Positions 1 to 64,000 are shown, counted from the stretch's first letter. The stretch is 64,000 nt of DNA from an uncultured bacterium (GCA_963729625.1 CAVSOU010000011.1:480001-544000), one strand, 5' to 3'. Translations and numbers: made by a program. Notes: generated by a model not told the origin, from the sequence alone.

Positions 1-144
1 AGCGTGCTCAGCGATGGGGTGCTAGAATCTGGGCATCAAGCGCTGTGAGCGCGTTGCGCGTCGCGATCCCCGGGCTCGGCCGGCGACCATCGGCGGCACA
101 CGTTCGAAACCCGAGCTACGCAGCGCGTAGCGGGAGGTGAAGGC

Positions 145-1377
145 ATGAGCCTGCGACATCGAGGTGCTGCAGGAGATGTGACGCTTCGTCTGGTCGTAGC
201 CCTGGTCGTTGCACTTGGCTGGGCGCTTCCCCGCGCGGCTCCAGCACGCGCCGTTCCGGCGCATGCACCTGCGAACAACGTGTATGTCGCGGACTTCACC
301 GGCTCCTTCAATGCGGGAAACCCGCAGGCGGCGAAAGCATCCGGGATCAGCGGAGGCTTGACGCAGTGGCTGGCGACGTTGCTCGAGCAGAAGTATCCGT
401 GCGCAACAGTCGATACCGCGGCAGATTATCACGAGCTGCTGAACTGGGAGAGGCAAAGAGAGCTGTTGGGCGGTGAGACGCCCGAGCAGCAAGGACAAAC
501 GCTCGAGAATATCGCGAAGGATATGGGCAATACGGGTACGTTCGTCTATGGCAGCTACGCGGTAGTGGGCAGCCAGTATACGGTGTTCATCAACGTCATG
601 GACGCCGCCACGGCGCAGGTAGTGGACCGGCAGATGGCGACCGTGAAGGGCAGCGACGCCAGTGTGATGCTCGTTCTTGTCTCACAGACAGTGGGTAAGC
701 TCTCCGTGGCGCTGTGCAACGCCCACTGGACCGGCTCGATCACTATCACCACGACAAGCAATACCAGCACGACCAAGCGTGACTCGTACACTCCTATGGG
801 ACCAAGCGCCGGAAAGAAGAACAAGTCCACCAACACGTCTGCTCATCAGTATCGTAGTGAAACCTCGCTCACGCTGCTGCCCCCTAAACTGTCCCAACAG
901 TCCGGAACTGCTTCCCCCAGAGTACTGATCTCGCGAGACTACTTTGAGCGCTCCGACGACACGTTCAAGGAGTCCGGGTCGATCTACTGCAACTACAAGT
1001 GGCGACCCTGGAACAAATCGACCGAGGAGGTCCAGACGACGAAAGGCCATGACTTGTGGAAGGACACGATTAGCATCGACCTGGACACCGACACCGGCCG
1101 CTTCGAGATCGGCTACTCCCTGCGCGCCGCAACCGCACAGTATTCGGATGAACAAACCTGGAACTATCCTTCGCCTGACTGCGGCAGCACCAGGGCCAAA
1201 GCACCACCGTCCGACATCCACTCCGTATCGTGGAACGACGACGAGACCGAGGACGTGGATGGCCGCTTCGACCCCAAGCACCCGGATGCCGTACATAGCA
1301 GGGTCGTCACGCACCTCGGCGACAGCACGACGACGACCGTGGTCGACCTCACGCTGGTGACGCCCAAGAAGAGATAG
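145..1377 (+). CDS. Secreted hypothetical protein; N-terminal CsgG/TolB_N-like alpha/beta domain and beta-rich C-terminus
   Basis: 410-aa ORF with GGAGG RBS upstream and a signal peptide (LVVALVVALGWALPRAAPARA). Pattern VYVADF...ELLNWERQRELLG...FVYGSYAVVGSQYTVFINVMDAATAQVV resembles CsgG/TolB_N-type domains. Confidence 0.6.
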   Translation: MSLRHRGAAGDVTLRLVVALVVALGWALPRAAPARAVPAHAPANNVYVADFTGSFNAGNPQAAKASGISGGLTQWLATLLEQKYPCATVDTAADYHELLNWERQRELLGGETPEQQGQTLENIAKDMGNTGTFVYGSYAVVGSQYTVFINVMDAATAQVVDRQMATVKGSDASVMLVLVSQTVGKLSVALCNAHWTGSITITTTSNTSTTKRDSYTPMGPSAGKKNKSTNTSAHQYRSETSLTLLPPKLSQQSGTASPRVLISRDYFERSDDTFKESGSIYCNYKWRPWNKSTEEVQTTKGHDLWKDTISIDLDTDTGRFEIGYSLRAATAQYSDEQTWNYPSPDCGSTRAKAPPSDIHSVSWNDDETEDVDGRFDPKHPDAVHSRVVTHLGDSTTTTVVDLTLVTPKKR

Positions 1378-2302
1378 CGGTCGGCATGCCGTTGGTGGCA
1401 TGCGCTTCTTCGGTGTGCTTGAGCGAACGTCCGGGAACGAGCGCCTGCGCCTCGGCACTGTCGGGACTGCGCAGCGTGAAGACCGTGATCTCCGGCCGGC
1501 AGTTGAAACGGACGTTGTAGCCGCTGGTCCCCACTCCACGATTCGTGTACTGGTACATATCGCGGATGCGATACAGGCCGATGGTGTAGCGCCTGCCGAA
1601 CGGCTTGCGGGCCACAGGCCCGTAAACCGGCAGGTTGACCTGCCCGCCGTGGGTGTGCCCGGAGATCTGAAGGTCGAAGCGACCGCACGCCGCGCTGCGA
1701 TCGGCGAAGTCGGGCTCATGTGCCAGCAGTATTGCCGCGCCATTGCCGGGCAGCTTCGCAAGCACTTCGTCCAGCCTGTCGAGATGTTCCCACACGTCGC
1801 CCACGCCGGCGACGTGGAAAGTCATCCCCTGCCGCGAGATCGTCAGCATGTCGTTACTGAGGTCGACGATTCCGCTCTCGCGCATGACACGTCGCACCAC
1901 GGCGGGACCGGCCCACTGATCGTGGTTGCCGAGCACGCCCACCGTACCGTCGGTTGCTCGCAGCCTGCTTAGCTCGGCGATGAGGTCACCCGCCACGTCT
2001 TCCGGCGAGCCGGTGACAAAATCCCCGGTGATGGCCACCAGGTGCGGTTGCTGCGCGTTCACGGTATCCACGATCCTGGCCAGCATCGCCCGATCGAGCG
2101 GGTAGCCCATGTGAATGTCGCTGAACTGCACCACGCGGTATCCGTCGAATCGACTGCTCAGGCGAGACAGCGTCAGATCGACATGTTCTACCGCCAGCCA
2201 GCGCGGCTCGATCCGTGTTGCGTAGGCGTAGCCACCTCCGCCACCGGCCGCGGTGCCGCCGAGTCCGGCAAGCCCCAATCTCAGAAAACGGCGTCGTGAC
2301 AT
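1349..2302 (-). CDS. Metallophosphoesterase (YkuE/YaeI-like, calcineurin-like) with Tat signal
   Basis: Motifs SDIH, GDFV, GNHD, AHEPD, SGHTHGGQ, NRGVG; N-terminal SRRRFL twin-arginine motif at ATG 2302. Confidence 0.9.
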   Translation of the reverse strand: MSRRRFLRLGLAGLGGTAAGGGGGYAYATRIEPRWLAVEHVDLTLSRLSSRFDGYRVVQFSDIHMGYPLDRAMLARIVDTVNAQQPHLVAITGDFVTGSPEDVAGDLIAELSRLRATDGTVGVLGNHDQWAGPAVVRRVMRESGIVDLSNDMLTISRQGMTFHVAGVGDVWEHLDRLDEVLAKLPGNGAAILLAHEPDFADRSAACGRFDLQISGHTHGGQVNLPVYGPVARKPFGRRYTIGLYRIRDMYQYTNRGVGTSGYNVRFNCRPEITVFTLRSPDSAEAQALVPGRSLKHTEEAHATNGMPTAISSWASPA

Positions 2303-2466
2303 GATTCCGCCATGTGCCATCGTCGGTTGCTGCCAATCTGAAGGTTTGGCCAAGCCAGTCCTGCGCCGACTGACCGTGGGGCCGGTGCGAAATCAGTCCT
2401 GCGCGTACCGTGCATGAGCAGCCGCTCCAGAAATGGTACCGCAGACCGAGCCAAACAGCGCGGCGC

Positions 2467-2524
2467 TTGCCCTATCCTGGAACGAAGCGTACACTTGAGG
2501 TGTCCTACATACACATATGTGCAT
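2467..2524 (+). promoter_or_regulatory. Putative sigma70 promoter and palindromic operator for the ArsR/DUF2087 gene
   Basis: TTGCCC (2467-2472), 17 bp, TACACT (2490-2495); imperfect palindrome ATACACATATGTGCAT at 2509-2524. Confidence 0.45.
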
Positions 2525-2548
2525 ACAGGAAATGGGAGGGCTTGGCCG

Positions 2549-3895
2549 ATGGCTGATGGATTTCGTGCCGCAGTCGAGGCGCCGCGTGGTTCGGTAGCTC
2601 TGGCGCCTGCGTTCAACGCGCTCAACAGTCTTTCTTTGCTTCACGCCGTGGAATCGCTGCCCGCGGTCGACGAATGGGTGCGGCGAACGGCCGCCGCGCT
2701 CAGCGTGCCGCAAATCAAGTTGAACCGGGCGATCTTTGATCAGCTGGGCGAGACAGTGCTGATCGGCGACGCCGAACAGGACTTCCCGTCCTATCTGGCC
2801 GCCATGGCGGCACTGCACCCGGCCGATCTGCGGGAGCGGATTCGCGCGCGGGTCGACGCAAACGCAGCGGAGCAGCCATCTGAAGAAGCGGCGGCTCTGC
2901 TGAACGACCCCGTCAAACTGCACGACACGACGATCACGCACTTGCGGGAGCTCTGGGAGCGGTATCTGGCGCCGGAGTGGGCACGCGTGGAGCGGCAGTT
3001 GCAGGCAAGCCTCAGCTACTTGCTCAGTTCGGTGCCCGGTTCGGGCGTGCCGCCTGCTGCAATCATGGAGAACCTCCAGCGGTACATGACTGCTGCGAAC
3101 AGCGGTGACCCGGCAACGCAAAGCATCGTGTTTGTGCCTTCACCGCACACAGGCCGGTATACGACTCGGATCCAGGCCGGCGCATCGCTGTACCTGTTCT
3201 TCGACGCCGCGCTCCACGCGGATCTGCTGATGCGCAATACGCGCGTCTCACAGGCCGAGCTTGTCGGGCGTTTGGGCGCGCTTGCGGAGCCCGCGCGCCT
3301 CCGTGTTCTGACAGCCGTCGCCCAGCACGACGACGTGACGCTCCAGGATCTGATGGACCAGCTGGACACGAGCCAGCCGAACGTCTCGCGCTACCTAAAG
3401 TCACTGAGACCATTCCTCGAGGAGCGGCGCGACAAAGACGGTCGGAAGCGCTATCGGCTCGTACCTGCCCAGCTCGACCTCACGTTCCATGCGCTCAGGC
3501 AGACGGTGCTTGCGGCTCCGGCAGCGGCCGAAGCCCAGGAAGACAAGAAGGCTCCATCGACCGGGTTGGCTCGTTTCCTCGACGGCAAGGGCTCGGTGAA
3601 GCTCTGGCCGGCAGGTGAATCCGACCGCCGCGAGCTCTTGCGATACCTCGCCGACAAGTTCGCCCCCAGCCAGACGTACGGTGAGAAGGAGGTCAACGCC
3701 GTGCTGGTCCTGCATGTGCCGCCGTACGCGCGCGATCACGTGACGGTCCGCCGCGATCTGGTCGACGCCCATTGGCTCGAGCGATCCCACAATGGCTCGC
3801 AGTACTGGCGAGGCTCAGGTGACTCCAGCCAGGCGCGGCTCGTGTCCGATGACGAAGCCTATGCGCGCTACTGGGGTGGCCAAACAGACAGTTGA
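2549..3895 (+). CDS. ArsR-family HTH regulator fused to a C-terminal DUF2087 domain
   Basis: ArsR HTH ALAEPARLRVL...LDTSQPNVSRYLKSL; DUF2087-like FLDGKGSVKLWP...YGEKEVNAVL...DHVTVRRDLVD...LERS; GGGAGG RBS before ATG 2549. Confidence 0.8.
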   Translation: MADGFRAAVEAPRGSVALAPAFNALNSLSLLHAVESLPAVDEWVRRTAAALSVPQIKLNRAIFDQLGETVLIGDAEQDFPSYLAAMAALHPADLRERIRARVDANAAEQPSEEAAALLNDPVKLHDTTITHLRELWERYLAPEWARVERQLQASLSYLLSSVPGSGVPPAAIMENLQRYMTAANSGDPATQSIVFVPSPHTGRYTTRIQAGASLYLFFDAALHADLLMRNTRVSQAELVGRLGALAEPARLRVLTAVAQHDDVTLQDLMDQLDTSQPNVSRYLKSLRPFLEERRDKDGRKRYRLVPAQLDLTFHALRQTVLAAPAAAEAQEDKKAPSTGLARFLDGKGSVKLWPAGESDRRELLRYLADKFAPSQTYGEKEVNAVLVLHVPPYARDHVTVRRDLVDAHWLERSHNGSQYWRGSGDSSQARLVSDDEAYARYWGGQTDS

Positions 3896-4064
3896 ACGGT
3901 GGCCGGCGACTGAGCGTGCCAATACTTCATCCTCTGTCGATGCCCTGGCCACGGAGCAGCCGAAGCTGACCAGTCTGGAAGCCAAGCATAGCGGCTACCG
4001 ACCCGGCGCCGACCAGCGTTTCACATGAAACCTCTGACCTGATGCCACGGGCGGGCGGCGCGAC

Positions 4065-6581
4065 TCAGTGCTGCAAGCCGTTGACGACTGTTGCGTACTC
4101 CTCGGCGAGTGACTTGGCCGCCTGCTCGCTGCGCGCCTCGGCCACAATATGGAACAGCGGCCGGTCGGCATCGGGCAGCACCAGCACCCAATCTTCACCC
4201 CGCTCGATGCGGATACCGTCGATGTGCCGGCCGCGCTGGCTGCGGAAGTTTTCGTTCAACACGCGCATAACCTTGCCCTTGACTTCCCAGGCGCACTTGA
4301 CGCTTGTCGTGCTCTGGTAGTAGTGCGGCAGCGACGAGACAACCGCGCCAAAGGAGGTGCCCTGCACTGCGAGCAGCTCGAGAATCTTGGCGACCGCGAA
4401 CATACCGTCAAAGCTTGGATGGAAGCGCGGAAAGATGAGGCCTCCTTCGCCGTCGCCTGCGAGCACCACGTTCTCGCCGGTTGCCGCGACCATGATCGCC
4501 TGGCTGTTGGCCTTGGTACGGAGAACCTGCCCGCCATACCGTTCCGCGATCGTCTCCAAAATGCTCGGAGCCGTGGCCGGCACGGCCACCACGAAAGGCG
4601 CCCCATTCCGCTCGACGTTGGTGCTCTCAGACTGAAGCACGAGCGATGCCACGGCGGCCAGCGCCGTCATGGGAGGCACCGCTCGGCCCTGTCCATCCAC
4701 GATGGAGATTCGCTCGCCGCTCATCTCCATACCCACGCCAAGCTCGGTCGGCAGCGCCGCAGTGATGGCTTGAAGCTGCCTGAGCGTTTCGACTGGGTCG
4801 CCCGTTGCCTGCGTCAGACGATTGTCCTCGACACCCGCACTCAGCGCCACAACCTTGCAGCCAAGCTGATCCAGCAGGCCCGGCAATATGCTTGCCGTGG
4901 TCCCCTGGCCATAGTCGATCACCAGGTGCGGGTTCGAGATGGCCACGGCTTCCGCGTCGATAGCGCGGAGGAAGCCCTCGCGATATCGCCATTCGGCCTC
5001 AGGGGCATAGGTGATGAGACCGATCTCGTCGATCTGCGAGCGGCGGAAGTCCTCTCTGAAGAACAGGCTCTCGACCTTCCGCTCCATCTGGCGGTCCGCA
5101 TCGCGGCCGTTTCGGTCGATGAGCTTGACGTCGATCATGCGCGAGTCGTTAAGCGATACGCGCACGTGCGCGGCGCCGAGCACCGATGACACGCGTGTGA
5201 AATAGCGGGCTGCAGGAAGCGGCAGCGACTGCAGATCCAGCACGCTGATGCCCGCGGACGTGAGGCCGGAGATGATACCACGTTTGATCATGCGGGACGG
5301 CCGGTGGAGATCGCGGTTCACGGCAACCGTGGAGTGGATAGGCAAGGTGCCGCCGTAGGCAGCACCAAGCTTGGCAGCGAACTCAGGCACCATGTCGATA
5401 TTCGTGAGCCCGCTTACACCGTTGCGGCCAAAGAGCAGTCGCCGGCCTTGCTGACCGTAGATGATACTGCTTGAGACCGTGGCGCCGGCCTCTACCTGCT
5501 TATTCGGCCAGATCTTGACGTTGGGCCGGATTATCGCCCCGTCTTCTATCGTGCACGCGTCGCCTACCACGGCACCTTCAAAGATCGACACATTGCTTTT
5601 CACGCTGACCTGGCGTGTCAGGAGCGCACCGCGTATCTCCGAGCGCTCACCGACATAGCACGATCGCCAGAGAATACTGCGCTCGATCGTTGCCAGGTTA
5701 TCGACGATGACGTTCTCCAGCAGGACGGATGGGCCGATAATCTCTGCTCCGGGGCCAATCTTCACTTCGTCGCCGAGCCAGAGCGGTCCAACAAGCCGTG
5801 CATCCGGCGCGACGTCCACTCGCTCGCCCATCCAGATGCCGTTGCCCATATCCCTGCCCATGGGTCCCACCTGGACACGACCTTCGAGCACGTCGCGCGT
5901 GGCGCGCGCGTACTCTTCGAGATTCCCGATGTCACACCAGTAGCCCTCGGAGATGTAGCCATAGATCGGATCGCCGTTTCGCATCAGAATAGGGAACAGA
6001 TCCTGGCTGAAGTCAAATGATTGCGAGCTCGGGCAGTAGTTGAGAACTTTGGGCTCGAGCACGTAGATGCCGGTATTGACAGTGTCGCTGAACACCTCGC
6101 TCCAGCTAGGCTTCTCCAGAAACTGGCGCACGGACCCATCGTCGTTGGTGATGACCACGCCATACTCCAGCGGATTAGAAACGCGAGCCAACGTCAGCGT
6201 AGCCATCGCGCCACGCTTCCGGTGATTCTCGATGATCGCGGAGAGATCGTAGTCTGTCAGTGCATCGCCGCTGATGACGACGAAGGTCTCCGTCAGCAGG
6301 TGCTGCGCCTGCTTCACGCTACCGGCGGTACCAAGTGGCACGTCTTCGACGGTATACTCGATCTTCATGCCGAGCTGCGAGCCGTCGCCAAAGTAGCTTT
6401 GAATTGCTCCAGCCATGTACTGCAGGGTTACCACGACCTCGGTGATGCCGTGCCGCTTCAGCAGCAATAGAATGTGCTCCATGACCGGGCGGTTCACAAC
6501 CGGCACCATGGGCTTTGGCCGGCCGACCGTCAACGGACGCAGACGAGAGCCCTCGCCTCCTGCCATCACCACGGCTTTCAT
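4065..6581 (-). CDS. Bifunctional mannose-1-phosphate guanylyltransferase / phosphomannomutase-like protein
   Basis: [18 protein letters not shown]...PKPMVPV nucleotidyltransferase start, hexapeptide LbH region, then PGM/PMM-fold C-terminal half (LFGRNGVSG...[19 protein letters not shown]). Confidence 0.9.
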
Positions 6582-6931
6582 CTCTCTGCTCCCCAATACT
6601 CGCTTTGCTCGTTCAGCACGAGACATCACGAACCACTGACCAGGCGCGGTGTCAATTCAGCTCAGCATACAGCTTCGAAGCGCCGTGGACTCACACCAGT
6701 CACGAGCCCTCTTCTCGTTCCTGCAGTTCAGGCAACGTACTCCAGGACAAACCTATCCTAGATCACATCATAGCAGTGCTCCGGGTCAAGAGACCGGTCC
6801 TCGCCACGAGGAAACGGACATCGACGTGTCGCGTTTGCCGTTTCCTCAGCGCCAAAGAGCCGCTCTAGCTATACTGCCTTCAAGGATGCAATCTCTGTCG
6901 CGCAGTGCTATCAGTAAAGGTGAGGAGGCCC

Positions 6932-8227
6932 ATGACCACTAGGATCGAGCCCGATGCCACCGTATTCGTCATTCTGTCGTTCGAGGGGCCGGACATCTAT
7001 TCCCAGGCCGGTGGACTTGGCGTACGCGTGACCGAGCTCGCCGACAGCCTGGCGGATCAAGGCTATCAGACCCATCTTGTCTTTATCGGAGATCCTGCGC
7101 TGCCCGGCGAGGAAACGCTGCACGATGGCAAGCTGCACTGGCACCGCTGGAGCCAGTGGATCAGCAGTTACTATCCCAACGGTGTGTATCAGGGCGAAAA
7201 CGATAAGGTACGAGACTACAACGAGTCCGTGCCCGCGTGGGTTGTCGAGCACATCGCTAAACCGGCCGAGGCAGAAGGAAGACTGCTGGTCGTGCTCGCC
7301 GAGGAGTGGCACACAGCCCATTGCGCGTGCCTTCTCAGCGACCAACTGCACGCAGCGCACCTTCGCAGCAAGTCGGTGATTCTGTGGAATGCAAATAACG
7401 TGTTCTCGTTCTGGCGCATCGACTGGGGACGCCTGGGTTATGCCTCTACTATTACGACCGTTAGCCGGTACATGAAACACCGGATGTGGCAGGAGGGTGT
7501 GAATCCTCTTGTCATTCCAAACGGCATACCTGAACGCGCGCTGAATCCTGTGGATGCCAAGCAGCATGCTGCCCTCGCCAAGGTTTTCGGCGATCGCTTC
7601 CCCCTCTTGAAGATCGGGCGCTTCGATCCCGACAAACGCTGGATGATGGCGGCCGAGGCGGTGGTGCAGCTAAAGCGCATGGGCGTGCCCGTCCTCTGGC
7701 TGATGCGCGGAGGACTCGAGCCACATGGACGCGACGTGCTGAGCTATCTCACCTGGTCCGGGATGAATGTCGCGCACGTCACGTCTCCCGACAGACGTCC
7801 GTCAGTCCAGGACTGCGTTAAGCTGGTCCATCAGAACTTGCACGCGGACGTCCTTAACCTGGCATTTTTCCTGCCGGAAGAATTCGTGCGGCTGCTTTAT
7901 GCGGGTGCTGCTGCCACCATGGCCAACAGCGGCCACGAGCCTTTTGGCCTGGTTGGCCTTGAGGTCATGGCGGCAGGGGGCGTGGCCGTGGTCGGCAGTA
8001 CCGGGGAGGACTACGCGATCTCGCTGCAGAATACTCTCGTAACTGAGACATCCGATCCCGGTGAGCTTGTCGAGTATCTGCTCGAGTTGCGGCGCAATCC
8101 CACCCTTGCCGGCAGGCTCCGTACGGCCGGGCGTCACACCGCCACGGAGTTTGTCTGGCCAAGGGTCCTTGAGGATCTGCGCGTCAAGATCGAGTATCTG
8201 GCTAGACGCCAGGGCGCTATCGGCTAG
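6932..8227 (+). CDS. Glycosyltransferase family 4 (GT-B)
   Basis: SFEGPD...AGGLG N-terminal motif; GRFDPDKR and HEPFGLVGLEVMAAG GT4 signature; GAGGAGG RBS. Confidence 0.85.
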   Translation: MTTRIEPDATVFVILSFEGPDIYSQAGGLGVRVTELADSLADQGYQTHLVFIGDPALPGEETLHDGKLHWHRWSQWISSYYPNGVYQGENDKVRDYNESVPAWVVEHIAKPAEAEGRLLVVLAEEWHTAHCACLLSDQLHAAHLRSKSVILWNANNVFSFWRIDWGRLGYASTITTVSRYMKHRMWQEGVNPLVIPNGIPERALNPVDAKQHAALAKVFGDRFPLLKIGRFDPDKRWMMAAEAVVQLKRMGVPVLWLMRGGLEPHGRDVLSYLTWSGMNVAHVTSPDRRPSVQDCVKLVHQNLHADVLNLAFFLPEEFVRLLYAGAAATMANSGHEPFGLVGLEVMAAGGVAVVGSTGEDYAISLQNTLVTETSDPGELVEYLLELRRNPTLAGRLRTAGRHTATEFVWPRVLEDLRVKIEYLARRQGAIG

Positions 8228-8370
8228 AGGCATGGACCACATCGCACATAGAACTGCCGGACACCTTGGGGTCCACGATGCGTCGCGCGCGTCCTTGGCG
8301 GGCCGCTGCCTCGGCGCATGCCGGCGGTCGGCATCAGGAGCGCACGAGCGTGCGCTCGGGAGGAAGGCAT

Positions 8371-10392
8371 ATGTTTGCCAATGGTAGCGGCGAACCGGGC
8401 GAAACCGCGGAGCCGCAGACGTCTCGTACGTTGAGGGACTTCGCGCAGCGACGCATGCGCGTGGCTGCGTGCCTGGACGAGTTGGCGCAGATAAATGAGG
8501 AAGCTGGTCAGCACGGGCGCGCCGAACGCATTCGCGAACAGTCGACTGCAATCTCGAGCCAGCGCTTCACACTCCTTGTTCTCGGCGAGTTCAAACGCGG
8601 CAAGTCAACGCTCATCAACACCCTGCTGGGGAGCGACATGCTCCCTATTGGCGCGGCGCCGACCACCGCTGTCCTGACCAGGGTCAGCTACGGCGATGAC
8701 GTGTCAGCCAAGCTGCTGCTGGACGACGGCAGCGAGCGGGTGGTGCCAATCGAGCGGCTGGCCGACGAGATCACGCTTGTGCAGACAGATGAGGCGGTCA
8801 ATCAGCGGCGCCTGGCCGGGATCGTGCGCGCGGAAGTCACGGTGCCCGCGGCGATCTGCCGGAATGGCGTCGACATTGTCGATTCACCAGGCCTCGGTGA
8901 ACATGCGAGGCGTACCGAAGTGACGCACCAGGCGCTGCCGGCCGCGGATGCCGTTGTCTTTGTCTCCGACGCCGCGCAACTGGGTAGCGAGGACGAAGGC
9001 TTCGTCCGCGCTCGTCTCGCCAACGAAGATATCGACAACGTGTTCTTCGTGATTAACAAGTGGGATCGCGTGTACAACGAGTCAGAAGATCCCGATGCCG
9101 AGATCGCGGCCCTCAGCAGGCGAGCGTGGTCGCTCTTCGTGCCCGAGCCGAAGGTAGGCTTCAACGGACAGGATCTGCGAGCACACCGCATCTACCCAAT
9201 CTCCTGCCGGCCAAATCTGGCCCCGGAGGAGGAGCGTGCTGGCTTGCGGGCGAAGTTTGCCGCGTTCTCCGCCGACCTGGAGGGCTTTCTCGTTGAGGAA
9301 GCAGGCCGCGTGGCACTGGAACGCTCGGTGGCTCGCGGCCGAGCCCTGGCAGCGGAGACTATTGCAGGCCTGCGCGCCCGCGGACCTGCTCTGGCAGCGG
9401 GTATCGATGAGTTCGAGCGCCGCGTGCAGGCCGCGGAGGAGGCCCTGCGCAAGCTGGAGGGCCCGCGCCAGTCAATCCGGGATAAGATTGCCGTGCGGCG
9501 CCAGACTGTCCGGGACGAGGTGCGCGTGCGAGCTACCACGGACCTGCCGCGCATCGAGGTGGCTATAAAGGAGGAGTTCACCGCGTTTGAGTTCCGGCCG
9601 CGAAAGGAATGGCCGCAGCGCATTGCAGACGGCATGCAGGATAGCTTCCGACGGCAGCAGATCCGTGATGAGCTTCGCGTAAAAGTTCGCGAAATCGCTA
9701 TCGCGAAGCTGGAGCCCTGGGCGTCCGGGCTCAACACCTTCGTCGAAGGGCAGCTCAAGTCCCTTGCTGAAGAAGTGGCTGTCGAGGGTATGCACGTCGA
9801 GGCCACGCTCCGCGAGGCGACACGGATCTTGAGCGGCCTCGATCACCCCGGGGACACGAGCAACCAGGACCAGGAGGACATGCTCAAGCGTGGGATCGCC
9901 GCGGGCATTGGCGTCATTCTTCTGGATCCGTTCCTGATATTCTCCGGAAGTATGCACGGATTCAAGGGACTCGGTCGAACGCTGCTGTACCAGTTGGCGG
10001 CGGCTATGGTTGGCGTGGCCGTTGGACTTCCCTTGCTGCCGGTACTGGTCGTAGGCGCTGCCGTAGCGACCGTACAGAACAATGACGAGCTGATCGGCGA
10101 TCTGAAGAGCGATGTCGAGAAGGAGGTCCTCGAGCGCCTTCAGTCCATGCACACGACCGCCCTGGGCGACCTGCAGAACCAGGTGGCGGAGCCGCTGGAC
10201 ACGGCGGCGGTGGCAATCGAGAAGGAAATCGGCGCGCGAGTCGCCGACCACAGGGAGACTGTTGCGACGCTCCGCAAGCAGTTTGGAACCGCCCAGCAGG
10301 ACACCGAGCGCGAGCGCCAGCGCCTGGAGCAGGCGCAGGTGAGCATCGTGCACATCGTCGCACGACTCGAGAGTATAGGCATTGGCAATTGA
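8371..10392 (+). CDS. Bacterial dynamin-like GTPase with C-terminal membrane hairpin
   Basis: G1 GEFKRGKST, G2 PTT, G3 DSPG, G4 NKWD; long helical stalk; hydrophobic segments GIAAGIGVILL and LAAAMVGVAVGLPLLPVLVVGAAVA; GGGAGG RBS. Confidence 0.9.
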   Translation: MFANGSGEPGETAEPQTSRTLRDFAQRRMRVAACLDELAQINEEAGQHGRAERIREQSTAISSQRFTLLVLGEFKRGKSTLINTLLGSDMLPIGAAPTTAVLTRVSYGDDVSAKLLLDDGSERVVPIERLADEITLVQTDEAVNQRRLAGIVRAEVTVPAAICRNGVDIVDSPGLGEHARRTEVTHQALPAADAVVFVSDAAQLGSEDEGFVRARLANEDIDNVFFVINKWDRVYNESEDPDAEIAALSRRAWSLFVPEPKVGFNGQDLRAHRIYPISCRPNLAPEEERAGLRAKFAAFSADLEGFLVEEAGRVALERSVARGRALAAETIAGLRARGPALAAGIDEFERRVQAAEEALRKLEGPRQSIRDKIAVRRQTVRDEVRVRATTDLPRIEVAIKEEFTAFEFRPRKEWPQRIADGMQDSFRRQQIRDELRVKVREIAIAKLEPWASGLNTFVEGQLKSLAEEVAVEGMHVEATLREATRILSGLDHPGDTSNQDQEDMLKRGIAAGIGVILLDPFLIFSGSMHGFKGLGRTLLYQLAAAMVGVAVGLPLLPVLVVGAAVATVQNNDELIGDLKSDVEKEVLERLQSMHTTALGDLQNQVAEPLDTAAVAIEKEIGARVADHRETVATLRKQFGTAQQDTERERQRLEQAQVSIVHIVARLESIGIGN

Positions 10393-12643
10393 CCTTGAAA
10401 CGTTGCGGGCGACAGTCCTGGCGGAGGTGCCCTGGCATCCCGCCAGGACTGTCGCCGGCACGCTGCGATTCCAGGGCGATAACCTCGTCGTCGAGCCTCG
10501 CAGTGCCGACGATCAATGGGTCGAGCTACCGGTAACGACGATCTCGCGTGCAGCCATGGAGTCGACACTTGGCATGCTTCCAGTGCTTCGCGTGTGGCAC
10601 ACGGCTCACGGCGGCGAACAGGAGTCGCGTTTTGCATTCAGCGCGGCCGGCGATCACGATGACCGTTCGCAGGATAACGGCGGTCCAGGACTCTCCGACC
10701 GCATTGGCCCTGGCGTCGCGCGTGATGCGGCCCAGGCGATCGAGAGCGGTTTCCGTGTGCTGACCAGCGGGCTCAGCCTTGGCAAGCGGACCGCGCGGCA
10801 GGCGGTGGAGGGACTTGCACGGCACGAGGAATACCAGCAGTGGCCGGCAGCCATCGCCCAGGCGCAAGAGCAGGCCAAGAAGCGGCCACACGGACAAGGA
10901 TCCCCCCAGGCGCCGGCGGCCGTGCAGGAGCCGATCGTGCCGCCCAATGTGCAGCCTCCGACGGGGAACGCGATCGAGCAATTCGCGTGGTTCCGCGAAC
11001 GAGTGCCTGGGTGGCTGGCCGTGTGCAGCCGGCGCGCGCGTGAGTTAGGTGTGCACGGCGTACCCGTGATCCAGCCGATGTATCCGCTCGACAGCGACAC
11101 GTGCAGAATTGTGGTCATCGGAGAGTTCAGCCGCGGTAAGTCCACGCTGATCAACGCGCTGTTTGGCATTCATGGGGAGATCGCGCTCCCGACGGGCATG
11201 ACTCCGACCACGCCAATCGCATTCGCCCTGCGCGTACCGCGCGTTGGCGAAGTAGACGGCGCCACAATCACGTACCGTACGCGCCGCCAGCCGCTTGAGC
11301 TGACGCTGGACGAGTTCCGGCAGGCGGCGCGATTGGTGGACGACGATCGGCTTGCCGGACATGAATCCGCACCAGACCCAAATTTGCAGGAAGCCAGACG
11401 GGTAGAGGTCCGCATTACTGGCGCCTACCTTCCGTCAGGTGTGGAGATCGAAGATACGCCGGGGTTGAACGAGCAATCCGGCAGATCGGCGGGCGCGCTC
11501 TCCGCACTCGGACGAGCCGACCTGATCCTCTTCGTTCTCGCGGCCGATCAATTGCTCGGGGATCTCGAACGCGACGTGATTACCAACACGCTGATCAAAG
11601 AGCATCACCGAAACGTGCTGTTTCTTGTGAATTTCTGGGATAACGTGCTGGATGAACATGAGCGGGAGAACCTGAGGACACGAGCTCGCGCCATCCTCGC
11701 CGACTTCCCGAGCCCCTTTCGGCGCACCACCGGCGCTGCGGAGAGCGGCGAACAGCTTGGCGACGTCTTCTATGTGTCGGCGCTTCAAGCCGCCCGCGCT
11801 CAGCGCCAGCGTAAGTCGGCGCCTGACGAATCCGGCATTCCGCTCTTGCGCGCGCGCTTGCGTGAGCTCGTGGGCCCCGAATCGCACGCTATGCTGTTGC
11901 GTGCGCGGGCAGGACGAGCGCGCAGGTTCGTGCGGATTCTTCGCAACGTCGTGTCGCGGTCGACCGCCGAGCGGAGCGCGCGCGCCCACGGCGCTGCACG
12001 GCCAGCCACCACGGGTGAACAAGCGGGCGTAGCCGCCGTCGCGGCGAAACGCGTCGCAGCCGGTCTCCCGGACGCCATGCTCGGCGCCACCGCACGGTTG
12101 CAGGCCGGACTTGAACAGGGCACGGTTGGCAGCCTCGACCGGTTGACTGAGCGCCTGGCCATGGCGCGCGCGACCGAGCATGCGATTCGGATTGATGATG
12201 AGCTCAGGCGCGCGCTGCTTGCTGAGTTCCGAACTGTGGCCGCGGACTACGCAAGAGCCGCCCAGGCCGCATTGGACCTGGTCGTTGCCCGCGCGCGCGC
12301 CGCGTTTCTGCAACATGGGTTGACGCCGCCTGCCTTCGACGTGCACCTGGCGCCCATGAGCCTTTCGTTGCCCCCCGACGCGGAACCCGACCTCCTCCTG
12401 GCTACGGCTCGAGGTGCTTCCCGCCTGCTGCGAGAAGATCTTGAGCGACAGTCGGCGTCGCTCACCGCGGATCTGCTGCGCATGTGCGATGAGCACCCGC
12501 GCACCGCTCAAGCGTCTGCCGGGAATCTGGACACCGAGCAACCATCGAGGTCCGGCGCGGACGCACTCGCCCATACCGCGGGACTGCGGCTGCTCGAGGA
12601 GGACCTGCTCCGACTCGACGACCTGCTTGCCCGGATGACCTGA
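10382..12643 (+). CDS. Second dynamin-like GTPase with an extra N-terminal beta domain
   Basis: G1 GEFSRGKST, PTT, G3 DTPG, atypical G4 NFWD; TTG start overlaps the end of the upstream dynamin. Confidence 0.85.
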   Translation: MAIDLETLRATVLAEVPWHPARTVAGTLRFQGDNLVVEPRSADDQWVELPVTTISRAAMESTLGMLPVLRVWHTAHGGEQESRFAFSAAGDHDDRSQDNGGPGLSDRIGPGVARDAAQAIESGFRVLTSGLSLGKRTARQAVEGLARHEEYQQWPAAIAQAQEQAKKRPHGQGSPQAPAAVQEPIVPPNVQPPTGNAIEQFAWFRERVPGWLAVCSRRARELGVHGVPVIQPMYPLDSDTCRIVVIGEFSRGKSTLINALFGIHGEIALPTGMTPTTPIAFALRVPRVGEVDGATITYRTRRQPLELTLDEFRQAARLVDDDRLAGHESAPDPNLQEARRVEVRITGAYLPSGVEIEDTPGLNEQSGRSAGALSALGRADLILFVLAADQLLGDLERDVITNTLIKEHHRNVLFLVNFWDNVLDEHERENLRTRARAILADFPSPFRRTTGAAESGEQLGDVFYVSALQAARAQRQRKSAPDESGIPLLRARLRELVGPESHAMLLRARAGRARRFVRILRNVVSRSTAERSARAHGAARPATTGEQAGVAAVAAKRVAAGLPDAMLGATARLQAGLEQGTVGSLDRLTERLAMARATEHAIRIDDELRRALLAEFRTVAADYARAAQAALDLVVARARAAFLQHGLTPPAFDVHLAPMSLSLPPDAEPDLLLATARGASRLLREDLERQSASLTADLLRMCDEHPRTAQASAGNLDTEQPSRSGADALAHTAGLRLLEEDLLRLDDLLARMT

Positions 12644-12783
12644 GGTATCGCTTGGCTGGTAGTCAGAGCGCGTACGGACCCGCGCAGACTCGGCATAGCA
12701 TAGCGCACGTGCCAGACATTGGATTCGAACTGGCATGGCAGGCCGGAACGAACAGACGGCGACCGCCCAGTAGATAACGCTGA

Positions 12784-12799
12784 GTGCAGACGTCTGCAC
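12784..12799. repeat. Perfect 16-bp palindrome GTGCAGACGTCTGCAC, copy 1 (candidate parS-like site)
   Basis: Read directly; an identical copy lies 94 bp downstream, in the intergenic region before parA. Confidence 0.7.
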
Positions 12800-12877
12800 C
12801 GTGCCAACCGGAAAGCTGCCGGCTCGGTGTCCCAAGGCAGAACAGCCAGAATGTGACCGCCGCATGGTCGACGTCCT

Positions 12878-12893
12878 GTGCAGACGTCTGCAC
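12878..12893. repeat. Perfect 16-bp palindrome GTGCAGACGTCTGCAC, copy 2 (candidate parS-like site)
   Basis: Read directly; also flanked by inverted TGGTCGAC (12865-12872) and GTCGACCA (12897-12904); extended -10 TGGTATACT at 12931-12939. Confidence 0.7.
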
Positions 12894-12970
12894 TGTGTCG
12901 ACCAAATGAGTGCCGGATCGTGGCGCGCTCTGGTATACTCCGCCAGTGCAACGGCAGTTAAGAGGGTGTC

Positions 12971-13735
12971 ATGGCCACGATAATCGCGTTTGCTCAGCGG
13001 AAGGGCGGCAGTGGCAAGACCACATCGGCCTTCAATATCGCCGGCGCGTTGAGCGAGGTGGGCAAACGCATTCTTGTCATCGACATGGATCCTCAGGTCA
13101 CGCTCAGTACCCTCTGTAGTGCGCCTCTCGACCTGGACCTGCCAGGGATCCTGCACGAAGGCGCGCCGCTCAATCGCCTGGTGTGCTCGACGCCGTTCCA
13201 CAACATCGCGATCATACCGGGCCACTCGGACATGGTCGGACTGCAGGAGCAGACCCTGCCGAACGCGGACTTGCTGCTCAAGCGGAGCCTGGACGCCAGC
13301 CCCCACTTGCTGGAGAACTTCGACATCTGCCTGATCGACAGCCCTCCACTGCTCGGGCGGCTCACCTTGAACGTATTGGTCACCGCACACGTCGCGATTC
13401 TCCCGCTAAATCCGCAGGATCTGGGCAGTCGGCAGGCGCTTGACGAAACGCTCGGCACAATCGAACGCGTTCGCCGCCAGCGAAACTACACGCTGAGGCT
13501 TGGTGGAATCCTGCTGGGCCAGGTACGAGCTCGCACGTCACTTGGACGGCAAGCGGTGGCTGCAATGCGCTCACGCTTCGGCTCGGCGATTCTCGAGCCC
13601 ATTGTTCCTGACGCGATAAGTGTGCAGGAGTCACTCAATGCGCAGCGACCGATGGTGTTCTATCGCCCACGATCGGCCGCTGCCCAAGCCTATCGCGAGC
13701 TGGCCCAGATTATTGCCGGCTCTCGCCCGGGGTAG
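12971..13735 (+). CDS. parA: ParA/Soj family partition ATPase
   Basis: Deviant Walker A QRKGGSGKTT, VIDMDPQ, LIDSPP; 254 aa; directly upstream of a ParB gene. Confidence 0.9.
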   Translation: MATIIAFAQRKGGSGKTTSAFNIAGALSEVGKRILVIDMDPQVTLSTLCSAPLDLDLPGILHEGAPLNRLVCSTPFHNIAIIPGHSDMVGLQEQTLPNADLLLKRSLDASPHLLENFDICLIDSPPLLGRLTLNVLVTAHVAILPLNPQDLGSRQALDETLGTIERVRRQRNYTLRLGGILLGQVRARTSLGRQAVAAMRSRFGSAILEPIVPDAISVQESLNAQRPMVFYRPRSAAAQAYRELAQIIAGSRPG

Positions 13736-13757
13736 CAGGTAACTGAGGAGAACGCAG

Positions 13758-14861
13758 TTGGCTCCTAGGCAATTCGATTTCACGCCAATACCGCAGCCCT
13801 CCGCTCCGGTTCGCGACCACGCGTTGACCGCAAGCTCCGACGGGTCGCAGCCGCTGATGGCAGCGCGCCTTGTCCCTCTGGACCGGCTCGTAGCCGACCC
13901 GGACCAGCCCCGGAAGACGTTCGGCGAGGAGGGGCTGCAAGAGTTGGCAACCTCGCTTCGTACCGCAGGCATGCGACAGCCGATTACCGCCTACTACGAT
14001 GACAGCCGCGAAGCATTCGTAGTGATCAGCGGTGAACGCAGGCTAATCGCCGCACGGGCCGCCGGCCTCACCCATGCCCCAGTGCTGGTTGAGCATCGAC
14101 CAACGTCGGACGCTGAGAAGCTCGTGCTGCAGCTTGCCGAGAACCTGGTACGCGAGGACCTAACGGTGCCGGAGGCGGCGCGCGCACTCTCTCGCCTGAG
14201 GGAGCTCAGGCCGTCAGACTGGCTGGAGGTGGCACGACAGCACGGTATCGGCCGGCGAAGAGCGTACCAGTATTTGGAACATCTCTCCGACCCACCTATC
14301 TTGCAGAGGGCGCTGGCCGGCAATGCGATCAGCGAAGGTCATGCCGCCGAGCTACGCCGCATACCAGTCGATCGCCTCCCGGACATGCTCAGGGAAGTCA
14401 TCGAAAACCATCTCAGTGTCGCGAACACCCGGCTGCTCATCGCGGCGACGAAGGCAGTGGCGCCGACCCCGAGCCCCGGGACATCGGCTGCGCTGGTTGA
14501 ACCGGCAGGCACACGCGTAGACGAGCCAAGTGATGATCTGTTGAGCGATGCGCCTTCGGCCGGCGAGATCGCCGAGGTGCTCAGACCCGAGTCCGCAGCC
14601 TGGTCCAAAGCGGTGAGCGGCACCGACATCCGGCGCGATAAGGCGAGGCGGGAACGGATGCGCCGTCTGCGGCTGCGCCTCGAACGCATTGCATCCGAGC
14701 TCCGAAACGCCCACGTGGACGAGATCGCCGCTGACCTGGACGCACTGCCCGAGATTATCATACAGGCACGGGAAGCCCGCGCCGGCCTGGATCGCTTCAT
14801 CGCACTGCTCGAGCGCGTCCGGCTTGATCGCGCCGAGCCGAACGAACCTGCCATCGAGTAG
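13758..14861 (+). CDS. parB: ParB/RepB/Spo0J family partition protein
   Basis: DQPRKTF, QPI, SGERR, LAENLVREDL (CTP-binding domain) and HTH WLEVARQHGIGRRRAYQYL; GAGGAG RBS before TTG. Confidence 0.9.
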   Translation: MAPRQFDFTPIPQPSAPVRDHALTASSDGSQPLMAARLVPLDRLVADPDQPRKTFGEEGLQELATSLRTAGMRQPITAYYDDSREAFVVISGERRLIAARAAGLTHAPVLVEHRPTSDAEKLVLQLAENLVREDLTVPEAARALSRLRELRPSDWLEVARQHGIGRRRAYQYLEHLSDPPILQRALAGNAISEGHAAELRRIPVDRLPDMLREVIENHLSVANTRLLIAATKAVAPTPSPGTSAALVEPAGTRVDEPSDDLLSDAPSAGEIAEVLRPESAAWSKAVSGTDIRRDKARRERMRRLRLRLERIASELRNAHVDEIAADLDALPEIIIQAREARAGLDRFIALLERVRLDRAEPNEPAIE

Positions 14862-14935
14862 GCCTTCGAGCCCCAACGCGGCAGCAATGTCGCAGGCTAC
14901 AATCAAGTCAGCAAGTAAGGAAGTATGACACCGCG

Positions 14936-15772
14936 GTGAACTCCTCATTCATGCCCGGCTTCGTGCGGCCCGAGACACTGGCGCCCGAAGCATGGTGGTT
15001 CGTCCTTAACGACGACAGCGTTCTCGTACGAGAGCACGATGGCCAGGTCGAAGTACCGTTCGCGCGCAGTCTTGCGGACTTGGGCATCGACGCTTCCGAG
15101 CCCCACTATCTGGGCAGGGTGGGGGATCATGCGTGCCTGGCAGCTCCGCTGGCCTCGGATTGGACCCCACCGGCCGGTTTCGCGCGTGAGGGATTGCGCG
15201 GACTGTATGGAAGAATCGACGACGATCTCTTCGCGATCGCCGGACGCGCAAGCCAGGTTGTGACGTGGGATCGCACGCACCGGTTCTGCGGCCGGTGCGG
15301 AGCACCGACCGTTCCGCTCGATACCGAGCGCGCGCGCCAGTGCCCAGTCTGTGGTTTGACGGCCTACCCGCGCATCTCCCCATGCGTGATCGTACTGATC
15401 ACGAGAGACGCGGAGGTGCTGCTCGCGCGCGGCCGGAATTTCCCCGCCGGGCGCTATAGCACACCCGCGGGCTTTGTCGAGCTGGGAGAAACACTGGAAG
15501 AGACGGTAGTGCGCGAGGTGCGCGAAGAGGTCGGCGTCGAAGTGGAAAACATCCGGTATTTCGGCAGCCAACCATGGCCGTTTCCTCACCAGATCATGAT
15601 TGGCTTCACCTGCACCTGGAAGTCCGGAGAGATATGCATCGACCCTCAGGAGATCGCCGACGCGCAATGGTTCACGCGCGGCTCAATGCCTCAAATCCCA
15701 CCGCCGCTCAGCATCTCGCGCCGGCTTATCGATTCGTACCTGTTCGCCGAGGCAGGACGCGCGTCGGGCTGA
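14936..15772 (+). CDS. nudC: NAD(H) diphosphatase NudC
   Basis: Zn ribbon RFCGRCG...CPVCG...YPRISP, Nudix box AGFVELGETLEETVVREVREEVGV, SQPWPFP signature. Confidence 0.95.
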   Translation: MNSSFMPGFVRPETLAPEAWWFVLNDDSVLVREHDGQVEVPFARSLADLGIDASEPHYLGRVGDHACLAAPLASDWTPPAGFAREGLRGLYGRIDDDLFAIAGRASQVVTWDRTHRFCGRCGAPTVPLDTERARQCPVCGLTAYPRISPCVIVLITRDAEVLLARGRNFPAGRYSTPAGFVELGETLEETVVREVREEVGVEVENIRYFGSQPWPFPHQIMIGFTCTWKSGEICIDPQEIADAQWFTRGSMPQIPPPLSISRRLIDSYLFAEAGRASG

Positions 15773-15908
15773 CCGGCCTCCCACCGCGGCTGGAGGTCAA
15801 TTCCATGGAAGTCGGGCCGCATCTGCTTTCCACGACCTGCCTCGGCAGGTACCGCTACCAGAGGCCGATCGTCAGTCGAGCTTACCCGTGGGGAGCCTGC
15901 CGCACACG

Positions 15909-16583
15909 CTATACGGCGACAGGGCGCAGCGCGTGCAGGAAGGCCACTTCGTCCGAAGCCGCCATAACCGTGGGTATCAGCTCGAACTGCCCAATTCCAA
16001 GGTGCGCGCTCGCCACGAGCCGGAAGCCAGCGCGAGCAAAGGCGTGCAGCGACGGCTCATTGCCGGGAGCCACGGCGCCCCAAGCCCACACGTCGCCCTG
16101 CAGTCGAAGATCTTCTACCACGAAGCGCAGCAGCCCGGCAAATATGCCTCGACCGCGATGCAGTGGAAGTGTTGCACAGTCCCAGATATATGCGTGCCCG
16201 CGCGGGATCGGCACGGCCAGGTTCAGCTCGTAGATGCGAATCATGTCGTGGTTGACCCAGCCGTACGCTGCGATGCGATCGTCGGGAAGCACTGCAAGAA
16301 AAGCCTGTGCGGCCGCGGCGCAGCGCTCGAAAACTGTCTCGACCGGCACGCTCATGGCTTCCGCCAATGGCTGAGCAAAGGCCGCGTGATAGCGCACAAA
16401 CCGTATCCCCGCGACGACATACGGTTCGATAGGTCCGCACTGCAGGTCAAACGTCTCGATTGCCCCGGCAGGTACCTGTTCGCGCCGATCCGTCATCATA
16501 CAGGCCTGAGCATCTCGACCGCGCTGAGCGCACGCTGCCAAGACGATGGCGTCTTCCACGGACGCGAGCACTTCTCTCGGCAC
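15909..16583 (-). CDS. GNAT family N-acetyltransferase
   Basis: AYIWDCATLPLHRGRGIF motif A and NEPSLHAFARAGF; start may be later (ATG near 16499). Confidence 0.8.
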   Translation of the reverse strand: MPREVLASVEDAIVLAACAQRGRDAQACMMTDRREQVPAGAIETFDLQCGPIEPYVVAGIRFVRYHAAFAQPLAEAMSVPVETVFERCAAAAQAFLAVLPDDRIAAYGWVNHDMIRIYELNLAVPIPRGHAYIWDCATLPLHRGRGIFAGLLRFVVEDLRLQGDVWAWGAVAPGNEPSLHAFARAGFRLVASAHLGIGQFELIPTVMAASDEVAFLHALRPVAV

Positions 16584-16638
16584 GACGTGTCACCAGGCGT
16601 CCAAGTTTCATATCGAGCATACCCTGTCGCATGCGAAG

Positions 16639-17757
16639 TTAGCACATGCGGACCGCGCGCGGTAGATCGCTCAGGACATGAGCGCCACCGTCATCCAGGT
16701 ACACGATCTCTTCCAGCCGCACGCCGAAGCGGCCGGGAAGGTAGATTCCCGGCTCAATACTGAAAACCATGCCCGGCAGCAACATCACGTCGCTGGTCGC
16801 GGTGATATACGGCTGCTCATGCACGGAAAGGCCCAGACCATGACCGGTACGATGCACGAAGTACTGCCCGTAGCCGGCATCGGCAATGACCTTCCTTGCC
16901 GCGGCGTCCACTTCTCGCGCAGGCACTCCCGGCCGCGCTGCCGACTGTGCGGCGCGAGATGCCTCTTCCACGACGGCGTGCACGCGCGCGTATTCGGCGT
17001 CGGGCAGCGCCCCACCCGCAATTGCCATGCGCGTGATATCAGAACAGTAGCCGCGCAACCTGCTTCCAATGTCTGCGACGACGACATCGCCTGCCCGTAT
17101 CGTCGTCCCATCCGACTGGTGGTGAGGCAGGGCGCTGTGAGAACCAGCGCCGATGGTGGCAAAGACCGTCTCCTCGGCGCCCGCGCGGGCCATCGCCGCC
17201 GATGCAATCGCAACGAGCTCCAGCTCGGAAATACCCGGCTCGCAGGCAGCGAACGCCGCATCGATTCCGGCATCCGCCGTGGCGGCCGCGGCCCGCAATA
17301 CTGCGATTTCATCCGGATCCTTGACGCTCCGAAGTGGTCCTACGATCGGGCTTGCAGGCCCAAATGACGCGTCCTTCAGCGCACTCTGGAGTTCGAGCAG
17401 GTGATCGGCCCTCATCTCTTCGTCGACTGCTATGCGGGGTCTTTCCGGCAGGCCCATGGCCTTGATGGCTAGCGTCAGCGCGGCGGACGGGCCGTGCTCA
17501 TCCTGATAGGTCTGGATCGGCACCTGCGCATGCGATCGCACTTGGTCGGCATTCACCGCTGGAACGACGAAGAGTTGGTGGGCGTCGGTGAGGAGGAGCG
17601 CGCAGTACCGCTCGTCGGGGTGCGGGGCGAACCCACCCAGCGTGTAACGCATATTGTCGGTCACCGCGAGCACGAGCAGGTCGACGCCGGACTCCGTGAT
17701 CGCGTGCTGCAGAGCCCGCAGCCGCACCGGCCGGGCGTCCTCACTACCAATGTTCAT
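16639..17757 (-). CDS. Xaa-Pro peptidase (M24 family)
   Basis: Creatinase-like N-domain, RSVKDPDEI, GYCSDITR, HRTGHGLGLSVHE, FSIEPGIY, GVRLEE. Confidence 0.95.
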   Translation of the reverse strand: MNIGSEDARPVRLRALQHAITESGVDLLVLAVTDNMRYTLGGFAPHPDERYCALLLTDAHQLFVVPAVNADQVRSHAQVPIQTYQDEHGPSAALTLAIKAMGLPERPRIAVDEEMRADHLLELQSALKDASFGPASPIVGPLRSVKDPDEIAVLRAAAATADAGIDAAFAACEPGISELELVAIASAAMARAGAEETVFATIGAGSHSALPHHQSDGTTIRAGDVVVADIGSRLRGYCSDITRMAIAGGALPDAEYARVHAVVEEASRAAQSAARPGVPAREVDAAARKVIADAGYGQYFVHRTGHGLGLSVHEQPYITATSDVMLLPGMVFSIEPGIYLPGRFGVRLEEIVYLDDGGAHVLSDLPRAVRMC

Positions 17758-17970
17758 GTGTCATATCTCCTCGGTCCGTTACCGCGTCGTGACGCTGCGC
17801 TGGGAGGCGTGCTCGCTCGCGATCCCCCTCAGCGTCGCGACACCACTTACCCTATAGTATGCAGTTTGAGCTTGGTTGATTCACAGCACGCTGCTTCACC
17901 TTGTACGCTTCTTCAAGGCGCTTCGTCAACTATTGGCGCCGGGATACCGAGTTATTCAAGGGAGACGACC

Positions 17971-18849
17971 ATGAACACGCAGGCAGGTGCGAGCGATCTA
18001 CCCGAGCACGCGCGCGAACGGCTCCAGACCATGTTGCCCGGCAGCACAGGCAAGCGATTCTTCACCAGCGATCTCACCGTGAGCGAGTTTCTGTTAGTGA
18101 AAGAGGCCGGTTTCGATCCCCTCGGCTTGGTGGTCGGCACGAGCATCTATCATATAGGACTGCAGGTCGCCCGGCTCCAGGCCAACATGGAGATGGACGT
18201 ACTTACCCAGGCCATGTACCACGCTCGCGAGCTGGCGATGCGGCGCATGGAGGAGGAAGCAGACGTCCTGGGGGCAGATGGTATCGTTGGCGTCAGGTTA
18301 CTTGTGGGCCAGTACAATTGGGCGTCGAATCTCGCCGAGTTCAAGGCTATCGGCACAGCGATCAAGTCCAAGGATGGTGTTGGTCGGCGGACCAACGCGG
18401 GAAAGCCGTTCACGTCGGACCTGTCTGGCCAGGATTTCTGGACGCTGCTGCGCTCGGGCTACCGACCTCTCGCCCTGGTGTTCGGCACGTGCGTGTATCA
18501 CGTGGCTCACCAGACCTTCGGCCAGTTCTTCAAGACAATGGGACGCAACACGGAGATGCCCAACTTCACGCAAGCGCTTTACGATGCACGTGAACTGGCG
18601 ATGGAGCGAATGCAGCACGAGGCGGTGAACATCGGCGCCGAGGGCATCGTCGGCGCGAATATATACGAGAGCACGCACAGCTGGAACAGTCACGTTATCG
18701 AGTTTCTAGCCGTCGGCACGGCCATCGTGAGCACGGCCGAAGACCACCGCATCCAGACACCGCAGCTCACCATGTCCCTCAACGCGGACCAGCATCCGCC
18801 GTCGGTCCTGCACTCGGGACCGTTGCCGGTCATGGCAACCGCTCGATAA
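17971..18849 (+). CDS. Tandem YbjQ-like heavy-metal-binding domain protein
   Basis: Two internal repeats FTSDL...ARELAM.RM..EA..GA.GIVG...EF.A.GTAI; GGGAG RBS before ATG 17971. Confidence 0.85.
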   Translation: MNTQAGASDLPEHARERLQTMLPGSTGKRFFTSDLTVSEFLLVKEAGFDPLGLVVGTSIYHIGLQVARLQANMEMDVLTQAMYHARELAMRRMEEEADVLGADGIVGVRLLVGQYNWASNLAEFKAIGTAIKSKDGVGRRTNAGKPFTSDLSGQDFWTLLRSGYRPLALVFGTCVYHVAHQTFGQFFKTMGRNTEMPNFTQALYDARELAMERMQHEAVNIGAEGIVGANIYESTHSWNSHVIEFLAVGTAIVSTAEDHRIQTPQLTMSLNADQHPPSVLHSGPLPVMATAR

Positions 18850-19050
18850 CCGGCAGGCAGCCGTTGGAGATCCCCCGGATCGATCCGGATGGCAGTGAGG
18901 AAAGACCGGACGAATCCGGGGGCGACGGGCACGAGCAGCTCGAACATGAAGGCCACAGTCGTCGCCCAGCTGGTCAATCTGCAAAAGGAACTCGGCGACG
19001 CGCCGGCATGAGCGCCCCGGGAACCCGGGGTCTCGGAGGTGTCAATGCGG

Positions 19051-20325
19051 CTACCGGCGCCAGAAGCGCCTGCCTCCGGCAAGCGACACCTTGCGGTGCG
19101 GGGGCACGTCCTCGACTTCGACGCTGGGATCACCCGCGAGGAAAGAGGCCAGATCGCGGATGTTCTGGCTGAGAGGAGCGTCGGGACTGCTGAGCATAAA
19201 CGGTATACCCTCGGTCGCCGCCGCGGTTGCACGCCGGCCGTCACTTACCACGCGCCAGCGAAGCTCCCGCTTGAGGAACGTCTCGATGTCCGCGATGTAG
19301 CCCGGCTCCACACTATCCGAACGCATGAGCACCGGGATGATTTGCTCCTCCTTGTAGTGCAGCAGACTCGCCACCCGCAGAAATGCATAGAGGTTCTTGA
19401 TCGCCGGCATATCCGGTCCGAAGGGCACGAGAATGGTATCCGCCATTTCGAGCGCGGCCAACACGCGATCGTCGAATCCGGGCCACGTGTCCACGACGGT
19501 GTACGTAAACTGCCGGCGCAGCATTGCCAGGATATGTCTGACGTGCTCGACGCGGATGCGGTCACCCTCTTCCGGCTGGAGGGGCGCCAGAAGCACGCTC
19601 AGACCGGAGCGGTGTCGTACAAGTGTCTCGGCAATGACCTCTGCGGTAATCTCGTGCGCTGGAGCGGCAAGCTCCAGCATCGTGCGCCCAGGAGGCAAGC
19701 TGAGAAACACGTCATGGCTACCGAAGCTGATGTTGCCGTCGACAAGCGATGTCGCGTGCTTGGCAACCTGCAGGGCGATGGCGAGATTCACGGCAAGCGT
19801 TGATGAGCCGACCCCGCCTTTGGGGCTGAAAACGACGATGATGTGATGTGACTTGCCGGTGTCTCCGGCAATTGGCGTGTCGTCCAGCTCGGTGGACTGG
19901 TCGCTCTGCAACCGTGACAGCGCGTCAAGCGAGCCGAGCAGCCCGTCCAGCTCCTGGCGCACCGCGACAACTTCCTCAAGCAAATCGGCAATGGAGAAGG
20001 GAAACGGGAGCAGTCGCCGAACGCCCGCGGCCATCGCTGCCGCCAGAGCGTCAGCGCTGAACGCCACGGAGTATGCGAGGACCGCTGCCCGCGGATAGAG
20101 CTCCTGAATGCGTCTGGCATACGCGAGGCGGACCGGCAGGTCGCCGTCCAGTCCAACCAAGAGCGCATCCGGGCCCGACCACCCGGGCATCGCGACGAGC
20201 GGTCGATCACCGGTGACCACGTACAGTGATACCGCGCTGCCGGCTACAGCGTCGTGGAGCTGCGCCGCAACCTGATCATCGCTTTCTACGGCGAAGACTT
20301 CAATAGGGGTCGCATCCGTCGTCAT
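19051..20325 (-). CDS. cpaE: CpaE/TadZ-like protein (atypical receiver plus MinD/ParA-type ATPase)
   Basis: N-terminal REC-like domain (AAMAAGVRRLLPFPF), VFSPKGGVGSSTLAVNLA, LVDGN, GLSVLLAP, VVDT. Confidence 0.75.
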   Translation of the reverse strand: MTTDATPIEVFAVESDDQVAAQLHDAVAGSAVSLYVVTGDRPLVAMPGWSGPDALLVGLDGDLPVRLAYARRIQELYPRAAVLAYSVAFSADALAAAMAAGVRRLLPFPFSIADLLEEVVAVRQELDGLLGSLDALSRLQSDQSTELDDTPIAGDTGKSHHIIVVFSPKGGVGSSTLAVNLAIALQVAKHATSLVDGNISFGSHDVFLSLPPGRTMLELAAPAHEITAEVIAETLVRHRSGLSVLLAPLQPEEGDRIRVEHVRHILAMLRRQFTYTVVDTWPGFDDRVLAALEMADTILVPFGPDMPAIKNLYAFLRVASLLHYKEEQIIPVLMRSDSVEPGYIADIETFLKRELRWRVVSDGRRATAAATEGIPFMLSSPDAPLSQNIRDLASFLAGDPSVEVEDVPPHRKVSLAGGRRFWRR

Positions 20326-20708
20326 GGATCTTCAGTGACACCCCCAACCATCGACTGACCAACTGTATGTGCCAGGGCAATGCCACGCCATGCGTGCCAC
20401 GTATGCCCCGGGTCTGGCAGGCGAGCTCATACATCGATGCGGGCGCCGTCACACACAGTGTGTCAGATGCACGTTTCGATTTGCTCACATGCATTGTAGG
20501 GCACCTTCTGGGTTGAGCAAGAGCCTCGAGGGATAACGGCGCCCTACTGTGCGCTCGTCGATGGCCCAACCGCCTGACCTGGAGCCTCCGTTGGTGCATC
20601 GCCTCCTCCGCGACCTGTCTGTGGCGGGGTCGCCGGCAGAATCAGGCGGCTGGGAAGCTCTGCGGCGCTGCTTGAAAACCCGTAGCACAGCGATGATCCT
20701 CAACGCGA

Positions 20709-20743
20709 CAGGGCGCCGGCGGTATCGAGCCGCCGGCGCCCTG
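20709..20743 (-). terminator. GC-rich hairpin downstream of the DUF5666-like gene
   Basis: CAGGGCGCCGGCGG, 7-nt loop, CCGCCGGCGCCCTG; 23 bp after the stop; no U-tract. Confidence 0.55.
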
Positions 20744-20766
20744 CCAAGCCCTGGAAGAGCGCGGAC

Positions 20767-22491
20767 TTACATCAGCGTAATATGCATCGTGGGATCCACG
20801 CGATGCTCGTCACGGTCGTAGTAGGCCCACACGAGGACAGTTTGTCCCGGATTGAGCGACGTCACATCATGGCTCGTTTGGTTGTGGCGAAGGTAAATAA
20901 TCGTGCTCGGCTGTACGAAGACGGTCAGGGTCGTGCCAGTCCTGAACGGATTGTTGCGGTCGTTGAATCTCACGGTCCGCACCGCCAGGAACTCAGGCGA
21001 CGACGTGAAGTTGATGAACGTGATCTTGGCCTTGAATCGGACCTGCACCAGGTTTGCCAGCGAGGCATCCTTGATCCACGTCGCGGTGAACTGTGCGTTC
21101 ACGAACGTGCCTCTGATCTCCAGCCTGTTGTTCGAGTGCAGATAGCTGACCGGGATCGTGTTGCCGTTGTTACGAACAATCACCGTGCTGGGCGTTACGT
21201 AGACCGGAAGCTGGCCGGGCCGGCACGGACTGGTCATGGCAAGGTTCGGTGAGAGTCCGCCGGTGAACCGAGCCGACTTGATGCACAGCAGGGTCGGAGG
21301 CGTGTTTGGATTCGCCGGAGCGTTGAGCAACCCGGCGAGAGCGATAAGCCCGCTCACCGGTGCCGCAGTGGCGGTCGCCGTCGGCACCGGGGTCGCGGTC
21401 GGCCCAGCGCCGAGCGCGCTGCCCGTCGTGATCCACGAGATATATTCAAACGCGTTGAGCGCGCTGTTGTACAGGCCCTGCGTGGTTACGACAGAACCCG
21501 GACCAATGCCGCCGACGGGATAACCGGAGGTCGCGGCGCCGTTGATGTTGACGGCGGTGCAGGGCGCCTGTGTGTTCGACGGAGCGGTGCAGAACACGGT
21601 GCCGGCGTTGGTCAGGGGCAACGTGAACTGCCCGTTGCTGGGAACCGGAGAATGACTCGAGTTCAGGCTGGTGACCATCACGCTCAGAACCGTCAACGGC
21701 GAACCAACGGCGACGCTCTGCACCGAGCCGGTGAACTGGGTATAGGTCAGGTGCAGCGAATGATCGTCGAGGCTGGCGGCAGTGAACTGCGCGTTGACAA
21801 AACTGCCATGAACTTCCAGCGAATCGCCGGCTCGGAGCTCGAACAGGGCCGAGACACTGTCGTCATTGCGCGTCAGCTTTGTGGTGGGCGTGATGTACAC
21901 CGGCAGCAGGCCGGGCGCGCACGGACTGACCAGAGAGACATTGGGAGTGATACCGCCCACTACCTGTGCCTTGGCGAGGCAGAGCAGAGTCGGGGGCGTC
22001 AACTGGTCGGGCGCCGCGAAAAGTGTTCCCGTCACGTCGAGCTGCGATAGCACCTGCGTTGGCGAGCTAGTCGGGGTCGCGCTGACCGTCACGGTTGGCG
22101 TGGGGACAACGACCGTACCGGTCGCGGTTGCGGTCGGAAGCGGCAAGAGCGACAGATCCTGAATGACGCTGGCGGTGATACCGCCGTTCCTATCGACTAC
22201 GCCTGTGACCTTGAGCGAGTCGTTATCATGCAGGTCCGTCAGATTCGCCGGCGATCCATCTTGTCGCTCAATTTGCGTGCTCACGGAGATCCAGACGGGA
22301 GCTGTCTCGCTGCCCTCCTGAATAAACAGGGACGTCGGTGCAGTTGGCTGCGGCATCGCCACCATCGTGGCCGTGATCGTAATGTTCGCGAGTTGCGCTG
22401 CCGAGACATGAGATGCCGATGGCAGAAGTGGCACTGCTGCGAAAAGCAATGGAGCAAACGCAAGTCCCGTAAGTAACCGCTTGGCGTTCAT
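20767..22491 (-). CDS. Secreted protein with multiple DUF5666-like (OB-fold) domains and Pro/Thr linkers
   Basis: Signal peptide; repeated pattern V.ITP.T.I.R.D....L.EL..GD.LEV.G...F.A..I.D; GGAGG RBS. Confidence 0.7.
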   Translation of the reverse strand: MNAKRLLTGLAFAPLLFAAVPLLPSASHVSAAQLANITITATMVAMPQPTAPTSLFIQEGSETAPVWISVSTQIERQDGSPANLTDLHDNDSLKVTGVVDRNGGITASVIQDLSLLPLPTATATGTVVVPTPTVTVSATPTSSPTQVLSQLDVTGTLFAAPDQLTPPTLLCLAKAQVVGGITPNVSLVSPCAPGLLPVYITPTTKLTRNDDSVSALFELRAGDSLEVHGSFVNAQFTAASLDDHSLHLTYTQFTGSVQSVAVGSPLTVLSVMVTSLNSSHSPVPSNGQFTLPLTNAGTVFCTAPSNTQAPCTAVNINGAATSGYPVGGIGPGSVVTTQGLYNSALNAFEYISWITTGSALGAGPTATPVPTATATAAPVSGLIALAGLLNAPANPNTPPTLLCIKSARFTGGLSPNLAMTSPCRPGQLPVYVTPSTVIVRNNGNTIPVSYLHSNNRLEIRGTFVNAQFTATWIKDASLANLVQVRFKAKITFINFTSSPEFLAVRTVRFNDRNNPFRTGTTLTVFVQPSTIIYLRHNQTSHDVTSLNPGQTVLVWAYYDRDEHRVDPTMHITLM

Positions 22492-22835
22492 GTGACCTCC
22501 TGGTGAAGCAAACTAACTGTGAAACAGAGATCCATCATTTGGCCGAATGATTAACCCCAAGGCTTTTACCAAGGCGCCTCACTGGCGGACCGCCAGGGCG
22601 CTCGATACCTCAAGTACCACAGTAGGATGCGCGTGTTGTCGTGGTGTTGTGTAGATGTAAACAGTCTGTTAACGGCAGGAAAGCACGGCATAGCAGGCGC
22701 GGGCGGGCTGCTGCCGTGCGGCTTGAGGCTGGTGACGGCAGGAAGCCCGCCCACGTCGCTCCACCCAGCGCCCGAATACGTACCCTCGACCACCGCATAG
22801 TCAGGACAGCGTGTCGCGGCGCCCGGGTGCCCCAC

Positions 22836-22891
22836 CTGTCATCCAACCGTCATGTTGCAATCACATGGCTGTCATGCGTTGAACCTACGAT
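22836..22891 (+). promoter_or_regulatory. Four 11-bp-period direct repeats (Pho-box/OmpR-family type) followed by a -10 element
   Basis: CTGTCAT 22836, CCGTCAT 22847, CAATCAC 22858, CTGTCAT 22869; TACGAT at 22886-22891, 10 bp after the last repeat. Confidence 0.6.
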
Positions 22892-22997
22892 CGCAGTGAT
22901 ATGTGGTTGCAGCCCAGGCAAGAGCTGTCTCTTGCGGCAATGAAGAAGGTGGTTAGCCCCTTCACGGCTGCGCTTCACACTGCATGGAGGCATTTCC

Positions 22998-25900
22998 TTG
23001 AAGGGAAAAACTGTTCGTGTTGCCGTGTTGGCGGCGTTGCTCCCCACCACAGGCTTGACGCTCGCATTCTCGTTGCCAGGCATCAGTACTCCACCAACAC
23101 TTGACGGTCGTGTTGTACTGGTCTCAAGAGGCACCATTACCACCACGCTGACGCCGTCCGGTCAGGCCGCAAACGTGACGACCTACTCGTTGAATTTCTC
23201 GGCCTCGGGCACGGTCAAGTCAGTCAACGTCGTACCGGGTCAGTCGGTCAAGAAAGGCCAGGTTCTTGCTTCAATTGACGATCCATCGTTGCAGCTATCG
23301 CTGATCAGCGATCGGAACGCGCTGAACAATGCTCAGCTGGCTCTGGCAAAGCAACTCGCTCCCCCGAATCCGAACTCACTTGTCCAGTCCCAAGCGTCGC
23401 TCGATCAGGCTCAATCCAAGCTGGCCGCTATGAAGGCAGGCGGCACCGCCGCCTCCATCGCGCAGGCCCGCGCCAACGTGGACTCCGCCAAAGCCAAGCT
23501 CGTGGCGCTGCAATCGGGCACGGCCTCCGCGATCATCTCTGCACAGGCCAGTCTTGATTCCGTTCAACAGAAGCTGGCCGCGATGGAAGCCGGAGGCACC
23601 GCCTCCAGCATCGCCCAGGCGGAAACGACGCTTGCTACGGCCCAGGCCAAGCTGGCAGCCATGCAGACCGGCGGTACGTCCGCGAGCGTCACGCAGGCGC
23701 GTCAAGCGCTCGACGAAGCCAAGACGAAGCTTGCGGTGATGAAGAAAGGCGGCACCCCCGCCAGCATCGCCCAGGCCCGGTCGTCCCTCGAACAGGCCCA
23801 GCTCAAGCTTGCCACAATGAAGAAGGGTGGTACGCCTGTCAGCATTGCGCAGGCCAGGGCTGCACTCGACCAGGCGCAGCTCAAGCTGGCGACTATGGAG
23901 AAGGGTGGCACGTCGACCAGCGTCACCCAGGCCAGGGCTGCGCTCGATCAGGCCCAGCTCAAGCTGGCCACGATGCTCAAGGGCGGTACCGCGGCAAGCA
24001 TCGCCCAGGCCAAGTCATCGCTCGACCAAGCCCAGCTCAAGCTGGCCACGATGCTCAAGGGCGGTACCGCGACCAGCATCGCCCAGGCCAGAGCTTCGCT
24101 CAACCAGGCGCAGCTCAAGCTGGCCACGATGCTCAAGGGCGGTACCGCGACCAGCATAACCCAGGCCAAAGCATCGCTCGATCAGGCGCAGCTCAAGCTG
24201 GCCACGATGCTCAAGGGCGGTACCACGACCAGCGTAGCCCAGGCCAAAGCATCGCTCGACCAGGCACAGCTCAAGCTGGCCACGATGCTCAAGGGCGGTA
24301 CCACGACCAGCATCGCCCAGGCCAGGGCGTCACTCGACCAGGCACAGCTCAAGCTGGCGACCATGAAACAGGGCGGTACCCCGGCCAGCATTGCCCAAGC
24401 CAAGGCATCGCTCGAACAGGCCCAGATCAAGCTGGCGACCATGAAGAAGGGCGGAACGCCGGCCAGCATTGCCCAGGCCAAGGCATCGCTCGAACAGGCC
24501 CAGATCAAGCTGGCGACCATGAAGAAGGGCGGCACCCCCGCCAGTATTGCCCAGGCCAAGGCATCGCTCGAACAAGCGCAGATCAAGCTGGCTTCCATGA
24601 AGCAGGGCGGCACCCCCGCCAGCATCGCCCAGGCCAAGGCATCGTTGCAACAGGCGCAGATCAAGCTCAACGTCATGCAGACGCCTCCTGATCCGCACAC
24701 CGTCGTAGCGGCAAAGGCCAACCTGGACTCAGCGATCCTGAAGCTGACGGCCCTCCAGGCTCCGCCGAACCCGCAGACCGTCGCCCAGGCACAGGCCAGC
24801 CTGGACTCCGCCAAGCAGAAGCTCATCGCCCTGCAAGCCGCTCCTGACCAGAACACCCTTGCTCAGCTTCAGGCGAGCCTGGACTCCGCCAAGCAGAAGC
24901 TCATTGCCCTGCAAGCGCCCGTCAATGCAAACACTCTGGCCTCCGCCCAGGCGAGCCTCGATAGCGCAAAGCAGAACCTGGCCGCGCTCTCCAACGCCGC
25001 GTCGTCGGCAACCGTCGCCTCCGACCAGGCAGGAGTGACACAGGCTCAGAACAATCTGAGCAGCGCGACGACTCCATCAGCTGCGTCGCTCGCCCAGGCG
25101 AATGCAACCCTTCTCGCGGCTCGAAATAAGCTGCAAGTGGATCAGGTCGCTCTATCGCTTCTCGTGCCACCCAACACAAGCGCCATCACCAATCCCACCG
25201 CGCTGCAGACCGCGACGAATACGTATCTGCAAAACCAAGCGCAGGATGAGGCGAATATCGCGAACGACGAGGCCAGCGTCGCGAGTGCGACGGCAGCGTA
25301 TACCGCGCTGACCAACCCGAGCGCCGGCGCGCTGACCCTGGCCCAGCAGCAGTTGACCGCCGCCCAGGCCAAGCTGGCAGCCGACCAGCAGCCAACGCCA
25401 AGCTCGACGGACCTGGCAAAAGCGCAGGACGCCGTCACCCAAGCCCAGGCGTCGCTCGCCAACACGCAGGCCGGCACCACGACGCCGTCCGATATTGCCT
25501 CCGCGCAGGATGCCATCACCTCCGCGCAGGCCTCGCTCAACGCGGCGACCGCCCCGCCGAAGGCTACGGACCTGGCCACGGCTCAGGACGCTCTTGTTTC
25601 CGCGGAGGCCTCGCTCACGACTGCGACGGCACCGCCGGCAGCTACCGACATCGCCTCCGCCCGGGACGCGATCAACTCCGCGAACGCCGCGGTGTATACG
25701 GCGGAGCATCCATACACTGCGCAAGACATCGCGACACAGCAGTCCACGGTGACAAGCGCCGAGGCAGCATACAAGAACGCCCTGCAACCCAACTCGGCGT
25801 CGGATATCGCCACACAGGAACAAGCGGTCAAGACCGCGCAGGTGGCCTATCAGAATGCGCTGCAGCCTAACTCCGCGTCGGACATCGCCACGCAAGAGCA

Positions 25901-27794
25901 AGCGGTCAAGAGCGCGCAAGTAGCCTATCAGAATGCGCTGCAGCCTAACTCGGCGTCGGACATCGCCACGCAAGAGCAAGCGGTCAAGAGCGCGCAAGTA
26001 GCCTATCAGAATGCGCTGCAGCCTAACTCGGCGTCGGACATCGCCTCGCAGGAGCAGGCCGTAGCCGGCGCCAAGGCTGCCTACCAAAACGCCCTGCAGC
26101 CCAACTCTCCGTCCGACATTGCCACCCAGGAGCAGGCCGTGGCCAGCGCCAAGGCCGCCTACCAGAATGCTTTACAGCCTAACTCGGCGTCGGACATCGC
26201 CACCCAAGAGCAAGCGGTCAAGAGCGCGCAGGCCGGCTACCAGAATGCCCTGCAGCCCAACTCGCCATCCGACATCGCCACGCAGGAACAAGCCGTGGCC
26301 AGCGCCAAGGCCGCCTACCAGAATGCCCAGCAGCCTAACTCGCCATCCGACATCGCCACGCAGGAGCAAGTGGTAGCCAGCGCCAAGGCCGCCTACCAGA
26401 ACGCCTCGCAGCCCAACGCAGCGTCGGACATCGCCACACAGGAGCAAGCGGTCAAGAGTGCGCAGGCCGCCTATCAGAATGCGCTGCAACCCAACTCGCC
26501 TTCCGACATCGCCACGCAAGAGCAAGCGGTCAAGAGCGCGCAAGCCGCCTATCAGAACGCCCTGCAGCCCAACTCGGCGTCGGATATCGCCACGCAGGAA
26601 CAGGCCGTGGCCAGCGCGCAAGCCGCCTATCAGAACGCCCTGCAGCCCAATGCGGCCTCCGACATTCGACAGGCGCAGGACGCGGTAACCAGCGCGGAGG
26701 CGGCGTTGGCATCTGCCAAGCAGCCGAACTCTGCCTCGGACATTACCCAGCAGAAGCTCGCAGTACAGAGTGCGCAGGCGGCCTTGGCTGCAGCCAGGCA
26801 ACCGAACACCACATCGGATATCCAGCAAGCGCGAGATTCGGTCACCTCGCAGCAACAGGCGCTCATCACTGCCCAGCATCCCGGCACCGCGACGGATATT
26901 CAGCAAGCTCAGGATTCGTTGATCAGCGCGCAGGCAGCGCTCGACTCGGCCGTCCAACCGAACACCGCGCAGGATATTGCCCAGCAACAAGATGCCGTGA
27001 AGAGCGCGCAGGCGGCGCTGCAGCTGGCGCTTCATCCCTACACCGCGCAAGACATCGCCATCTCGCAGGCGAGCGTCACGGAGGCGCAGCAGTCATTGAA
27101 GGCTGACCAAGCGCTGTTCGCCAGTGAAACGGATATCGTGGCGCCGAGCGCCGGGGTGGTCCAGGTGGTGAACCTTTCGCCCGGACAGGCGTCGTCCAGC
27201 GCCAGCAGTAGCAGTAGCAGCACCAGCACCAGCACCGCGGCCATCCAGATGGCCGATACCAAGGGTCTTGTGGTGACGGCAAGCATCCCTGAAGCCCAGA
27301 TTGGCAGCATACAGCTTGGCGATCCGGTGGCGATGGTCTTCAACGCGTTCCCCAACAGAACGCTCGTCGGCATCGTCAACAGCCTGCCCTTCCAGGCGAC
27401 CACCACGTCGAACGTTACCACCTACCCGATCAAGGTTTCTCTGACGGGGAACCTCAAAGGCATTACGGCCGGCATGACCGCGAACATGACCATTGTCACG
27501 GCGGAGGTGACCAACACGATCGAGGTGCCCACCGCGGCGATTGTCGGCACCGGCACCCGCAGCTTTGTCCGCACACTCGATAAGACGAATAACGAGGTGA
27601 TAACGCCCGTCCAGACGGGAATCAGCGACACAACCTTCACGCAAATCGTCAGCGGCTTGAACGTTGGCGACCGGATCGTCGTACCGACCACCAGCGGCTC
27701 CACCACGACGGGTACCGGCGCGGCCCGCGGCTTCGGTGGCGGCGGCGGCTTCGGCGGCGGAGGCTTCGGCGGCGCCGTACGGATTGGCGGCTAA
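22998..27794 (+). CDS. Giant membrane-fusion (HlyD/MacA/YknX-like) adaptor protein, 1598 aa
   Basis: N-terminal anchor; split lipoyl domain ([25 protein letters not shown] and [19 protein letters not shown]) around a ~1280-aa helical repeat region; beta-barrel [12 protein letters not shown]...GMTANMTI; VPTAAI...VQTGISD...[12 protein letters not shown]; Gly/Phe tail; TGGAGG RBS before TTG. Confidence 0.9.
23757..24692 (+). repeat. 12 homogenised 78-bp coding repeats (outbound arm, ~[26 protein letters not shown])
   Basis: Counted from the translation; 936 bp = 12 x 78. Confidence 0.85.
25719..26654 (+). repeat. 12 homogenised 78-bp coding repeats (return arm, ~[26 protein letters not shown])
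   Basis: Counted from the translation; 936 bp = 12 x 78. Confidence 0.85.
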
Positions 27795-28636
27795 TGGTCA
27801 TGCAACCGACGTCGCTTATCGAGATGCAGCAGATCACCAAGACGTACGTCATGGGCGATCAGGAGGTGCATGCGCTGCGCGGGATCGATCTCCGCATCGC
27901 CGAAGGGGAATTCGTGGCGATCATGGGAGCCTCGGGCAGCGGAAAATCCACCATGATGAATATCGTCGGCTGTCTGGACCGCCCATCTTCCGGCCAGTAC
28001 TACCTCGCGGGCAGGGAGGTGGCGACGCTCAGCGACGATGAACAGGCGCTCATGCGCAATCGTACCATCGGGTTCGTGTTCCAGTCGTTCAACCTGCTCA
28101 GGCGCACAAGCGCCCAGAAGAACGTGGAGCTACCACTCATCTACTCGGGCGTACCTGCCCGCGAGCGTGCGGAGCGCGCCAGGGCTGCCCTCGAGCAGGT
28201 CGGCCTTGGCGCCAGACTCGACCACCATCCTAGCCAGCTCTCGGGCGGGCAGCAGCAGCGCGTGGCGGTGGCAAGAGCGCTGGTAACGAACCCGGCGCTG
28301 ATCCTTGCCGACGAGCCTACCGGCAATCTGGACTCTCAGGTCAGTGCTGAAGTAATGAGTCTCTTTCAAAGACTGAATCTCCGCGGCCTGACGGTTGTGC
28401 TTGTCACGCACGAGAGCGACATCGCGGCCTACGCAAAACGCGTCGTTCGCATGCGCGACGGCCACGTGATGCACGACAGCCAGCCCGATGCCGCGAGAGT
28501 GCCCGAGAGTGCAGTCGCGCTGGGCGAATCCCTGCCGACTACTACGCCGTCGCCCGATGCTCCGGAAGCGCCGGCCGATTCCGGCATGCACCCGTTGCTC
28601 ACGCGTATCTCGCTCGATCGGGAGGGTCCGGCATGA
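27794..28636 (+). CDS. ABC transporter ATP-binding protein (MacB/LolD/YknY type)
   Basis: Walker [51 protein letters not shown]; TAATG coupling to the upstream stop. Confidence 0.95.
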
Positions 28637-29967
28637 ACCCTGCAGGGCAAATCAGGCAGACGCAAAAGCCGTCGCGCAAGGCGCCTCGTATCACGTTCGT
28701 TGGTCAGGCCCTGTCGGTGCTGCACATCGCCACGACAGGCATATTCACAAACAAGGCCAGGACGGTTCTGACCCTGCTTGGCGTCATCATCGGCGTTGCG
28801 TCGGTCATCGTGGCCGTCGGCATCGGCAATGGCTCTGCCACACGGGTCAACAGTCAACTGAGTGCGCTTGGCACGAATCTCGTGCAGATACAGCCCGGAG
28901 GGACATTCTCCGGCGGCGTCCGCGGGGGCGCCGGCTCGGCCAGCACCCTGACCGTCTCCGACGCGCAGACCCTTGCCGACAGCTTGGGTTCGGGCGGCAC
29001 GTTGCCTGACGTGGCCATGGTGGCGCCGGAGTTCAACGTAAACGTGCAGATCGTGGCAGGAGCCCAGAACACGGGCACATCGGCGGACGGCGTATCGCCC
29101 GAATACCTTACGGTGCGCAACGCTCAGGTAGCAACGGGCCGTTTCGTCACCACGCAAGACTTGATGCAGCAGGCGCAGGTCGTCGACCTGGGAGCGACCG
29201 TGATCACCGATCTCGGTCTCGACGCGTCCAGCGCGGTTGGGTCGACGATCACGCTGAGCGGTGTACCGTTCACCGTCATCGGGACGATGGTCTCCAAAGG
29301 AGGCGGGGGAGGGCGCAACCAGGATGATACCGTGTACGTGCCGCTCACCACGGCCGAATACGTGTTGCCGCATTCGTCCGCATCCGGTTCCCTGTCCTCG
29401 ATCGATCTTGAAGCAACACAGCAAGACACCACGAACCAGGCATGGACCGAGGCCGAGTCGATGTTGCGCGGCCTTCACCACCTCCTGTCCTCTCAGAGCG
29501 ATGACTTCAGCGAATTCAACCAGACGACGATTCAGCAGACGGCGGCAGACGTGTCCGGAACGCTGACGACGTTGCTAGCCGGCGTGTCGGCTTGCTCGCT
29601 CCTGGTCGGCGGCATCGGGATCATGAACATCATGCTCGTCACCGTAACCGAGCGCACGCGTGAAATAGGGCTGAGAAAAGCGGTCGGTGCGAGGAAGATC
29701 GACATCCTGTCGCAATTCCTCGTCGAGGCAATCATGATCAGCGGGACCGGCGGCGCTATCGGAGTCGGTATCAGTTTCCTGGTGGCCTGGATGTTTAACA
29801 ATATCTCGACTCTCGCCACCGCGTTTGGAAACTCCGCACCGGTGATCAGTCCGAATTCGGTGATTCTGGCGTTTGGCGTGTCGCTGGCCATTGGTCTGTT
29901 CTTTGGCAGCTATCCCGCCAGCCGCGCCGCCGCACTCGATCCCATCCAGGCCTTACGTTACGAGTAG
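28633..29967 (+). CDS. ABC transporter permease (MacB/FtsX/YknZ type)
   Basis: [16 protein letters not shown], extracytoplasmic domain, [47 protein letters not shown]; ATGA overlap. Confidence 0.95.
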
Positions 29968-29989
29968 TCATCCTCTGGAGAAAGAAACG

Positions 29990-31114
29990 ATGAACCAGGG
30001 CACAAAGCTGAATATCAGAACGGCAAGCGTCGTGCTTGTCTTCGTGCTTGCCGTCGGGCTGGCGTTCTACGGCGGCCGCGTGTATCAGAACAACGTCGAT
30101 AAGCCGCTGTTCACCCAGTACAATCCGCCAACTACCACTGGTGGCACTGGCGGCGCGTCTGGGAGGGGGAGCAGCTACTTCGGCGCGGTGTCGTCCGGTG
30201 GCTCGCAAATCCAGGCAGCTCTCGCCTATGCCACGCCGCCAGGCAGCACGACCTCCCAGAGCGGCGGCACGGCGAACGGCACATCGGGAGGCCAGACCGG
30301 TACCGGTGCGACGGGAGGCCAGACCGGTACCGGTGCGACGGGCGGTCAGGGCGGTACCGGTGCGACGGGTGGTCAGGGCGGTACCGGCGCGACGGGTGGT
30401 CAGGGCGGTACCGGTGCGACGGGTGGTCAGGGCGGCAGTGGCACAACTGGGGGTCAATCCACCGGCGCTGCGACCGATTCAACCGAGGTGGCCGGCACCC
30501 TCGTCAGCTTGGCCAATGGGAAGCTGACAATCAAGACGAGCCAGGGCGCCAATCAGACCGTGTCCACGACCGCGTCGACGACGTACTATGACGCGCAGAA
30601 GGCAACCAGCAGCGCAATTACCAAGGGTCAAAACGTGACCATCAGTATGGCCGCAAGCGGCTCCTCGCAGGGATTTAGCGCGGGTGACATCACGATCGCG
30701 CCGCCCGGCGCCCTCTACGGCTACGTCAAGCAGCAGGCGCCTGCGGCCGGAGGATTCGGTTTCTCGCCGGCCGGCACTGTCGTGTCCCTGAGCGGCAGCA
30801 CGCTAACCCTGCAGACCAGTACCGGCCGCAGCCTGTCGATCTCGATCGACAATTCCACGGCGGTCTACCAACTGGTAAAGACGACCAGTAGCGCCATCCA
30901 CGCCGGAACAACGGTCTCGGCGCTCAAGGACACGAGCGGCGCCACGGCCCTCAATGTGGTGGCATGTTCATTGGATGGCATGGTCGCCTCGCTCACGACT
31001 CCTCGCGCACGCGGCGCGGGAGGTTTTGGCGGGGGCAGCGGCGGCACTGGAGGCTATGGCGGTCAGGGCGGCCAGGGCGGCGGCCAGAGCAATCCGAACG
31101 GGAACGGCAGCTGA
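29990..31114 (+). CDS. Membrane-anchored/secreted Gly-Thr-rich protein with DUF5666-like domains
   Basis: N-terminal hydrophobic segment, GGQGGTGAT repeats, two beta domains (AGTLVSL..GKLTIKT / AGTVVSLSGSTLTLQT), Gly-rich tail; GGAG RBS; last gene of the ABC operon. Confidence 0.7.
   Translation: MNQGTKLNIRTASVVLVFVLAVGLAFYGGRVYQNNVDKPLFTQYNPPTTTGGTGGASGRGSSYFGAVSSGGSQIQAALAYATPPGSTTSQSGGTANGTSGGQTGTGATGGQTGTGATGGQGGTGATGGQGGTGATGGQGGTGATGGQGGSGTTGGQSTGAATDSTEVAGTLVSLANGKLTIKTSQGANQTVSTTASTTYYDAQKATSSAITKGQNVTISMAASGSSQGFSAGDITIAPPGALYGYVKQQAPAAGGFGFSPAGTVVSLSGSTLTLQTSTGRSLSISIDNSTAVYQLVKTTSSAIHAGTTVSALKDTSGATALNVVACSLDGMVASLTTPRARGAGGFGGGSGGTGGYGGQGGQGGGQSNPNGNGS
30287..30436 (+). repeat. 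27-bp tandem coding repeat (GGQ[T/G]GTGAT, about 5.5 copies)
   Basis: Read directly from the sequence. Confidence 0.85.
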
Positions 31115-31160
31115 GCCCGACCGGGTGCCTCCAGACACATGCGGCAGCGCCCAACGCGAG

Positions 31161-31188
31161 GAACGGCAGCCAATCGGCTGCCGTTCTT
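31161..31188 (+). terminator. Hairpin between the convergent ABC operon and hsp20
   Basis: GAACGGCAGCC-AATC-GGCTGCCGTTC followed by TT. Confidence 0.6.
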
Positions 31189-31310
31189 GCGTGTCCGTGT
31201 CAGTCTCTGTGGCCGACGAGCCGTTCTTGGCCCAAGCAGTGCCCGAGCGGGCGTGCGGCGCTGTCCCAAGACTGCGGCAGCGCCGCACGCCGCGCACCCG
31301 TTCGGCCGTA

Positions 31311-31793
31311 CTACTTATGTTCGATCACGTGTTGGGTGTCGTTTCCCGCGATCACCTTGACGGTGTGCGCGCGCGCATGCTGGACCTTCGGCATGGTCAG
31401 CGTCAACATTCCGTGTTGATAGGATGCCGACGTGTGCTCGCCTTCGACGGCCGTCGGCAGGCTGAACGTCTGATCGAAATTGCCTGACCCGATCCCGTTC
31501 CAGATCTGCTGTCCGTTCTCAACCTGCGGCACGAGGCGCTCGCCCTTGATGTTGACGGTCTCACCCTGCACGGTGATGTTCACCTTGTCCGGATCGACGC
31601 CCGGGAGTGCGATCTGCACGACATAGTTGTCGGCAGTCTCATACAGATTAGCCGGCAACGCCATGAGGTTGCCCATGGGGGCGACCAGGCTGCGCGGATT
31701 GATGAAGCTGTCGGAAACCAACCGGTCCATCGCGTCGCGCAGGGTCACAAACTCGTTGATAGGGCTCCACAACGTTCGAATCGCCATTGTCAT
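31311..31793 (-). CDS. Hsp20/alpha-crystallin small heat-shock protein
   Basis: LRDAMDRL, ANLYET, ALPGVDPDKVNI, IKGER, F.LP..V, ASYQHGMLTLTMPK; AGGAGG RBS (start may be ATG 31787). Confidence 0.95.
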   Translation of the reverse strand: MTMAIRTLWSPINEFVTLRDAMDRLVSDSFINPRSLVAPMGNLMALPANLYETADNYVVQIALPGVDPDKVNITVQGETVNIKGERLVPQVENGQQIWNGIGSGNFDQTFSLPTAVEGEHTSASYQHGMLTLTMPKVQHARAHTVKVIAGNDTQHVIEHK

Positions 31794-31869
31794 CCTCCTG
31801 CTGAATCCTCTTGCTCCTCACAAGGGTTCTGTTCTCTGGGAAGACCCGCCGCCTCCCCGTCACACCTCT

Positions 31870-31899
31870 GTTATAGCACTTCAATGGCAGTACTGTCAA
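31870..31899 (-). promoter_or_regulatory. sigma70 promoter of hsp20 overlapped by a degenerate CIRCE-like element
   Basis: Minus strand TTGACA, 18 bp ending TGC, TATAAC; + strand ATAGCACTT-N9-TACTGTCAA versus CIRCE TTAGCACTC-N9-GAGTGCTAA. Confidence 0.55.
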
Positions 31900-32235
31900 T
31901 AGATATGAGTTAGTTACTAGCAAGTTATTGATCTAGCAATCATCGTTCCATCTTGAGTAGCGTCGTCTTCCTGGCGACAATGCGGTGCCAGCACTTCGAG
32001 AATCCTGGCAGATTCATCGAAAGACTGCTAATCGCGACCAGCCATGCTGCCCCGCGGTGGCCGGCGACTGGACAGCTCGAATGGGAGCGAGGCGTCGCGA
32101 AAAGTGCGATACTGAGTCGCGAGGTACGCAGTGGCTCTCAACTGAAAACCCTGCGACCTGGACAAGCACTTCGAGGCGGTAGTAGAGTGACGATGGTCAC
32201 AGTGCAGCGACGTCTGAGTGAAAGGACTTCGAGTG

Positions 32236-32640
32236 ATGGTAACCATTCCCTCGCAGATTCAGGCATTCCTCACGGGGAAGATGGCCTGGGTAGCCACCGC
32301 GGCCGGCGACGGCACTCCCAACACGACACCGAAGGGCTCTCTTCGGCTGTTGGACGACCAGCATTTGCTGTTCGCCGACCTGTTTTCATGCAAGACCCGG
32401 CAGAATCTCGAGCAGAATCCCAAAGTGGCCGTCACGGTAATTGACGCAGCGACGAACGCAGGCTACCAGTTCAAGGGAACAGCCGAGCTCATTGCATCTG
32501 GCCCGCTCTACGAGCAGGTCGCTCTAGAGCTGAAGCAGCGAGCCGCAACGTTGCCGGCTCCGGCATACGTCGTGAAGATCGCCGTCGACGCCATCTACGA
32601 TCAGTCGGCAGGACCGAATGCGGGACAGCAGATTGCCTGA
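32236..32640 (+). CDS. Pyridoxamine 5'-phosphate oxidase family (FMN-binding split barrel) protein
   Basis: WVATAAGDGTPNTTPKGS, KTRQNLEQNPKVAV, GYQFKG, YDQSAGPNAG. Confidence 0.85.
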   Translation: MVTIPSQIQAFLTGKMAWVATAAGDGTPNTTPKGSLRLLDDQHLLFADLFSCKTRQNLEQNPKVAVTVIDAATNAGYQFKGTAELIASGPLYEQVALELKQRAATLPAPAYVVKIAVDAIYDQSAGPNAGQQIA

Positions 32641-32728
32641 CGCGTGCTCCCTGCCTCTCCGAGGGTGTTCCGCCGAGCGCACGTCCCTGCGGTCCAGCTG
32701 GGCCGCCGCTGCAAGGTTGCCCCGGTGA

Positions 32729-32968
32729 TGGCGCAAATAACGTCACGCCTGCCGCTTGGGCGGCGGCGATAAGCCGTGTGTCGAGGGTGGCAAGCGGCAG
32801 CTCCAGCCGCAGGGCAAGATCTGGGTAGGCCGCGTCGTAGGCTGAAAGCGCGTGCAGTCGGGCCACTTGAAGCGCGGTGAGCAGGAGATCCGCGAATGGG
32901 CGTGGCTCGACGTCGATAGGCAGCGTCGCAAGGAGCTGTACGAATTGGTCGCACTGCGCCTTCGCCTC
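32729..32968 (-). pseudogene. vapC: C-terminal fragment of a VapC PIN-domain toxin
   Basis: LLATLPIDVE...ARLHALSAYDAAYPDLALRLELPLATLDTRLIAAAQAAGV is a PIN C-terminal half. No PIN N-terminus upstream and no stop at the expected position. Confidence 0.75.
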
Positions 32969-33103
32969 GTGCGATTGGAAAGGACAACCATGGCTACGCT
33001 CGTGTGCAGGGCCAGAAGCCCGAGTCGACGACCGCATGGGGCACCGGCAGACGGTGAAGCGAGGCCCTGGGGCGGTCTGTAAGCAGCGGCCGAGACGCTC
33101 TGT

Positions 33104-33778
33104 TCAGCGAATCGTCAGGTGGTACGTGCCATGATAGGCACCCCAGGTGCCCCGGGCTCGCATTTCGATCGTATGCTGGCCCGGCGGCAGCGGAGCCAGC
33201 ATGACGTAGACGCCGATGCTCACCCCAAAGTCGGTTCCAGGCCCTCCAGGGATGCCGGCGATGTTCCCGGACGGATACGCAAAGGTGAAGCGGGGAGTCG
33301 TGAGCTGGTAGCGGGTAAACACGTTCGGAATTTGAATCCCATCCACCGCGAGCTCAGCCTCTTTGAAGCCGCGCCAGATGCCTTGGGCGTCGCTGCGCAA
33401 CTTCTCGAGGGTGTTGAAGGGGGCAGGGTGCGACACTTCGACGTTGGCCGGCGTGACGAGCACGGCCTTGCCGGCGGGCACCGTGCAGACCAAGGTGCCG
33501 GCGAAGGCCTGGACGAGGTACCAGACCGGGCCGGACTGGCCCTGGGCGCAGATAGCGGGGGTGACCTTGTTGGTCATGGGGCTCGTCGCCTTGGGTATGG
33601 CGTTCAACCACTGCTGCCACTGGACCGCCCATTCGACGTACGTGTGCCCGTAGGGACGCGCCTGGGGCGGGAAGATGTGAAGCGGTGCGCCTGCCGCGCG
33701 GGTGGTAGGCGCGGGTCCCAGGGCGAGGACTGCGAGCATGACGGCCGGCAATGCAACCAGCTTGCCGGTGATCTTCAT
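33104..33778 (-). CDS. Secreted hypothetical protein (W..W.QW...C...QSGPVW.L...CTVPAG family), paralog 1
   Basis: Signal peptide, AAGGAG RBS, clear similarity to 34584..35312. Confidence 0.75.
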   Translation of the reverse strand: MKITGKLVALPAVMLAVLALGPAPTTRAAGAPLHIFPPQARPYGHTYVEWAVQWQQWLNAIPKATSPMTNKVTPAICAQGQSGPVWYLVQAFAGTLVCTVPAGKAVLVTPANVEVSHPAPFNTLEKLRSDAQGIWRGFKEAELAVDGIQIPNVFTRYQLTTPRFTFAYPSGNIAGIPGGPGTDFGVSIGVYVMLAPLPPGQHTIEMRARGTWGAYHGTYHLTIR

Positions 33779-34049
33779 TGCCTTCTCCTTTTCCTTCCTG
33801 CGCCGTGTACAAGGTACCCGGCACTCGAGCATGCCGTCGTGGCCGGGTGCACCAGTTGCTCGATGCAGTCCAACGGTGGCCAGGCGTCAGCGGGAAGGAG
33901 CGGCAGTGCCGCGCGCGGAGCGTAGCGGCGTCGAACCCTTTCCAGGACGGCAGGTCAGCGCATCCACTCCGGTTCAATTCTATACCTCACGTCAAGGAAC
34001 GGCCGAACGTGACGTTTTCGGCCATCGGCGCTTGAGGGCCGAACCGCAC

Positions 34050-34150
34050 CCGCCTCAGCACCGTGTGCTGTCCTGCTGCCAGCGGAGCCGGCATCACGAC
34101 TATACCGTCACCGACCGACTGGTGGTCCCAGGCCCAAACACGTTGAGGAT
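34050..34150 (-). pseudogene. Frameshifted C-terminal remnant of a third paralog of the secreted protein
   Basis: NVFGPGTT then, after a frameshift, QSVGDGIVVMPAPLAAGQHTV; aligns with GPGITKAMAEGLFVMLAPLPAGQHTI of the neighbours. Confidence 0.55.
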
Positions 34151-34583
34151 GGCCTGGCGCCGTTATCCTGGTACGTGCGTGGAGTGCCCCGCCACCCAGA
34201 TCGTGATCGACTCGACGGCGCGAAAGCGGAGACGCTCGCAGACGGGTGGAGCGCCTCGGTGGCACCGAAGTAGAAGAGGCGCGCTCCAGACGCGGGGTGC
34301 TGGGCCACCACCCGACGCAGCAGCGCGCCGCCAGCCCCGCGCCGTTGGGGGGGCGGCGGCCATACACCAGATCCCCACAGTGGTGCCACGCTGAGACGTG
34401 GCGATAGCACCGACCAACGTCTCCACGCGGTGAGCCAGGAAGATCGCGAGACCGAGGGCGTCGAGCACGGCCGGGCTCCACGCGCGCTGGGCGCATCCAC
34501 GGGAACGACTCGCCCCAGGGCCTCGCACCGGCAGGCGATGTTGCGAGGCCCTGAGGCGGTCGGCTGTGCCTGGGACGCTCTCC

Positions 34584-35312
34584 TCAGTTGCGAATCGTCA
34601 GAACGTACGTGGCACTCCACCAAGCACCCCCGGTCCTCGAGCCTTGCAGCTCGATGGTGTGCTGCCCCGCCGGCAACGGCGCCAGCATGACGAACAAGCC
34701 TTCAGCCATCGCCTTGGTAATCCCGGGTCCAGGCCCGTCAACGATATTGTCCGCAGGATACCTAACAATGAAGACAGGGGTCGTGAACCGGTAGCGGGTC
34801 AACACGTTCGCGACGTGAACCCCATCCACGGTAACGTCAGCTCCTGTCATCGTACTCATAGCCCCGTCGACGGCACTGCGCAATGCCTCGGGGGTGTCGC
34901 CGCACTGCGGTACCACGGCTGGGCAGAAGAAAGCCACCACCGAGAGGAGCAGCGCCTCGCCGGCCGGCACCGTGCAGGTCCGGACTACGGTGGGAGTCTG
35001 CCTGTCCCAGGCGATGAGGTACCAGACGGGGCCGGACTGGCGCTCGGTGCAGCGCGCCCCGGTGATGTCGTCCATGGGCGTCTTCGGCGCGGGTATCCCG
35101 TTGAACCATTGCTGGAACCGGACTTCCCATTCGGTGTACGAGAGGCCATATGGATGGGCCCAGGGCGGATACACGTAAGGCTGCGCGCTCCACGCCGGGG
35201 GTGGGTTGACACCGGGGTTGTCGTTCCCCGCCTGGACGACCCGCGCGGGTCCCAGGGCGAGGACGGTAAGTGTGACCATCAGCAACGCGAGCAGCTTCCT
35301 CATGTGTTTCAT
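34584..35312 (-). CDS. Secreted hypothetical protein, paralog 2
   Basis: Signal peptide MKHMRKLLALLMVTLTVLALGP; PYGLSYTEW...QQWFNGIP...C...QSGPVWYL...CTVPAG...MLAPLPAGQHTIE; AAGGAG RBS. Confidence 0.75.
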   Translation of the reverse strand: MKHMRKLLALLMVTLTVLALGPARVVQAGNDNPGVNPPPAWSAQPYVYPPWAHPYGLSYTEWEVRFQQWFNGIPAPKTPMDDITGARCTERQSGPVWYLIAWDRQTPTVVRTCTVPAGEALLLSVVAFFCPAVVPQCGDTPEALRSAVDGAMSTMTGADVTVDGVHVANVLTRYRFTTPVFIVRYPADNIVDGPGPGITKAMAEGLFVMLAPLPAGQHTIELQGSRTGGAWWSATYVLTIRN

Positions 35313-35934
35313 GTCTCTCTCCTTGTGGCTCAACCCGAATGCGGACCGGCCCGGCCGGTTACTGCTTGGCTTGCCAGGGCATGTCGTAACTCATTCCCTC
35401 CTTTGCTACCCACCACGAGGTGCTCCAGTGCCGGGGGCGAGAAGTGCCGGTTTCAATGGCAGCCGCCGGCCGGTTCCATCTTCACTCTGCGCCTCACACG
35501 ACCCTGCCCGCCACACAGGCCGGCACATGAGAGTGCATCTGGACTCACATGATCCTGTGGGCATCCGGGCGCCCGGGCGCCGGCGCGTTGGACATACCAG
35601 AAGCGTGATCCGGTTCGGGGCTGGCGTGCCCTGGACCGCGGGCATCGTGCACGCCCCTGTCCGTCATGCCGACGAGACGGCCGCGGTCCTGCTCGGCCTG
35701 CGATCACATAATCCGGCTATGCCCCGCCGCAAAGGGCACGTCACGGCCATAGGCCCCGAAGAACTACAATGGGCGATCGCCTCTTGCGCCGGCTTGCCCG
35801 GAACGGTATGCTCGGAGCGGACGCGGATCCGGTGTAGCTCCTGCCCAGTTGGCGACGAGCGTCTGGCCCACAAGGTGTGAAGCGACAGGGACCGCCGCCG
35901 CCGGGCAGGCCAGGCACAGCCGCGTGGAGGTGCT

Positions 35935-37506
35935 ATGCAGCGCGGGGATCCTGGTCCCCCCTTCGCGGTGCTGCTGCGACGCTACCGGGAGGCTGCCGGC
36001 CTGACCCAGGAGGCACTGGCCGAGCGGGCAGGGGTGAGCGCGCGTGCCGTCAGCGACCTGGAGCGCGGGATCAATCGCGCGCCCCGCGTGGATACGCTCG
36101 GACTGCTGGCGAGGGCTCTCCAGCTCACGCCGGAGGACCGCGCCCGGTTGGAGGCGGCTGCCAGCGGGGTGGACGAATACGGCGTCGCCCTCACGGGCGC
36201 CGAAGGGCCAGGCACACCCACCACGTCCGATCAGGGGCGAGCGACGCGCACAGCGCGCACCCCGGTTGCCTTCCTCTCGTACGCGGCGGAGGACGGTGCG
36301 TTCGCGACACGGCTGCGGAGCGATCTGGCCACGCACGGTGTCACCGCCTGGGCCGACCGCGCCGAAGCGCGGACCGGATCCGGGCAGCCGGAGGCACTGC
36401 AGGCGGCCATACGCGCCTGCCCGGCGGTGCTGCTGGTGGTCTCTCCTGCTGCCCGCTCCTCGCACTGGGTCGGCAGGGAGCTGGGCCTGGCCGAGATGTA
36501 CGGCCGCCCGATCGTGCCCGTCTGGTCGGCCGGGGAGCAGTGGCTCGATTGCGCGCCGGCGGCGCTGGCCGGCGTGCCCTACGTGGACGCCCGTGGGTCC
36601 CGCTACTCCGAGGCGACCGTCGCGCTCGTGGCGGTGCTGGGCACGGTAGGCGCCGGCTCTGGCCGGGAGGACACGCCAAGCGCGACGCCGACACTGTTTG
36701 TGCCGCGCAACCCGTACAAAGGCCTGCGCGCGTTTGGTGAGGAGGACTCGGGCGACTTCTTCGGGCGGACCGCTTTCGTGCAAACGCTGGTGGAGGCGGC
36801 GGCGGCCACCCTCGCCCCGACACAAGCGGCGGCGCCCCGCCTGCTGGCCGTGGTGGGACCCAGCGGCTCGGGCAAGTCCAGCCTGGTGCGCGCCGGGCTC
36901 ATCCCGCGCCTCAAGGCGGGCGCTCTGCCTGGCAGCGACGGCTGGGTCTACCTCGATCCGGTCCTCCCCGGCGCCCGGCCCCTGGAGGCCCTGGCCGTGG
37001 CCCTGGCAGGCAAGCTCGACCGCAGCATCCATACTCTGTGCGAGGACCTCGGCGACGACGTCGCCCGTGGCCTGCACCTCTGGGCGCGGCAACTGGCGCC
37101 TCATCCCGACCAGCATGTGGTGCTGGTGATCGACCAGCTCGAGGAGCTGTTCACGCTCACCACGGATGAGGAGGAACGCCGGCAGTTCATCGACCTCCTG
37201 CTCACCGCGTTCGGTGAGCCGCGCGGCCCTCTGCTGGCCATCCTCACCCTGCGTGCCGACTTCTACGACCGGCCGATGGCCTATCCCGCGCTGGGCGCGG
37301 CGTTGGAGGCACGGAGCAGGTCGGTGCTGCCGCTGAGCGTGGCCGAGCTGCGGGAGGCCGTCGAGCGGCCCGCTGCCCTGCCCGACGTGCGGCTCGACTT
37401 CGAGCCCGACCTGGTGGGCGACCTGCTCTTTGAAGTGGCAGGGCAGGCGGGGGCGCTGCCGCTGCTGGAGTTCACCCTCGAGCAGCTCGCTGACCGCCGG
37501 CAGGGA
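35935..37506 (+). pseudogene. 5' part of an IS-interrupted XRE-HTH / TIR / STAND NTPase / TM / WD40 gene
   Basis: XRE HTH (LLRRYREAAGLTQEALAERAGVSARAVSDLERG), TIR (AFLSYA...SHWVGREL), NPYKGLRAF...FFGR, Walker A GPSGSGKSS, Walker B VIDQLEELFT, LRADFY, GALPLLEFTL; GGAGG RBS. Confidence 0.9.
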
Positions 37507-37843
37507 TTCGGAGTTGATCCGGTTCGGTGGAGGGATTGAGACTAGGTGGTTAGTCGCAAGGTACCTCCTTTCGTCGCGCGGAGAAAAGGCCGTGCTGGCA
37601 CGTCCGCGCTGCCTGTTTCGGTCGGAGGTGTGACCCTTCCGGCACCCCCTGCTGCGTCGTCGGTGCGGCGCGGGGGACGGTGATGGACGATCTGAACGCT
37701 GGCGCCCCGCGCCGCCCTCCAGCCTAGCAGGGGGGCCCGCCGGCGGGTCAACCCCGCTCCCTGCACGACGGCGCCGCTTTTGCCGGGCACGGGGAGGAGA
37801 CGGCGGCCGGTGGGTGCCGATGATGGGACGAGCAGGCAATGGT

Positions 37844-38713
37844 TCAGGCTGCGCATGCTGCCGCCTCTCGTTCGTAGGCTGCCGGACTCTGGTAGCCCAG
37901 GGCGGAATGCCGGCGATGGGTGTTGTAGAAGCCCTCGATAAAGTCAAAGACCGCCAGACGGGCGGCGGCCAGGCTGGGGAAGGTGTGGCGAGCCAGCAGC
38001 TCGGTTTCCAGGGTGGCGAAAAAGCTCTCGGTGATCGCGTTATCGTAACAATCCCCCACCGAACCCAAGGACGGCAGGACGCCGGCCAGTTGACAGCGCT
38101 CGCCGAAGGCCACGGACGTGTACTGGCAGCCGTGGTCGGAGTGATGGATGACCCCAGCGGCAGGGCGGCGGGTGGCGATGGCCATGTCCACGGCGTCCAG
38201 GACCAGCTCGGTGCGCAGATGATCGGCCATGGCCCAGCCAACAATCTTCCGGCTGAAGACATCGAGCACGACTGCCAGGTAGAGGAAGCCGTCCCAGGTC
38301 GGGATGGCGGTGATGTCGGCCGTCCAGAGGCGATTGGGTGCCCTGGCCACGAACTGCCGTTGCACCCGGTCGGGCACGGCTGTGGCCGTCGCCGCGCGCT
38401 CGGTGGTGACGACGAACCGTCGACGATGGCAGCCCACCAGTCCGGCACCCCGCAGCAACCGCGCCACGCGCCGGCGGCCGCAGTGTACCCCGGCCGCACG
38501 CAGCTCGGCATGGATGCGTGGTGCCCCATAGGTCCGCCGGCTCGCCTCGTGCGCCGTGCGGATGCGGACCAGCAGTGCTGCGTCCGCTTGCGCCCGGGCC
38601 GACGGTCCGCGCGTGCGCCATGCATAGTAGCCGCTAGGGGAGACACCCAGCACCCGGCAGAGCATGGCCACGGCATGAAAGGCCTTCTCGCACGCGATGA
38701 ACGCGAAGATCAT
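37844..38713 (-). CDS. IS3-family transposase OrfB (DDE/rve)
   Basis: MLCRVLGVSPSGYYAW, YGAPRI, WTADIT, DVFSRKIVGW, HHSDHGCQY, DNAITESFFATLETE, YNTHRRHSALGY. Confidence 0.95.
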   Translation of the reverse strand: MIFAFIACEKAFHAVAMLCRVLGVSPSGYYAWRTRGPSARAQADAALLVRIRTAHEASRRTYGAPRIHAELRAAGVHCGRRRVARLLRGAGLVGCHRRRFVVTTERAATATAVPDRVQRQFVARAPNRLWTADITAIPTWDGFLYLAVVLDVFSRKIVGWAMADHLRTELVLDAVDMAIATRRPAAGVIHHSDHGCQYTSVAFGERCQLAGVLPSLGSVGDCYDNAITESFFATLETELLARHTFPSLAAARLAVFDFIEGFYNTHRRHSALGYQSPAAYEREAAACAA

Positions 38714-39012
38714 CGCCGGGGTAGCCCCGTCTCCTGGGCGAAGAAGGCCGCGGCTTTTAGCAAGATTTCCCGCTCTTCCCGCAGGATGCGATTCTCCCGT
38801 CGCAGCTGGCGCATCTCCTCCGTCTCTTGCGTGGTCAGGCCGTCGGCACGACGGCCTTCATCAACATCGGCTTGCCGCACCCACAGACGCAGTGTCTCGG
38901 TTGAAACCTCCAGGCGGCGGGCGATCTCTGCCGCCGGCCTCCCGCTGCTCCGCACCAGCCGGATCGCCTCAGCGCGGAACTCGCGTGGATAGGGGGCATG
39001 ACTCTTTGGCAT
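38710..39012 (-). CDS. IS3-family transposase OrfA (HTH)
   Basis: YPREFRAEAIRLV...IARRLEVSTETLRLWVRQ...LRRENRILREEREILLKAAAFFA; ATGA overlap with orfB. Confidence 0.95.
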   Translation of the reverse strand: MPKSHAPYPREFRAEAIRLVRSSGRPAAEIARRLEVSTETLRLWVRQADVDEGRRADGLTTQETEEMRQLRRENRILREEREILLKAAAFFAQETGLPRR

Positions 39013-39078
39013 GATGGAACCTCCTCTTCTTGTTCAGTACCAAGCGTTGAGGTCTCCACCAAGTCGGATCAGGTCCAA

Positions 39079-41907
39079 TCGACCCTGACCCAAGCCGCCT
39101 ACAGGGAGCTGGGCGGGGTCAGCGGCGCGCTGAGCCGGCAGGCCGAGGCGACCTACACCGCTCTTCCCACCGACGAGCATCGACGGCTGGCCCGCGCCCT
39201 CTTCCTGCGCCTGATCGACCCGGGCGCCACCGAGCAGGACACCACCCGCCGCCGGGCGGCAATGAGCGAATTGGCCCTGCCCGAGGAGCACGAGACCACC
39301 TTGATGCGTGAGGTCGCCGACGCCTTCGTGGCGGCGCGAATGCTGACGGCGAGCGAGCAGGGCGGCACCAGCCGGCTGGAGGTCAGCCACGAGGCACTCA
39401 TCCGCGAGTGGGCGCGCCTGGCTGGCTGGCTGCGCGAGGCGCGCGAGGACGTGCGCCTGCAGCAGAGCGTCAGCGCGGACGCAGCGACCTGGGCAGCGCG
39501 GGGCCGGCCGGCGGACCATTTGTACCGCGGCAGTGCGCTGGCCGAGGCACAGGGTTGGGCGGCGCGGAACACGCCGAGCGCCGAGGAGCAGGCCTTCATG
39601 GAAGCGGCGGCAAGAGAGGAGCGGGAGCAGGCGGCGGCGGAGCGGGAGCGGCAGGCGCGCGGGCTGGCCCTGGCACGCGTGGCAGCCACCCGGCTGCGCC
39701 TGCTGGCTGGCGTGCTGGCCCTCTTCCTGGCAGTCGCCGCGGGCCTGGGCGTGGTCGCTCGCAACAACGCCTCGGTGGCCTCGGATGAACGGGCACGTGC
39801 GGTGGCCGCCCGCGATGCGGCGGTCGCCGAGCTGGCGCGCGAGCTGGGTCTGCGGGCCGGCACGCTCCTGGACAGCGACCTGCGGGTCGCGTTGCTGCTG
39901 AGCGCGGAAGCCGATCGGCTGAGCAGCTCGGCGGAGACCCATGCCGACCTTATCCGCGCCATCGACTACCGTCCCCGGCTTCTGTCGTTTCTCACCGCGC
40001 AGGCTGGCCCCGTGCGGAGCGTCGCCTTCAGCCCAGGAGGAGCGATCCTGGCGGCAGGGAGCGACGACGGCACGATACGGCTGTGGGACGCGCGCAGCCG
40101 GCAGCCCCTCGGTCCGCCGCTCGCCGGCCATACCGAGTCGGTGAGCAGCCTAGCCTTCAGCCCGGATGGCACGGAGCTTGCCTCGGCGAGCAACGACGGC
40201 ACGGTGCGGCTGTGGGAGGTGGCCCGCCAAAGGCCCCTCGCGCCACCGCTGGCGACAGAGGGAGGCCCCGCGACCAGCGTGGCCTTCAGCCCCAATGGCA
40301 AGATCCTTGCCGCCGGCGACAGTGCCGGCTCGATCCGGCTCTGGGACGTCGCGGGCCGCCAGGCGCTCGCTCCCCTCCCGCAAGGGGGGCTCTGGTACGT
40401 GTATCACGTAGCCTTCAGCCCGGACGGCAGGATCCTGGCCGCCTGCGGCGAAGGCGGCACCATCGCGCTCTGGGACGTGGCGCGCCATATGCTCCTCCCG
40501 CCCTTGCGCGGCGGGCCCAGCTTCCTGGCGCAGAGCCTGGCCTTCAGCCCCGACGGCCGCACGCTGGCCGCCGGCAGCGAGACAGGCGCGATCCTGCGAT
40601 GGGATATGGCGAGCCGGCGGTTCTCCGGCCGGGTGCTCGCCGCGGGCTCCGGTCCGGTGTACGACATAGCCTTCAATCCCAATGGCACGGTGCTTGCCGC
40701 CGGCGGCCAGGACGGCATCATCCGGCTGTGGGACGCGGCGACCTGGCAACCACTCGATGCGTCCCTCACCGGCCATGCGGGTCCGGTGGACGGCCTCGCC
40801 TTCAGCCCCGACGGCCGGACGCTCGTGTCCGCCGGCGACGACGGCACGCTGCGCCTCTGGGACGCCACGGGCGCAGGCGTGCCCGGCCGGGTGCTGGCCG
40901 GCCACAGCGGTCAGGCCAATAGCCTGGCCTTCAGCCCGGACGGCACGACCCTGGCCTTGGGCAGCGCCGACGCGACCATCCGCCTGTGGAGCGTATCCAG
41001 CGGCCAGGCGCTCGGTCCACCGCTCGCCGGGCACGCCGGTGCCGTACTGAGCGTGGCCTTCGGTCTGGACGGCAAGAGCCTAGCCTCCACCAGCGCTGGT
41101 CCCGCCACCGGCAGCGCCACGTTCCGCCTGTGGAGCGTGCGGACCGGCCGGCCGCTCGGCCCGGCCCTCGCCGTGCGGGGTGCCGGCAGCGCCGCGTACA
41201 GTCCCGACGGCTCGGTCCTGGCTACGGGCAGCGCCGACGGCACGGTGCGGCTGTGGGATGTGGCGCGCCGCCGGCCCCTCGGCCCGGCGCTCTCCGGGCA
41301 TGGCGGCCGGGTGAATAGCTTGGCCTTCAGTCCCGACGGCCACACGCTGGCCTCCGGCGGCGCGGACGGGACCATTCGCCTGTGGCACGTGGCAACCCGG
41401 CAAGCGCTCGGTCCACCGCTCACGGGGTGCACCGGCCCGGTGTTGGACGTGGCGTTCAGCCCGGATGGCCGGATCCTGGCCTCGGGCAGCGCCGACTGCA
41501 CGATCCGGCTGTGGAATGTGCAGAGCCGGCTGCCGATCGGCCCGCCCCTCGGCCACGCCACCAGCCCGGTGTACAGCGTGGCCTTCAGTCCCGACGGCCA
41601 GTCCTTGGCCTCCGGCAACTCCGACGGCACGATCCAGCTGTGGGACGTGGCGAGCGGGCAGGCGCTTGGTCCGGCCCTCGCCGGGCATGGAGACAGAATC
41701 ATGAGCCTTGCCTTCAGTCCCGACGGCCGGCTGCTGGCCTCGGGCACTGCCGGGGTGTTCGGCGCGCCCCTCCGGCTGTGGTCCATCGGACCGCTGTCGC
41801 TGGCACAGCGTGCCTGTGCGATCGCCAATCGCAACCTGACCGCTCAGGAATGGAAGCAGTACCTCGGCGACCTGCCTTACCAGAGGACTTGCCCCAGCGT
41901 GCATTGA
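39079..41907 (+). pseudogene. 3' part of the IS-interrupted STAND gene: winged helix, TM helix and 14 WD40 repeats
   Basis: YRELGGVSGAL, RALFLRLI, EVSHEALIREWARL, LYRG; TM LLAGVLALFLAVAAGLGVV; 14 [VLI]AFSPDG-type WD40 units; C-terminal RACAIANRNLTAQEWKQY...YQRTCP. Confidence 0.9.
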
Positions 41908-41950
41908 AGCACCACTGTGACATAACCCCGCCCGTGTCTAGCACGAGCAT
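41906..41950 (-). pseudogene. vapC: N-terminal fragment of the VapC PIN toxin
   Basis: MLVLDTGGVMSQWCF, coupled to the antitoxin stop (TGATG), matches a PIN N-terminus; similarity ends at the STAND gene stop. Confidence 0.65.
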
Positions 41951-42195
41951 CAGAAGCGGCGTCCCTCTCCACGCATAGCGCGAAGCTCCTGCTGATTAAC
42001 CGGTGCAACGCTCTGCCGAAGCGCCTTGATCTGCGCGATTGTCGATGCAAAGGAGGCCTCAGCACGTCTATGTGGGGGAACCATATGCGCTACCGGCACG
42101 CCATGACGCGTTATCTCGATCGTCTCGCCACGTGCCACCTCGTCAAGCAAGCGCGCAAGTTGCGTCTTCGCCTCGAATGCTCCAACCTGACGCAT
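41950..42195 (-). CDS. Phd/YefM (prevent-host-death) type II antitoxin
   Basis: MRQVGAFEAKTQLARLLDEVARGETIEITRHGVPVAHMVP; AGGAG RBS. Confidence 0.9.
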   Translation of the reverse strand: MRQVGAFEAKTQLARLLDEVARGETIEITRHGVPVAHMVPPHRRAEASFASTIAQIKALRQSVAPVNQQELRAMRGEGRRF

Positions 42196-42473
42196 ACCAC
42201 TGCTCCTGTTTAGCTAGTCTCCATCTGGTTGATTATCTCGCATGCAGATTTCGTCGGCAGGACCCAGACCCACATCACGCACGCGCGTGGTTGAGCTCTG
42301 CTACACTCCGCGGGAAATACGCTCGTGCCACAGCTTCGTTCCACGGGTGGAATCGGCGGGAGATCCTGATCGCGACTTCGGCAAGCACGAGCATGCATGG
42401 CATCGTGGTCGGATTCCTGTACGATGACAGCAGGACGGCGTGCAGTGTGTCCGCCTCCTGAGGAGGGATACGT

Positions 42474-43946
42474 TTGAGCCCGCGCGTGCCGCCAACGGAT
42501 CTTGCCCGGATGAGTATTGTCGAGTTGCGTGCCGGGTACGCAACGCGCGCCTTCTCGCCGGTAGAGGCCGTCGCGCGCATGCTCGAGCGCATTGAGGCGG
42601 GCAACTCAGTCGTCAATGCTTTCACGACGCTTGCCGCTGAGAATGCCCTGGCGGAGGCGCGATCGCGCGATGACGAGCTGTCCCGTGGCTACACGCGCGG
42701 CCCTTTGCATGGCATCCCGTTCGCGGCAAAGGACCTGTTCGATTCCGCCGGACTGCGCACGACGTATGGATCGCGCTTATTCGCCGAGCACGTCCCTTCA
42801 GAAGACGCGACCGCTATCCGGCGGCTCAAGGACGCCGGCGCCATACTCCTCGGCAAAACGGCCACGCATGAGTTTGCCTGGGGGATCACCACCGTCAGCT
42901 CGTACTTCGGCCCCACGCGCAACCCCTGGCAGCTGAACGTCGTGGCGGGCGGGTCGAGCGGCGGCTCCGCGGTGGCACTGGCAACGGGCATGGCCCCCGC
43001 CGCCCTGGGCACCGACACTGGAGGATCGATTCGTATCCCGGCCGCCTTCTGTGGGGTGGTGGGGCTCAAGCCGACGCATGGACGCGTCAGCGCCGGCGGA
43101 GTCTTTCCGCTGGCGCCGTCGCTGGACCATCCGGGCCCTATGGCGCGGACCGTCGAGGATGTCGCGCTCCTCTTGCAGGTGCTCGCCGGATATGAGCGCG
43201 GCGATCCCTCAACCGCCGCCGTGGCCGTACCACAATACTCCGACGCGCTTCACGCAGGGATCACGTCGTTGCGCGTGGGGATCTGCCCGGACCTGCACCC
43301 CGTAGCGCTTAGCGCGGCGGCGCGGCGCGCGCTGGACAAGAGCACCAGCACGCTCGTCAGTCTGGGCGCGGCCCTCGTCGAAGTTTCGCTTCCCTCGGCG
43401 ACGCTGATCGGCGACGCGTACCGCGCCATTCAGCAGGCGGAAGCCTATCATGTTCACCATCATCAGCGCCGGCTTTACCCTGCTCAAGAATCGCTGTATG
43501 GTCGTGACGTTGCTGCGCATCTCGAACAGGCATCCGAAGTCTCCCTCGCCGAGTACCTCGAGGCCCTGCACGTTCGGCGCCGGTTGCGCGCAGACTTCGC
43601 GCGACTTTTCGACGAAGAGATCGATCTGCTGATTAGCCCAGTCAACGCCGGCTCACCTGTGGCCATCGGCGATGAGACCGTACAGCACGAGAATCAGAGC
43701 ATATCATTCAGGAGCCTGGTGCTGCCGTATACCGTGCCCCAGGACGTGGCGGGACTGCCCGCGTGCGCGATTCGCGCGGGCTTCGATGGCAGCGGAATCC
43801 CTGTCGGCATACAGCTTACGGGGCCGCCCTGGAGCGAGGCGCTCGTCCTGCGCGCTGCCCACGCGCTATTCTCCGCCACGCCCGACGTTCAGCAGCGGTG
43901 GCCTCCGCTCACCGACGACGTTACCCCGGCTGCCGGTTCCCGCTAG
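42474..43946 (+). CDS. Amidase-signature family enzyme (GatA/AtzE-like)
   Basis: GPLHGIPFAAKD, GGSSGGSA, GTDTGGSIRIPAAFCGVVGLKPT; GAGGAGG RBS before TTG. Confidence 0.9.
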   Translation: MSPRVPPTDLARMSIVELRAGYATRAFSPVEAVARMLERIEAGNSVVNAFTTLAAENALAEARSRDDELSRGYTRGPLHGIPFAAKDLFDSAGLRTTYGSRLFAEHVPSEDATAIRRLKDAGAILLGKTATHEFAWGITTVSSYFGPTRNPWQLNVVAGGSSGGSAVALATGMAPAALGTDTGGSIRIPAAFCGVVGLKPTHGRVSAGGVFPLAPSLDHPGPMARTVEDVALLLQVLAGYERGDPSTAAVAVPQYSDALHAGITSLRVGICPDLHPVALSAAARRALDKSTSTLVSLGAALVEVSLPSATLIGDAYRAIQQAEAYHVHHHQRRLYPAQESLYGRDVAAHLEQASEVSLAEYLEALHVRRRLRADFARLFDEEIDLLISPVNAGSPVAIGDETVQHENQSISFRSLVLPYTVPQDVAGLPACAIRAGFDGSGIPVGIQLTGPPWSEALVLRAAHALFSATPDVQQRWPPLTDDVTPAAGSR

Positions 43947-43975
43947 CGCGAGATCGTCGCGCTAGGGGCAAAACG

Positions 43976-44368
43976 TCAAAAGGTGTAGTGCGTGCGGCGC
44001 TTCTCCGAAAGGTTTCTGATGATCCTGCTCTTCAGCGCGTCAGCCATGGTCAGAATCTCAGGCACGACCTGACGCAACCGGTCCAGCCGGGAAGTCAGTC
44101 GCAGGATCTCGTCCTGCTGGCTCTCGGTGAGCTCCAGGTCGCGCCACCGCTGGAGCTGCTCGTCAAAGACAGGGAGATCCACTCGTTCCCGCGAGTAGAC
44201 GTCCACGACTTGCCGGAGTGCATATTCGTCGAGCTCATGCGTCCCGTCCTGAGCGCGTCGAAGTGCCTCGTACTGTTGCTCCGCCGCGTGCGACAAGTCA
44301 TCGATCAAGGCGGCGACAAACGGCAGTTGTCGAACAGGCTGCCAGACTGGTGGCGGGCGCTGGGCCAT
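43976..44368 (-). CDS. Hypothetical alpha-helical protein
   Basis: 130-aa ORF with AGGAAGG RBS and amphipathic helical composition; no recognised motif. Confidence 0.6.
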   Translation of the reverse strand: MAQRPPPVWQPVRQLPFVAALIDDLSHAAEQQYEALRRAQDGTHELDEYALRQVVDVYSRERVDLPVFDEQLQRWRDLELTESQQDEILRLTSRLDRLRQVVPEILTMADALKSRIIRNLSEKRRTHYTF

Positions 44369-44934
44369 CGTGTGCCTTCCCTATTACTACTCTCAGCCTA
44401 CGCGCAGTGCGACCCGCTGGGCGGTCTGAGAGTAACTCTCCATGTCATTATCGCGGAGGATGGGCCACGCGGGGCGTCACTGCCCGCCTCCGCTACGTTA
44501 CTCGCTCGTTTCGTCACGCTCAGCGTCATTCATGCGTGCTGTGCCACTCTCAAGTGCCTTCGAGCCACGCGGCGGAGCGCAGCCTTGAGCTCGTCGGGAC
44601 GTCGGACCACGATCGAGCAGCCGAGCCGAGCCAAATAGGTCCTTGTGCGCTTCCTCCGCGACACGTACGCTGTGAACGTGACGCGGTGCCGGCCGGCGCC
44701 CGCCCAGGGGAGCCTGACACGTGCGGGCCGTCATGGTGAGCATGGGCCAGTCGGGCAAGCAGCACCTGAGGCGTTCGCGTGCAGGGCTTTGGAGCGCCTG
44801 CACCCTGTTGCTTAAGAAGCGCGTGAGGCGCGATGGATAATCTGTGACCGCGCGAACGTATCACTGTGGTGAAGCCAGGTGCTGGCTCGACCGCAGCCCG
44901 TCTGGCCGCGAGCGCGGCAGGAAAACCTAACCGT

Positions 44935-46194
44935 ATGATTGCGAGCAGCCATCAGGTCGAGGCTCTTGTCATCGAGGGATCGCTAGAGACGGCGCGCTAC
45001 GTATCAGAACTGCTGGCGGAAGGCTCGGTCTCCGCGCGCGTGCTCGAGCCTGGAGGTGCGCTCATCACTTCCCCGGGCTGGAGTGGGCCGCAGGTTGTGC
45101 TCGTGGGCCTGGACGGCGATCGGGCGCGTAGCATCGCCTACGCTAAATGGACGCGCGACACCTATCCTGCGGCAGGGATTATCGCCTATACCGAAGACTA
45201 CACGGCCGAGACTCTTGAAGCGGCGATGGCGGCAGGGATCAGGCGCGTGCTGAGCTATCCGTTCGATTTCGAGACACTGCTTATGACGGTAGAGGCGGTT
45301 AGGAGAGAGCTTAGAGGGACGCTGGATCAGCAGGTGTTGCGCAGCAGGCTCGCTCAAGTGAGACATGGACCGCACGTCGGTTCTGAGGAGCCGGGCAGCG
45401 CTGCCCTGCCCCACACCGTAGTAGCCGTTTGCGGCTCGAAAGGTGGGGTAGGCTCGACCACGTTGGCGGTGAATCTAGCCGTTGCGCTCCAGACCTCGGG
45501 GCAGTCGACAGTCCTGGTCGATGGAAATTTCAGTTTTGGCTGTCACGATCTCTTCCTCAAGCTAGCACCGATGCGAAGCATCATGCAGACGCTCGACGAC
45601 TCGCAGCAGGTGCGAGACGATCTCGTGCTGCAATCCCTGATCAAGCATCAGACAGGCCTGCAGGTGTTGCTCGCGCCGTTACGACCTGAAGAGGCTGAGC
45701 TGATGCTGCCCACGCACTTCGAGCAGATTATCGCGGTGCTGAAGGACCGGCACGCGTTTACCGTGATCGACGCATGGCCGCCGAACGATCCACGCATGCT
45801 GGTCGCGTTGCGGAAAGCCGACGTCCTTCTGATACCGGTGGGGCCGGATCTCCCAGCAATGAAGAATCTTACGTCGTTGCTCCACGTTATCGGCCTGATC
45901 GATCCCGACCCGCGCAACGTTACTCCAGTCCTGATCGGTGCCGACGGCGCTCCAGCCGACCGTATCAAAGCGCTGGAAGCGACCATCAAGCGCGATTTAA
46001 GATGGCGGATCGCGAGCGACGAGGCAAGAGTGCGGGAAGCTGCCAACACCGGTGTTCCATTCGTCCTGAGCAGTCCCACGGCTGAGATCAGCCGAAACGT
46101 GAAGGAGCTCGCCAGATATTGCATGGAAACGACGAATGACGAGGGCGGGACGGAGCGAGCGCGCACCCTTATTGGCCGGCTGCTCAGACGCTGA
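44935..46194 (+). CDS. cpaE: Second CpaE/TadZ-like protein (atypical receiver plus MinD-type ATPase)
   Basis: Paralog of 19051..20325 (shared PGWSGP, VGLDGD, KGGVGS.TLAVNLA, GPD.PA.KNL, LRWR). Confidence 0.75.
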   Translation: MIASSHQVEALVIEGSLETARYVSELLAEGSVSARVLEPGGALITSPGWSGPQVVLVGLDGDRARSIAYAKWTRDTYPAAGIIAYTEDYTAETLEAAMAAGIRRVLSYPFDFETLLMTVEAVRRELRGTLDQQVLRSRLAQVRHGPHVGSEEPGSAALPHTVVAVCGSKGGVGSTTLAVNLAVALQTSGQSTVLVDGNFSFGCHDLFLKLAPMRSIMQTLDDSQQVRDDLVLQSLIKHQTGLQVLLAPLRPEEAELMLPTHFEQIIAVLKDRHAFTVIDAWPPNDPRMLVALRKADVLLIPVGPDLPAMKNLTSLLHVIGLIDPDPRNVTPVLIGADGAPADRIKALEATIKRDLRWRIASDEARVREAANTGVPFVLSSPTAEISRNVKELARYCMETTNDEGGTERARTLIGRLLRR

Positions 46195-46342
46195 GGGAAA
46201 GCCACGACGACATCTCCATTGACGCACACGATCCTGGGGGCGCAGGCCGTCTCGCCCGCCCTCGGTCGGTGGCCGGCACACCTGCGGATCCTACCACGGC
46301 GTTAGTTCAGGTGCGTGACTGCAGCTGGGTGATGCTGCGCGT

Positions 46343-47578
46343 TCAGGAGATAGCCAGCGGCGCCGCCAGGTAGTCAGAGATAACCTGTCCCGCCGCGCCG
46401 ATAATCTTGGCGTGCGCGCCGAGTGTCGACCGCGCGATGCTGATACTGCTGGCTCCGCCGCCCGGCTTCAGCACAAAGCGCTGTTCAAGCGCCTTGATCT
46501 CTTCGAACAGCCCGCCCCCGCCTCGTATCACGGAGCCACTCAGCACGACCAGCTCCGGGTCCCAGTTGTCCACCATGTTGGCTACGGCAATACCCAGGTA
46601 GGTAGCTGCCCGGCTCAACAACTCCATCGCCAGGGAATCGCCCAGTTCAGCTGCGCCAAATATGTCGTCGATGGTAACGGACTCCGCGCAGCTTGGCTTG
46701 AGCATCGTAGCTCGTCCCGCGGCCAACGCCTCGCTCGCGCGCGCGACCAGCCCATGCGCGGACGTAAAGACCTCCAGGCAGCCGCGGTTGCCGCACCCGC
46801 AGAGCGGTCCCCCCAGCTCAACCGTGTTGTGCCCGATCTCGGCGGCGGCGCCGTGGGTGCCGCGATACACAGCTCCGTCGATGATCACTGCGCCGCCAAC
46901 GCCAAAGCCCACGTCGATGAACACCGCCGATCGCGTGCCACGCGCGGCTCCGAATTCATACTCGGCAAGGGCGACCGATCGGACTTCATTGTCGACGAAC
47001 GTGGGAAGCGAAAGCCTTGACTCGAGCATGGTTTTGAAGGGGACGTTGTGCCAGCCAAGATTGGGAGAGAACAGGCAGAGGCCATCGGGCCAGCGTATCA
47101 TCCCAGGGAACGCCACGCCCACTCCAAGCACGGACTCGGGGCTCTCCTCGGCAAGAATGCGGTCCGCCAGGCGCGCCACGAGATCCAGCGCGACCTCCGG
47201 CGTGGCCCCAACCGGGACGGACGCGTGAAGTACCTCGCCCACGGCGCCACCCATGTCCACCGTCGCCGCCGTGATATCCCGCACGTCCAGGTCAATGCCG
47301 AGCGCGAATCGAGCGCTGGGGTTGAAGCGCAAGTTGACCGGTCTTCGGCCCACGGTCCCCGTCACTACGGTCGACTCTTCACGGACCAGTTCTTCTTCGA
47401 GCAAGTGATCCACAATGGCGCTCACCGTCGCCGGGCTCAAACCCGTGTTTCGCGCAATCATCGCGCGCGAGAGGGCTGGATCGGCCCGGATCAGGTTGAG
47501 CACCATGGCACGATTAGCCTGCTGCATCAGGCGTCCACTCACCTTGCGATGTACAAACCGCCGCGGCGAGTTGATCAT
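46343..47578 (-). CDS. ROK-family transcriptional regulator
   Basis: HTH LSRAMIARNTGLSPATVSAIV; GVGVAFPG, DNEV, AEIGHNTV...CGCGNRGCLE. Confidence 0.92.
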   Translation of the reverse strand: MINSPRRFVHRKVSGRLMQQANRAMVLNLIRADPALSRAMIARNTGLSPATVSAIVDHLLEEELVREESTVVTGTVGRRPVNLRFNPSARFALGIDLDVRDITAATVDMGGAVGEVLHASVPVGATPEVALDLVARLADRILAEESPESVLGVGVAFPGMIRWPDGLCLFSPNLGWHNVPFKTMLESRLSLPTFVDNEVRSVALAEYEFGAARGTRSAVFIDVGFGVGGAVIIDGAVYRGTHGAAAEIGHNTVELGGPLCGCGNRGCLEVFTSAHGLVARASEALAAGRATMLKPSCAESVTIDDIFGAAELGDSLAMELLSRAATYLGIAVANMVDNWDPELVVLSGSVIRGGGGLFEEIKALEQRFVLKPGGGASSISIARSTLGAHAKIIGAAGQVISDYLAAPLAIS

Positions 47579-47771
47579 CGGACCACCTTTCGCGCGCCCA
47601 CACGGCACACGCCTGACGCATGACACCCGTTCGTCCGCGCGCAGGCCCTGCACGGGCCGTGCCGGCTCGGCCCCATTTGGGTCCGGCGCGGCAACCGGCG
47701 GAGCGTGCTGGGCTTCATAGGATTGAGGATACCTCTCCCTGTCCCGGCCATGCGCGTGGTCCTCGTCGAAC

Positions 47772-47829
47772 TTGACACCCGCGCACGCGCCTGGTATTGT
47801 GTTTATTAGTTTACCGGCTGAATTAATAA
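47772..47829 (+). promoter_or_regulatory. sigma70 promoter and ROK-type operator for the isomerase gene
   Basis: TTGACA (47772), 17 bp, TATTGT (47795); inverted repeat TTATTAGTTTA-CCGGC-TGAATTAATAA (47803-47829) over the predicted +1. Confidence 0.7.
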
Positions 47830-48025
47830 TGAATAGTAGCGGCTTGTGGCGCCGCGGTCAACTAGCTCGACTCGGTGCGGCGTACTCACCACGGCAGAAC
47901 CCTCAGGCGTTCGGGCAGCAATGGCGTCAGAGCGGCGACACGAGCTTGACCCGACCCCAGTGGTCCTACCCAGGTGGGATTGGCCGTCTCGCGAAGGGCC
48001 AATGAATCCCGTTTGAGGTGAGGTT

Positions 48026-49489
48026 ATGGCTACTGCAAGCACCACGGCACTGAAAGACAGCTCGGTTTCCCTGTTGGCTCGGCCGGTTACGCTCGGCGTG
48101 ATCGTCGGCAATCGCGGCTTCTTTCCGCATCATCTCGCGGCAGAAGGGCGCACCCAGGTGCTCGAAGTGCTCGCGAAGGCGGGAATCCGCGCCATCATCC
48201 CCGACCAAGGCGAGACCGACCACGGCGCGATCGAATCGTTGGCCGAAGCGCGCCTTTGCGCGGACGTGTTTCGCGCACATCGAGATGAGATAGATGGAAT
48301 CCTCGTGACGCTCCCGAACTTCGGCGACGAGCGCGCGATCGCCAACACGATCCGCTTCGCGGGCCTCGACGTGCCGGTGCTGGTGCACGCCTTCCCCGAC
48401 GACCCCAAACATATGACGCTCGAACACCGCCGGGACAGCTTCTGCGGCAAGATGAGCGCGTGCAACAACCTGCGCCAGTACAACATCAAGTACTCGTTGA
48501 CCACGATGCACACGGTCGATCCGAGCCACGAGTCGTTCCAGGCCGATCTCAAGAAGTTCGCGGCGGTGTGCCGCGTGGTGCGCGGCATGCGCAAGGCTCG
48601 TGTCGGCGTTGTCGGCGCGCGGCCCGCCAACTTCACTACCGTGCGGTTCAGCGAGAAACTGCTCGAGCACGCCGGCATCAGTGTAGAAACGCTCGACCTG
48701 TCAGAGGTCTTCGGTCGCATAGCCCATCTCGAGGACTCGGACCCGGTGGTTGTGGCCAAGCGCGCGGCCATCTCCCGCTATGCCAACACAAGCGCCGTGC
48801 CTGAAGCGGCCGTGGTCAAGATGGCCAAGCTTGGCGCCGTGCTCGACCGATGGCAGGCTGACCACCAGCTTGACGCCACCGCCATCCAATGCTGGACAGC
48901 TATGGAGGAATACTACGGCGTTGTCCCGTGTACGGTGATGAGCATGGCCAGTGATAGCCTGTTGCCTTCCGCGTGCGAATCGGACGTGGCCGGCGTGGTC
49001 TCGATGCTGGCGTTGGTGCTCGCCTCCGGCAAGCCCAGCGCTATCGTGGACTGGAACAACAATTACGGAGACGATCCCGACAAGGGCGTGGTGTTCCACT
49101 GCTCGAACCTGCCCAAGACCATCTTCGTCGACGACATCGCGGTCATGGACTACCAGGCGATCATCGCCGGTACAGTGGGACGCGAAAACACCTATGGCAC
49201 GGTTGTGGGCCGTGTGCGCAAGAATCCTTTCACCTACCTGCGGATCTCGACGGACGACCTGGCGGGCGAGATCGTGGCATACCTGGGCGAGGGCGAGTTC
49301 ACCAACGATCCGTTGGAGACATTCGGCGGATACGGAGTGATCAGGGTGCCCCGATTCCAGGATCTGCTGGCGTTCATCTGCGAGAATGGTTTTGAGCATC
49401 ACGTGTCTGTCAACCAGACCCGCGTGGCCGCCACGGTGGACGAGGCGCTGAGCAAATACCTCGACTGGTCGGTCTATTACCACAAGTAA
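48026..49489 (+). CDS. L-fucose/L-arabinose isomerase family protein
   Basis: GNRGFFP, LPNFGDE, RRDSFCGKMS, AIQCW, ACESD, FHCSN, NGFEHH. Confidence 0.88.
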   Translation: MATASTTALKDSSVSLLARPVTLGVIVGNRGFFPHHLAAEGRTQVLEVLAKAGIRAIIPDQGETDHGAIESLAEARLCADVFRAHRDEIDGILVTLPNFGDERAIANTIRFAGLDVPVLVHAFPDDPKHMTLEHRRDSFCGKMSACNNLRQYNIKYSLTTMHTVDPSHESFQADLKKFAAVCRVVRGMRKARVGVVGARPANFTTVRFSEKLLEHAGISVETLDLSEVFGRIAHLEDSDPVVVAKRAAISRYANTSAVPEAAVVKMAKLGAVLDRWQADHQLDATAIQCWTAMEEYYGVVPCTVMSMASDSLLPSACESDVAGVVSMLALVLASGKPSAIVDWNNNYGDDPDKGVVFHCSNLPKTIFVDDIAVMDYQAIIAGTVGRENTYGTVVGRVRKNPFTYLRISTDDLAGEIVAYLGEGEFTNDPLETFGGYGVIRVPRFQDLLAFICENGFEHHVSVNQTRVAATVDEALSKYLDWSVYYHK

Positions 49490-49495
49490 GGGCTG

Positions 49496-50119
49496 CTAGC
49501 GCACGAGCTTGCCAAGACCGTCCCGTCGGAGCGCTTGCGGCTGGCCGAGCTGAAGAGCAAGATGGTAGGCCTTCGCGCCTTCTTCCACGAAACAGGATAA
49601 CTCAAACGCGCTGGCCAGCGTGGGCCCGACGGCGAGGAGCCCGTGGTGAGCCCATATGACGGCGGGAGCATCGCCCATGGCATGCAGCATGTTATACGCG
49701 AACGCCTCTGAGCCGCTGGCCGCGAACGGCATGACAGGAACTGCGCCGCGCACCGTCGTCAGAAGGCTGGTCAGCACGGGCGGGATCTCACGTCCCAGCA
49801 TGCCAAACGCGTTCACATATGGCGGCTCGGTGTGCACAATACCATGGGCAGCGGGTCGCTCGCGGTACACTACGCAGTGCACGGGCGTCTCCGACGACGG
49901 CGCGTGCCTGCCGGCAATCACGCGCCCGCGCGCATCTATCTCCACCAGATCATCGGGCGTCATCACATCGTACCGAAGGGCGCTGGGCGTGATGAAGATG
50001 CGTCCAGTCTTCTCGTCGCGCGCGCTGACGTTCCCGCTCATGTTCGCCACGAGGCCCAGCTCGGACATGCGCCGCGCGACGTAGATAATCTCTTCTTGCA
50101 ACCCCAGAAAAGTACTCAT
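49496..50119 (-). CDS. Class II aldolase/adducin family protein (fuculose-phosphate aldolase-like)
   Basis: SGNVSAR, ITPS, PSSETPVH, IVHT, HHG. Confidence 0.88.
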   Translation of the reverse strand: MSTFLGLQEEIIYVARRMSELGLVANMSGNVSARDEKTGRIFITPSALRYDVMTPDDLVEIDARGRVIAGRHAPSSETPVHCVVYRERPAAHGIVHTEPPYVNAFGMLGREIPPVLTSLLTTVRGAVPVMPFAASGSEAFAYNMLHAMGDAPAVIWAHHGLLAVGPTLASAFELSCFVEEGAKAYHLALQLGQPQALRRDGLGKLVR

Positions 50120-50321
50120 TGCTTCCACCCTGCCATTTCCTGGCTTCAGTACCGGCTCGGAGGGCCGCATCCCGCGATCGCCGTGCCGCGGCTCCCCGAC
50201 CACCCGAACAGCGTAACGGTTCCACCCGGACAGGCGACCTCGGACGTCCCGCCGGCGGTCGCCGTCGCCTTACCTTGCGATGACGGCTGGCCGCTGGCAT
50301 CCGCTCGACGGCATCAACGCG

Positions 50322-50903
50322 TCAGGCGGTGTTTCCCCCAACCAACTGTTGGTAGCGGAAGCAATCCACCGTGTGATCGTTGACAAGTCCCGTTGCCTGC
50401 ATGAAAGCGTAGCAGATGGTCGGGCCGACAAAACTGAAACCACGGCGTTTGAGATCCTTGCTGACAGCCTCCGCCTCGGACGTGACCGCGGGTACCTGTG
50501 CAATCGAGATCCAGGCGTTCACGCGAGGACGGCCATCCACAAACCGCCAAATGTACTTGTCGAAGCTGCCGAACTCCTCCCGCACAACGAGGAAAGCACG
50601 CGCGTTGGCGACAGCGGATACGATCTTGGCCCTGTTTCGGATTATGCCGGCATCGGTCACGAGCATCTCCACCTTATCCTGGCCATAGCCGGCGATCAGC
50701 GTGTAGTCGAAGTCGTCGAATGCCCGCCGGTAGTTGCTCCTCCGATTGAGTATTGTGCTCCAGCTTAGGCCCGCCTGCGCGCCTTCAAGCAAGAGAAACT
50801 CGAACCACTTGCGGTCGTCGTGCACAGGCTGGCCCCACTCAGTATCGTGGTAGAGCGTGTACTGTTCACCCGATACCCACGCGCAACGAACCAGATCCGT
50901 CAT
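50322..50903 (-). CDS. tag: DNA-3-methyladenine glycosylase I
   Basis: RCAW, YHDTEWG, LEGAQAGLSWSTIL, GIIRNRAKI, FVGPTICYAFMQATGLVNDH..DC. Confidence 0.97.
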   Translation of the reverse strand: MTDLVRCAWVSGEQYTLYHDTEWGQPVHDDRKWFEFLLLEGAQAGLSWSTILNRRSNYRRAFDDFDYTLIAGYGQDKVEMLVTDAGIIRNRAKIVSAVANARAFLVVREEFGSFDKYIWRFVDGRPRVNAWISIAQVPAVTSEAEAVSKDLKRRGFSFVGPTICYAFMQATGLVNDHTVDCFRYQQLVGGNTA

Positions 50904-51170
50904 TGCAGCCTCGCATCAGTCCTACAACTTCTCAACTGCACAGCCCAAGCGGTCTGGAGCTGCGCCAGCTTTGTCGCCATCGACGAGCAGCCCGCCCTTG
51001 TGTCCGAAACGCTGACCGTGCCACGGGAATGCTATCAGACTGCGCAGGCAACAGCACGCCGTTCCATCCGCAGGCTACCTGGGTCTATGTGCAGACCGCG
51101 GCAGCGCACAGCGTAGCCTTGCCTCGGGGCAATGCGGATATGCAGCCGATCCGTCAGGGTGCCGGTTGAG

Positions 51171-52208
51171 TCACTGCGGCAAGCTGATCGATACCTTGAC
51201 CGATGTCGGCGGCATATGCGACGCGAACTCAAATGCCTTGATGCCGTCCTCGAACGCAAAGCGATCGGTGAGCAGCGGCTTGACGTTGATTCGTCCGCTG
51301 CCGAGCAGTTGCAACGCCCGCGGATAGACATGCGCATAGCGGAATACAGTCTCGATACGCGCCTCCTTGGCGGCGGCTGCCACGAGGTCGAAAGGAATCG
51401 GCTCGCCAGGCATGCCGATGTACACGATACAGCCACCCGGGCAGAGCGGCTCGATGGCCCCCGCGGCCGCTTGCACGCTGCCGCTGGCTTCGAACACCAT
51501 GTCGGCGCCCCATCCGTCGGTCATCTCGCGCACTACTTCGGACAGGCTCTGCTCCCGCACGTTGACCGGTGTGATCGGCCCCAGTGTGGCAGCCAGGTCG
51601 AGCTTCGGCTGCTGGACATCGGTGATGATCACGCGGCCGCAGCCGCCAGCCAGCGCCGCCAGTGCCGTGACCACGCCGATCGTGCCGGCGCCGGTGACCA
51701 CGGCTATCTCGCCGGGCTTGATCCGCGCCTTGGTGGCCGCGTGCATGCCGACCGCCAGAGGCTCAACCATGGCGCCTTCGGCAAAGCTGATGGTGTCCGG
51801 CAGCTTGAAGGTGAACGCCGCGGGGTGTACGACGTAGGGGGTCAGGCACCCATGTACGGGTGGCGTGGCCCAGAATCGCACGGCGGGATCGAGATTATAC
51901 AAGCCAAGTCGCGACGCCTTGCTGTTGGGGTCGGGGATGCCCGGCTCCATGCACACGCGATCCCCGGCATGCAGGTTCGTAACCTCCGACCCTACTTCGA
52001 CCACGGTGCCCGAGCCTTCGTGGCCCAGTACCATCGGTTCCCGCACGACAAATGGGCCGATTGCGCCATGCTCGTAGTAATGGACGTCGCTGCCACAGAT
52101 GCCAACCGTATGCATCTTGATCCGTACGTCGTGCGGACCCAGTGCCGACGGTACGTCGATGTCGCGCAAAGCAAGCTCGTGCGTTCGCTCGAGCACCAGT
52201 GATGTCAT
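51171..52208 (-). CDS. Zn-dependent polyol dehydrogenase (sorbitol/xylitol dehydrogenase-like)
   Basis: [46 protein letters not shown]. Confidence 0.92.
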
Positions 52209-52286
52209 CTTCGTTCCTTTCTGGACGTGTCTCGAGCGATTCCCGCTCGCTTCATAGAACCATCGCCATTGTCCCAGAACCCGCCG

Positions 52287-53144
52287 CTACTGGCCGCTCA
52301 TGGCGCCCATAGTCAGGCCGCGCACCAGCCATTTGCGGATCGCCACGCCGCATATCATGATCGGCACCAGAATAACTGTGCCCGTAGCCATGAGCTGGCC
52401 CCAGACGATGCCTTGCTGCGAAACCAGCTGCGACGCTGCTACTGGGATAGTCTGTGTATCAGCCCCAGTGAAGGTTGTAGCGAAAGCGAAGTCATTCCAG
52501 GCAAAGACAAGGCACAGAACGCCGGTTGCCACGACACCGGGAGCCGCCAGCGGCAGCGCCACGCGCCAGAAGCTGCCGAATGTCGAGCATCCATCCACCT
52601 TTGCCGACTCTTCGAGCTCTTTCGGGAGATCCCGGAAGAAAGCCTGCATGATCCAGATCGCGAACGGAAGGTTGAACGTGCAGTAGGCGACGATAAGGCC
52701 CTTCAAAGAGTCCAGCAGGTCGAGCTCACGGAACGTCATGTACAGCGGAATGATCACGGCAGCTATCGGCGCCATGCGTGTGCTGATAATCCAGAACGAC
52801 AGGTCGGATTTGCGTTTCCAGTTCACGCGCGCGAGGGCGAAGCCTCCGAGAGAGCCGAAGGCCAGCGAGATAATGGTCGATCCACCTGCCGCGATCACGC
52901 TGTTGCTCAGAAAAGTAGTGAAGTTTCCGCCTCCGAAAAACATAAACCTGTACGAGTACGTATCGATGGGCACGAACAGCTTCGGCGGCATCGATAGCAT
53001 GCTGGCCTGCGTACGGAACGACGACAGCACCATCCACACGATTGGCACCATCGTCCACAGCAGGAACACCAGAATGAAGGCGTAGATGCCTATGCGTGCC
53101 GGCGTAAGGCTCGAGCGTTTCTTATGCGGCATCGCGATCGACAT
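52287..53144 (-). CDS. Carbohydrate ABC transporter permease (MalG-like)
   Basis: EAA loop LPKELEESAKVDG; FAWNDF; multiple TM segments. Confidence 0.93.
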   Translation of the reverse strand: MSIAMPHKKRSSLTPARIGIYAFILVFLLWTMVPIVWMVLSSFRTQASMLSMPPKLFVPIDTYSYRFMFFGGGNFTTFLSNSVIAAGGSTIISLAFGSLGGFALARVNWKRKSDLSFWIISTRMAPIAAVIIPLYMTFRELDLLDSLKGLIVAYCTFNLPFAIWIMQAFFRDLPKELEESAKVDGCSTFGSFWRVALPLAAPGVVATGVLCLVFAWNDFAFATTFTGADTQTIPVAASQLVSQQGIVWGQLMATGTVILVPIMICGVAIRKWLVRGLTMGAMSGQ

Positions 53145-54075
53145 TCGTATCTCCCTTCATCATGAATCCCACGAACACCTTGCCCAGAATGATGGTCACG
53201 ACCAGCATGCTGAGACCGATCGCCGCCGCATAGCCGAGATTGAAGAAGCGGAATGCCGTTTCGTAGAGGCGAATCGGAATGATCTTCGTGGCGTCGGCCG
53301 GCCCGCCTGCCGTCGTGATCGTGATGATGTCGTAGTAGCGGATCGCGTCCATCGAGCGAATCAAGAGAGCCACGAGGAGCGTGGCCCGGAGCATCGGCAG
53401 AATCACGAACCACAGGCGCTGCAACGACGAGGCGCCGTCGACGCTCGCCGCCTCCAGGGGCTCGCGAGGCAGGGAGCTCAGGCCCGCCGCCACAATCAGG
53501 ACGATCAGCGGCGTCCATTCCCAGGCGTCCATCAGCACGACTGCCGGCAGCGCGGTGGCTATCCCCAGGATGTCGGACGTATTGAAGAAGCCGAGCTGGT
53601 GCAGAAAGTAGGCGTACAGTCCGTATGAGGAATTGGTCAGGAACAGTCCAAGCAGCCCTACCACGATCGGCGCCATGAACATGGGCAGGATCACCATTGT
53701 GAGGACGGCATTGCGGAAGGCGCCCATCGCGGTGATCGCCAGCGCGACGCAGATGCCAAGCAGCATCTCGACCGTGAGCGTCGCGCCCACGTACTCGACG
53801 GTAGTGAGCCAGCTGCTCCACACCTGGGAGTCGCTGAACAGTGTTCTCCAGTTGTCGAGTCCGACGAAGCTGAAGCTGATACCGCCGACCAGGGTTATGC
53901 TGTTGAAGCTCATCCAGATCAGGTAGAAGAACGGATAGATGCTCAGCGCCGCGAGCAGCAGCAGGGCCGGCAATAGCATCCAGAACTCGGCTGAAGGTGG
54001 GCGCAGCCTGCGTTTCTTCGCGGGGACGAATGCACCAGCACCACCCGCCGGCTGTATGTCAGATGCAACTGCCAT
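53122..54075 (-). CDS. Carbohydrate ABC transporter permease (MalF-like)
   Basis: FVGLDNW, DAWEWTP, EAASVDGA, TAGGP. Confidence 0.93.
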   Translation of the reverse strand: MAVASDIQPAGGAGAFVPAKKRRLRPPSAEFWMLLPALLLLAALSIYPFFYLIWMSFNSITLVGGISFSFVGLDNWRTLFSDSQVWSSWLTTVEYVGATLTVEMLLGICVALAITAMGAFRNAVLTMVILPMFMAPIVVGLLGLFLTNSSYGLYAYFLHQLGFFNTSDILGIATALPAVVLMDAWEWTPLIVLIVAAGLSSLPREPLEAASVDGASSLQRLWFVILPMLRATLLVALLIRSMDAIRYYDIITITTAGGPADATKIIPIRLYETAFRFFNLGYAAAIGLSMLVVTIILGKVFVGFMMKGDTNVDRDAA

Positions 54076-54120
54076 CTACTTATCCTTCACAGATGATGCC
54101 GTCATGGCTTCCTCGACAGC

Positions 54121-54149
54121 GCCGGGGCAGCACGCGGTGCTGCCCCGGC
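54121..54149 (-). terminator. Perfect 13-bp stem-loop after the solute-binding protein gene
   Basis: GCCGGGGCAGCAC-GCG-GTGCTGCCCCGGC; typical position for an mRNA-stabilising or attenuating hairpin in sugar ABC operons. Confidence 0.6.
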
Positions 54150-54169
54150 TTGCCCTGGCTAACGTGATG

Positions 54170-55630
54170 CTAGGCGCCGTTAGCCGCGTCGAATTGTGTG
54201 GCGGCATTCTTCATCGCGTCCGCGGACCCTTGCTTCCCGGCAAGCATCTTGGAGAGCTCGGTGAAGATAATGGTATCGCACTTGAGCCACGTGGACACCT
54301 TGGGCCGGAAGCCGATATTCTGCGGCAGCCAGGCGGTCAGGCATCCTTGCATGGATACAAGGTTCGGGTACTTCGAGCTGAACGTCTTCTCGGCGGCCTT
54401 GATGTCCGGTCGATTGTAGACAGACGTGCGAACCGGCGTCTCGCCGCCGACCTTCGAAGCGGCGCAGAGAACCTCAGTATCCGGCGAAGTGACCCACAGA
54501 ATGAACAGATAGGCGGCGCCCTGCGCGTCCGCGCTGGCGTTTGCATTGATGCCCACGCCCGTGCCGCCCCAGAGGTTGCAGCTGCGCTTTGGACCGCGCG
54601 GCAGGGCGGCGTAGCCGACCTTGCCTGCCACCTTCGAGCTGCTCGGGTTCTCCAGACCCGAAGCGAACTCGTGCCACTCCGGCATCATGGCGATGTCGCC
54701 GGCCGCGAACGCGTTGTTCACGCCCGTCCAGTCCCATGTCGTGCTGCTGGGATGCGCGATCTTCAGCAGCTTCTGGTAGAACGCGGCGGCCGCCAGTGCC
54801 TGGGGCGAGGTCAGCTGGCACTTGCCAGGCTTGAGCACGCCGACTGAGCCGACCGGGTCGGGCTCGCCGGGGAAGTACTTCCCGCCGTAGGCGTACAGAA
54901 CGTTGGAGAAGTCGCACTGCAGCGAGTCATACTCTTGGGCCTGGTGGCCGGTGCCGTACTTGACCTCGTGGACGTTCGCATTCATCCAGTCGGCCATGGC
55001 GTAGTACTGCTCCCAGGTCAGGTGCGGTCCCGGGGTCCAGTCGAAGCCCTTCGCCTTCATGAAGGCATCTTTGTACTTGGCGATGAGGTCCTTACGGTAG
55101 ATCCAGATCATCGTCGGGCAGTCGTAGGGGAACGTGTACAGGTGGGTCTTGTCCAGGAAGTAGCTGCAGCCGACCAGCTGCGAGGGAATGAAGTCCTTGA
55201 TGCCGCCGGGACCTGGAACTGCCGGGAACTTGGGATCCTTGACGAACTTGGTCAGATCGACCAGGCCCTTGAAGTACGGTGCCATGATCTGGTAAGGGTC
55301 CGCGTAGATGAGCTCGTACGCTGCGGCGCCGGATCCCATGTCGAGCGCGACCTTCTCCACCACATTGCCGAGCTGAGTCTGCGTGATCTTGACGTCGATG
55401 CCGGTAAGGGCCTTGAAGGCGCCGATGTTCGCCGACGCGGCAGAGCTTGGCGCCGTGTTCTCGGAGATGAAATTCAGCTTGCCGCCGCTGAACTGTTTCC
55501 ACATGTCGGCGTTTGCTCGCTGCGCTAACGTCGTCCCTCGATACCAGCTGAACGAGCTGCCTGCAAATGCCGCACCGGCGGCAGTTGCCGCGGTGCCGGC
55601 AATGAAGCCTTTGCGCGTGATCGTACTCAT
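54170..55630 (-). CDS. Sugar ABC transporter substrate-binding protein (family 1) with Tat-like signal
   Basis: TRKGFI signal, IYRKDL, TWEQY, FAAGDIAM, SKVAGKVGYAALP. Confidence 0.9.
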   Translation of the reverse strand: MSTITRKGFIAGTAATAAGAAFAGSSFSWYRGTTLAQRANADMWKQFSGGKLNFISENTAPSSAASANIGAFKALTGIDVKITQTQLGNVVEKVALDMGSGAAAYELIYADPYQIMAPYFKGLVDLTKFVKDPKFPAVPGPGGIKDFIPSQLVGCSYFLDKTHLYTFPYDCPTMIWIYRKDLIAKYKDAFMKAKGFDWTPGPHLTWEQYYAMADWMNANVHEVKYGTGHQAQEYDSLQCDFSNVLYAYGGKYFPGEPDPVGSVGVLKPGKCQLTSPQALAAAAFYQKLLKIAHPSSTTWDWTGVNNAFAAGDIAMMPEWHEFASGLENPSSSKVAGKVGYAALPRGPKRSCNLWGGTGVGINANASADAQGAAYLFILWVTSPDTEVLCAASKVGGETPVRTSVYNRPDIKAAEKTFSSKYPNLVSMQGCLTAWLPQNIGFRPKVSTWLKCDTIIFTELSKMLAGKQGSADAMKNAATQFDAANGA

Positions 55631-55755
55631 CGTCTGGAATGATCCCTTCTCCATTGGCGAGATGGCGTATGCCATCTCTCACAGAATCAGGTGGATGACC
55701 TCCGGCCCGGCCCTGCCATCCGGCAGTGCCGCAGACCTTGGTTGGCGGACTGCTA

Positions 55756-56580
55756 TCACCCCCCTTCCAGAGCGCCGACCAGCTTGACTCCGGATGGCGC
55801 GGCGTGAACAATGTGCACCTCAACACCGATCTGGCGAAAGTGCCTCAACGCGGCATCGTGCACGCCATCGTCAGTGACCAGAATCTGGCCCGCCTCGAGC
55901 AGGCCCACCCTTGCCAGGAAGCGCTTCCCAATCTTGGTGCTATCGGCCACGATGATCACGCGATCCGCGGCGCGAATCATCGCCCGCTTCGTCTCAGCCT
56001 CGCTGAGATCGCCGCACGACATGCCCAGAGTGAAGTCGATCCCACTCATTCCCACCACGATAGTCGAGAAGTGAAGCCGCGACAGCGCGGCAACCACGTC
56101 AGGTCCGGAAAACAGCAGAGACGAGTGATGGAGGGTGCCGCCCAACGACACAACGGTGACGTTGGCATGGCGGGCCAGCTCCACCATGGCCGAGAGTGAG
56201 TGTGTCGCAACGGTGAGCCCGGGGTGACGCGTCAGGTGCCGCGCCACCTCCAGCGCCGTGGTCCCGGCGTCGATGCCGATTGCCTCTCCTGATTGGATCA
56301 TGGCGGCAGCATGCGCGCCGATAGCTACTTTCTCCGGCCGCTGCTCGGCGCTTCGAACGGCATTGTCGCCCTCCAGCACGGCAGATTGGTTGAGTCGCGC
56401 ACCGCCATGCACGAGGATGAGCACGCCCATCTGAGCCAGCTCCTGCAAATCGCGGCGCGCCGTCATGGCAGACACGCGAAGCAAGTTGCTTAACTCGACC
56501 GTGCTGTAGTAAGAGCGGTGATCGAACAGCTCGATAATGCGGGCCTGGCGCTCGGTCGGCGAGGTCCGATGTTCCCGCAT
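55756..56580 (-). CDS. DeoR/GlpR-family transcriptional regulator
   Basis: ERQARII...VSAMTARRDLQEL...HGGA; IDAGTT; ADSTK. Confidence 0.93.
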   Translation of the reverse strand: MREHRTSPTERQARIIELFDHRSYYSTVELSNLLRVSAMTARRDLQELAQMGVLILVHGGARLNQSAVLEGDNAVRSAEQRPEKVAIGAHAAAMIQSGEAIGIDAGTTALEVARHLTRHPGLTVATHSLSAMVELARHANVTVVSLGGTLHHSSLLFSGPDVVAALSRLHFSTIVVGMSGIDFTLGMSCGDLSEAETKRAMIRAADRVIIVADSTKIGKRFLARVGLLEAGQILVTDDGVHDAALRHFRQIGVEVHIVHAAPSGVKLVGALEGG

Positions 56581-56805
56581 CGTCCCGCCGTATTTGCCTG
56601 GTATGGCAGCAACCGACGAACCTTCCATTTCACCGCAGCCTCAGCAGACCGACAGCACCTACCACATAGAGCAGAACAGAACCGCGATACTGGACGCCAA
56701 CGGGTACGACATGTCCCGCCAGCTTCTATCACCAACTGCATCTTCCATCGGTTTCGCACAGTCAGTGGCAAATAACTAACAGTGGCGAGCCTTCAGTGCA
56801 AGAAA

Positions 56806-56867
56806 ACTATACGCTCTGCCCGATCATCTGTCAATAAATGCACAGATAGGTACCTGTTTGTGTATTT
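56806..56867 (-). promoter_or_regulatory. sigma70 promoter of the deoR-ABC operon with upstream palindromic operator
   Basis: Minus strand TTGACA (56834-56829), 17 bp, TATAGT (56811-56806); imperfect palindrome AAATGCACAGATAGG-TA-CCTGTTTGTGTATTT (56836-56867). Confidence 0.7.
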
Positions 56868-56962
56868 GCGCACGTCAATGGTGCTCGGGCTAGTACGAAC
56901 AGTTGCGGGGGCTTGCGGGCGCATTCTAGGCGAGGTTCGCGTCGTGGCGTGCGGATGACGCG

Positions 56963-58465
56963 CTAGTGGTCCCCGAGACCGGCCAGCCAAGCCTGATAGA
57001 TCGACTCGTAGCGATCGTGCTCGGCCGGACGCGATGCCACGACGCTATGCCGCGCAAGTTCTCGACTGACCGAGGTCAGGCTCTCTGCGCGGTCGGCGCC
57101 GACCCACGCGCACATCGCGGCCCCCAGCGCGGCAGCTTCCGGAACGCCTACGAGGAGAGGAACGTCAAGGACATCGGCCAGGATCTGGCGCCAGAGCGTA
57201 CTGCGCACCTGGCCACCTCCTACGTGCAGGACGGATGCCCGCGAACCTGACACTTCGCGGATCAGATCCCAGTTGTAGCGCATGGCAAAGACAATGCTCT
57301 CGAGCGCGGCGCGAACGAGGGCAGCGCGCGTTGCCGCAACTGGTTCTAGAACGTGCATGCCCAGGAACGACACGCTGCGCTGCACTATCTCGCGTCGGCG
57401 GAGATCCATTCTGTTGGCGCCAAGATAGAGCCGAATACCGTCTGCGCCGGCCGGCGCCATAGCCGCGGCCTCGTCCATTTCGTCAAAGCTCGTGCCGAGC
57501 CCGGGCTGGCCGGCGCTATGCGGCCAAAGCAGTTCACGGAGCCAACGAAAGCTCATGCCGGTACATCCCGCGTTGGCTTCGACCGCCCACAACTGGGGCA
57601 CGACATGGCACTGAGTCCACGTGCGCTCCTTCGCGTCGAGCAGGCAATGGCCAACAATCTGCAGCATCGGTGTCGTCGTCCCCGAGACGGCTCCCACGGC
57701 GCCGAGGTCGACGACGCCCAGTCCAAGCAGTCCGCACTGACCATCGCCTCCGGCCAGTACAACGCGCGTTCCAGGCAGAAGACCCAGATCCTCGGCCGCG
57801 GCGTGTGTCAGTGTGCCAATCACCTGTCCAGCCACCCCGATCGCGGGAAGCGAATCCATCGCAACCCCGACGAGATCGCAGACTGAAGACGACCACTGCT
57901 GCTTCCTGATGTCGAACAGCAAGCTGGCCGAAGCGCTGGACGGCTCGGTTACGGCAACGCCACTCATGCGATAGCCAAGCCAGCTATCGAGCGAGAATAT
58001 AAGACTTGTCGCTTCGCGAAGGTCGGGCTGATGGCGACGAAGCCACTCCAGTCGTCCCGGAGTGTGCTCGGAGCTCAAGGGATGTCCGGTGATCCTGTAA
58101 ATGAGATCCCCGTGGGACCGAAACAGCGCATCGTTCTCGGCACTGGCCCGAGAATCGAGCGAGGAATATCCCGCCAGGGCGCGGCCATCCCGATCGACCA
58201 GCACGAGGCCTTCGCGCTGACTCGTGGCGCTGATGGCCTGCACGGCCTGAGGGGGAAGGTCGGCGAGGGCCATGGCTTCGCGCGTGGCCGCGCACATCTC
58301 GAGCCAGAGGCTCTCGGCATCGAACGTGCTGGCGCCGGGCACCGTCCGCGGGGAGTCGTACGACCACTCGCGATAGACCGATGCGAGTACATGCCCTGAT
58401 GCATCGCACGCCACACTGCGCCCGCCGCCAATGCCGGCGTCGAGCGCGATCACACACTCCCTCAC
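56963..58465 (-). CDS. FGGY-family carbohydrate kinase
   Basis: VIALDAG, ATSQREG, DSRA, TEPSSAS, GGDGQCG, RAALES, GGGQVRS.LW.QILADV, AALGAA; GTG start chosen by homology (ORF open to 58594). Confidence 0.9.
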   Translation of the reverse strand: MRECVIALDAGIGGGRSVACDASGHVLASVYREWSYDSPRTVPGASTFDAESLWLEMCAATREAMALADLPPQAVQAISATSQREGLVLVDRDGRALAGYSSLDSRASAENDALFRSHGDLIYRITGHPLSSEHTPGRLEWLRRHQPDLREATSLIFSLDSWLGYRMSGVAVTEPSSASASLLFDIRKQQWSSSVCDLVGVAMDSLPAIGVAGQVIGTLTHAAAEDLGLLPGTRVVLAGGDGQCGLLGLGVVDLGAVGAVSGTTTPMLQIVGHCLLDAKERTWTQCHVVPQLWAVEANAGCTGMSFRWLRELLWPHSAGQPGLGTSFDEMDEAAAMAPAGADGIRLYLGANRMDLRRREIVQRSVSFLGMHVLEPVAATRAALVRAALESIVFAMRYNWDLIREVSGSRASVLHVGGGQVRSTLWRQILADVLDVPLLVGVPEAAALGAAMCAWVGADRAESLTSVSRELARHSVVASRPAEHDRYESIYQAWLAGLGDH

Positions 58466-58848
58466 CGAAACCCTACTTTCAGTGCGCCAGTACAACGCGC
58501 GGCCGTTCGGTACTCCCGGATCCGGTAGCGCGGTCGTGTCTCGCCACACCAAGGCTCGTCCGGGCGACGACACTCCGTGAGACGTTCTCAGCATCGGGCT
58601 GAAACGTCACACCCAAGGCTATCACAGTAGTGACCGCCCTGACGACGGTTTGCGATGTCTTCGACGTGTGATCGAGCGGTCGTGGGCACCGCGGTTTGCA
58701 GTACGCTGCATGGCGGTGAGGAAGACCGGTATCGCCTCACTGCGCGCGAGCAATCGTGAACCGATGTGCACGACGTTCGTGTCTGACCGATAGCGGGTAT
58801 TGGCCGGGGAATTGTCGCCCGGCCGCACGGAGCGAGAGGATGATGAGG

Positions 58849-59418
58849 GTGGCTGATAAGATGTCGATAGCATCACTCGGACACGTCGCCGCCGGCGAGA
58901 TAGCCGCGGTCGTGGCAAATGTTCCCGAGGACCAGGTAGCGCGCTTGCGTTCTGAGCTGCGGACAGCGCGCTATATCCTGACACATGGCCTGGGACGCGA
59001 AGGGCTGGTGATGCGCAGTTTTGCTATGCGCCTCATGCACCTTGGCCTGCCGGTCGGAGTTGTCGGTGACATGACGGCGGGTCCCAGCGGCGCGGGAACG
59101 GTCTTCGTGTGCAGTGCCGGTCCGGGCATGTTCGCGAGTATTGCCGCCCTCATGGACAACGCCCGCCATGCCGGCGCGTCGATTGCGTTGCTGACGGCGC
59201 ATCCAGAGGCCGGAGGCGCGAACATGGCGGACCTTGTGGTTGAAATACCTGCACAGACAATGATGGGCTCTCGGAAGGGGCAGGCTTCCGAGCAAGTCAT
59301 GGGTTCGATTTACGAGCAGGCCATGTGGGTGCTTCTCGACTGTATCGTCTGGCAGTTGGCGCAAGAGCTTGGCCAGACGCAGCAGCAGATGGCCGCGCGC
59401 CACACCAATATGGAATGA
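58849..59418 (+). CDS. SIS-domain sugar-phosphate isomerase (6-phospho-3-hexuloisomerase-like)
   Basis: GLGREGLVMRSFAMRLMHLG, VVGDMT, SAGPG, MGSIYEQ, MAARHTNME; start uncertain (58840-58861). Confidence 0.85.
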   Translation: MADKMSIASLGHVAAGEIAAVVANVPEDQVARLRSELRTARYILTHGLGREGLVMRSFAMRLMHLGLPVGVVGDMTAGPSGAGTVFVCSAGPGMFASIAALMDNARHAGASIALLTAHPEAGGANMADLVVEIPAQTMMGSRKGQASEQVMGSIYEQAMWVLLDCIVWQLAQELGQTQQQMAARHTNME

Positions 59419-59422
59419 CAGA

Positions 59423-62342
59423 TCAGCTGCGCTTGAATGTCGCCATGCCCGCGGTCCAGCCGCCGGCTGCGCTCATGGTCATGGCGGCGGTTTGGGCACC
59501 ATTGGTTGCGGCGGTGACGTCCTCAAGGGCCACGGTTCCGTTGCTGCCGGTGGCCTGCACGTGCAGCGCGGCGGGCGTATTTCCGATACTTCCGGCTATT
59601 ATGCTGAGTGGGTTGCTGCCCGTGCCAAGTCCGGCCACCGCCAGCTCACCGTTGGCACTGGCCGTGCCGGCGATAGTCACGGCAGCGGTAGAGCCCTGAC
59701 TGCAGGCCGTGGCGTCCAGCGGACTGGCGCTTGCCACACCGGTGTACTCAGCCAGGCCGGCTCGAATCTGGCCGGTAACGGAGGCCGTGAGCGAGACGAT
59801 GGTCGCGCCCGGTCTGGCGTTGGCTACGTACCATATGGAGAGCACGCCGCAGTTGACGGCCTCGGTCCAGGGGCCGTTGAGGTTGTCGGTCACAGTTGTG
59901 CCGCTCTGGGTGCGGAAGAAGCCCACAAGCAGATCTCCGGCCGCGACGGGACTGGTGAAGCTCGTACCCAGGCTGGTGCCGCTGCCCAGCTGAGCCACTC
60001 CTTGCACGTAGGTAACGCGGGTTGCGGAGACGATCGAGGTCGCCGATGGCGGCGCAGCTATCGCGGTGCTGGTCGGCGGCACGGCTGTCGCGGTGCTGGT
60101 CGGCGGCATGGCTGTCGCGGTGCTGGTCGGCGGCACGGCTGTCGCGGTGCTGGTCGGCGGCACGGCTGTCGCGGTCTTGGTCGGCGGCACGGCTGTCGCG
60201 GTCTTGGTCGGCGGCACGGCTGTCGCGGTCTTGGTCGGCGGCACGGCTGTCGCGGTGCTTGGTCGGCGGCATGGCTGTCACGGTCTTGGTCGGCGGCACG
60301 GCTGTCGCGGTGCTGGTTGGCATAGCGGCCGAGCTCGCGCCACGTTTAAACGTGGCCATGCCCGCGGTCCAGCCACCGGCTACACTCATGGTCATGGCGG
60401 CGGTTTGAGCGCCATTGGTTGCGGTAGTGACGTCCTCAAGGGCCACGGTTCCGTTGCTGCCGGTAGCCTGCGCGCGCAGAGCGGCGGCCACGCTACCGAC
60501 AGTCCCGGCCGCGATGCTGAGCGGGTTGCTGCCCGTGCCAAGTCCGGCCACCGCCAGCTCACCGGCGGCACTGGCTGCGCCGGCGATGCTCACGACGGCG
60601 CTAGTGCCCTGACCGCAGGCCGCGACGTCCAGTGGACTGGCGCCGGCAACGCCGGAGTACTCGGCCAGGCCGGCTCGAACCTGGCCCGTCGTGGAGCCCG
60701 TGAGCGTGACCGTGGTCGCGCCCGGCTTGGCGTTGGCGACATACCATATGGAGACCACGCCGCAGTTGACAGCCTCGGTCCAGGGACCGTTCAGGTTGTC
60801 GGTCACAGCTGTGCCGCTCTGGGCGCGGAAGATGCCCACAAGCAGGTCACCGGCCGTTACGCGACTGCTGAGCTGTGTGGCCAGGGTGGTGCCGATGCCA
60901 AGCTGAGCGCCACCTTGCACGTAGCTACTGCGGCCCGCTGACACTATTGGCGTCGCCGTCGGCGGCACGGCTGTCGCGGTACTGGTCGGCGGCACGGCTG
61001 TCGCGGGACTGGCGTATTGTGGCGGGACAGGCGTATTGGTCGGCAGGACCGGCGTATTGGTCGGTGGGACCGGCGTATTGGTCGGTGGGACCGGCGTATT
61101 GGTCGGTGGGACCGGCGTATTGGTCGGCGGGATGGTCGTACTGCTTGGTGGCACAGACGTGCTGGTCGCCGTGGCAGCCGGCGGTGTCTGTGTTTCACCG
61201 GACATCGCGGCAAACCACTTGGCCACAATCTGCCCGGCTGGCGTCATCTGCCCCGTGTTGTAGTCGACCGCGGCGGACTGCGCGCCGTTGCCCTGCCCGG
61301 TCTCATACCAGTATTCAAATCCGCCGACGTAGGGCTGCTGCGCCAGGTATGCCAGGTACTGGTCGGTGGTGTTCGCTACCATCTGCGGCGTGTTGTCGGC
61401 ACCGTTAACGTCGCCCCACTCCAGGGTTATGGGCAGGCTCGGTACGGCGTTGTGGCTGTTCACGATGCCGCTCGTCCAGCTGGCGTAGCTCTGGGCGAAG
61501 TGGTCCATGTTGTATTCGCCGGCGTGCTGCCAGGTGGCCGCCGGCGCGTACGTGTACGTGTCGGCGGCAACGCCGAACCAACCCGAGCTGACTTGCTTGC
61601 CGATCTTCTGGAAGGCGGCCTGATCGGCCTGCCCGAAGTCGCTGAGCCAGCGGTTGAAGCTGGGCACGTCGGGGAACTGGCAAATGCCGTTGGGGCAGTT
61701 ATTGGCGCTGGTGCCGTAGCAGCTGCCGTAGCCTCCTTGGGCCGCGCAATTGGCGATGCCGTTGTTCTGCGGCTCGCCGAAAGGCTCGAAGATGTCCCCG
61801 TCCTGAAAGACGTCGGCATGGTTCAGAATCCACTGGTAGGTCATGCCCATATAAGATGTGGTGTCCTGGCCGGAGAGGACCGCCTGCAGCCCGCCGCTGC
61901 CCTCGTAGGGAATGGCGGGACTGGTGCTGTAGGAGAGCTTGCTCATGCCATAATCGCCGGCCCATTTGTTCCAGTTGCCACGGTAGATGACGTGGAGGCC
62001 GGCGGCGTGCATGGTAGCGGCCCAGGCCTTCATATAGCCGTAAGGAGAGAGAGGCTTGGGCGTGCAGGTGTATCCGGAGGCGTCGTCGAGGGGCACATCG
62101 TCGGAGGCGAAGTTGGCGTGGAATTGGGGAATATAGCTGACCAGTCGGGTCATGGTTGCCTGGCTTGCCTGGTTGCAGACCGTATCGTGGGTCATGGCCG
62201 TCATGCCCATGTCGCGCACCGACCAGCTTCCGGTTGTGGCCGCGCGGGCGTGCGACGGCTGAGATAGTGTGGCGGGCAGCACCACGGAGGACGGGACGCT
62301 CAAGGCCACCGTCAGTAGCATCAGCGAGACTGACTTGATCAA
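59423..62342 (-). CDS. Secreted modular protein: putative clan GH-A hydrolase-like domain, Pro/Thr linkers and two duplicated beta domains; one-base frameshift near 60257-60260
   Basis: Signal peptide with AAGGAG RBS before TTG 62342; FEPFGEPQN and PITLEWG resemble acid/base and nucleophile Glu contexts; ORFs 59748..62363 and 59423..60244 join if one extra base in the repeat is removed. Confidence 0.7.
60048..60320 (-). repeat. 27-bp tandem coding repeat (PPT[K/S]TATAV, about 9-10 copies)
   Basis: Unit GGTCGGCGGCACGGCTGTCGCGGT[GCT/CTT]; one unit has the hybrid GCTT. Confidence 0.85.
61021..61130 (-). repeat. 21-bp tandem coding repeat (PPTNTPV, about 5 copies)
   Basis: Unit GGTGGGACCGGCGTATTGGTC. 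Confidence 0.85.
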
Positions 62343-62391
62343 GACTCTCACTCCTTGTCCCACGGAGCGCGAGTCATGCCTGGATTGACCA

Positions 62392-62470
62392 CCGTTTCGG
62401 CAACCTGGCTGGCTCAGAGAGCTCCATGGCTTTGCGCCCCCGCCTCACGACGGGTTTGCCCTTGTCGACC
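62392..62470 (-). promoter_or_regulatory. c-di-GMP-I (GEMM) riboswitch
   Basis: Minus strand GGTCGACAAGGGCAAACCCGTC-GTGA-GGCGGGGGCGCAAAGCCATGGAGCTCTCTGAGCCAGCCAGGTTGCCGAA follows the GGCAAACC...GNRA...GCAAAGC...GGUUGCCGA pattern; lies in the 5' UTR of the secreted protein gene. Confidence 0.85.
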
Positions 62471-62981
62471 TGAATCCGAGGCATATTGGCGGCCGGGTAG
62501 CCCTCATGTGAAGGTCGCCCGGCAGTCACGTGCCTGCCTCGCCTTGGTGATAGATGCCCTACCCCCATGGATGTTGCGTGCAACAACAGCACTATAGAGT
62601 CCACTGGCCGGCGCGGCAAGGACCCACTTGTCCTATGTGCACCTGGTGAGCCCCTGCCGAAGCCTACAGCAGCACTGCCGCGCACCGTAGGAAGCAGCCT
62701 GTTCAGCACGGGCTTCTATTCCATTGGGTGCGAATTCGTATACCGGATGGGTGTTTCGCCTTGATTCGCCCGCCGACTACGATAGGTACGATCGGCGAGG
62801 TGCGGAGCATCGCGCGGTCAAACAGTCGCGGCTGCTATCGGCGAACGCCGCATATGGTGCATTGCGTACACCTTCGTCTCCGAATACGCGCTCTTCTTTG
62901 CTTCGTCAAGGATCGCGCGATCTTGCGCGTGGCTTGTGACGCGATCGGCGACGACCACCGCGAGTAGTGATTGAGTGAGTA

Positions 62982-64000
62982 ATGAGTGCGGTAGCCACTG
63001 CAGTCCTGGGAGCACGCGGGGTTCCAGCATCCGCCGTCGTGCGTCGCGAGGTGGCGCACGCGCAGGGCGGTGTCTGGGATCGGTCGGCGTTGCTGGCAGC
63101 CATGCTGGCGGCCCTCGCCGGCACAATCGCGCTGGTGTGGTCGTTCAGGAGCGACTGGATCCTCATATACAGCGACGCCATCTCGCATCTGAATATTGCC
63201 CGCCGCGTGCTCGACAATCGCACGCCCGGTATAGCGCAACTCGGCACCGTGTGGCTGCCGCTGCCTCACGTGCTGATGCAACCGTTCGTCGCCAATTCCA
63301 CTCTCTGGGGCGACGGCCTTGCTGGCAGCTTCGTGGGATTGCCGTGTTTCGTCGTCGCGGCGACGATGGTGTTCCAGACCACCAGGCTGGTTGTGCAGCG
63401 CGAGGCTGCCGCGTGGGTGGCGTTACTGGTGTTCATCACCAATCCTAACGTCCTGTACCTGCAGACTACCGCGCTGACCGAACCTGTGCTACTGATGACG
63501 CTCACAACCTCGACCTACTATCTCGTGCGCTGGAGCCGGATGGAATCCAACGCTGACTTGGTCAAGGCGGCGTTCTTCGCCTCGCTCGCCGTCGGAAGCC
63601 GGTATGACGGCTGGTTCTTTTCCATTGCCTGCGGCGGGCTTGTGCTGTTCAGCACGCACCTTCGGTGGCGCGACGTGGATCGGACCGAAGGCACGACGCT
63701 CGCGTACCTGACGCTGCCGGTATTCGCCATGGGCTGCTGGGTGTTCTATAACTGGCTCATTTTCGGCGATCCGCTGGCATTCCAACATGGTAGGTACTCT
63801 GCTGCCTACCAGCAGAGCCAGTACGCCGCGGCAGGGTTGCTGCCCACCAAAGGGCACCTGTTGGTCGCCCTCCAGGCGTACAGCGGTGCCGTCCTCCTCG
63901 ATTTGGGCAGCATCGTTACCGTGCTCGGTGCGACTGGGCTGATCATCTACATCGCCCAGAACAGGCTGCGGCCACAGTCGTTCGCTATTTACTCATACCT
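62982..64000 (+). CDS. GT-C (family 39/PMT/ArnT-like) membrane glycosyltransferase, truncated by the window end
   Basis: Open frame from ATG 62982 with no stop, so absent from the ORF track: YSDAISHLNIARRVLDNRTPGIAQLGTVWLPLPH...NPNVLYLQTTALTEP...SRYDGW...YNWLIFGDPLAF; many TM segments. Confidence 0.8.
   Translation, partial: MSAVATAVLGARGVPASAVVRREVAHAQGGVWDRSALLAAMLAALAGTIALVWSFRSDWILIYSDAISHLNIARRVLDNRTPGIAQLGTVWLPLPHVLMQPFVANSTLWGDGLAGSFVGLPCFVVAATMVFQTTRLVVQREAAAWVALLVFITNPNVLYLQTTALTEPVLLMTLTTSTYYLVRWSRMESNADLVKAAFFASLAVGSRYDGWFFSIACGGLVLFSTHLRWRDVDRTEGTTLAYLTLPVFAMGCWVFYNWLIFGDPLAFQHGRYSAAYQQSQYAAAGLLPTKGHLLVALQAYSGAVLLDLGSIVTVLGATGLIIYIAQNRLRPQSFAIYSY

Follow-up and report, generated by a model that had tools for sequence, protein, structure and literature searches.

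A giant MacA-type membrane-fusion protein with a modular, length-balanced hairpin insert in an uncultured Chloroflexota bacterium

All solved adaptors (membrane-fusion proteins, MFPs) associated with MacB, including two from Gram-positive bacteria, are hexameric channels (reviewed in PMC8277102). On a MacB-like pump of Streptococcus pneumoniae, six copies of Spr0693 assemble into a nanotube; its helical barrel is 56 Å high in an assembly of about 154 Å, and the hairpin turn could not be traced (PMC5768738). This nanotube has been proposed to carry substrates off the membrane (PMC5768738 and PMC8277102). YknW, of the YknWXYZ system of Bacillus, is a four-TM protein (PMC8277102). A 2015 review noted that the hairpins of HlyD/EmrA-type and bacteriocin-exporter adaptors grow by heptads, and that bridging to an outer-membrane factor does not readily account for the large hairpins of Gram-positives (PMC4446572). 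Chloroflexota have multilayered envelopes in which additional outer layers measure ~30-50 nm, and they lack BAM and LPS genes (PMC7332563 and PMC13319060).

We analyzed a window of 64,000 nucleotides from an uncultured Chloroflexota bacterium (assembly GCA_963729625.1, contig CAVSOU010000011.1, 480001-544000), and all positions below are counted within it. The source genome (G000) is 87.47% complete with 5% contamination, and its assembly is contiguous (21 contigs). On the plus strand, four genes follow one another in the order giant MFP, MacB-type ATPase, MacB-type permease, and membrane-anchored Gly-rich protein. The MFP gene (22998..27794) is the 1598-aa frame originally predicted and starts with TTG; a paralogue in a sister genome has ATG at the equivalent position. 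Its stop is overlapped by the start of the ATPase gene (27794..28636, 280 aa; ABC_tran, 4e-32; MacB NBD, 1.6e-84), the end of which (28636) is overlapped in turn by the start (28633) of the permease gene (28633..29967, 444 aa, with an extracytoplasmic core domain; MacB_PCD, 1.7e-38; FtsX, 3.1e-21; MacB, 2.8e-67). The coupling to a MacB-type ATPase and permease in the original prediction is thus confirmed by the adjoining genes, and the order of MFP and MacB-type genes is repeated at four other loci in the genus and class. The label "type-I-like," however, does not hold: The ABC components are MacB-type, and the model type_I_hlyD scores 23.1 bits, its cut-off being 208.65. The EmrA model likewise gives the giant adaptor only 28 bits, far below its cut-off. 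With the HlyD_3 and RND_mfp profiles and a protein query, the giant adaptor is the sole MFP detected in the genome.

The adaptor has four times the size that is usual for such proteins. Both its ends are those of an ordinary MacA-type MFP, with canonical beta-barrel and membrane-proximal domains. A hydrophobic membrane anchor (aa ~8-27, read from the translation) and the N-terminal half of the lipoyl domain (aa ~40-93) occupy 22998..23276; the C-terminal half of the lipoyl domain, the beta-barrel, the membrane-proximal domain, and a Gly-rich GFGGGG tail (aa 1380-1598) occupy 27135..27794. Pfam places Biotin_lipoyl_2 (aa 65-94) and HlyD_D23 (aa 1307-1463) on opposite sides of the helical insert that splits the lipoyl domain, and HlyD_3 matches aa 1380-1485 (E = 2.6e-10; 41.4 bits vs. 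a cut-off of 22.2). Two further matches, both below their curated cut-offs, run nearly to the ends of their models: RND_mfp (aa 1284-1563) reaches position 308 of 322, and NF008606, the model for MacA, reaches position 365 of 371. In the predicted structure of a 921-aa relative from the same class, the biotinyl carrier domain 2ejf_C aligns across the insert (Z 11.3, rmsd 1.5, model 67..739), and full-length MacA aligns to positions 36..884. The split lipoyl, beta-barrel, and membrane-proximal parts first read from the sequence are found as Pfam and NCBIfam domains at the two ends.

Between the anchors DDP (aa 94) and IVAP (aa 1380) lies an insert of 1286 aa (nt 23277-27134), essentially the ~1280 aa initially placed at 23286-27131. 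The repeated module has 26 residues: a ~22-residue helix (three heptads) and a Gly/Pro linker. There are ~25 such modules in the N arm of the hairpin (aa 94-754; 23277..25259; 661 residues) and ~24 in the C arm (aa 755-1379; 25260..27134; 625 residues). In the source genome, 48 out of 50 Gly/Pro residues of the N arm fall in phases 1-4 of 26, and 29 out of 33 of those in the C arm in phases 4-7, so that the two arms share phases 1-7 when counted from the base. The register breaks at a non-repetitive, conserved tip (aa 691-795; 25068..25382) with its turn at A-N-D 755-757; tip residues are invariant across four sequences, and no other portion of the insert is as well conserved. Each arm also carries a young tandem array of 78 bp, for which TRF reports 11.9 copies with 86% matches in the N arm (23738..24667) and 11.4 copies with 83% matches in the C arm (25774..26665). 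Counted from the tip, adjacent units have a DNA identity of 0.83-0.95 across units 8-15 of the N arm and 0.71-1.00 across units 7-16 of the C arm; the young zone has the same module indices from the tip in both. The net charges of the arms are opposite (N arm +30, C arm -31), which is not general: The values are +13/-40 in a second genome of the genus (G004) and -6/-29 and -6/-20 in the class relatives.

The original prediction had proposed a survey of hairpin lengths, and we find that the two arms co-vary across five proteins and one paralogue. For three species of the genus, the N and C arms measure 661/625, 583/546, and 504/467 residues; a paralogue with a frameshift (G004) has 583/~547, and two class relatives have 302/285. 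Wherever orthologues differ by a large indel, its length is 26, 52, 78, or 156 aa, and the sums for the two arms are the same; in the three intact frames, the difference between the arms stays constant to within 1-2 residues. Hairpins contain 11-12 module pairs in the class relatives and 18-25 in the genus (18, 21, 24), always balanced, and open frames in the genus span 1365-1616 aa. Matched indels in multiples of 26 residues, with equal arm totals, favor a hairpin whose arms pair antiparallel and speak against an artefact of assembly; from the sequences and models together, the arms very likely pair antiparallel.

Tandem 78-bp repeats are hard to assemble, and the giant size might in principle reflect repeat collapse or expansion in the metagenome, or a decaying gene. 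Two fragmented genomes of the genus (G002, G003) gave no match, one adjacent pair in the C arm is 100% identical over 78 nt, and the G004 paralogue is frameshifted. However, the repeats are 83%-86% alike rather than identical, and three independent assemblies of different species have intact frames (1598, 1469, and 1362 aa) with balanced arms, whereas misassembly would not alter both arms by equal whole modules, in frame. The assemblies G000 and G004 are contiguous (21 and 20 contigs). We consider an artefact highly improbable, and the assembly-inflated repeats against which the original prediction had warned are not what these genomes contain. Among public sequencing runs, six contain shares of ≤0.16 of the gene's words, with no RNA run listed; four runs assembled on the gene gave low-depth contigs of 77-405 nt, none of them across the repeat arrays, and so bear on neither repeat number nor expression.

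The AF2 model of the 921-aa relative (pLDDT 76.2, pTM 0.38) consists of 10 helices of ~22 aa, a tip, and 10 helices, with the turn at SNDES, homologous to A-N-D 755-757. Foldseek matches this model to MacA in MacAB-TolC (E = 6.9e-15 to 3e-12), and VIA matches it to 5nik_D (Z 17.1), 4dk0 (Z 16.1; 321/324 residues), and Spr0693 (5xu0_B; Z 14.7; 209 aligned). By sequence, a search of the PDB gave 4dk0 as the sole significant match besides 4l8j (E 7e-4). Around the tip, model residues 257-546 match the antiparallel coiled-coil arms of SMC proteins (236-260 residues aligned, Z 8.3-8.8); scores of 8-9 are common for long helices, rmsd is 12-15 Å, and extendedness is read from the PDB rods that the model resembles. 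For the center of the giant adaptor itself (aa 462-1000, four-sequence alignment), AF2 gives pLDDT 52.3 and pTM 0.26, so that packing is unreadable; its secondary structure shows helical modules, and the tip is the only confident stretch (pLDDT 82-88). A complex prediction for N-arm aa 457-560 with C-arm aa 954-1057 scored 0.07 against a mark of 0.34, which counts neither for nor against pairing.

Helix breakers every 26 residues raise the prospect that the modules fold back into compact bundles (e.g., three per bundle, spectrin-like), the insert then being several-fold shorter than 95 nm while still leaving and re-entering the lipoyl domain. The giant adaptor's own AF2 model is too poor to exclude such bundles. 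The model of the 921-aa relative, however, resembles two-helix antiparallel rods (SMC arms and the PrgA stalk), with no compact bundle among the 50 matches listed. Differences of exactly three modules per arm (78-79 aa) among the three species would fit a three-helix unit, but pairwise alignments also contain indels of one module (26 aa) and two modules (52 aa), and the class relatives have ~13-14 modules fewer per arm, no clear multiple of three. The hydrophobic stripe, as read from the sequence by eye, is narrow (a/d, Ala), as in two-stranded MFP hairpins. Compact bundles thus appear quite unlikely.

A search of the whole genome (87.47% complete) found no TolC/OEP (PF02321), Omp85, or LpxC, PF02321 having matches in seven of 14 reference genomes used as a control. 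The statement that the window contains no outer-membrane factor is borne out and extends to the genome at this level of completeness. At 87% completeness and 5% contamination, TolC is probably, not certainly, absent, and the host probably has no outer membrane. SLH and sortase genes were not found in the search either and give no clue to the type of wall.

The explanation that we favor, and regard as rather probable, is a MacAB-like pump with tandem-enlarged, arm-paired, extended hairpins that would prolong its exit duct or stalk, by analogy with known hexamers. The operon would encode an export pump of the YknXYZ or Spr0693-0694-0695 type, without an outer membrane, together with a fourth, membrane-anchored protein. 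Tandem duplication of the 26-residue module would have produced an alpha-hairpin of ~25 modules up and 24 down with the conserved tip between, and the arms would pair antiparallel, module on module, into a segmented two-helix rod. Selection for equal arms may explain how modules come to be gained and lost in matched numbers. An extended rod would measure about 75-100 nm in the three congeneric species, compared with about 45 nm for the class relatives. Six such rods, as in the hexameric MacA, YknX, and Spr0693, may carry the duct or stalk through the kind of envelope that is typical of Chloroflexota: thick, multilayered, and without an outer membrane.

Regarding the tube of ~90-95 nm originally predicted, the matched arms and a length of up to 95-100 nm if extended (661 × 0.15 nm) stand, whereas the hexameric tube is an analogy; a hexameric conduit of ~95 nm is plausible in this sense. 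We infer the straightness and length of the rod with moderate confidence, as the Gly-Gly or Pro-containing breaks that recur at 26-residue intervals might let the chain kink, flex, or fold back on itself instead of forming a straight rod. The pump's substrate and the direction of transport are presumed from related pumps. A more ambitious version, which we find doubtful though possible, is that the hairpin is an encoded ruler as well as a duct: Pairs of 26-residue modules would be tuned to envelope thickness, six hairpins of ~24 pairs would form a nanotube of ~75-100 nm, and the tip would gate or dock at the outermost layer.

An extended hairpin could also exist without a sealed duct, positioning the tip at a distant envelope layer (as a stalk, spacer, or tether) or transmitting the stroke of MacB. 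The coiled coils of EnvC and PcsB transmit a mechanical stroke for FtsEX. Here, the tip could dock to an outer-layer protein or set the spacing between layers; no partner for it was identified, and with ~24 joints in each arm the chain would be poor at transmitting force. These frequent Gly/Pro joints also seem ill-suited to a tight 12-helix barrel, and lengths that are lineage-specific and kept within genera (g40, g46) are as expected of a ruler. The tip is both the best-conserved and the sole confidently modeled part, in contrast to the untraceable turn of Spr0693 (PMC5768738). Nevertheless, the beta-barrel and membrane-proximal domains of the giant adaptor are canonical, and the solved MacB-associated adaptors all form hexameric channels (PMC8277102). 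We judge a ductless stalk unlikely and retain the extended hairpin of a MacAB-like pump as our working explanation.

The fourth gene (29990..31114, 374 aa, plus strand) is conserved in an alignment of five orthologues and follows the permease in all five of the genus and class operons examined. Its open frame spans 29873-31114, and the conserved start is the ATG at 29990. The protein has a TM anchor, an invariant FYGGRxYQNNxD, a Gly/Ser/Thr-rich linker, two beta domains, and a GGFGGG tail. The earlier description "Gly-rich DUF5666-like" is correct in its first part; DUF5666 (PF18914) matches one of the five orthologues (E = 9e-7) and has no match at E ≤ 10 in the window's protein, nor did BLASTP detect similarity between this protein and a true DUF5666 protein encoded nearby. 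Linker lengths (121, 114, 75, 80, and 73 aa) do not follow arm length outside the genus. The neighboring DUF5666 protein is secreted, has 574 aa, and is encoded divergently (20767..22491, minus strand; DUF5666, 1.1e-11). It occupies the same place in G004, with 63% identity. It was not found in the other three loci examined (G001, G010, G017), and whether it is part of the export system is uncertain.

Rather than the new system for which it was initially put forward as a candidate, the giant adaptor is the extreme member of a so far undescribed clade, spread across Chloroflexota, whose adaptors have long hairpins. Of 401 Chloroflexota genomes sampled, 80 contain a match at E ≤ 1e-20, and open frames in the clade are about 490-1042 aa (those listed outside the genus run from ~290 to 1042 aa, the shortest being possibly cut by contig ends). 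Lengths are lineage-specific and kept within genera: about 958-1042 aa in eight genomes of g40 and 654-668 aa in six genomes of g46. Across 50 wider relatives, insert lengths are not quantized in 26- or 52-residue steps; the 26-aa length rule is confined to the genus and class. A word-indexed protein search, ill-suited to a repetitive protein, gave eight matches for the whole adaptor, one for the C-terminal region (the known 921- and 935-aa relatives being missed), and none for the tip region, counts that do not bear on whether the protein is unique. Our literature search, with subscription journals outside its coverage, found no description of long-hairpin Chloroflexota adaptors and no characterized family of MFPs of this size, so that the corresponding objection foreseen in the original prediction does not apply within that coverage.

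These hairpins bear on a question raised by the large Gram-positive hairpins that PMC4446572 finds difficult to account for, namely what adaptor hairpins do with no outer-membrane channel to dock to. One pump with 11, 18, 21, and 24 balanced module pairs is a natural experiment on hairpin length and envelope architecture. If extended and hexameric, the hairpins would form a very long self-assembling protein tube from a simple repeat, of interest to Chloroflexota envelope biology and to protein design; as both ruler and duct, they would make up the longest export duct that one adaptor builds, taking over what TolC does and more besides. Should the rods instead prove compact or flexible, the gain of modules in balanced numbers would remain an example of how a coiled-coil hairpin can evolve in length.

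Among known systems, HlyD/EmrA and the Gram-positive bacteriocin-exporter adaptors with an "extremely large hairpin" have long helical domains in common with the giant adaptor, but they work with HlyB-type or MFS partners, have no membrane-proximal domain, and are built of heptads rather than 26-residue modules. MacA (Escherichia coli and A. actinomycetemcomitans; 5nik, 3fpp, 4dk0) is the best structural match to the 921-aa relative's model and shares with the giant adaptor its MacB-type partner genes and its domain order: N-terminal anchor, split lipoyl domain, hairpin, beta-barrel, and membrane-proximal domain. MacA chains have about 340-370 residues, however, whereas the insert alone has 1286 here. 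The hairpin helices of MacA are continuous; those of the giant adaptor are broken every 26 residues. The tip of MacA docks to TolC, for which no gene was detected in the giant adaptor's genome. Spr0693-0694-0695 and YknWXYZ, like this operon, combine separate MacB-type ATPase and permease genes and a hairpin MFP with a cell envelope lacking an outer membrane. The giant rod, if extended, would be ~17 times as tall as the Spr0693 barrel (~95 nm vs. 56 Å), not ~50-60 times, as had been stated. YknWXYZ also has a fourth membrane component, which is the four-TM YknW there and a single-pass, Gly-rich protein with beta domains here. The remaining long-hairpin adaptors of Chloroflexota (P0005, L060, L095; uncharacterized) share with the giant adaptor the type of operon, matched modules of 25-26 residues, and the Gly-rich tail.

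Four open reading frames in the window, all in one direction and overlapping or closely spaced, were found by ORF search. They encode a membrane-fusion protein (MFP) of 1598 aa (22998-27794, plus strand), a MacB-type nucleotide-binding subunit of 280 aa (27794-28636, plus; MacB model, E = 1.6e-84), a MacB-type permease of 444 aa (28633-29967, plus; MacB_PCD, 1.7e-38; FtsX, 3.1e-21), and a fourth protein of 374 aa, counted from a start codon (ATG, 29990) that is conserved in an alignment of five orthologues; its open frame spans 29873-31114 (plus). Family scans confine the domains of the MFP to its two ends: Biotin_lipoyl_2 (aa 65-94) at the N-terminal end, and HlyD_D23 (1307-1463), HlyD_3 (1380-1485; E = 2.6e-10), and RND_mfp (1284-1563) at the C-terminal end. 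It is nearly certain that this protein is a MacA/YknX-type adaptor.

Between the DDP (aa 94) and IVAP (aa 1380) anchors of the MFP lie 1286 residues, essentially the span that the original prediction had placed at 23286-27131 as a giant insert between the lipoyl halves; that observation is therefore confirmed. Two tandem arrays with a 78-bp period were detected by Tandem Repeats Finder, one at 23738-24667 (11.9 copies, 86% matches) and the other at 25774-26665 (11.4 copies, 83% matches); weaker arrays of the same period occupy 24710-24976 and 25489-25682. When the protein is laid out at 26 residues per line, a single register is held from aa ~119 to ~716; the register is irregular at aa ~691-795, and one 26-residue register then continues to ~1314. 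Each module is a helix of ~22 residues, with heptad spacing of alanines and larger hydrophobic residues visible by inspection, joined to the next by a short linker; N-arm linkers read GGT or PPN/PPD, and C-arm linkers QPNS, HPY, or HPG. The Gly and Pro residues of the insert are nearly all in these linkers: Counted modulo 26 from the base anchors, phases 1-4 take up 48 of the 50 in the N arm and phases 4-7 take up 29 of the 33 in the C arm, and the four other proteins behave alike. The joints of both arms are therefore level with each other, approximately and to the precision that the choice of anchors allows. In the window's protein, the zone of recent duplication spans similar module indices in the two arms: Counted from the tip, adjacent units share a DNA identity of 0.83-0.95 at units 8-15 of the N arm and of 0.71-1.00 at units 7-16 of the C arm. 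The two arms of that protein also carry opposite net charges (N, +30; C, -31); in the other proteins the contrast is reduced or missing (+13/-40, +11/-10, -6/-29, and -6/-20).

Two other genomes of the genus carry intact orthologues in the same four-gene operon (G004, 1469 aa; G001, 1362 aa), as do two class relatives with shorter adaptors (G010, locus L060, 921 aa; G017, locus L095, 935 aa); the fragmented genomes G002 and G003 of the genus gave no match with this protein query. Three shared landmarks delimited the arms for measurement: the point where the first lipoyl half ends, a conserved xND[EN]x motif at the tip, and the [IVL]xAPxxGxV motif. The N and C arms are 661 and 625 aa in the window's protein, 583 and 546 aa in G004, 504 and 467 aa in G001, and 302 and 285 aa in both G010 and G017. 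In global pairwise alignments, all large indels lie within the arrays, each of 26, 52, 78, or 156 residues, and their totals are equal between the two arms in every comparison: 52+26 (N) and 26+52 (C) between the window's protein and G004, 78 and 78 between G004 and G001, and 156 and 156 between the window's protein and G001. An antiparallel hairpin requires just such paired changes in two separate arrays, and they recur across independent assemblies. An assembly artefact, which the repetitive DNA might bring to mind, is extremely improbable: Misassembly would not give matched changes in both arrays across independent assemblies, and the repeats are diverged (83-86%) with intact frames.

A second giant adaptor gene of G004 (L014; G004:C8:190000-204000, minus strand 6955-11248) is broken by one frameshift into frames of 817 and 643 aa, and its C-terminal domain is only 58% identical to that of the window's protein. 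Judged from DNA positions, the arms of this second copy span 583 and ~547 residues, equal to those of the main G004 copy. A permease gene (70% identity) directly follows; neither the ATPase nor the fourth gene was found within the 14-kb locus. The two arms vary in length together across the five proteins and L014. From these sequence comparisons it is well supported that the predicted alpha-hairpin lengthened through matched gains of 26-residue modules and that its arms would pair antiparallel. Each step between the three species changes either arm by precisely three modules (78-79 aa; 25/24 in the window against 22/21 and 19/18 at the sister-species loci L012 and L013), which could reflect chance or a three-module structural period.

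An AlphaFold2 model of the 921-aa relative (50-sequence alignment; mean pLDDT 76.2, pTM 0.38) has beta domains at each end, ten helices of ~20-23 residues at 133-381, a tip of two helices (390-398 and 403-442) turning at the SNDES motif, and ten further helices (447-683) interrupted by breaks of 3-6 residues. The top Foldseek hits are MacA chains of MacAB-TolC (9qgy_G, 6.9e-15; 5nik_D, 3.0e-12), and a VIA search finds MacA (5nik_D, Z 17.1; 4dk0, Z 16.1, 321/324 residues aligned) and Spr0693 (Z 14.7). The VIA matches astride the tip are antiparallel coiled-coil rods: the Smc arm 5xg2 (236/237 residues on model 262-538; Z 8.8), the Smc fragment 5nnv_D (249 residues on 257-545; Z 8.6), and the Smc5/6 arm 8wjo_B (260 residues; Z 8.3). 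The PrgA stalk also matches (494 residues on 128-682; Z 10.3, with a meaningless rmsd). The model favors an extended two-helix rod and is not proof of it, since long helices often give Z values in this range and the tip-region matches superpose at an rmsd of 12-15 A. The center of the window's own protein (aa 462-1000, four-sequence alignment) is predicted as 20 helices of ~22 residues with a confident tip (pLDDT 82-88 at aa ~701-771), at an overall pLDDT of only 52.3 that leaves the packing unreadable. That the modules fold back as compact bundles seems improbable.

A fully extended arm of 661 residues, each adding 0.15 nm, would make a rod of ~99 nm; those of the sister species would be ~87 and ~75 nm and those of the class relatives ~45 nm. 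By analogy, the rod may be straight, six rods may form a sealed duct, and a substrate may be exported. An extended stalk or ruler rather than a duct is an unlikely, though conceivable, alternative.

The conduit had been predicted to work without TolC, and the window's genome (5.41 Mb, 21 contigs, 87.47% complete, 5.24% contamination) indeed contains no match to OEP/TolC, Omp85, or LpxC, with control genomes positive as expected. By HlyD_3, RND_mfp, and the protein query, the window's gene encodes the sole MFP detected in this genome; MacB-type permease domains occur at three loci. Chloroflexales are described as having multilayered envelopes, with a classical outer membrane not regarded as established, and an amorphous external layer ~30-50 nm thick in two studied species (PMC7332563). 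The Litorilinea envelope is described as multilayered, with BAM and LPS genes absent from the phylum (PMC13319060).

Upstream of the operon we note a ParB-like gene (ParB_N, HTH_ParB; 13758-14861, plus) and a 424-aa ParA/MinD-like ATPase gene (19051-20325, minus), and next to it a divergent 574-aa secreted protein with DUF5666 domains (20767-22491, minus; E = 1.1e-11), kept beside the operon in G004 (63% identity) and not found at the other loci. G+C reaches 70%-72% at 35764-42000, versus 61%-65% in the stretches around the operon; encoded there are an nSTAND1-WD40 protein of 969 aa (38998-41907) and, on the minus strand, an ORF of 970 aa without Pfam match (35764-38676).

The fourth protein is present in all five operons (33%-67% identity). 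It combines a TM anchor and an adjoining juxtamembrane motif that is invariant (FYGGRxYQNNxD..LF..Y.PP) with a linker of 73-121 residues rich in Gly, Ser, and Thr, a pair of beta domains, and a GGFGGG tail. The linker, which in the window (30130-30500) contains 5.1 copies of a tandem repeat of 27 bp (units GGQGGTGAT), measures 121, 114, 75, 80, and 73 aa by species, dropping with hairpin length inside the genus and not beyond. As to the "DUF5666-like" label, a single orthologue among the five matches DUF5666 (E = 9e-7), and the protein encoded in the window does not. GFGGGG-type tails end both the adaptor (27690-27791) and the fourth protein (31020-31111) and are common among Chloroflexota relatives (P0005, L060, L095, L096).

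With aa 1285-1570 as HMMER query, 20,854 of 1.84 billion representatives match at E <= 0.001; among the best 150, many measure 570-817 aa and begin the barrel at residues 300-520. In the phylum sample, 80 of 401 genomes match at E <= 1e-20; this tally includes G226, G055, and G271, which are flagged unpublished and on which nothing stated here relies. Among the matches listed, most frames outside the genus are ~490-1042 aa, and longer ones (1365, 1470, and 1616 aa) occur only in the window's genus. Length is conserved within genera (g40, ~958-1042 aa in eight genomes; g46, 654-668 aa in six). In a scan that took a single genome for each GTDB species, frames outside the genus reach at most 921 aa among the 80 best loci, those of Patescibacteria being ~500-585 aa. 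The window's adaptor is an extreme member of a long-hairpin clade widespread in Chloroflexota and apparently undescribed, our literature search having found nothing on such Chloroflexota adaptors. The feature singled out in the original prediction is thus real and striking; it belongs to a known kind and is not a categorically new system.

The fourth protein is a candidate accessory subunit, by analogy with YknW in Bacillus. The Streptococcus adaptor Spr0693 is described as a hexameric nanotube on a MacB-like pump, with a helical part 56 A high in a complete assembly of ~154 A (PMC5768738). A 2015 review calls the "extremely large" hairpins of Gram-positive adaptors hard to rationalise and gives heptads as the unit by which hairpins lengthen (PMC4446572). 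The adaptor hairpins of that review grow by heptads, whereas the hairpin in the window is built of 26-residue modules.
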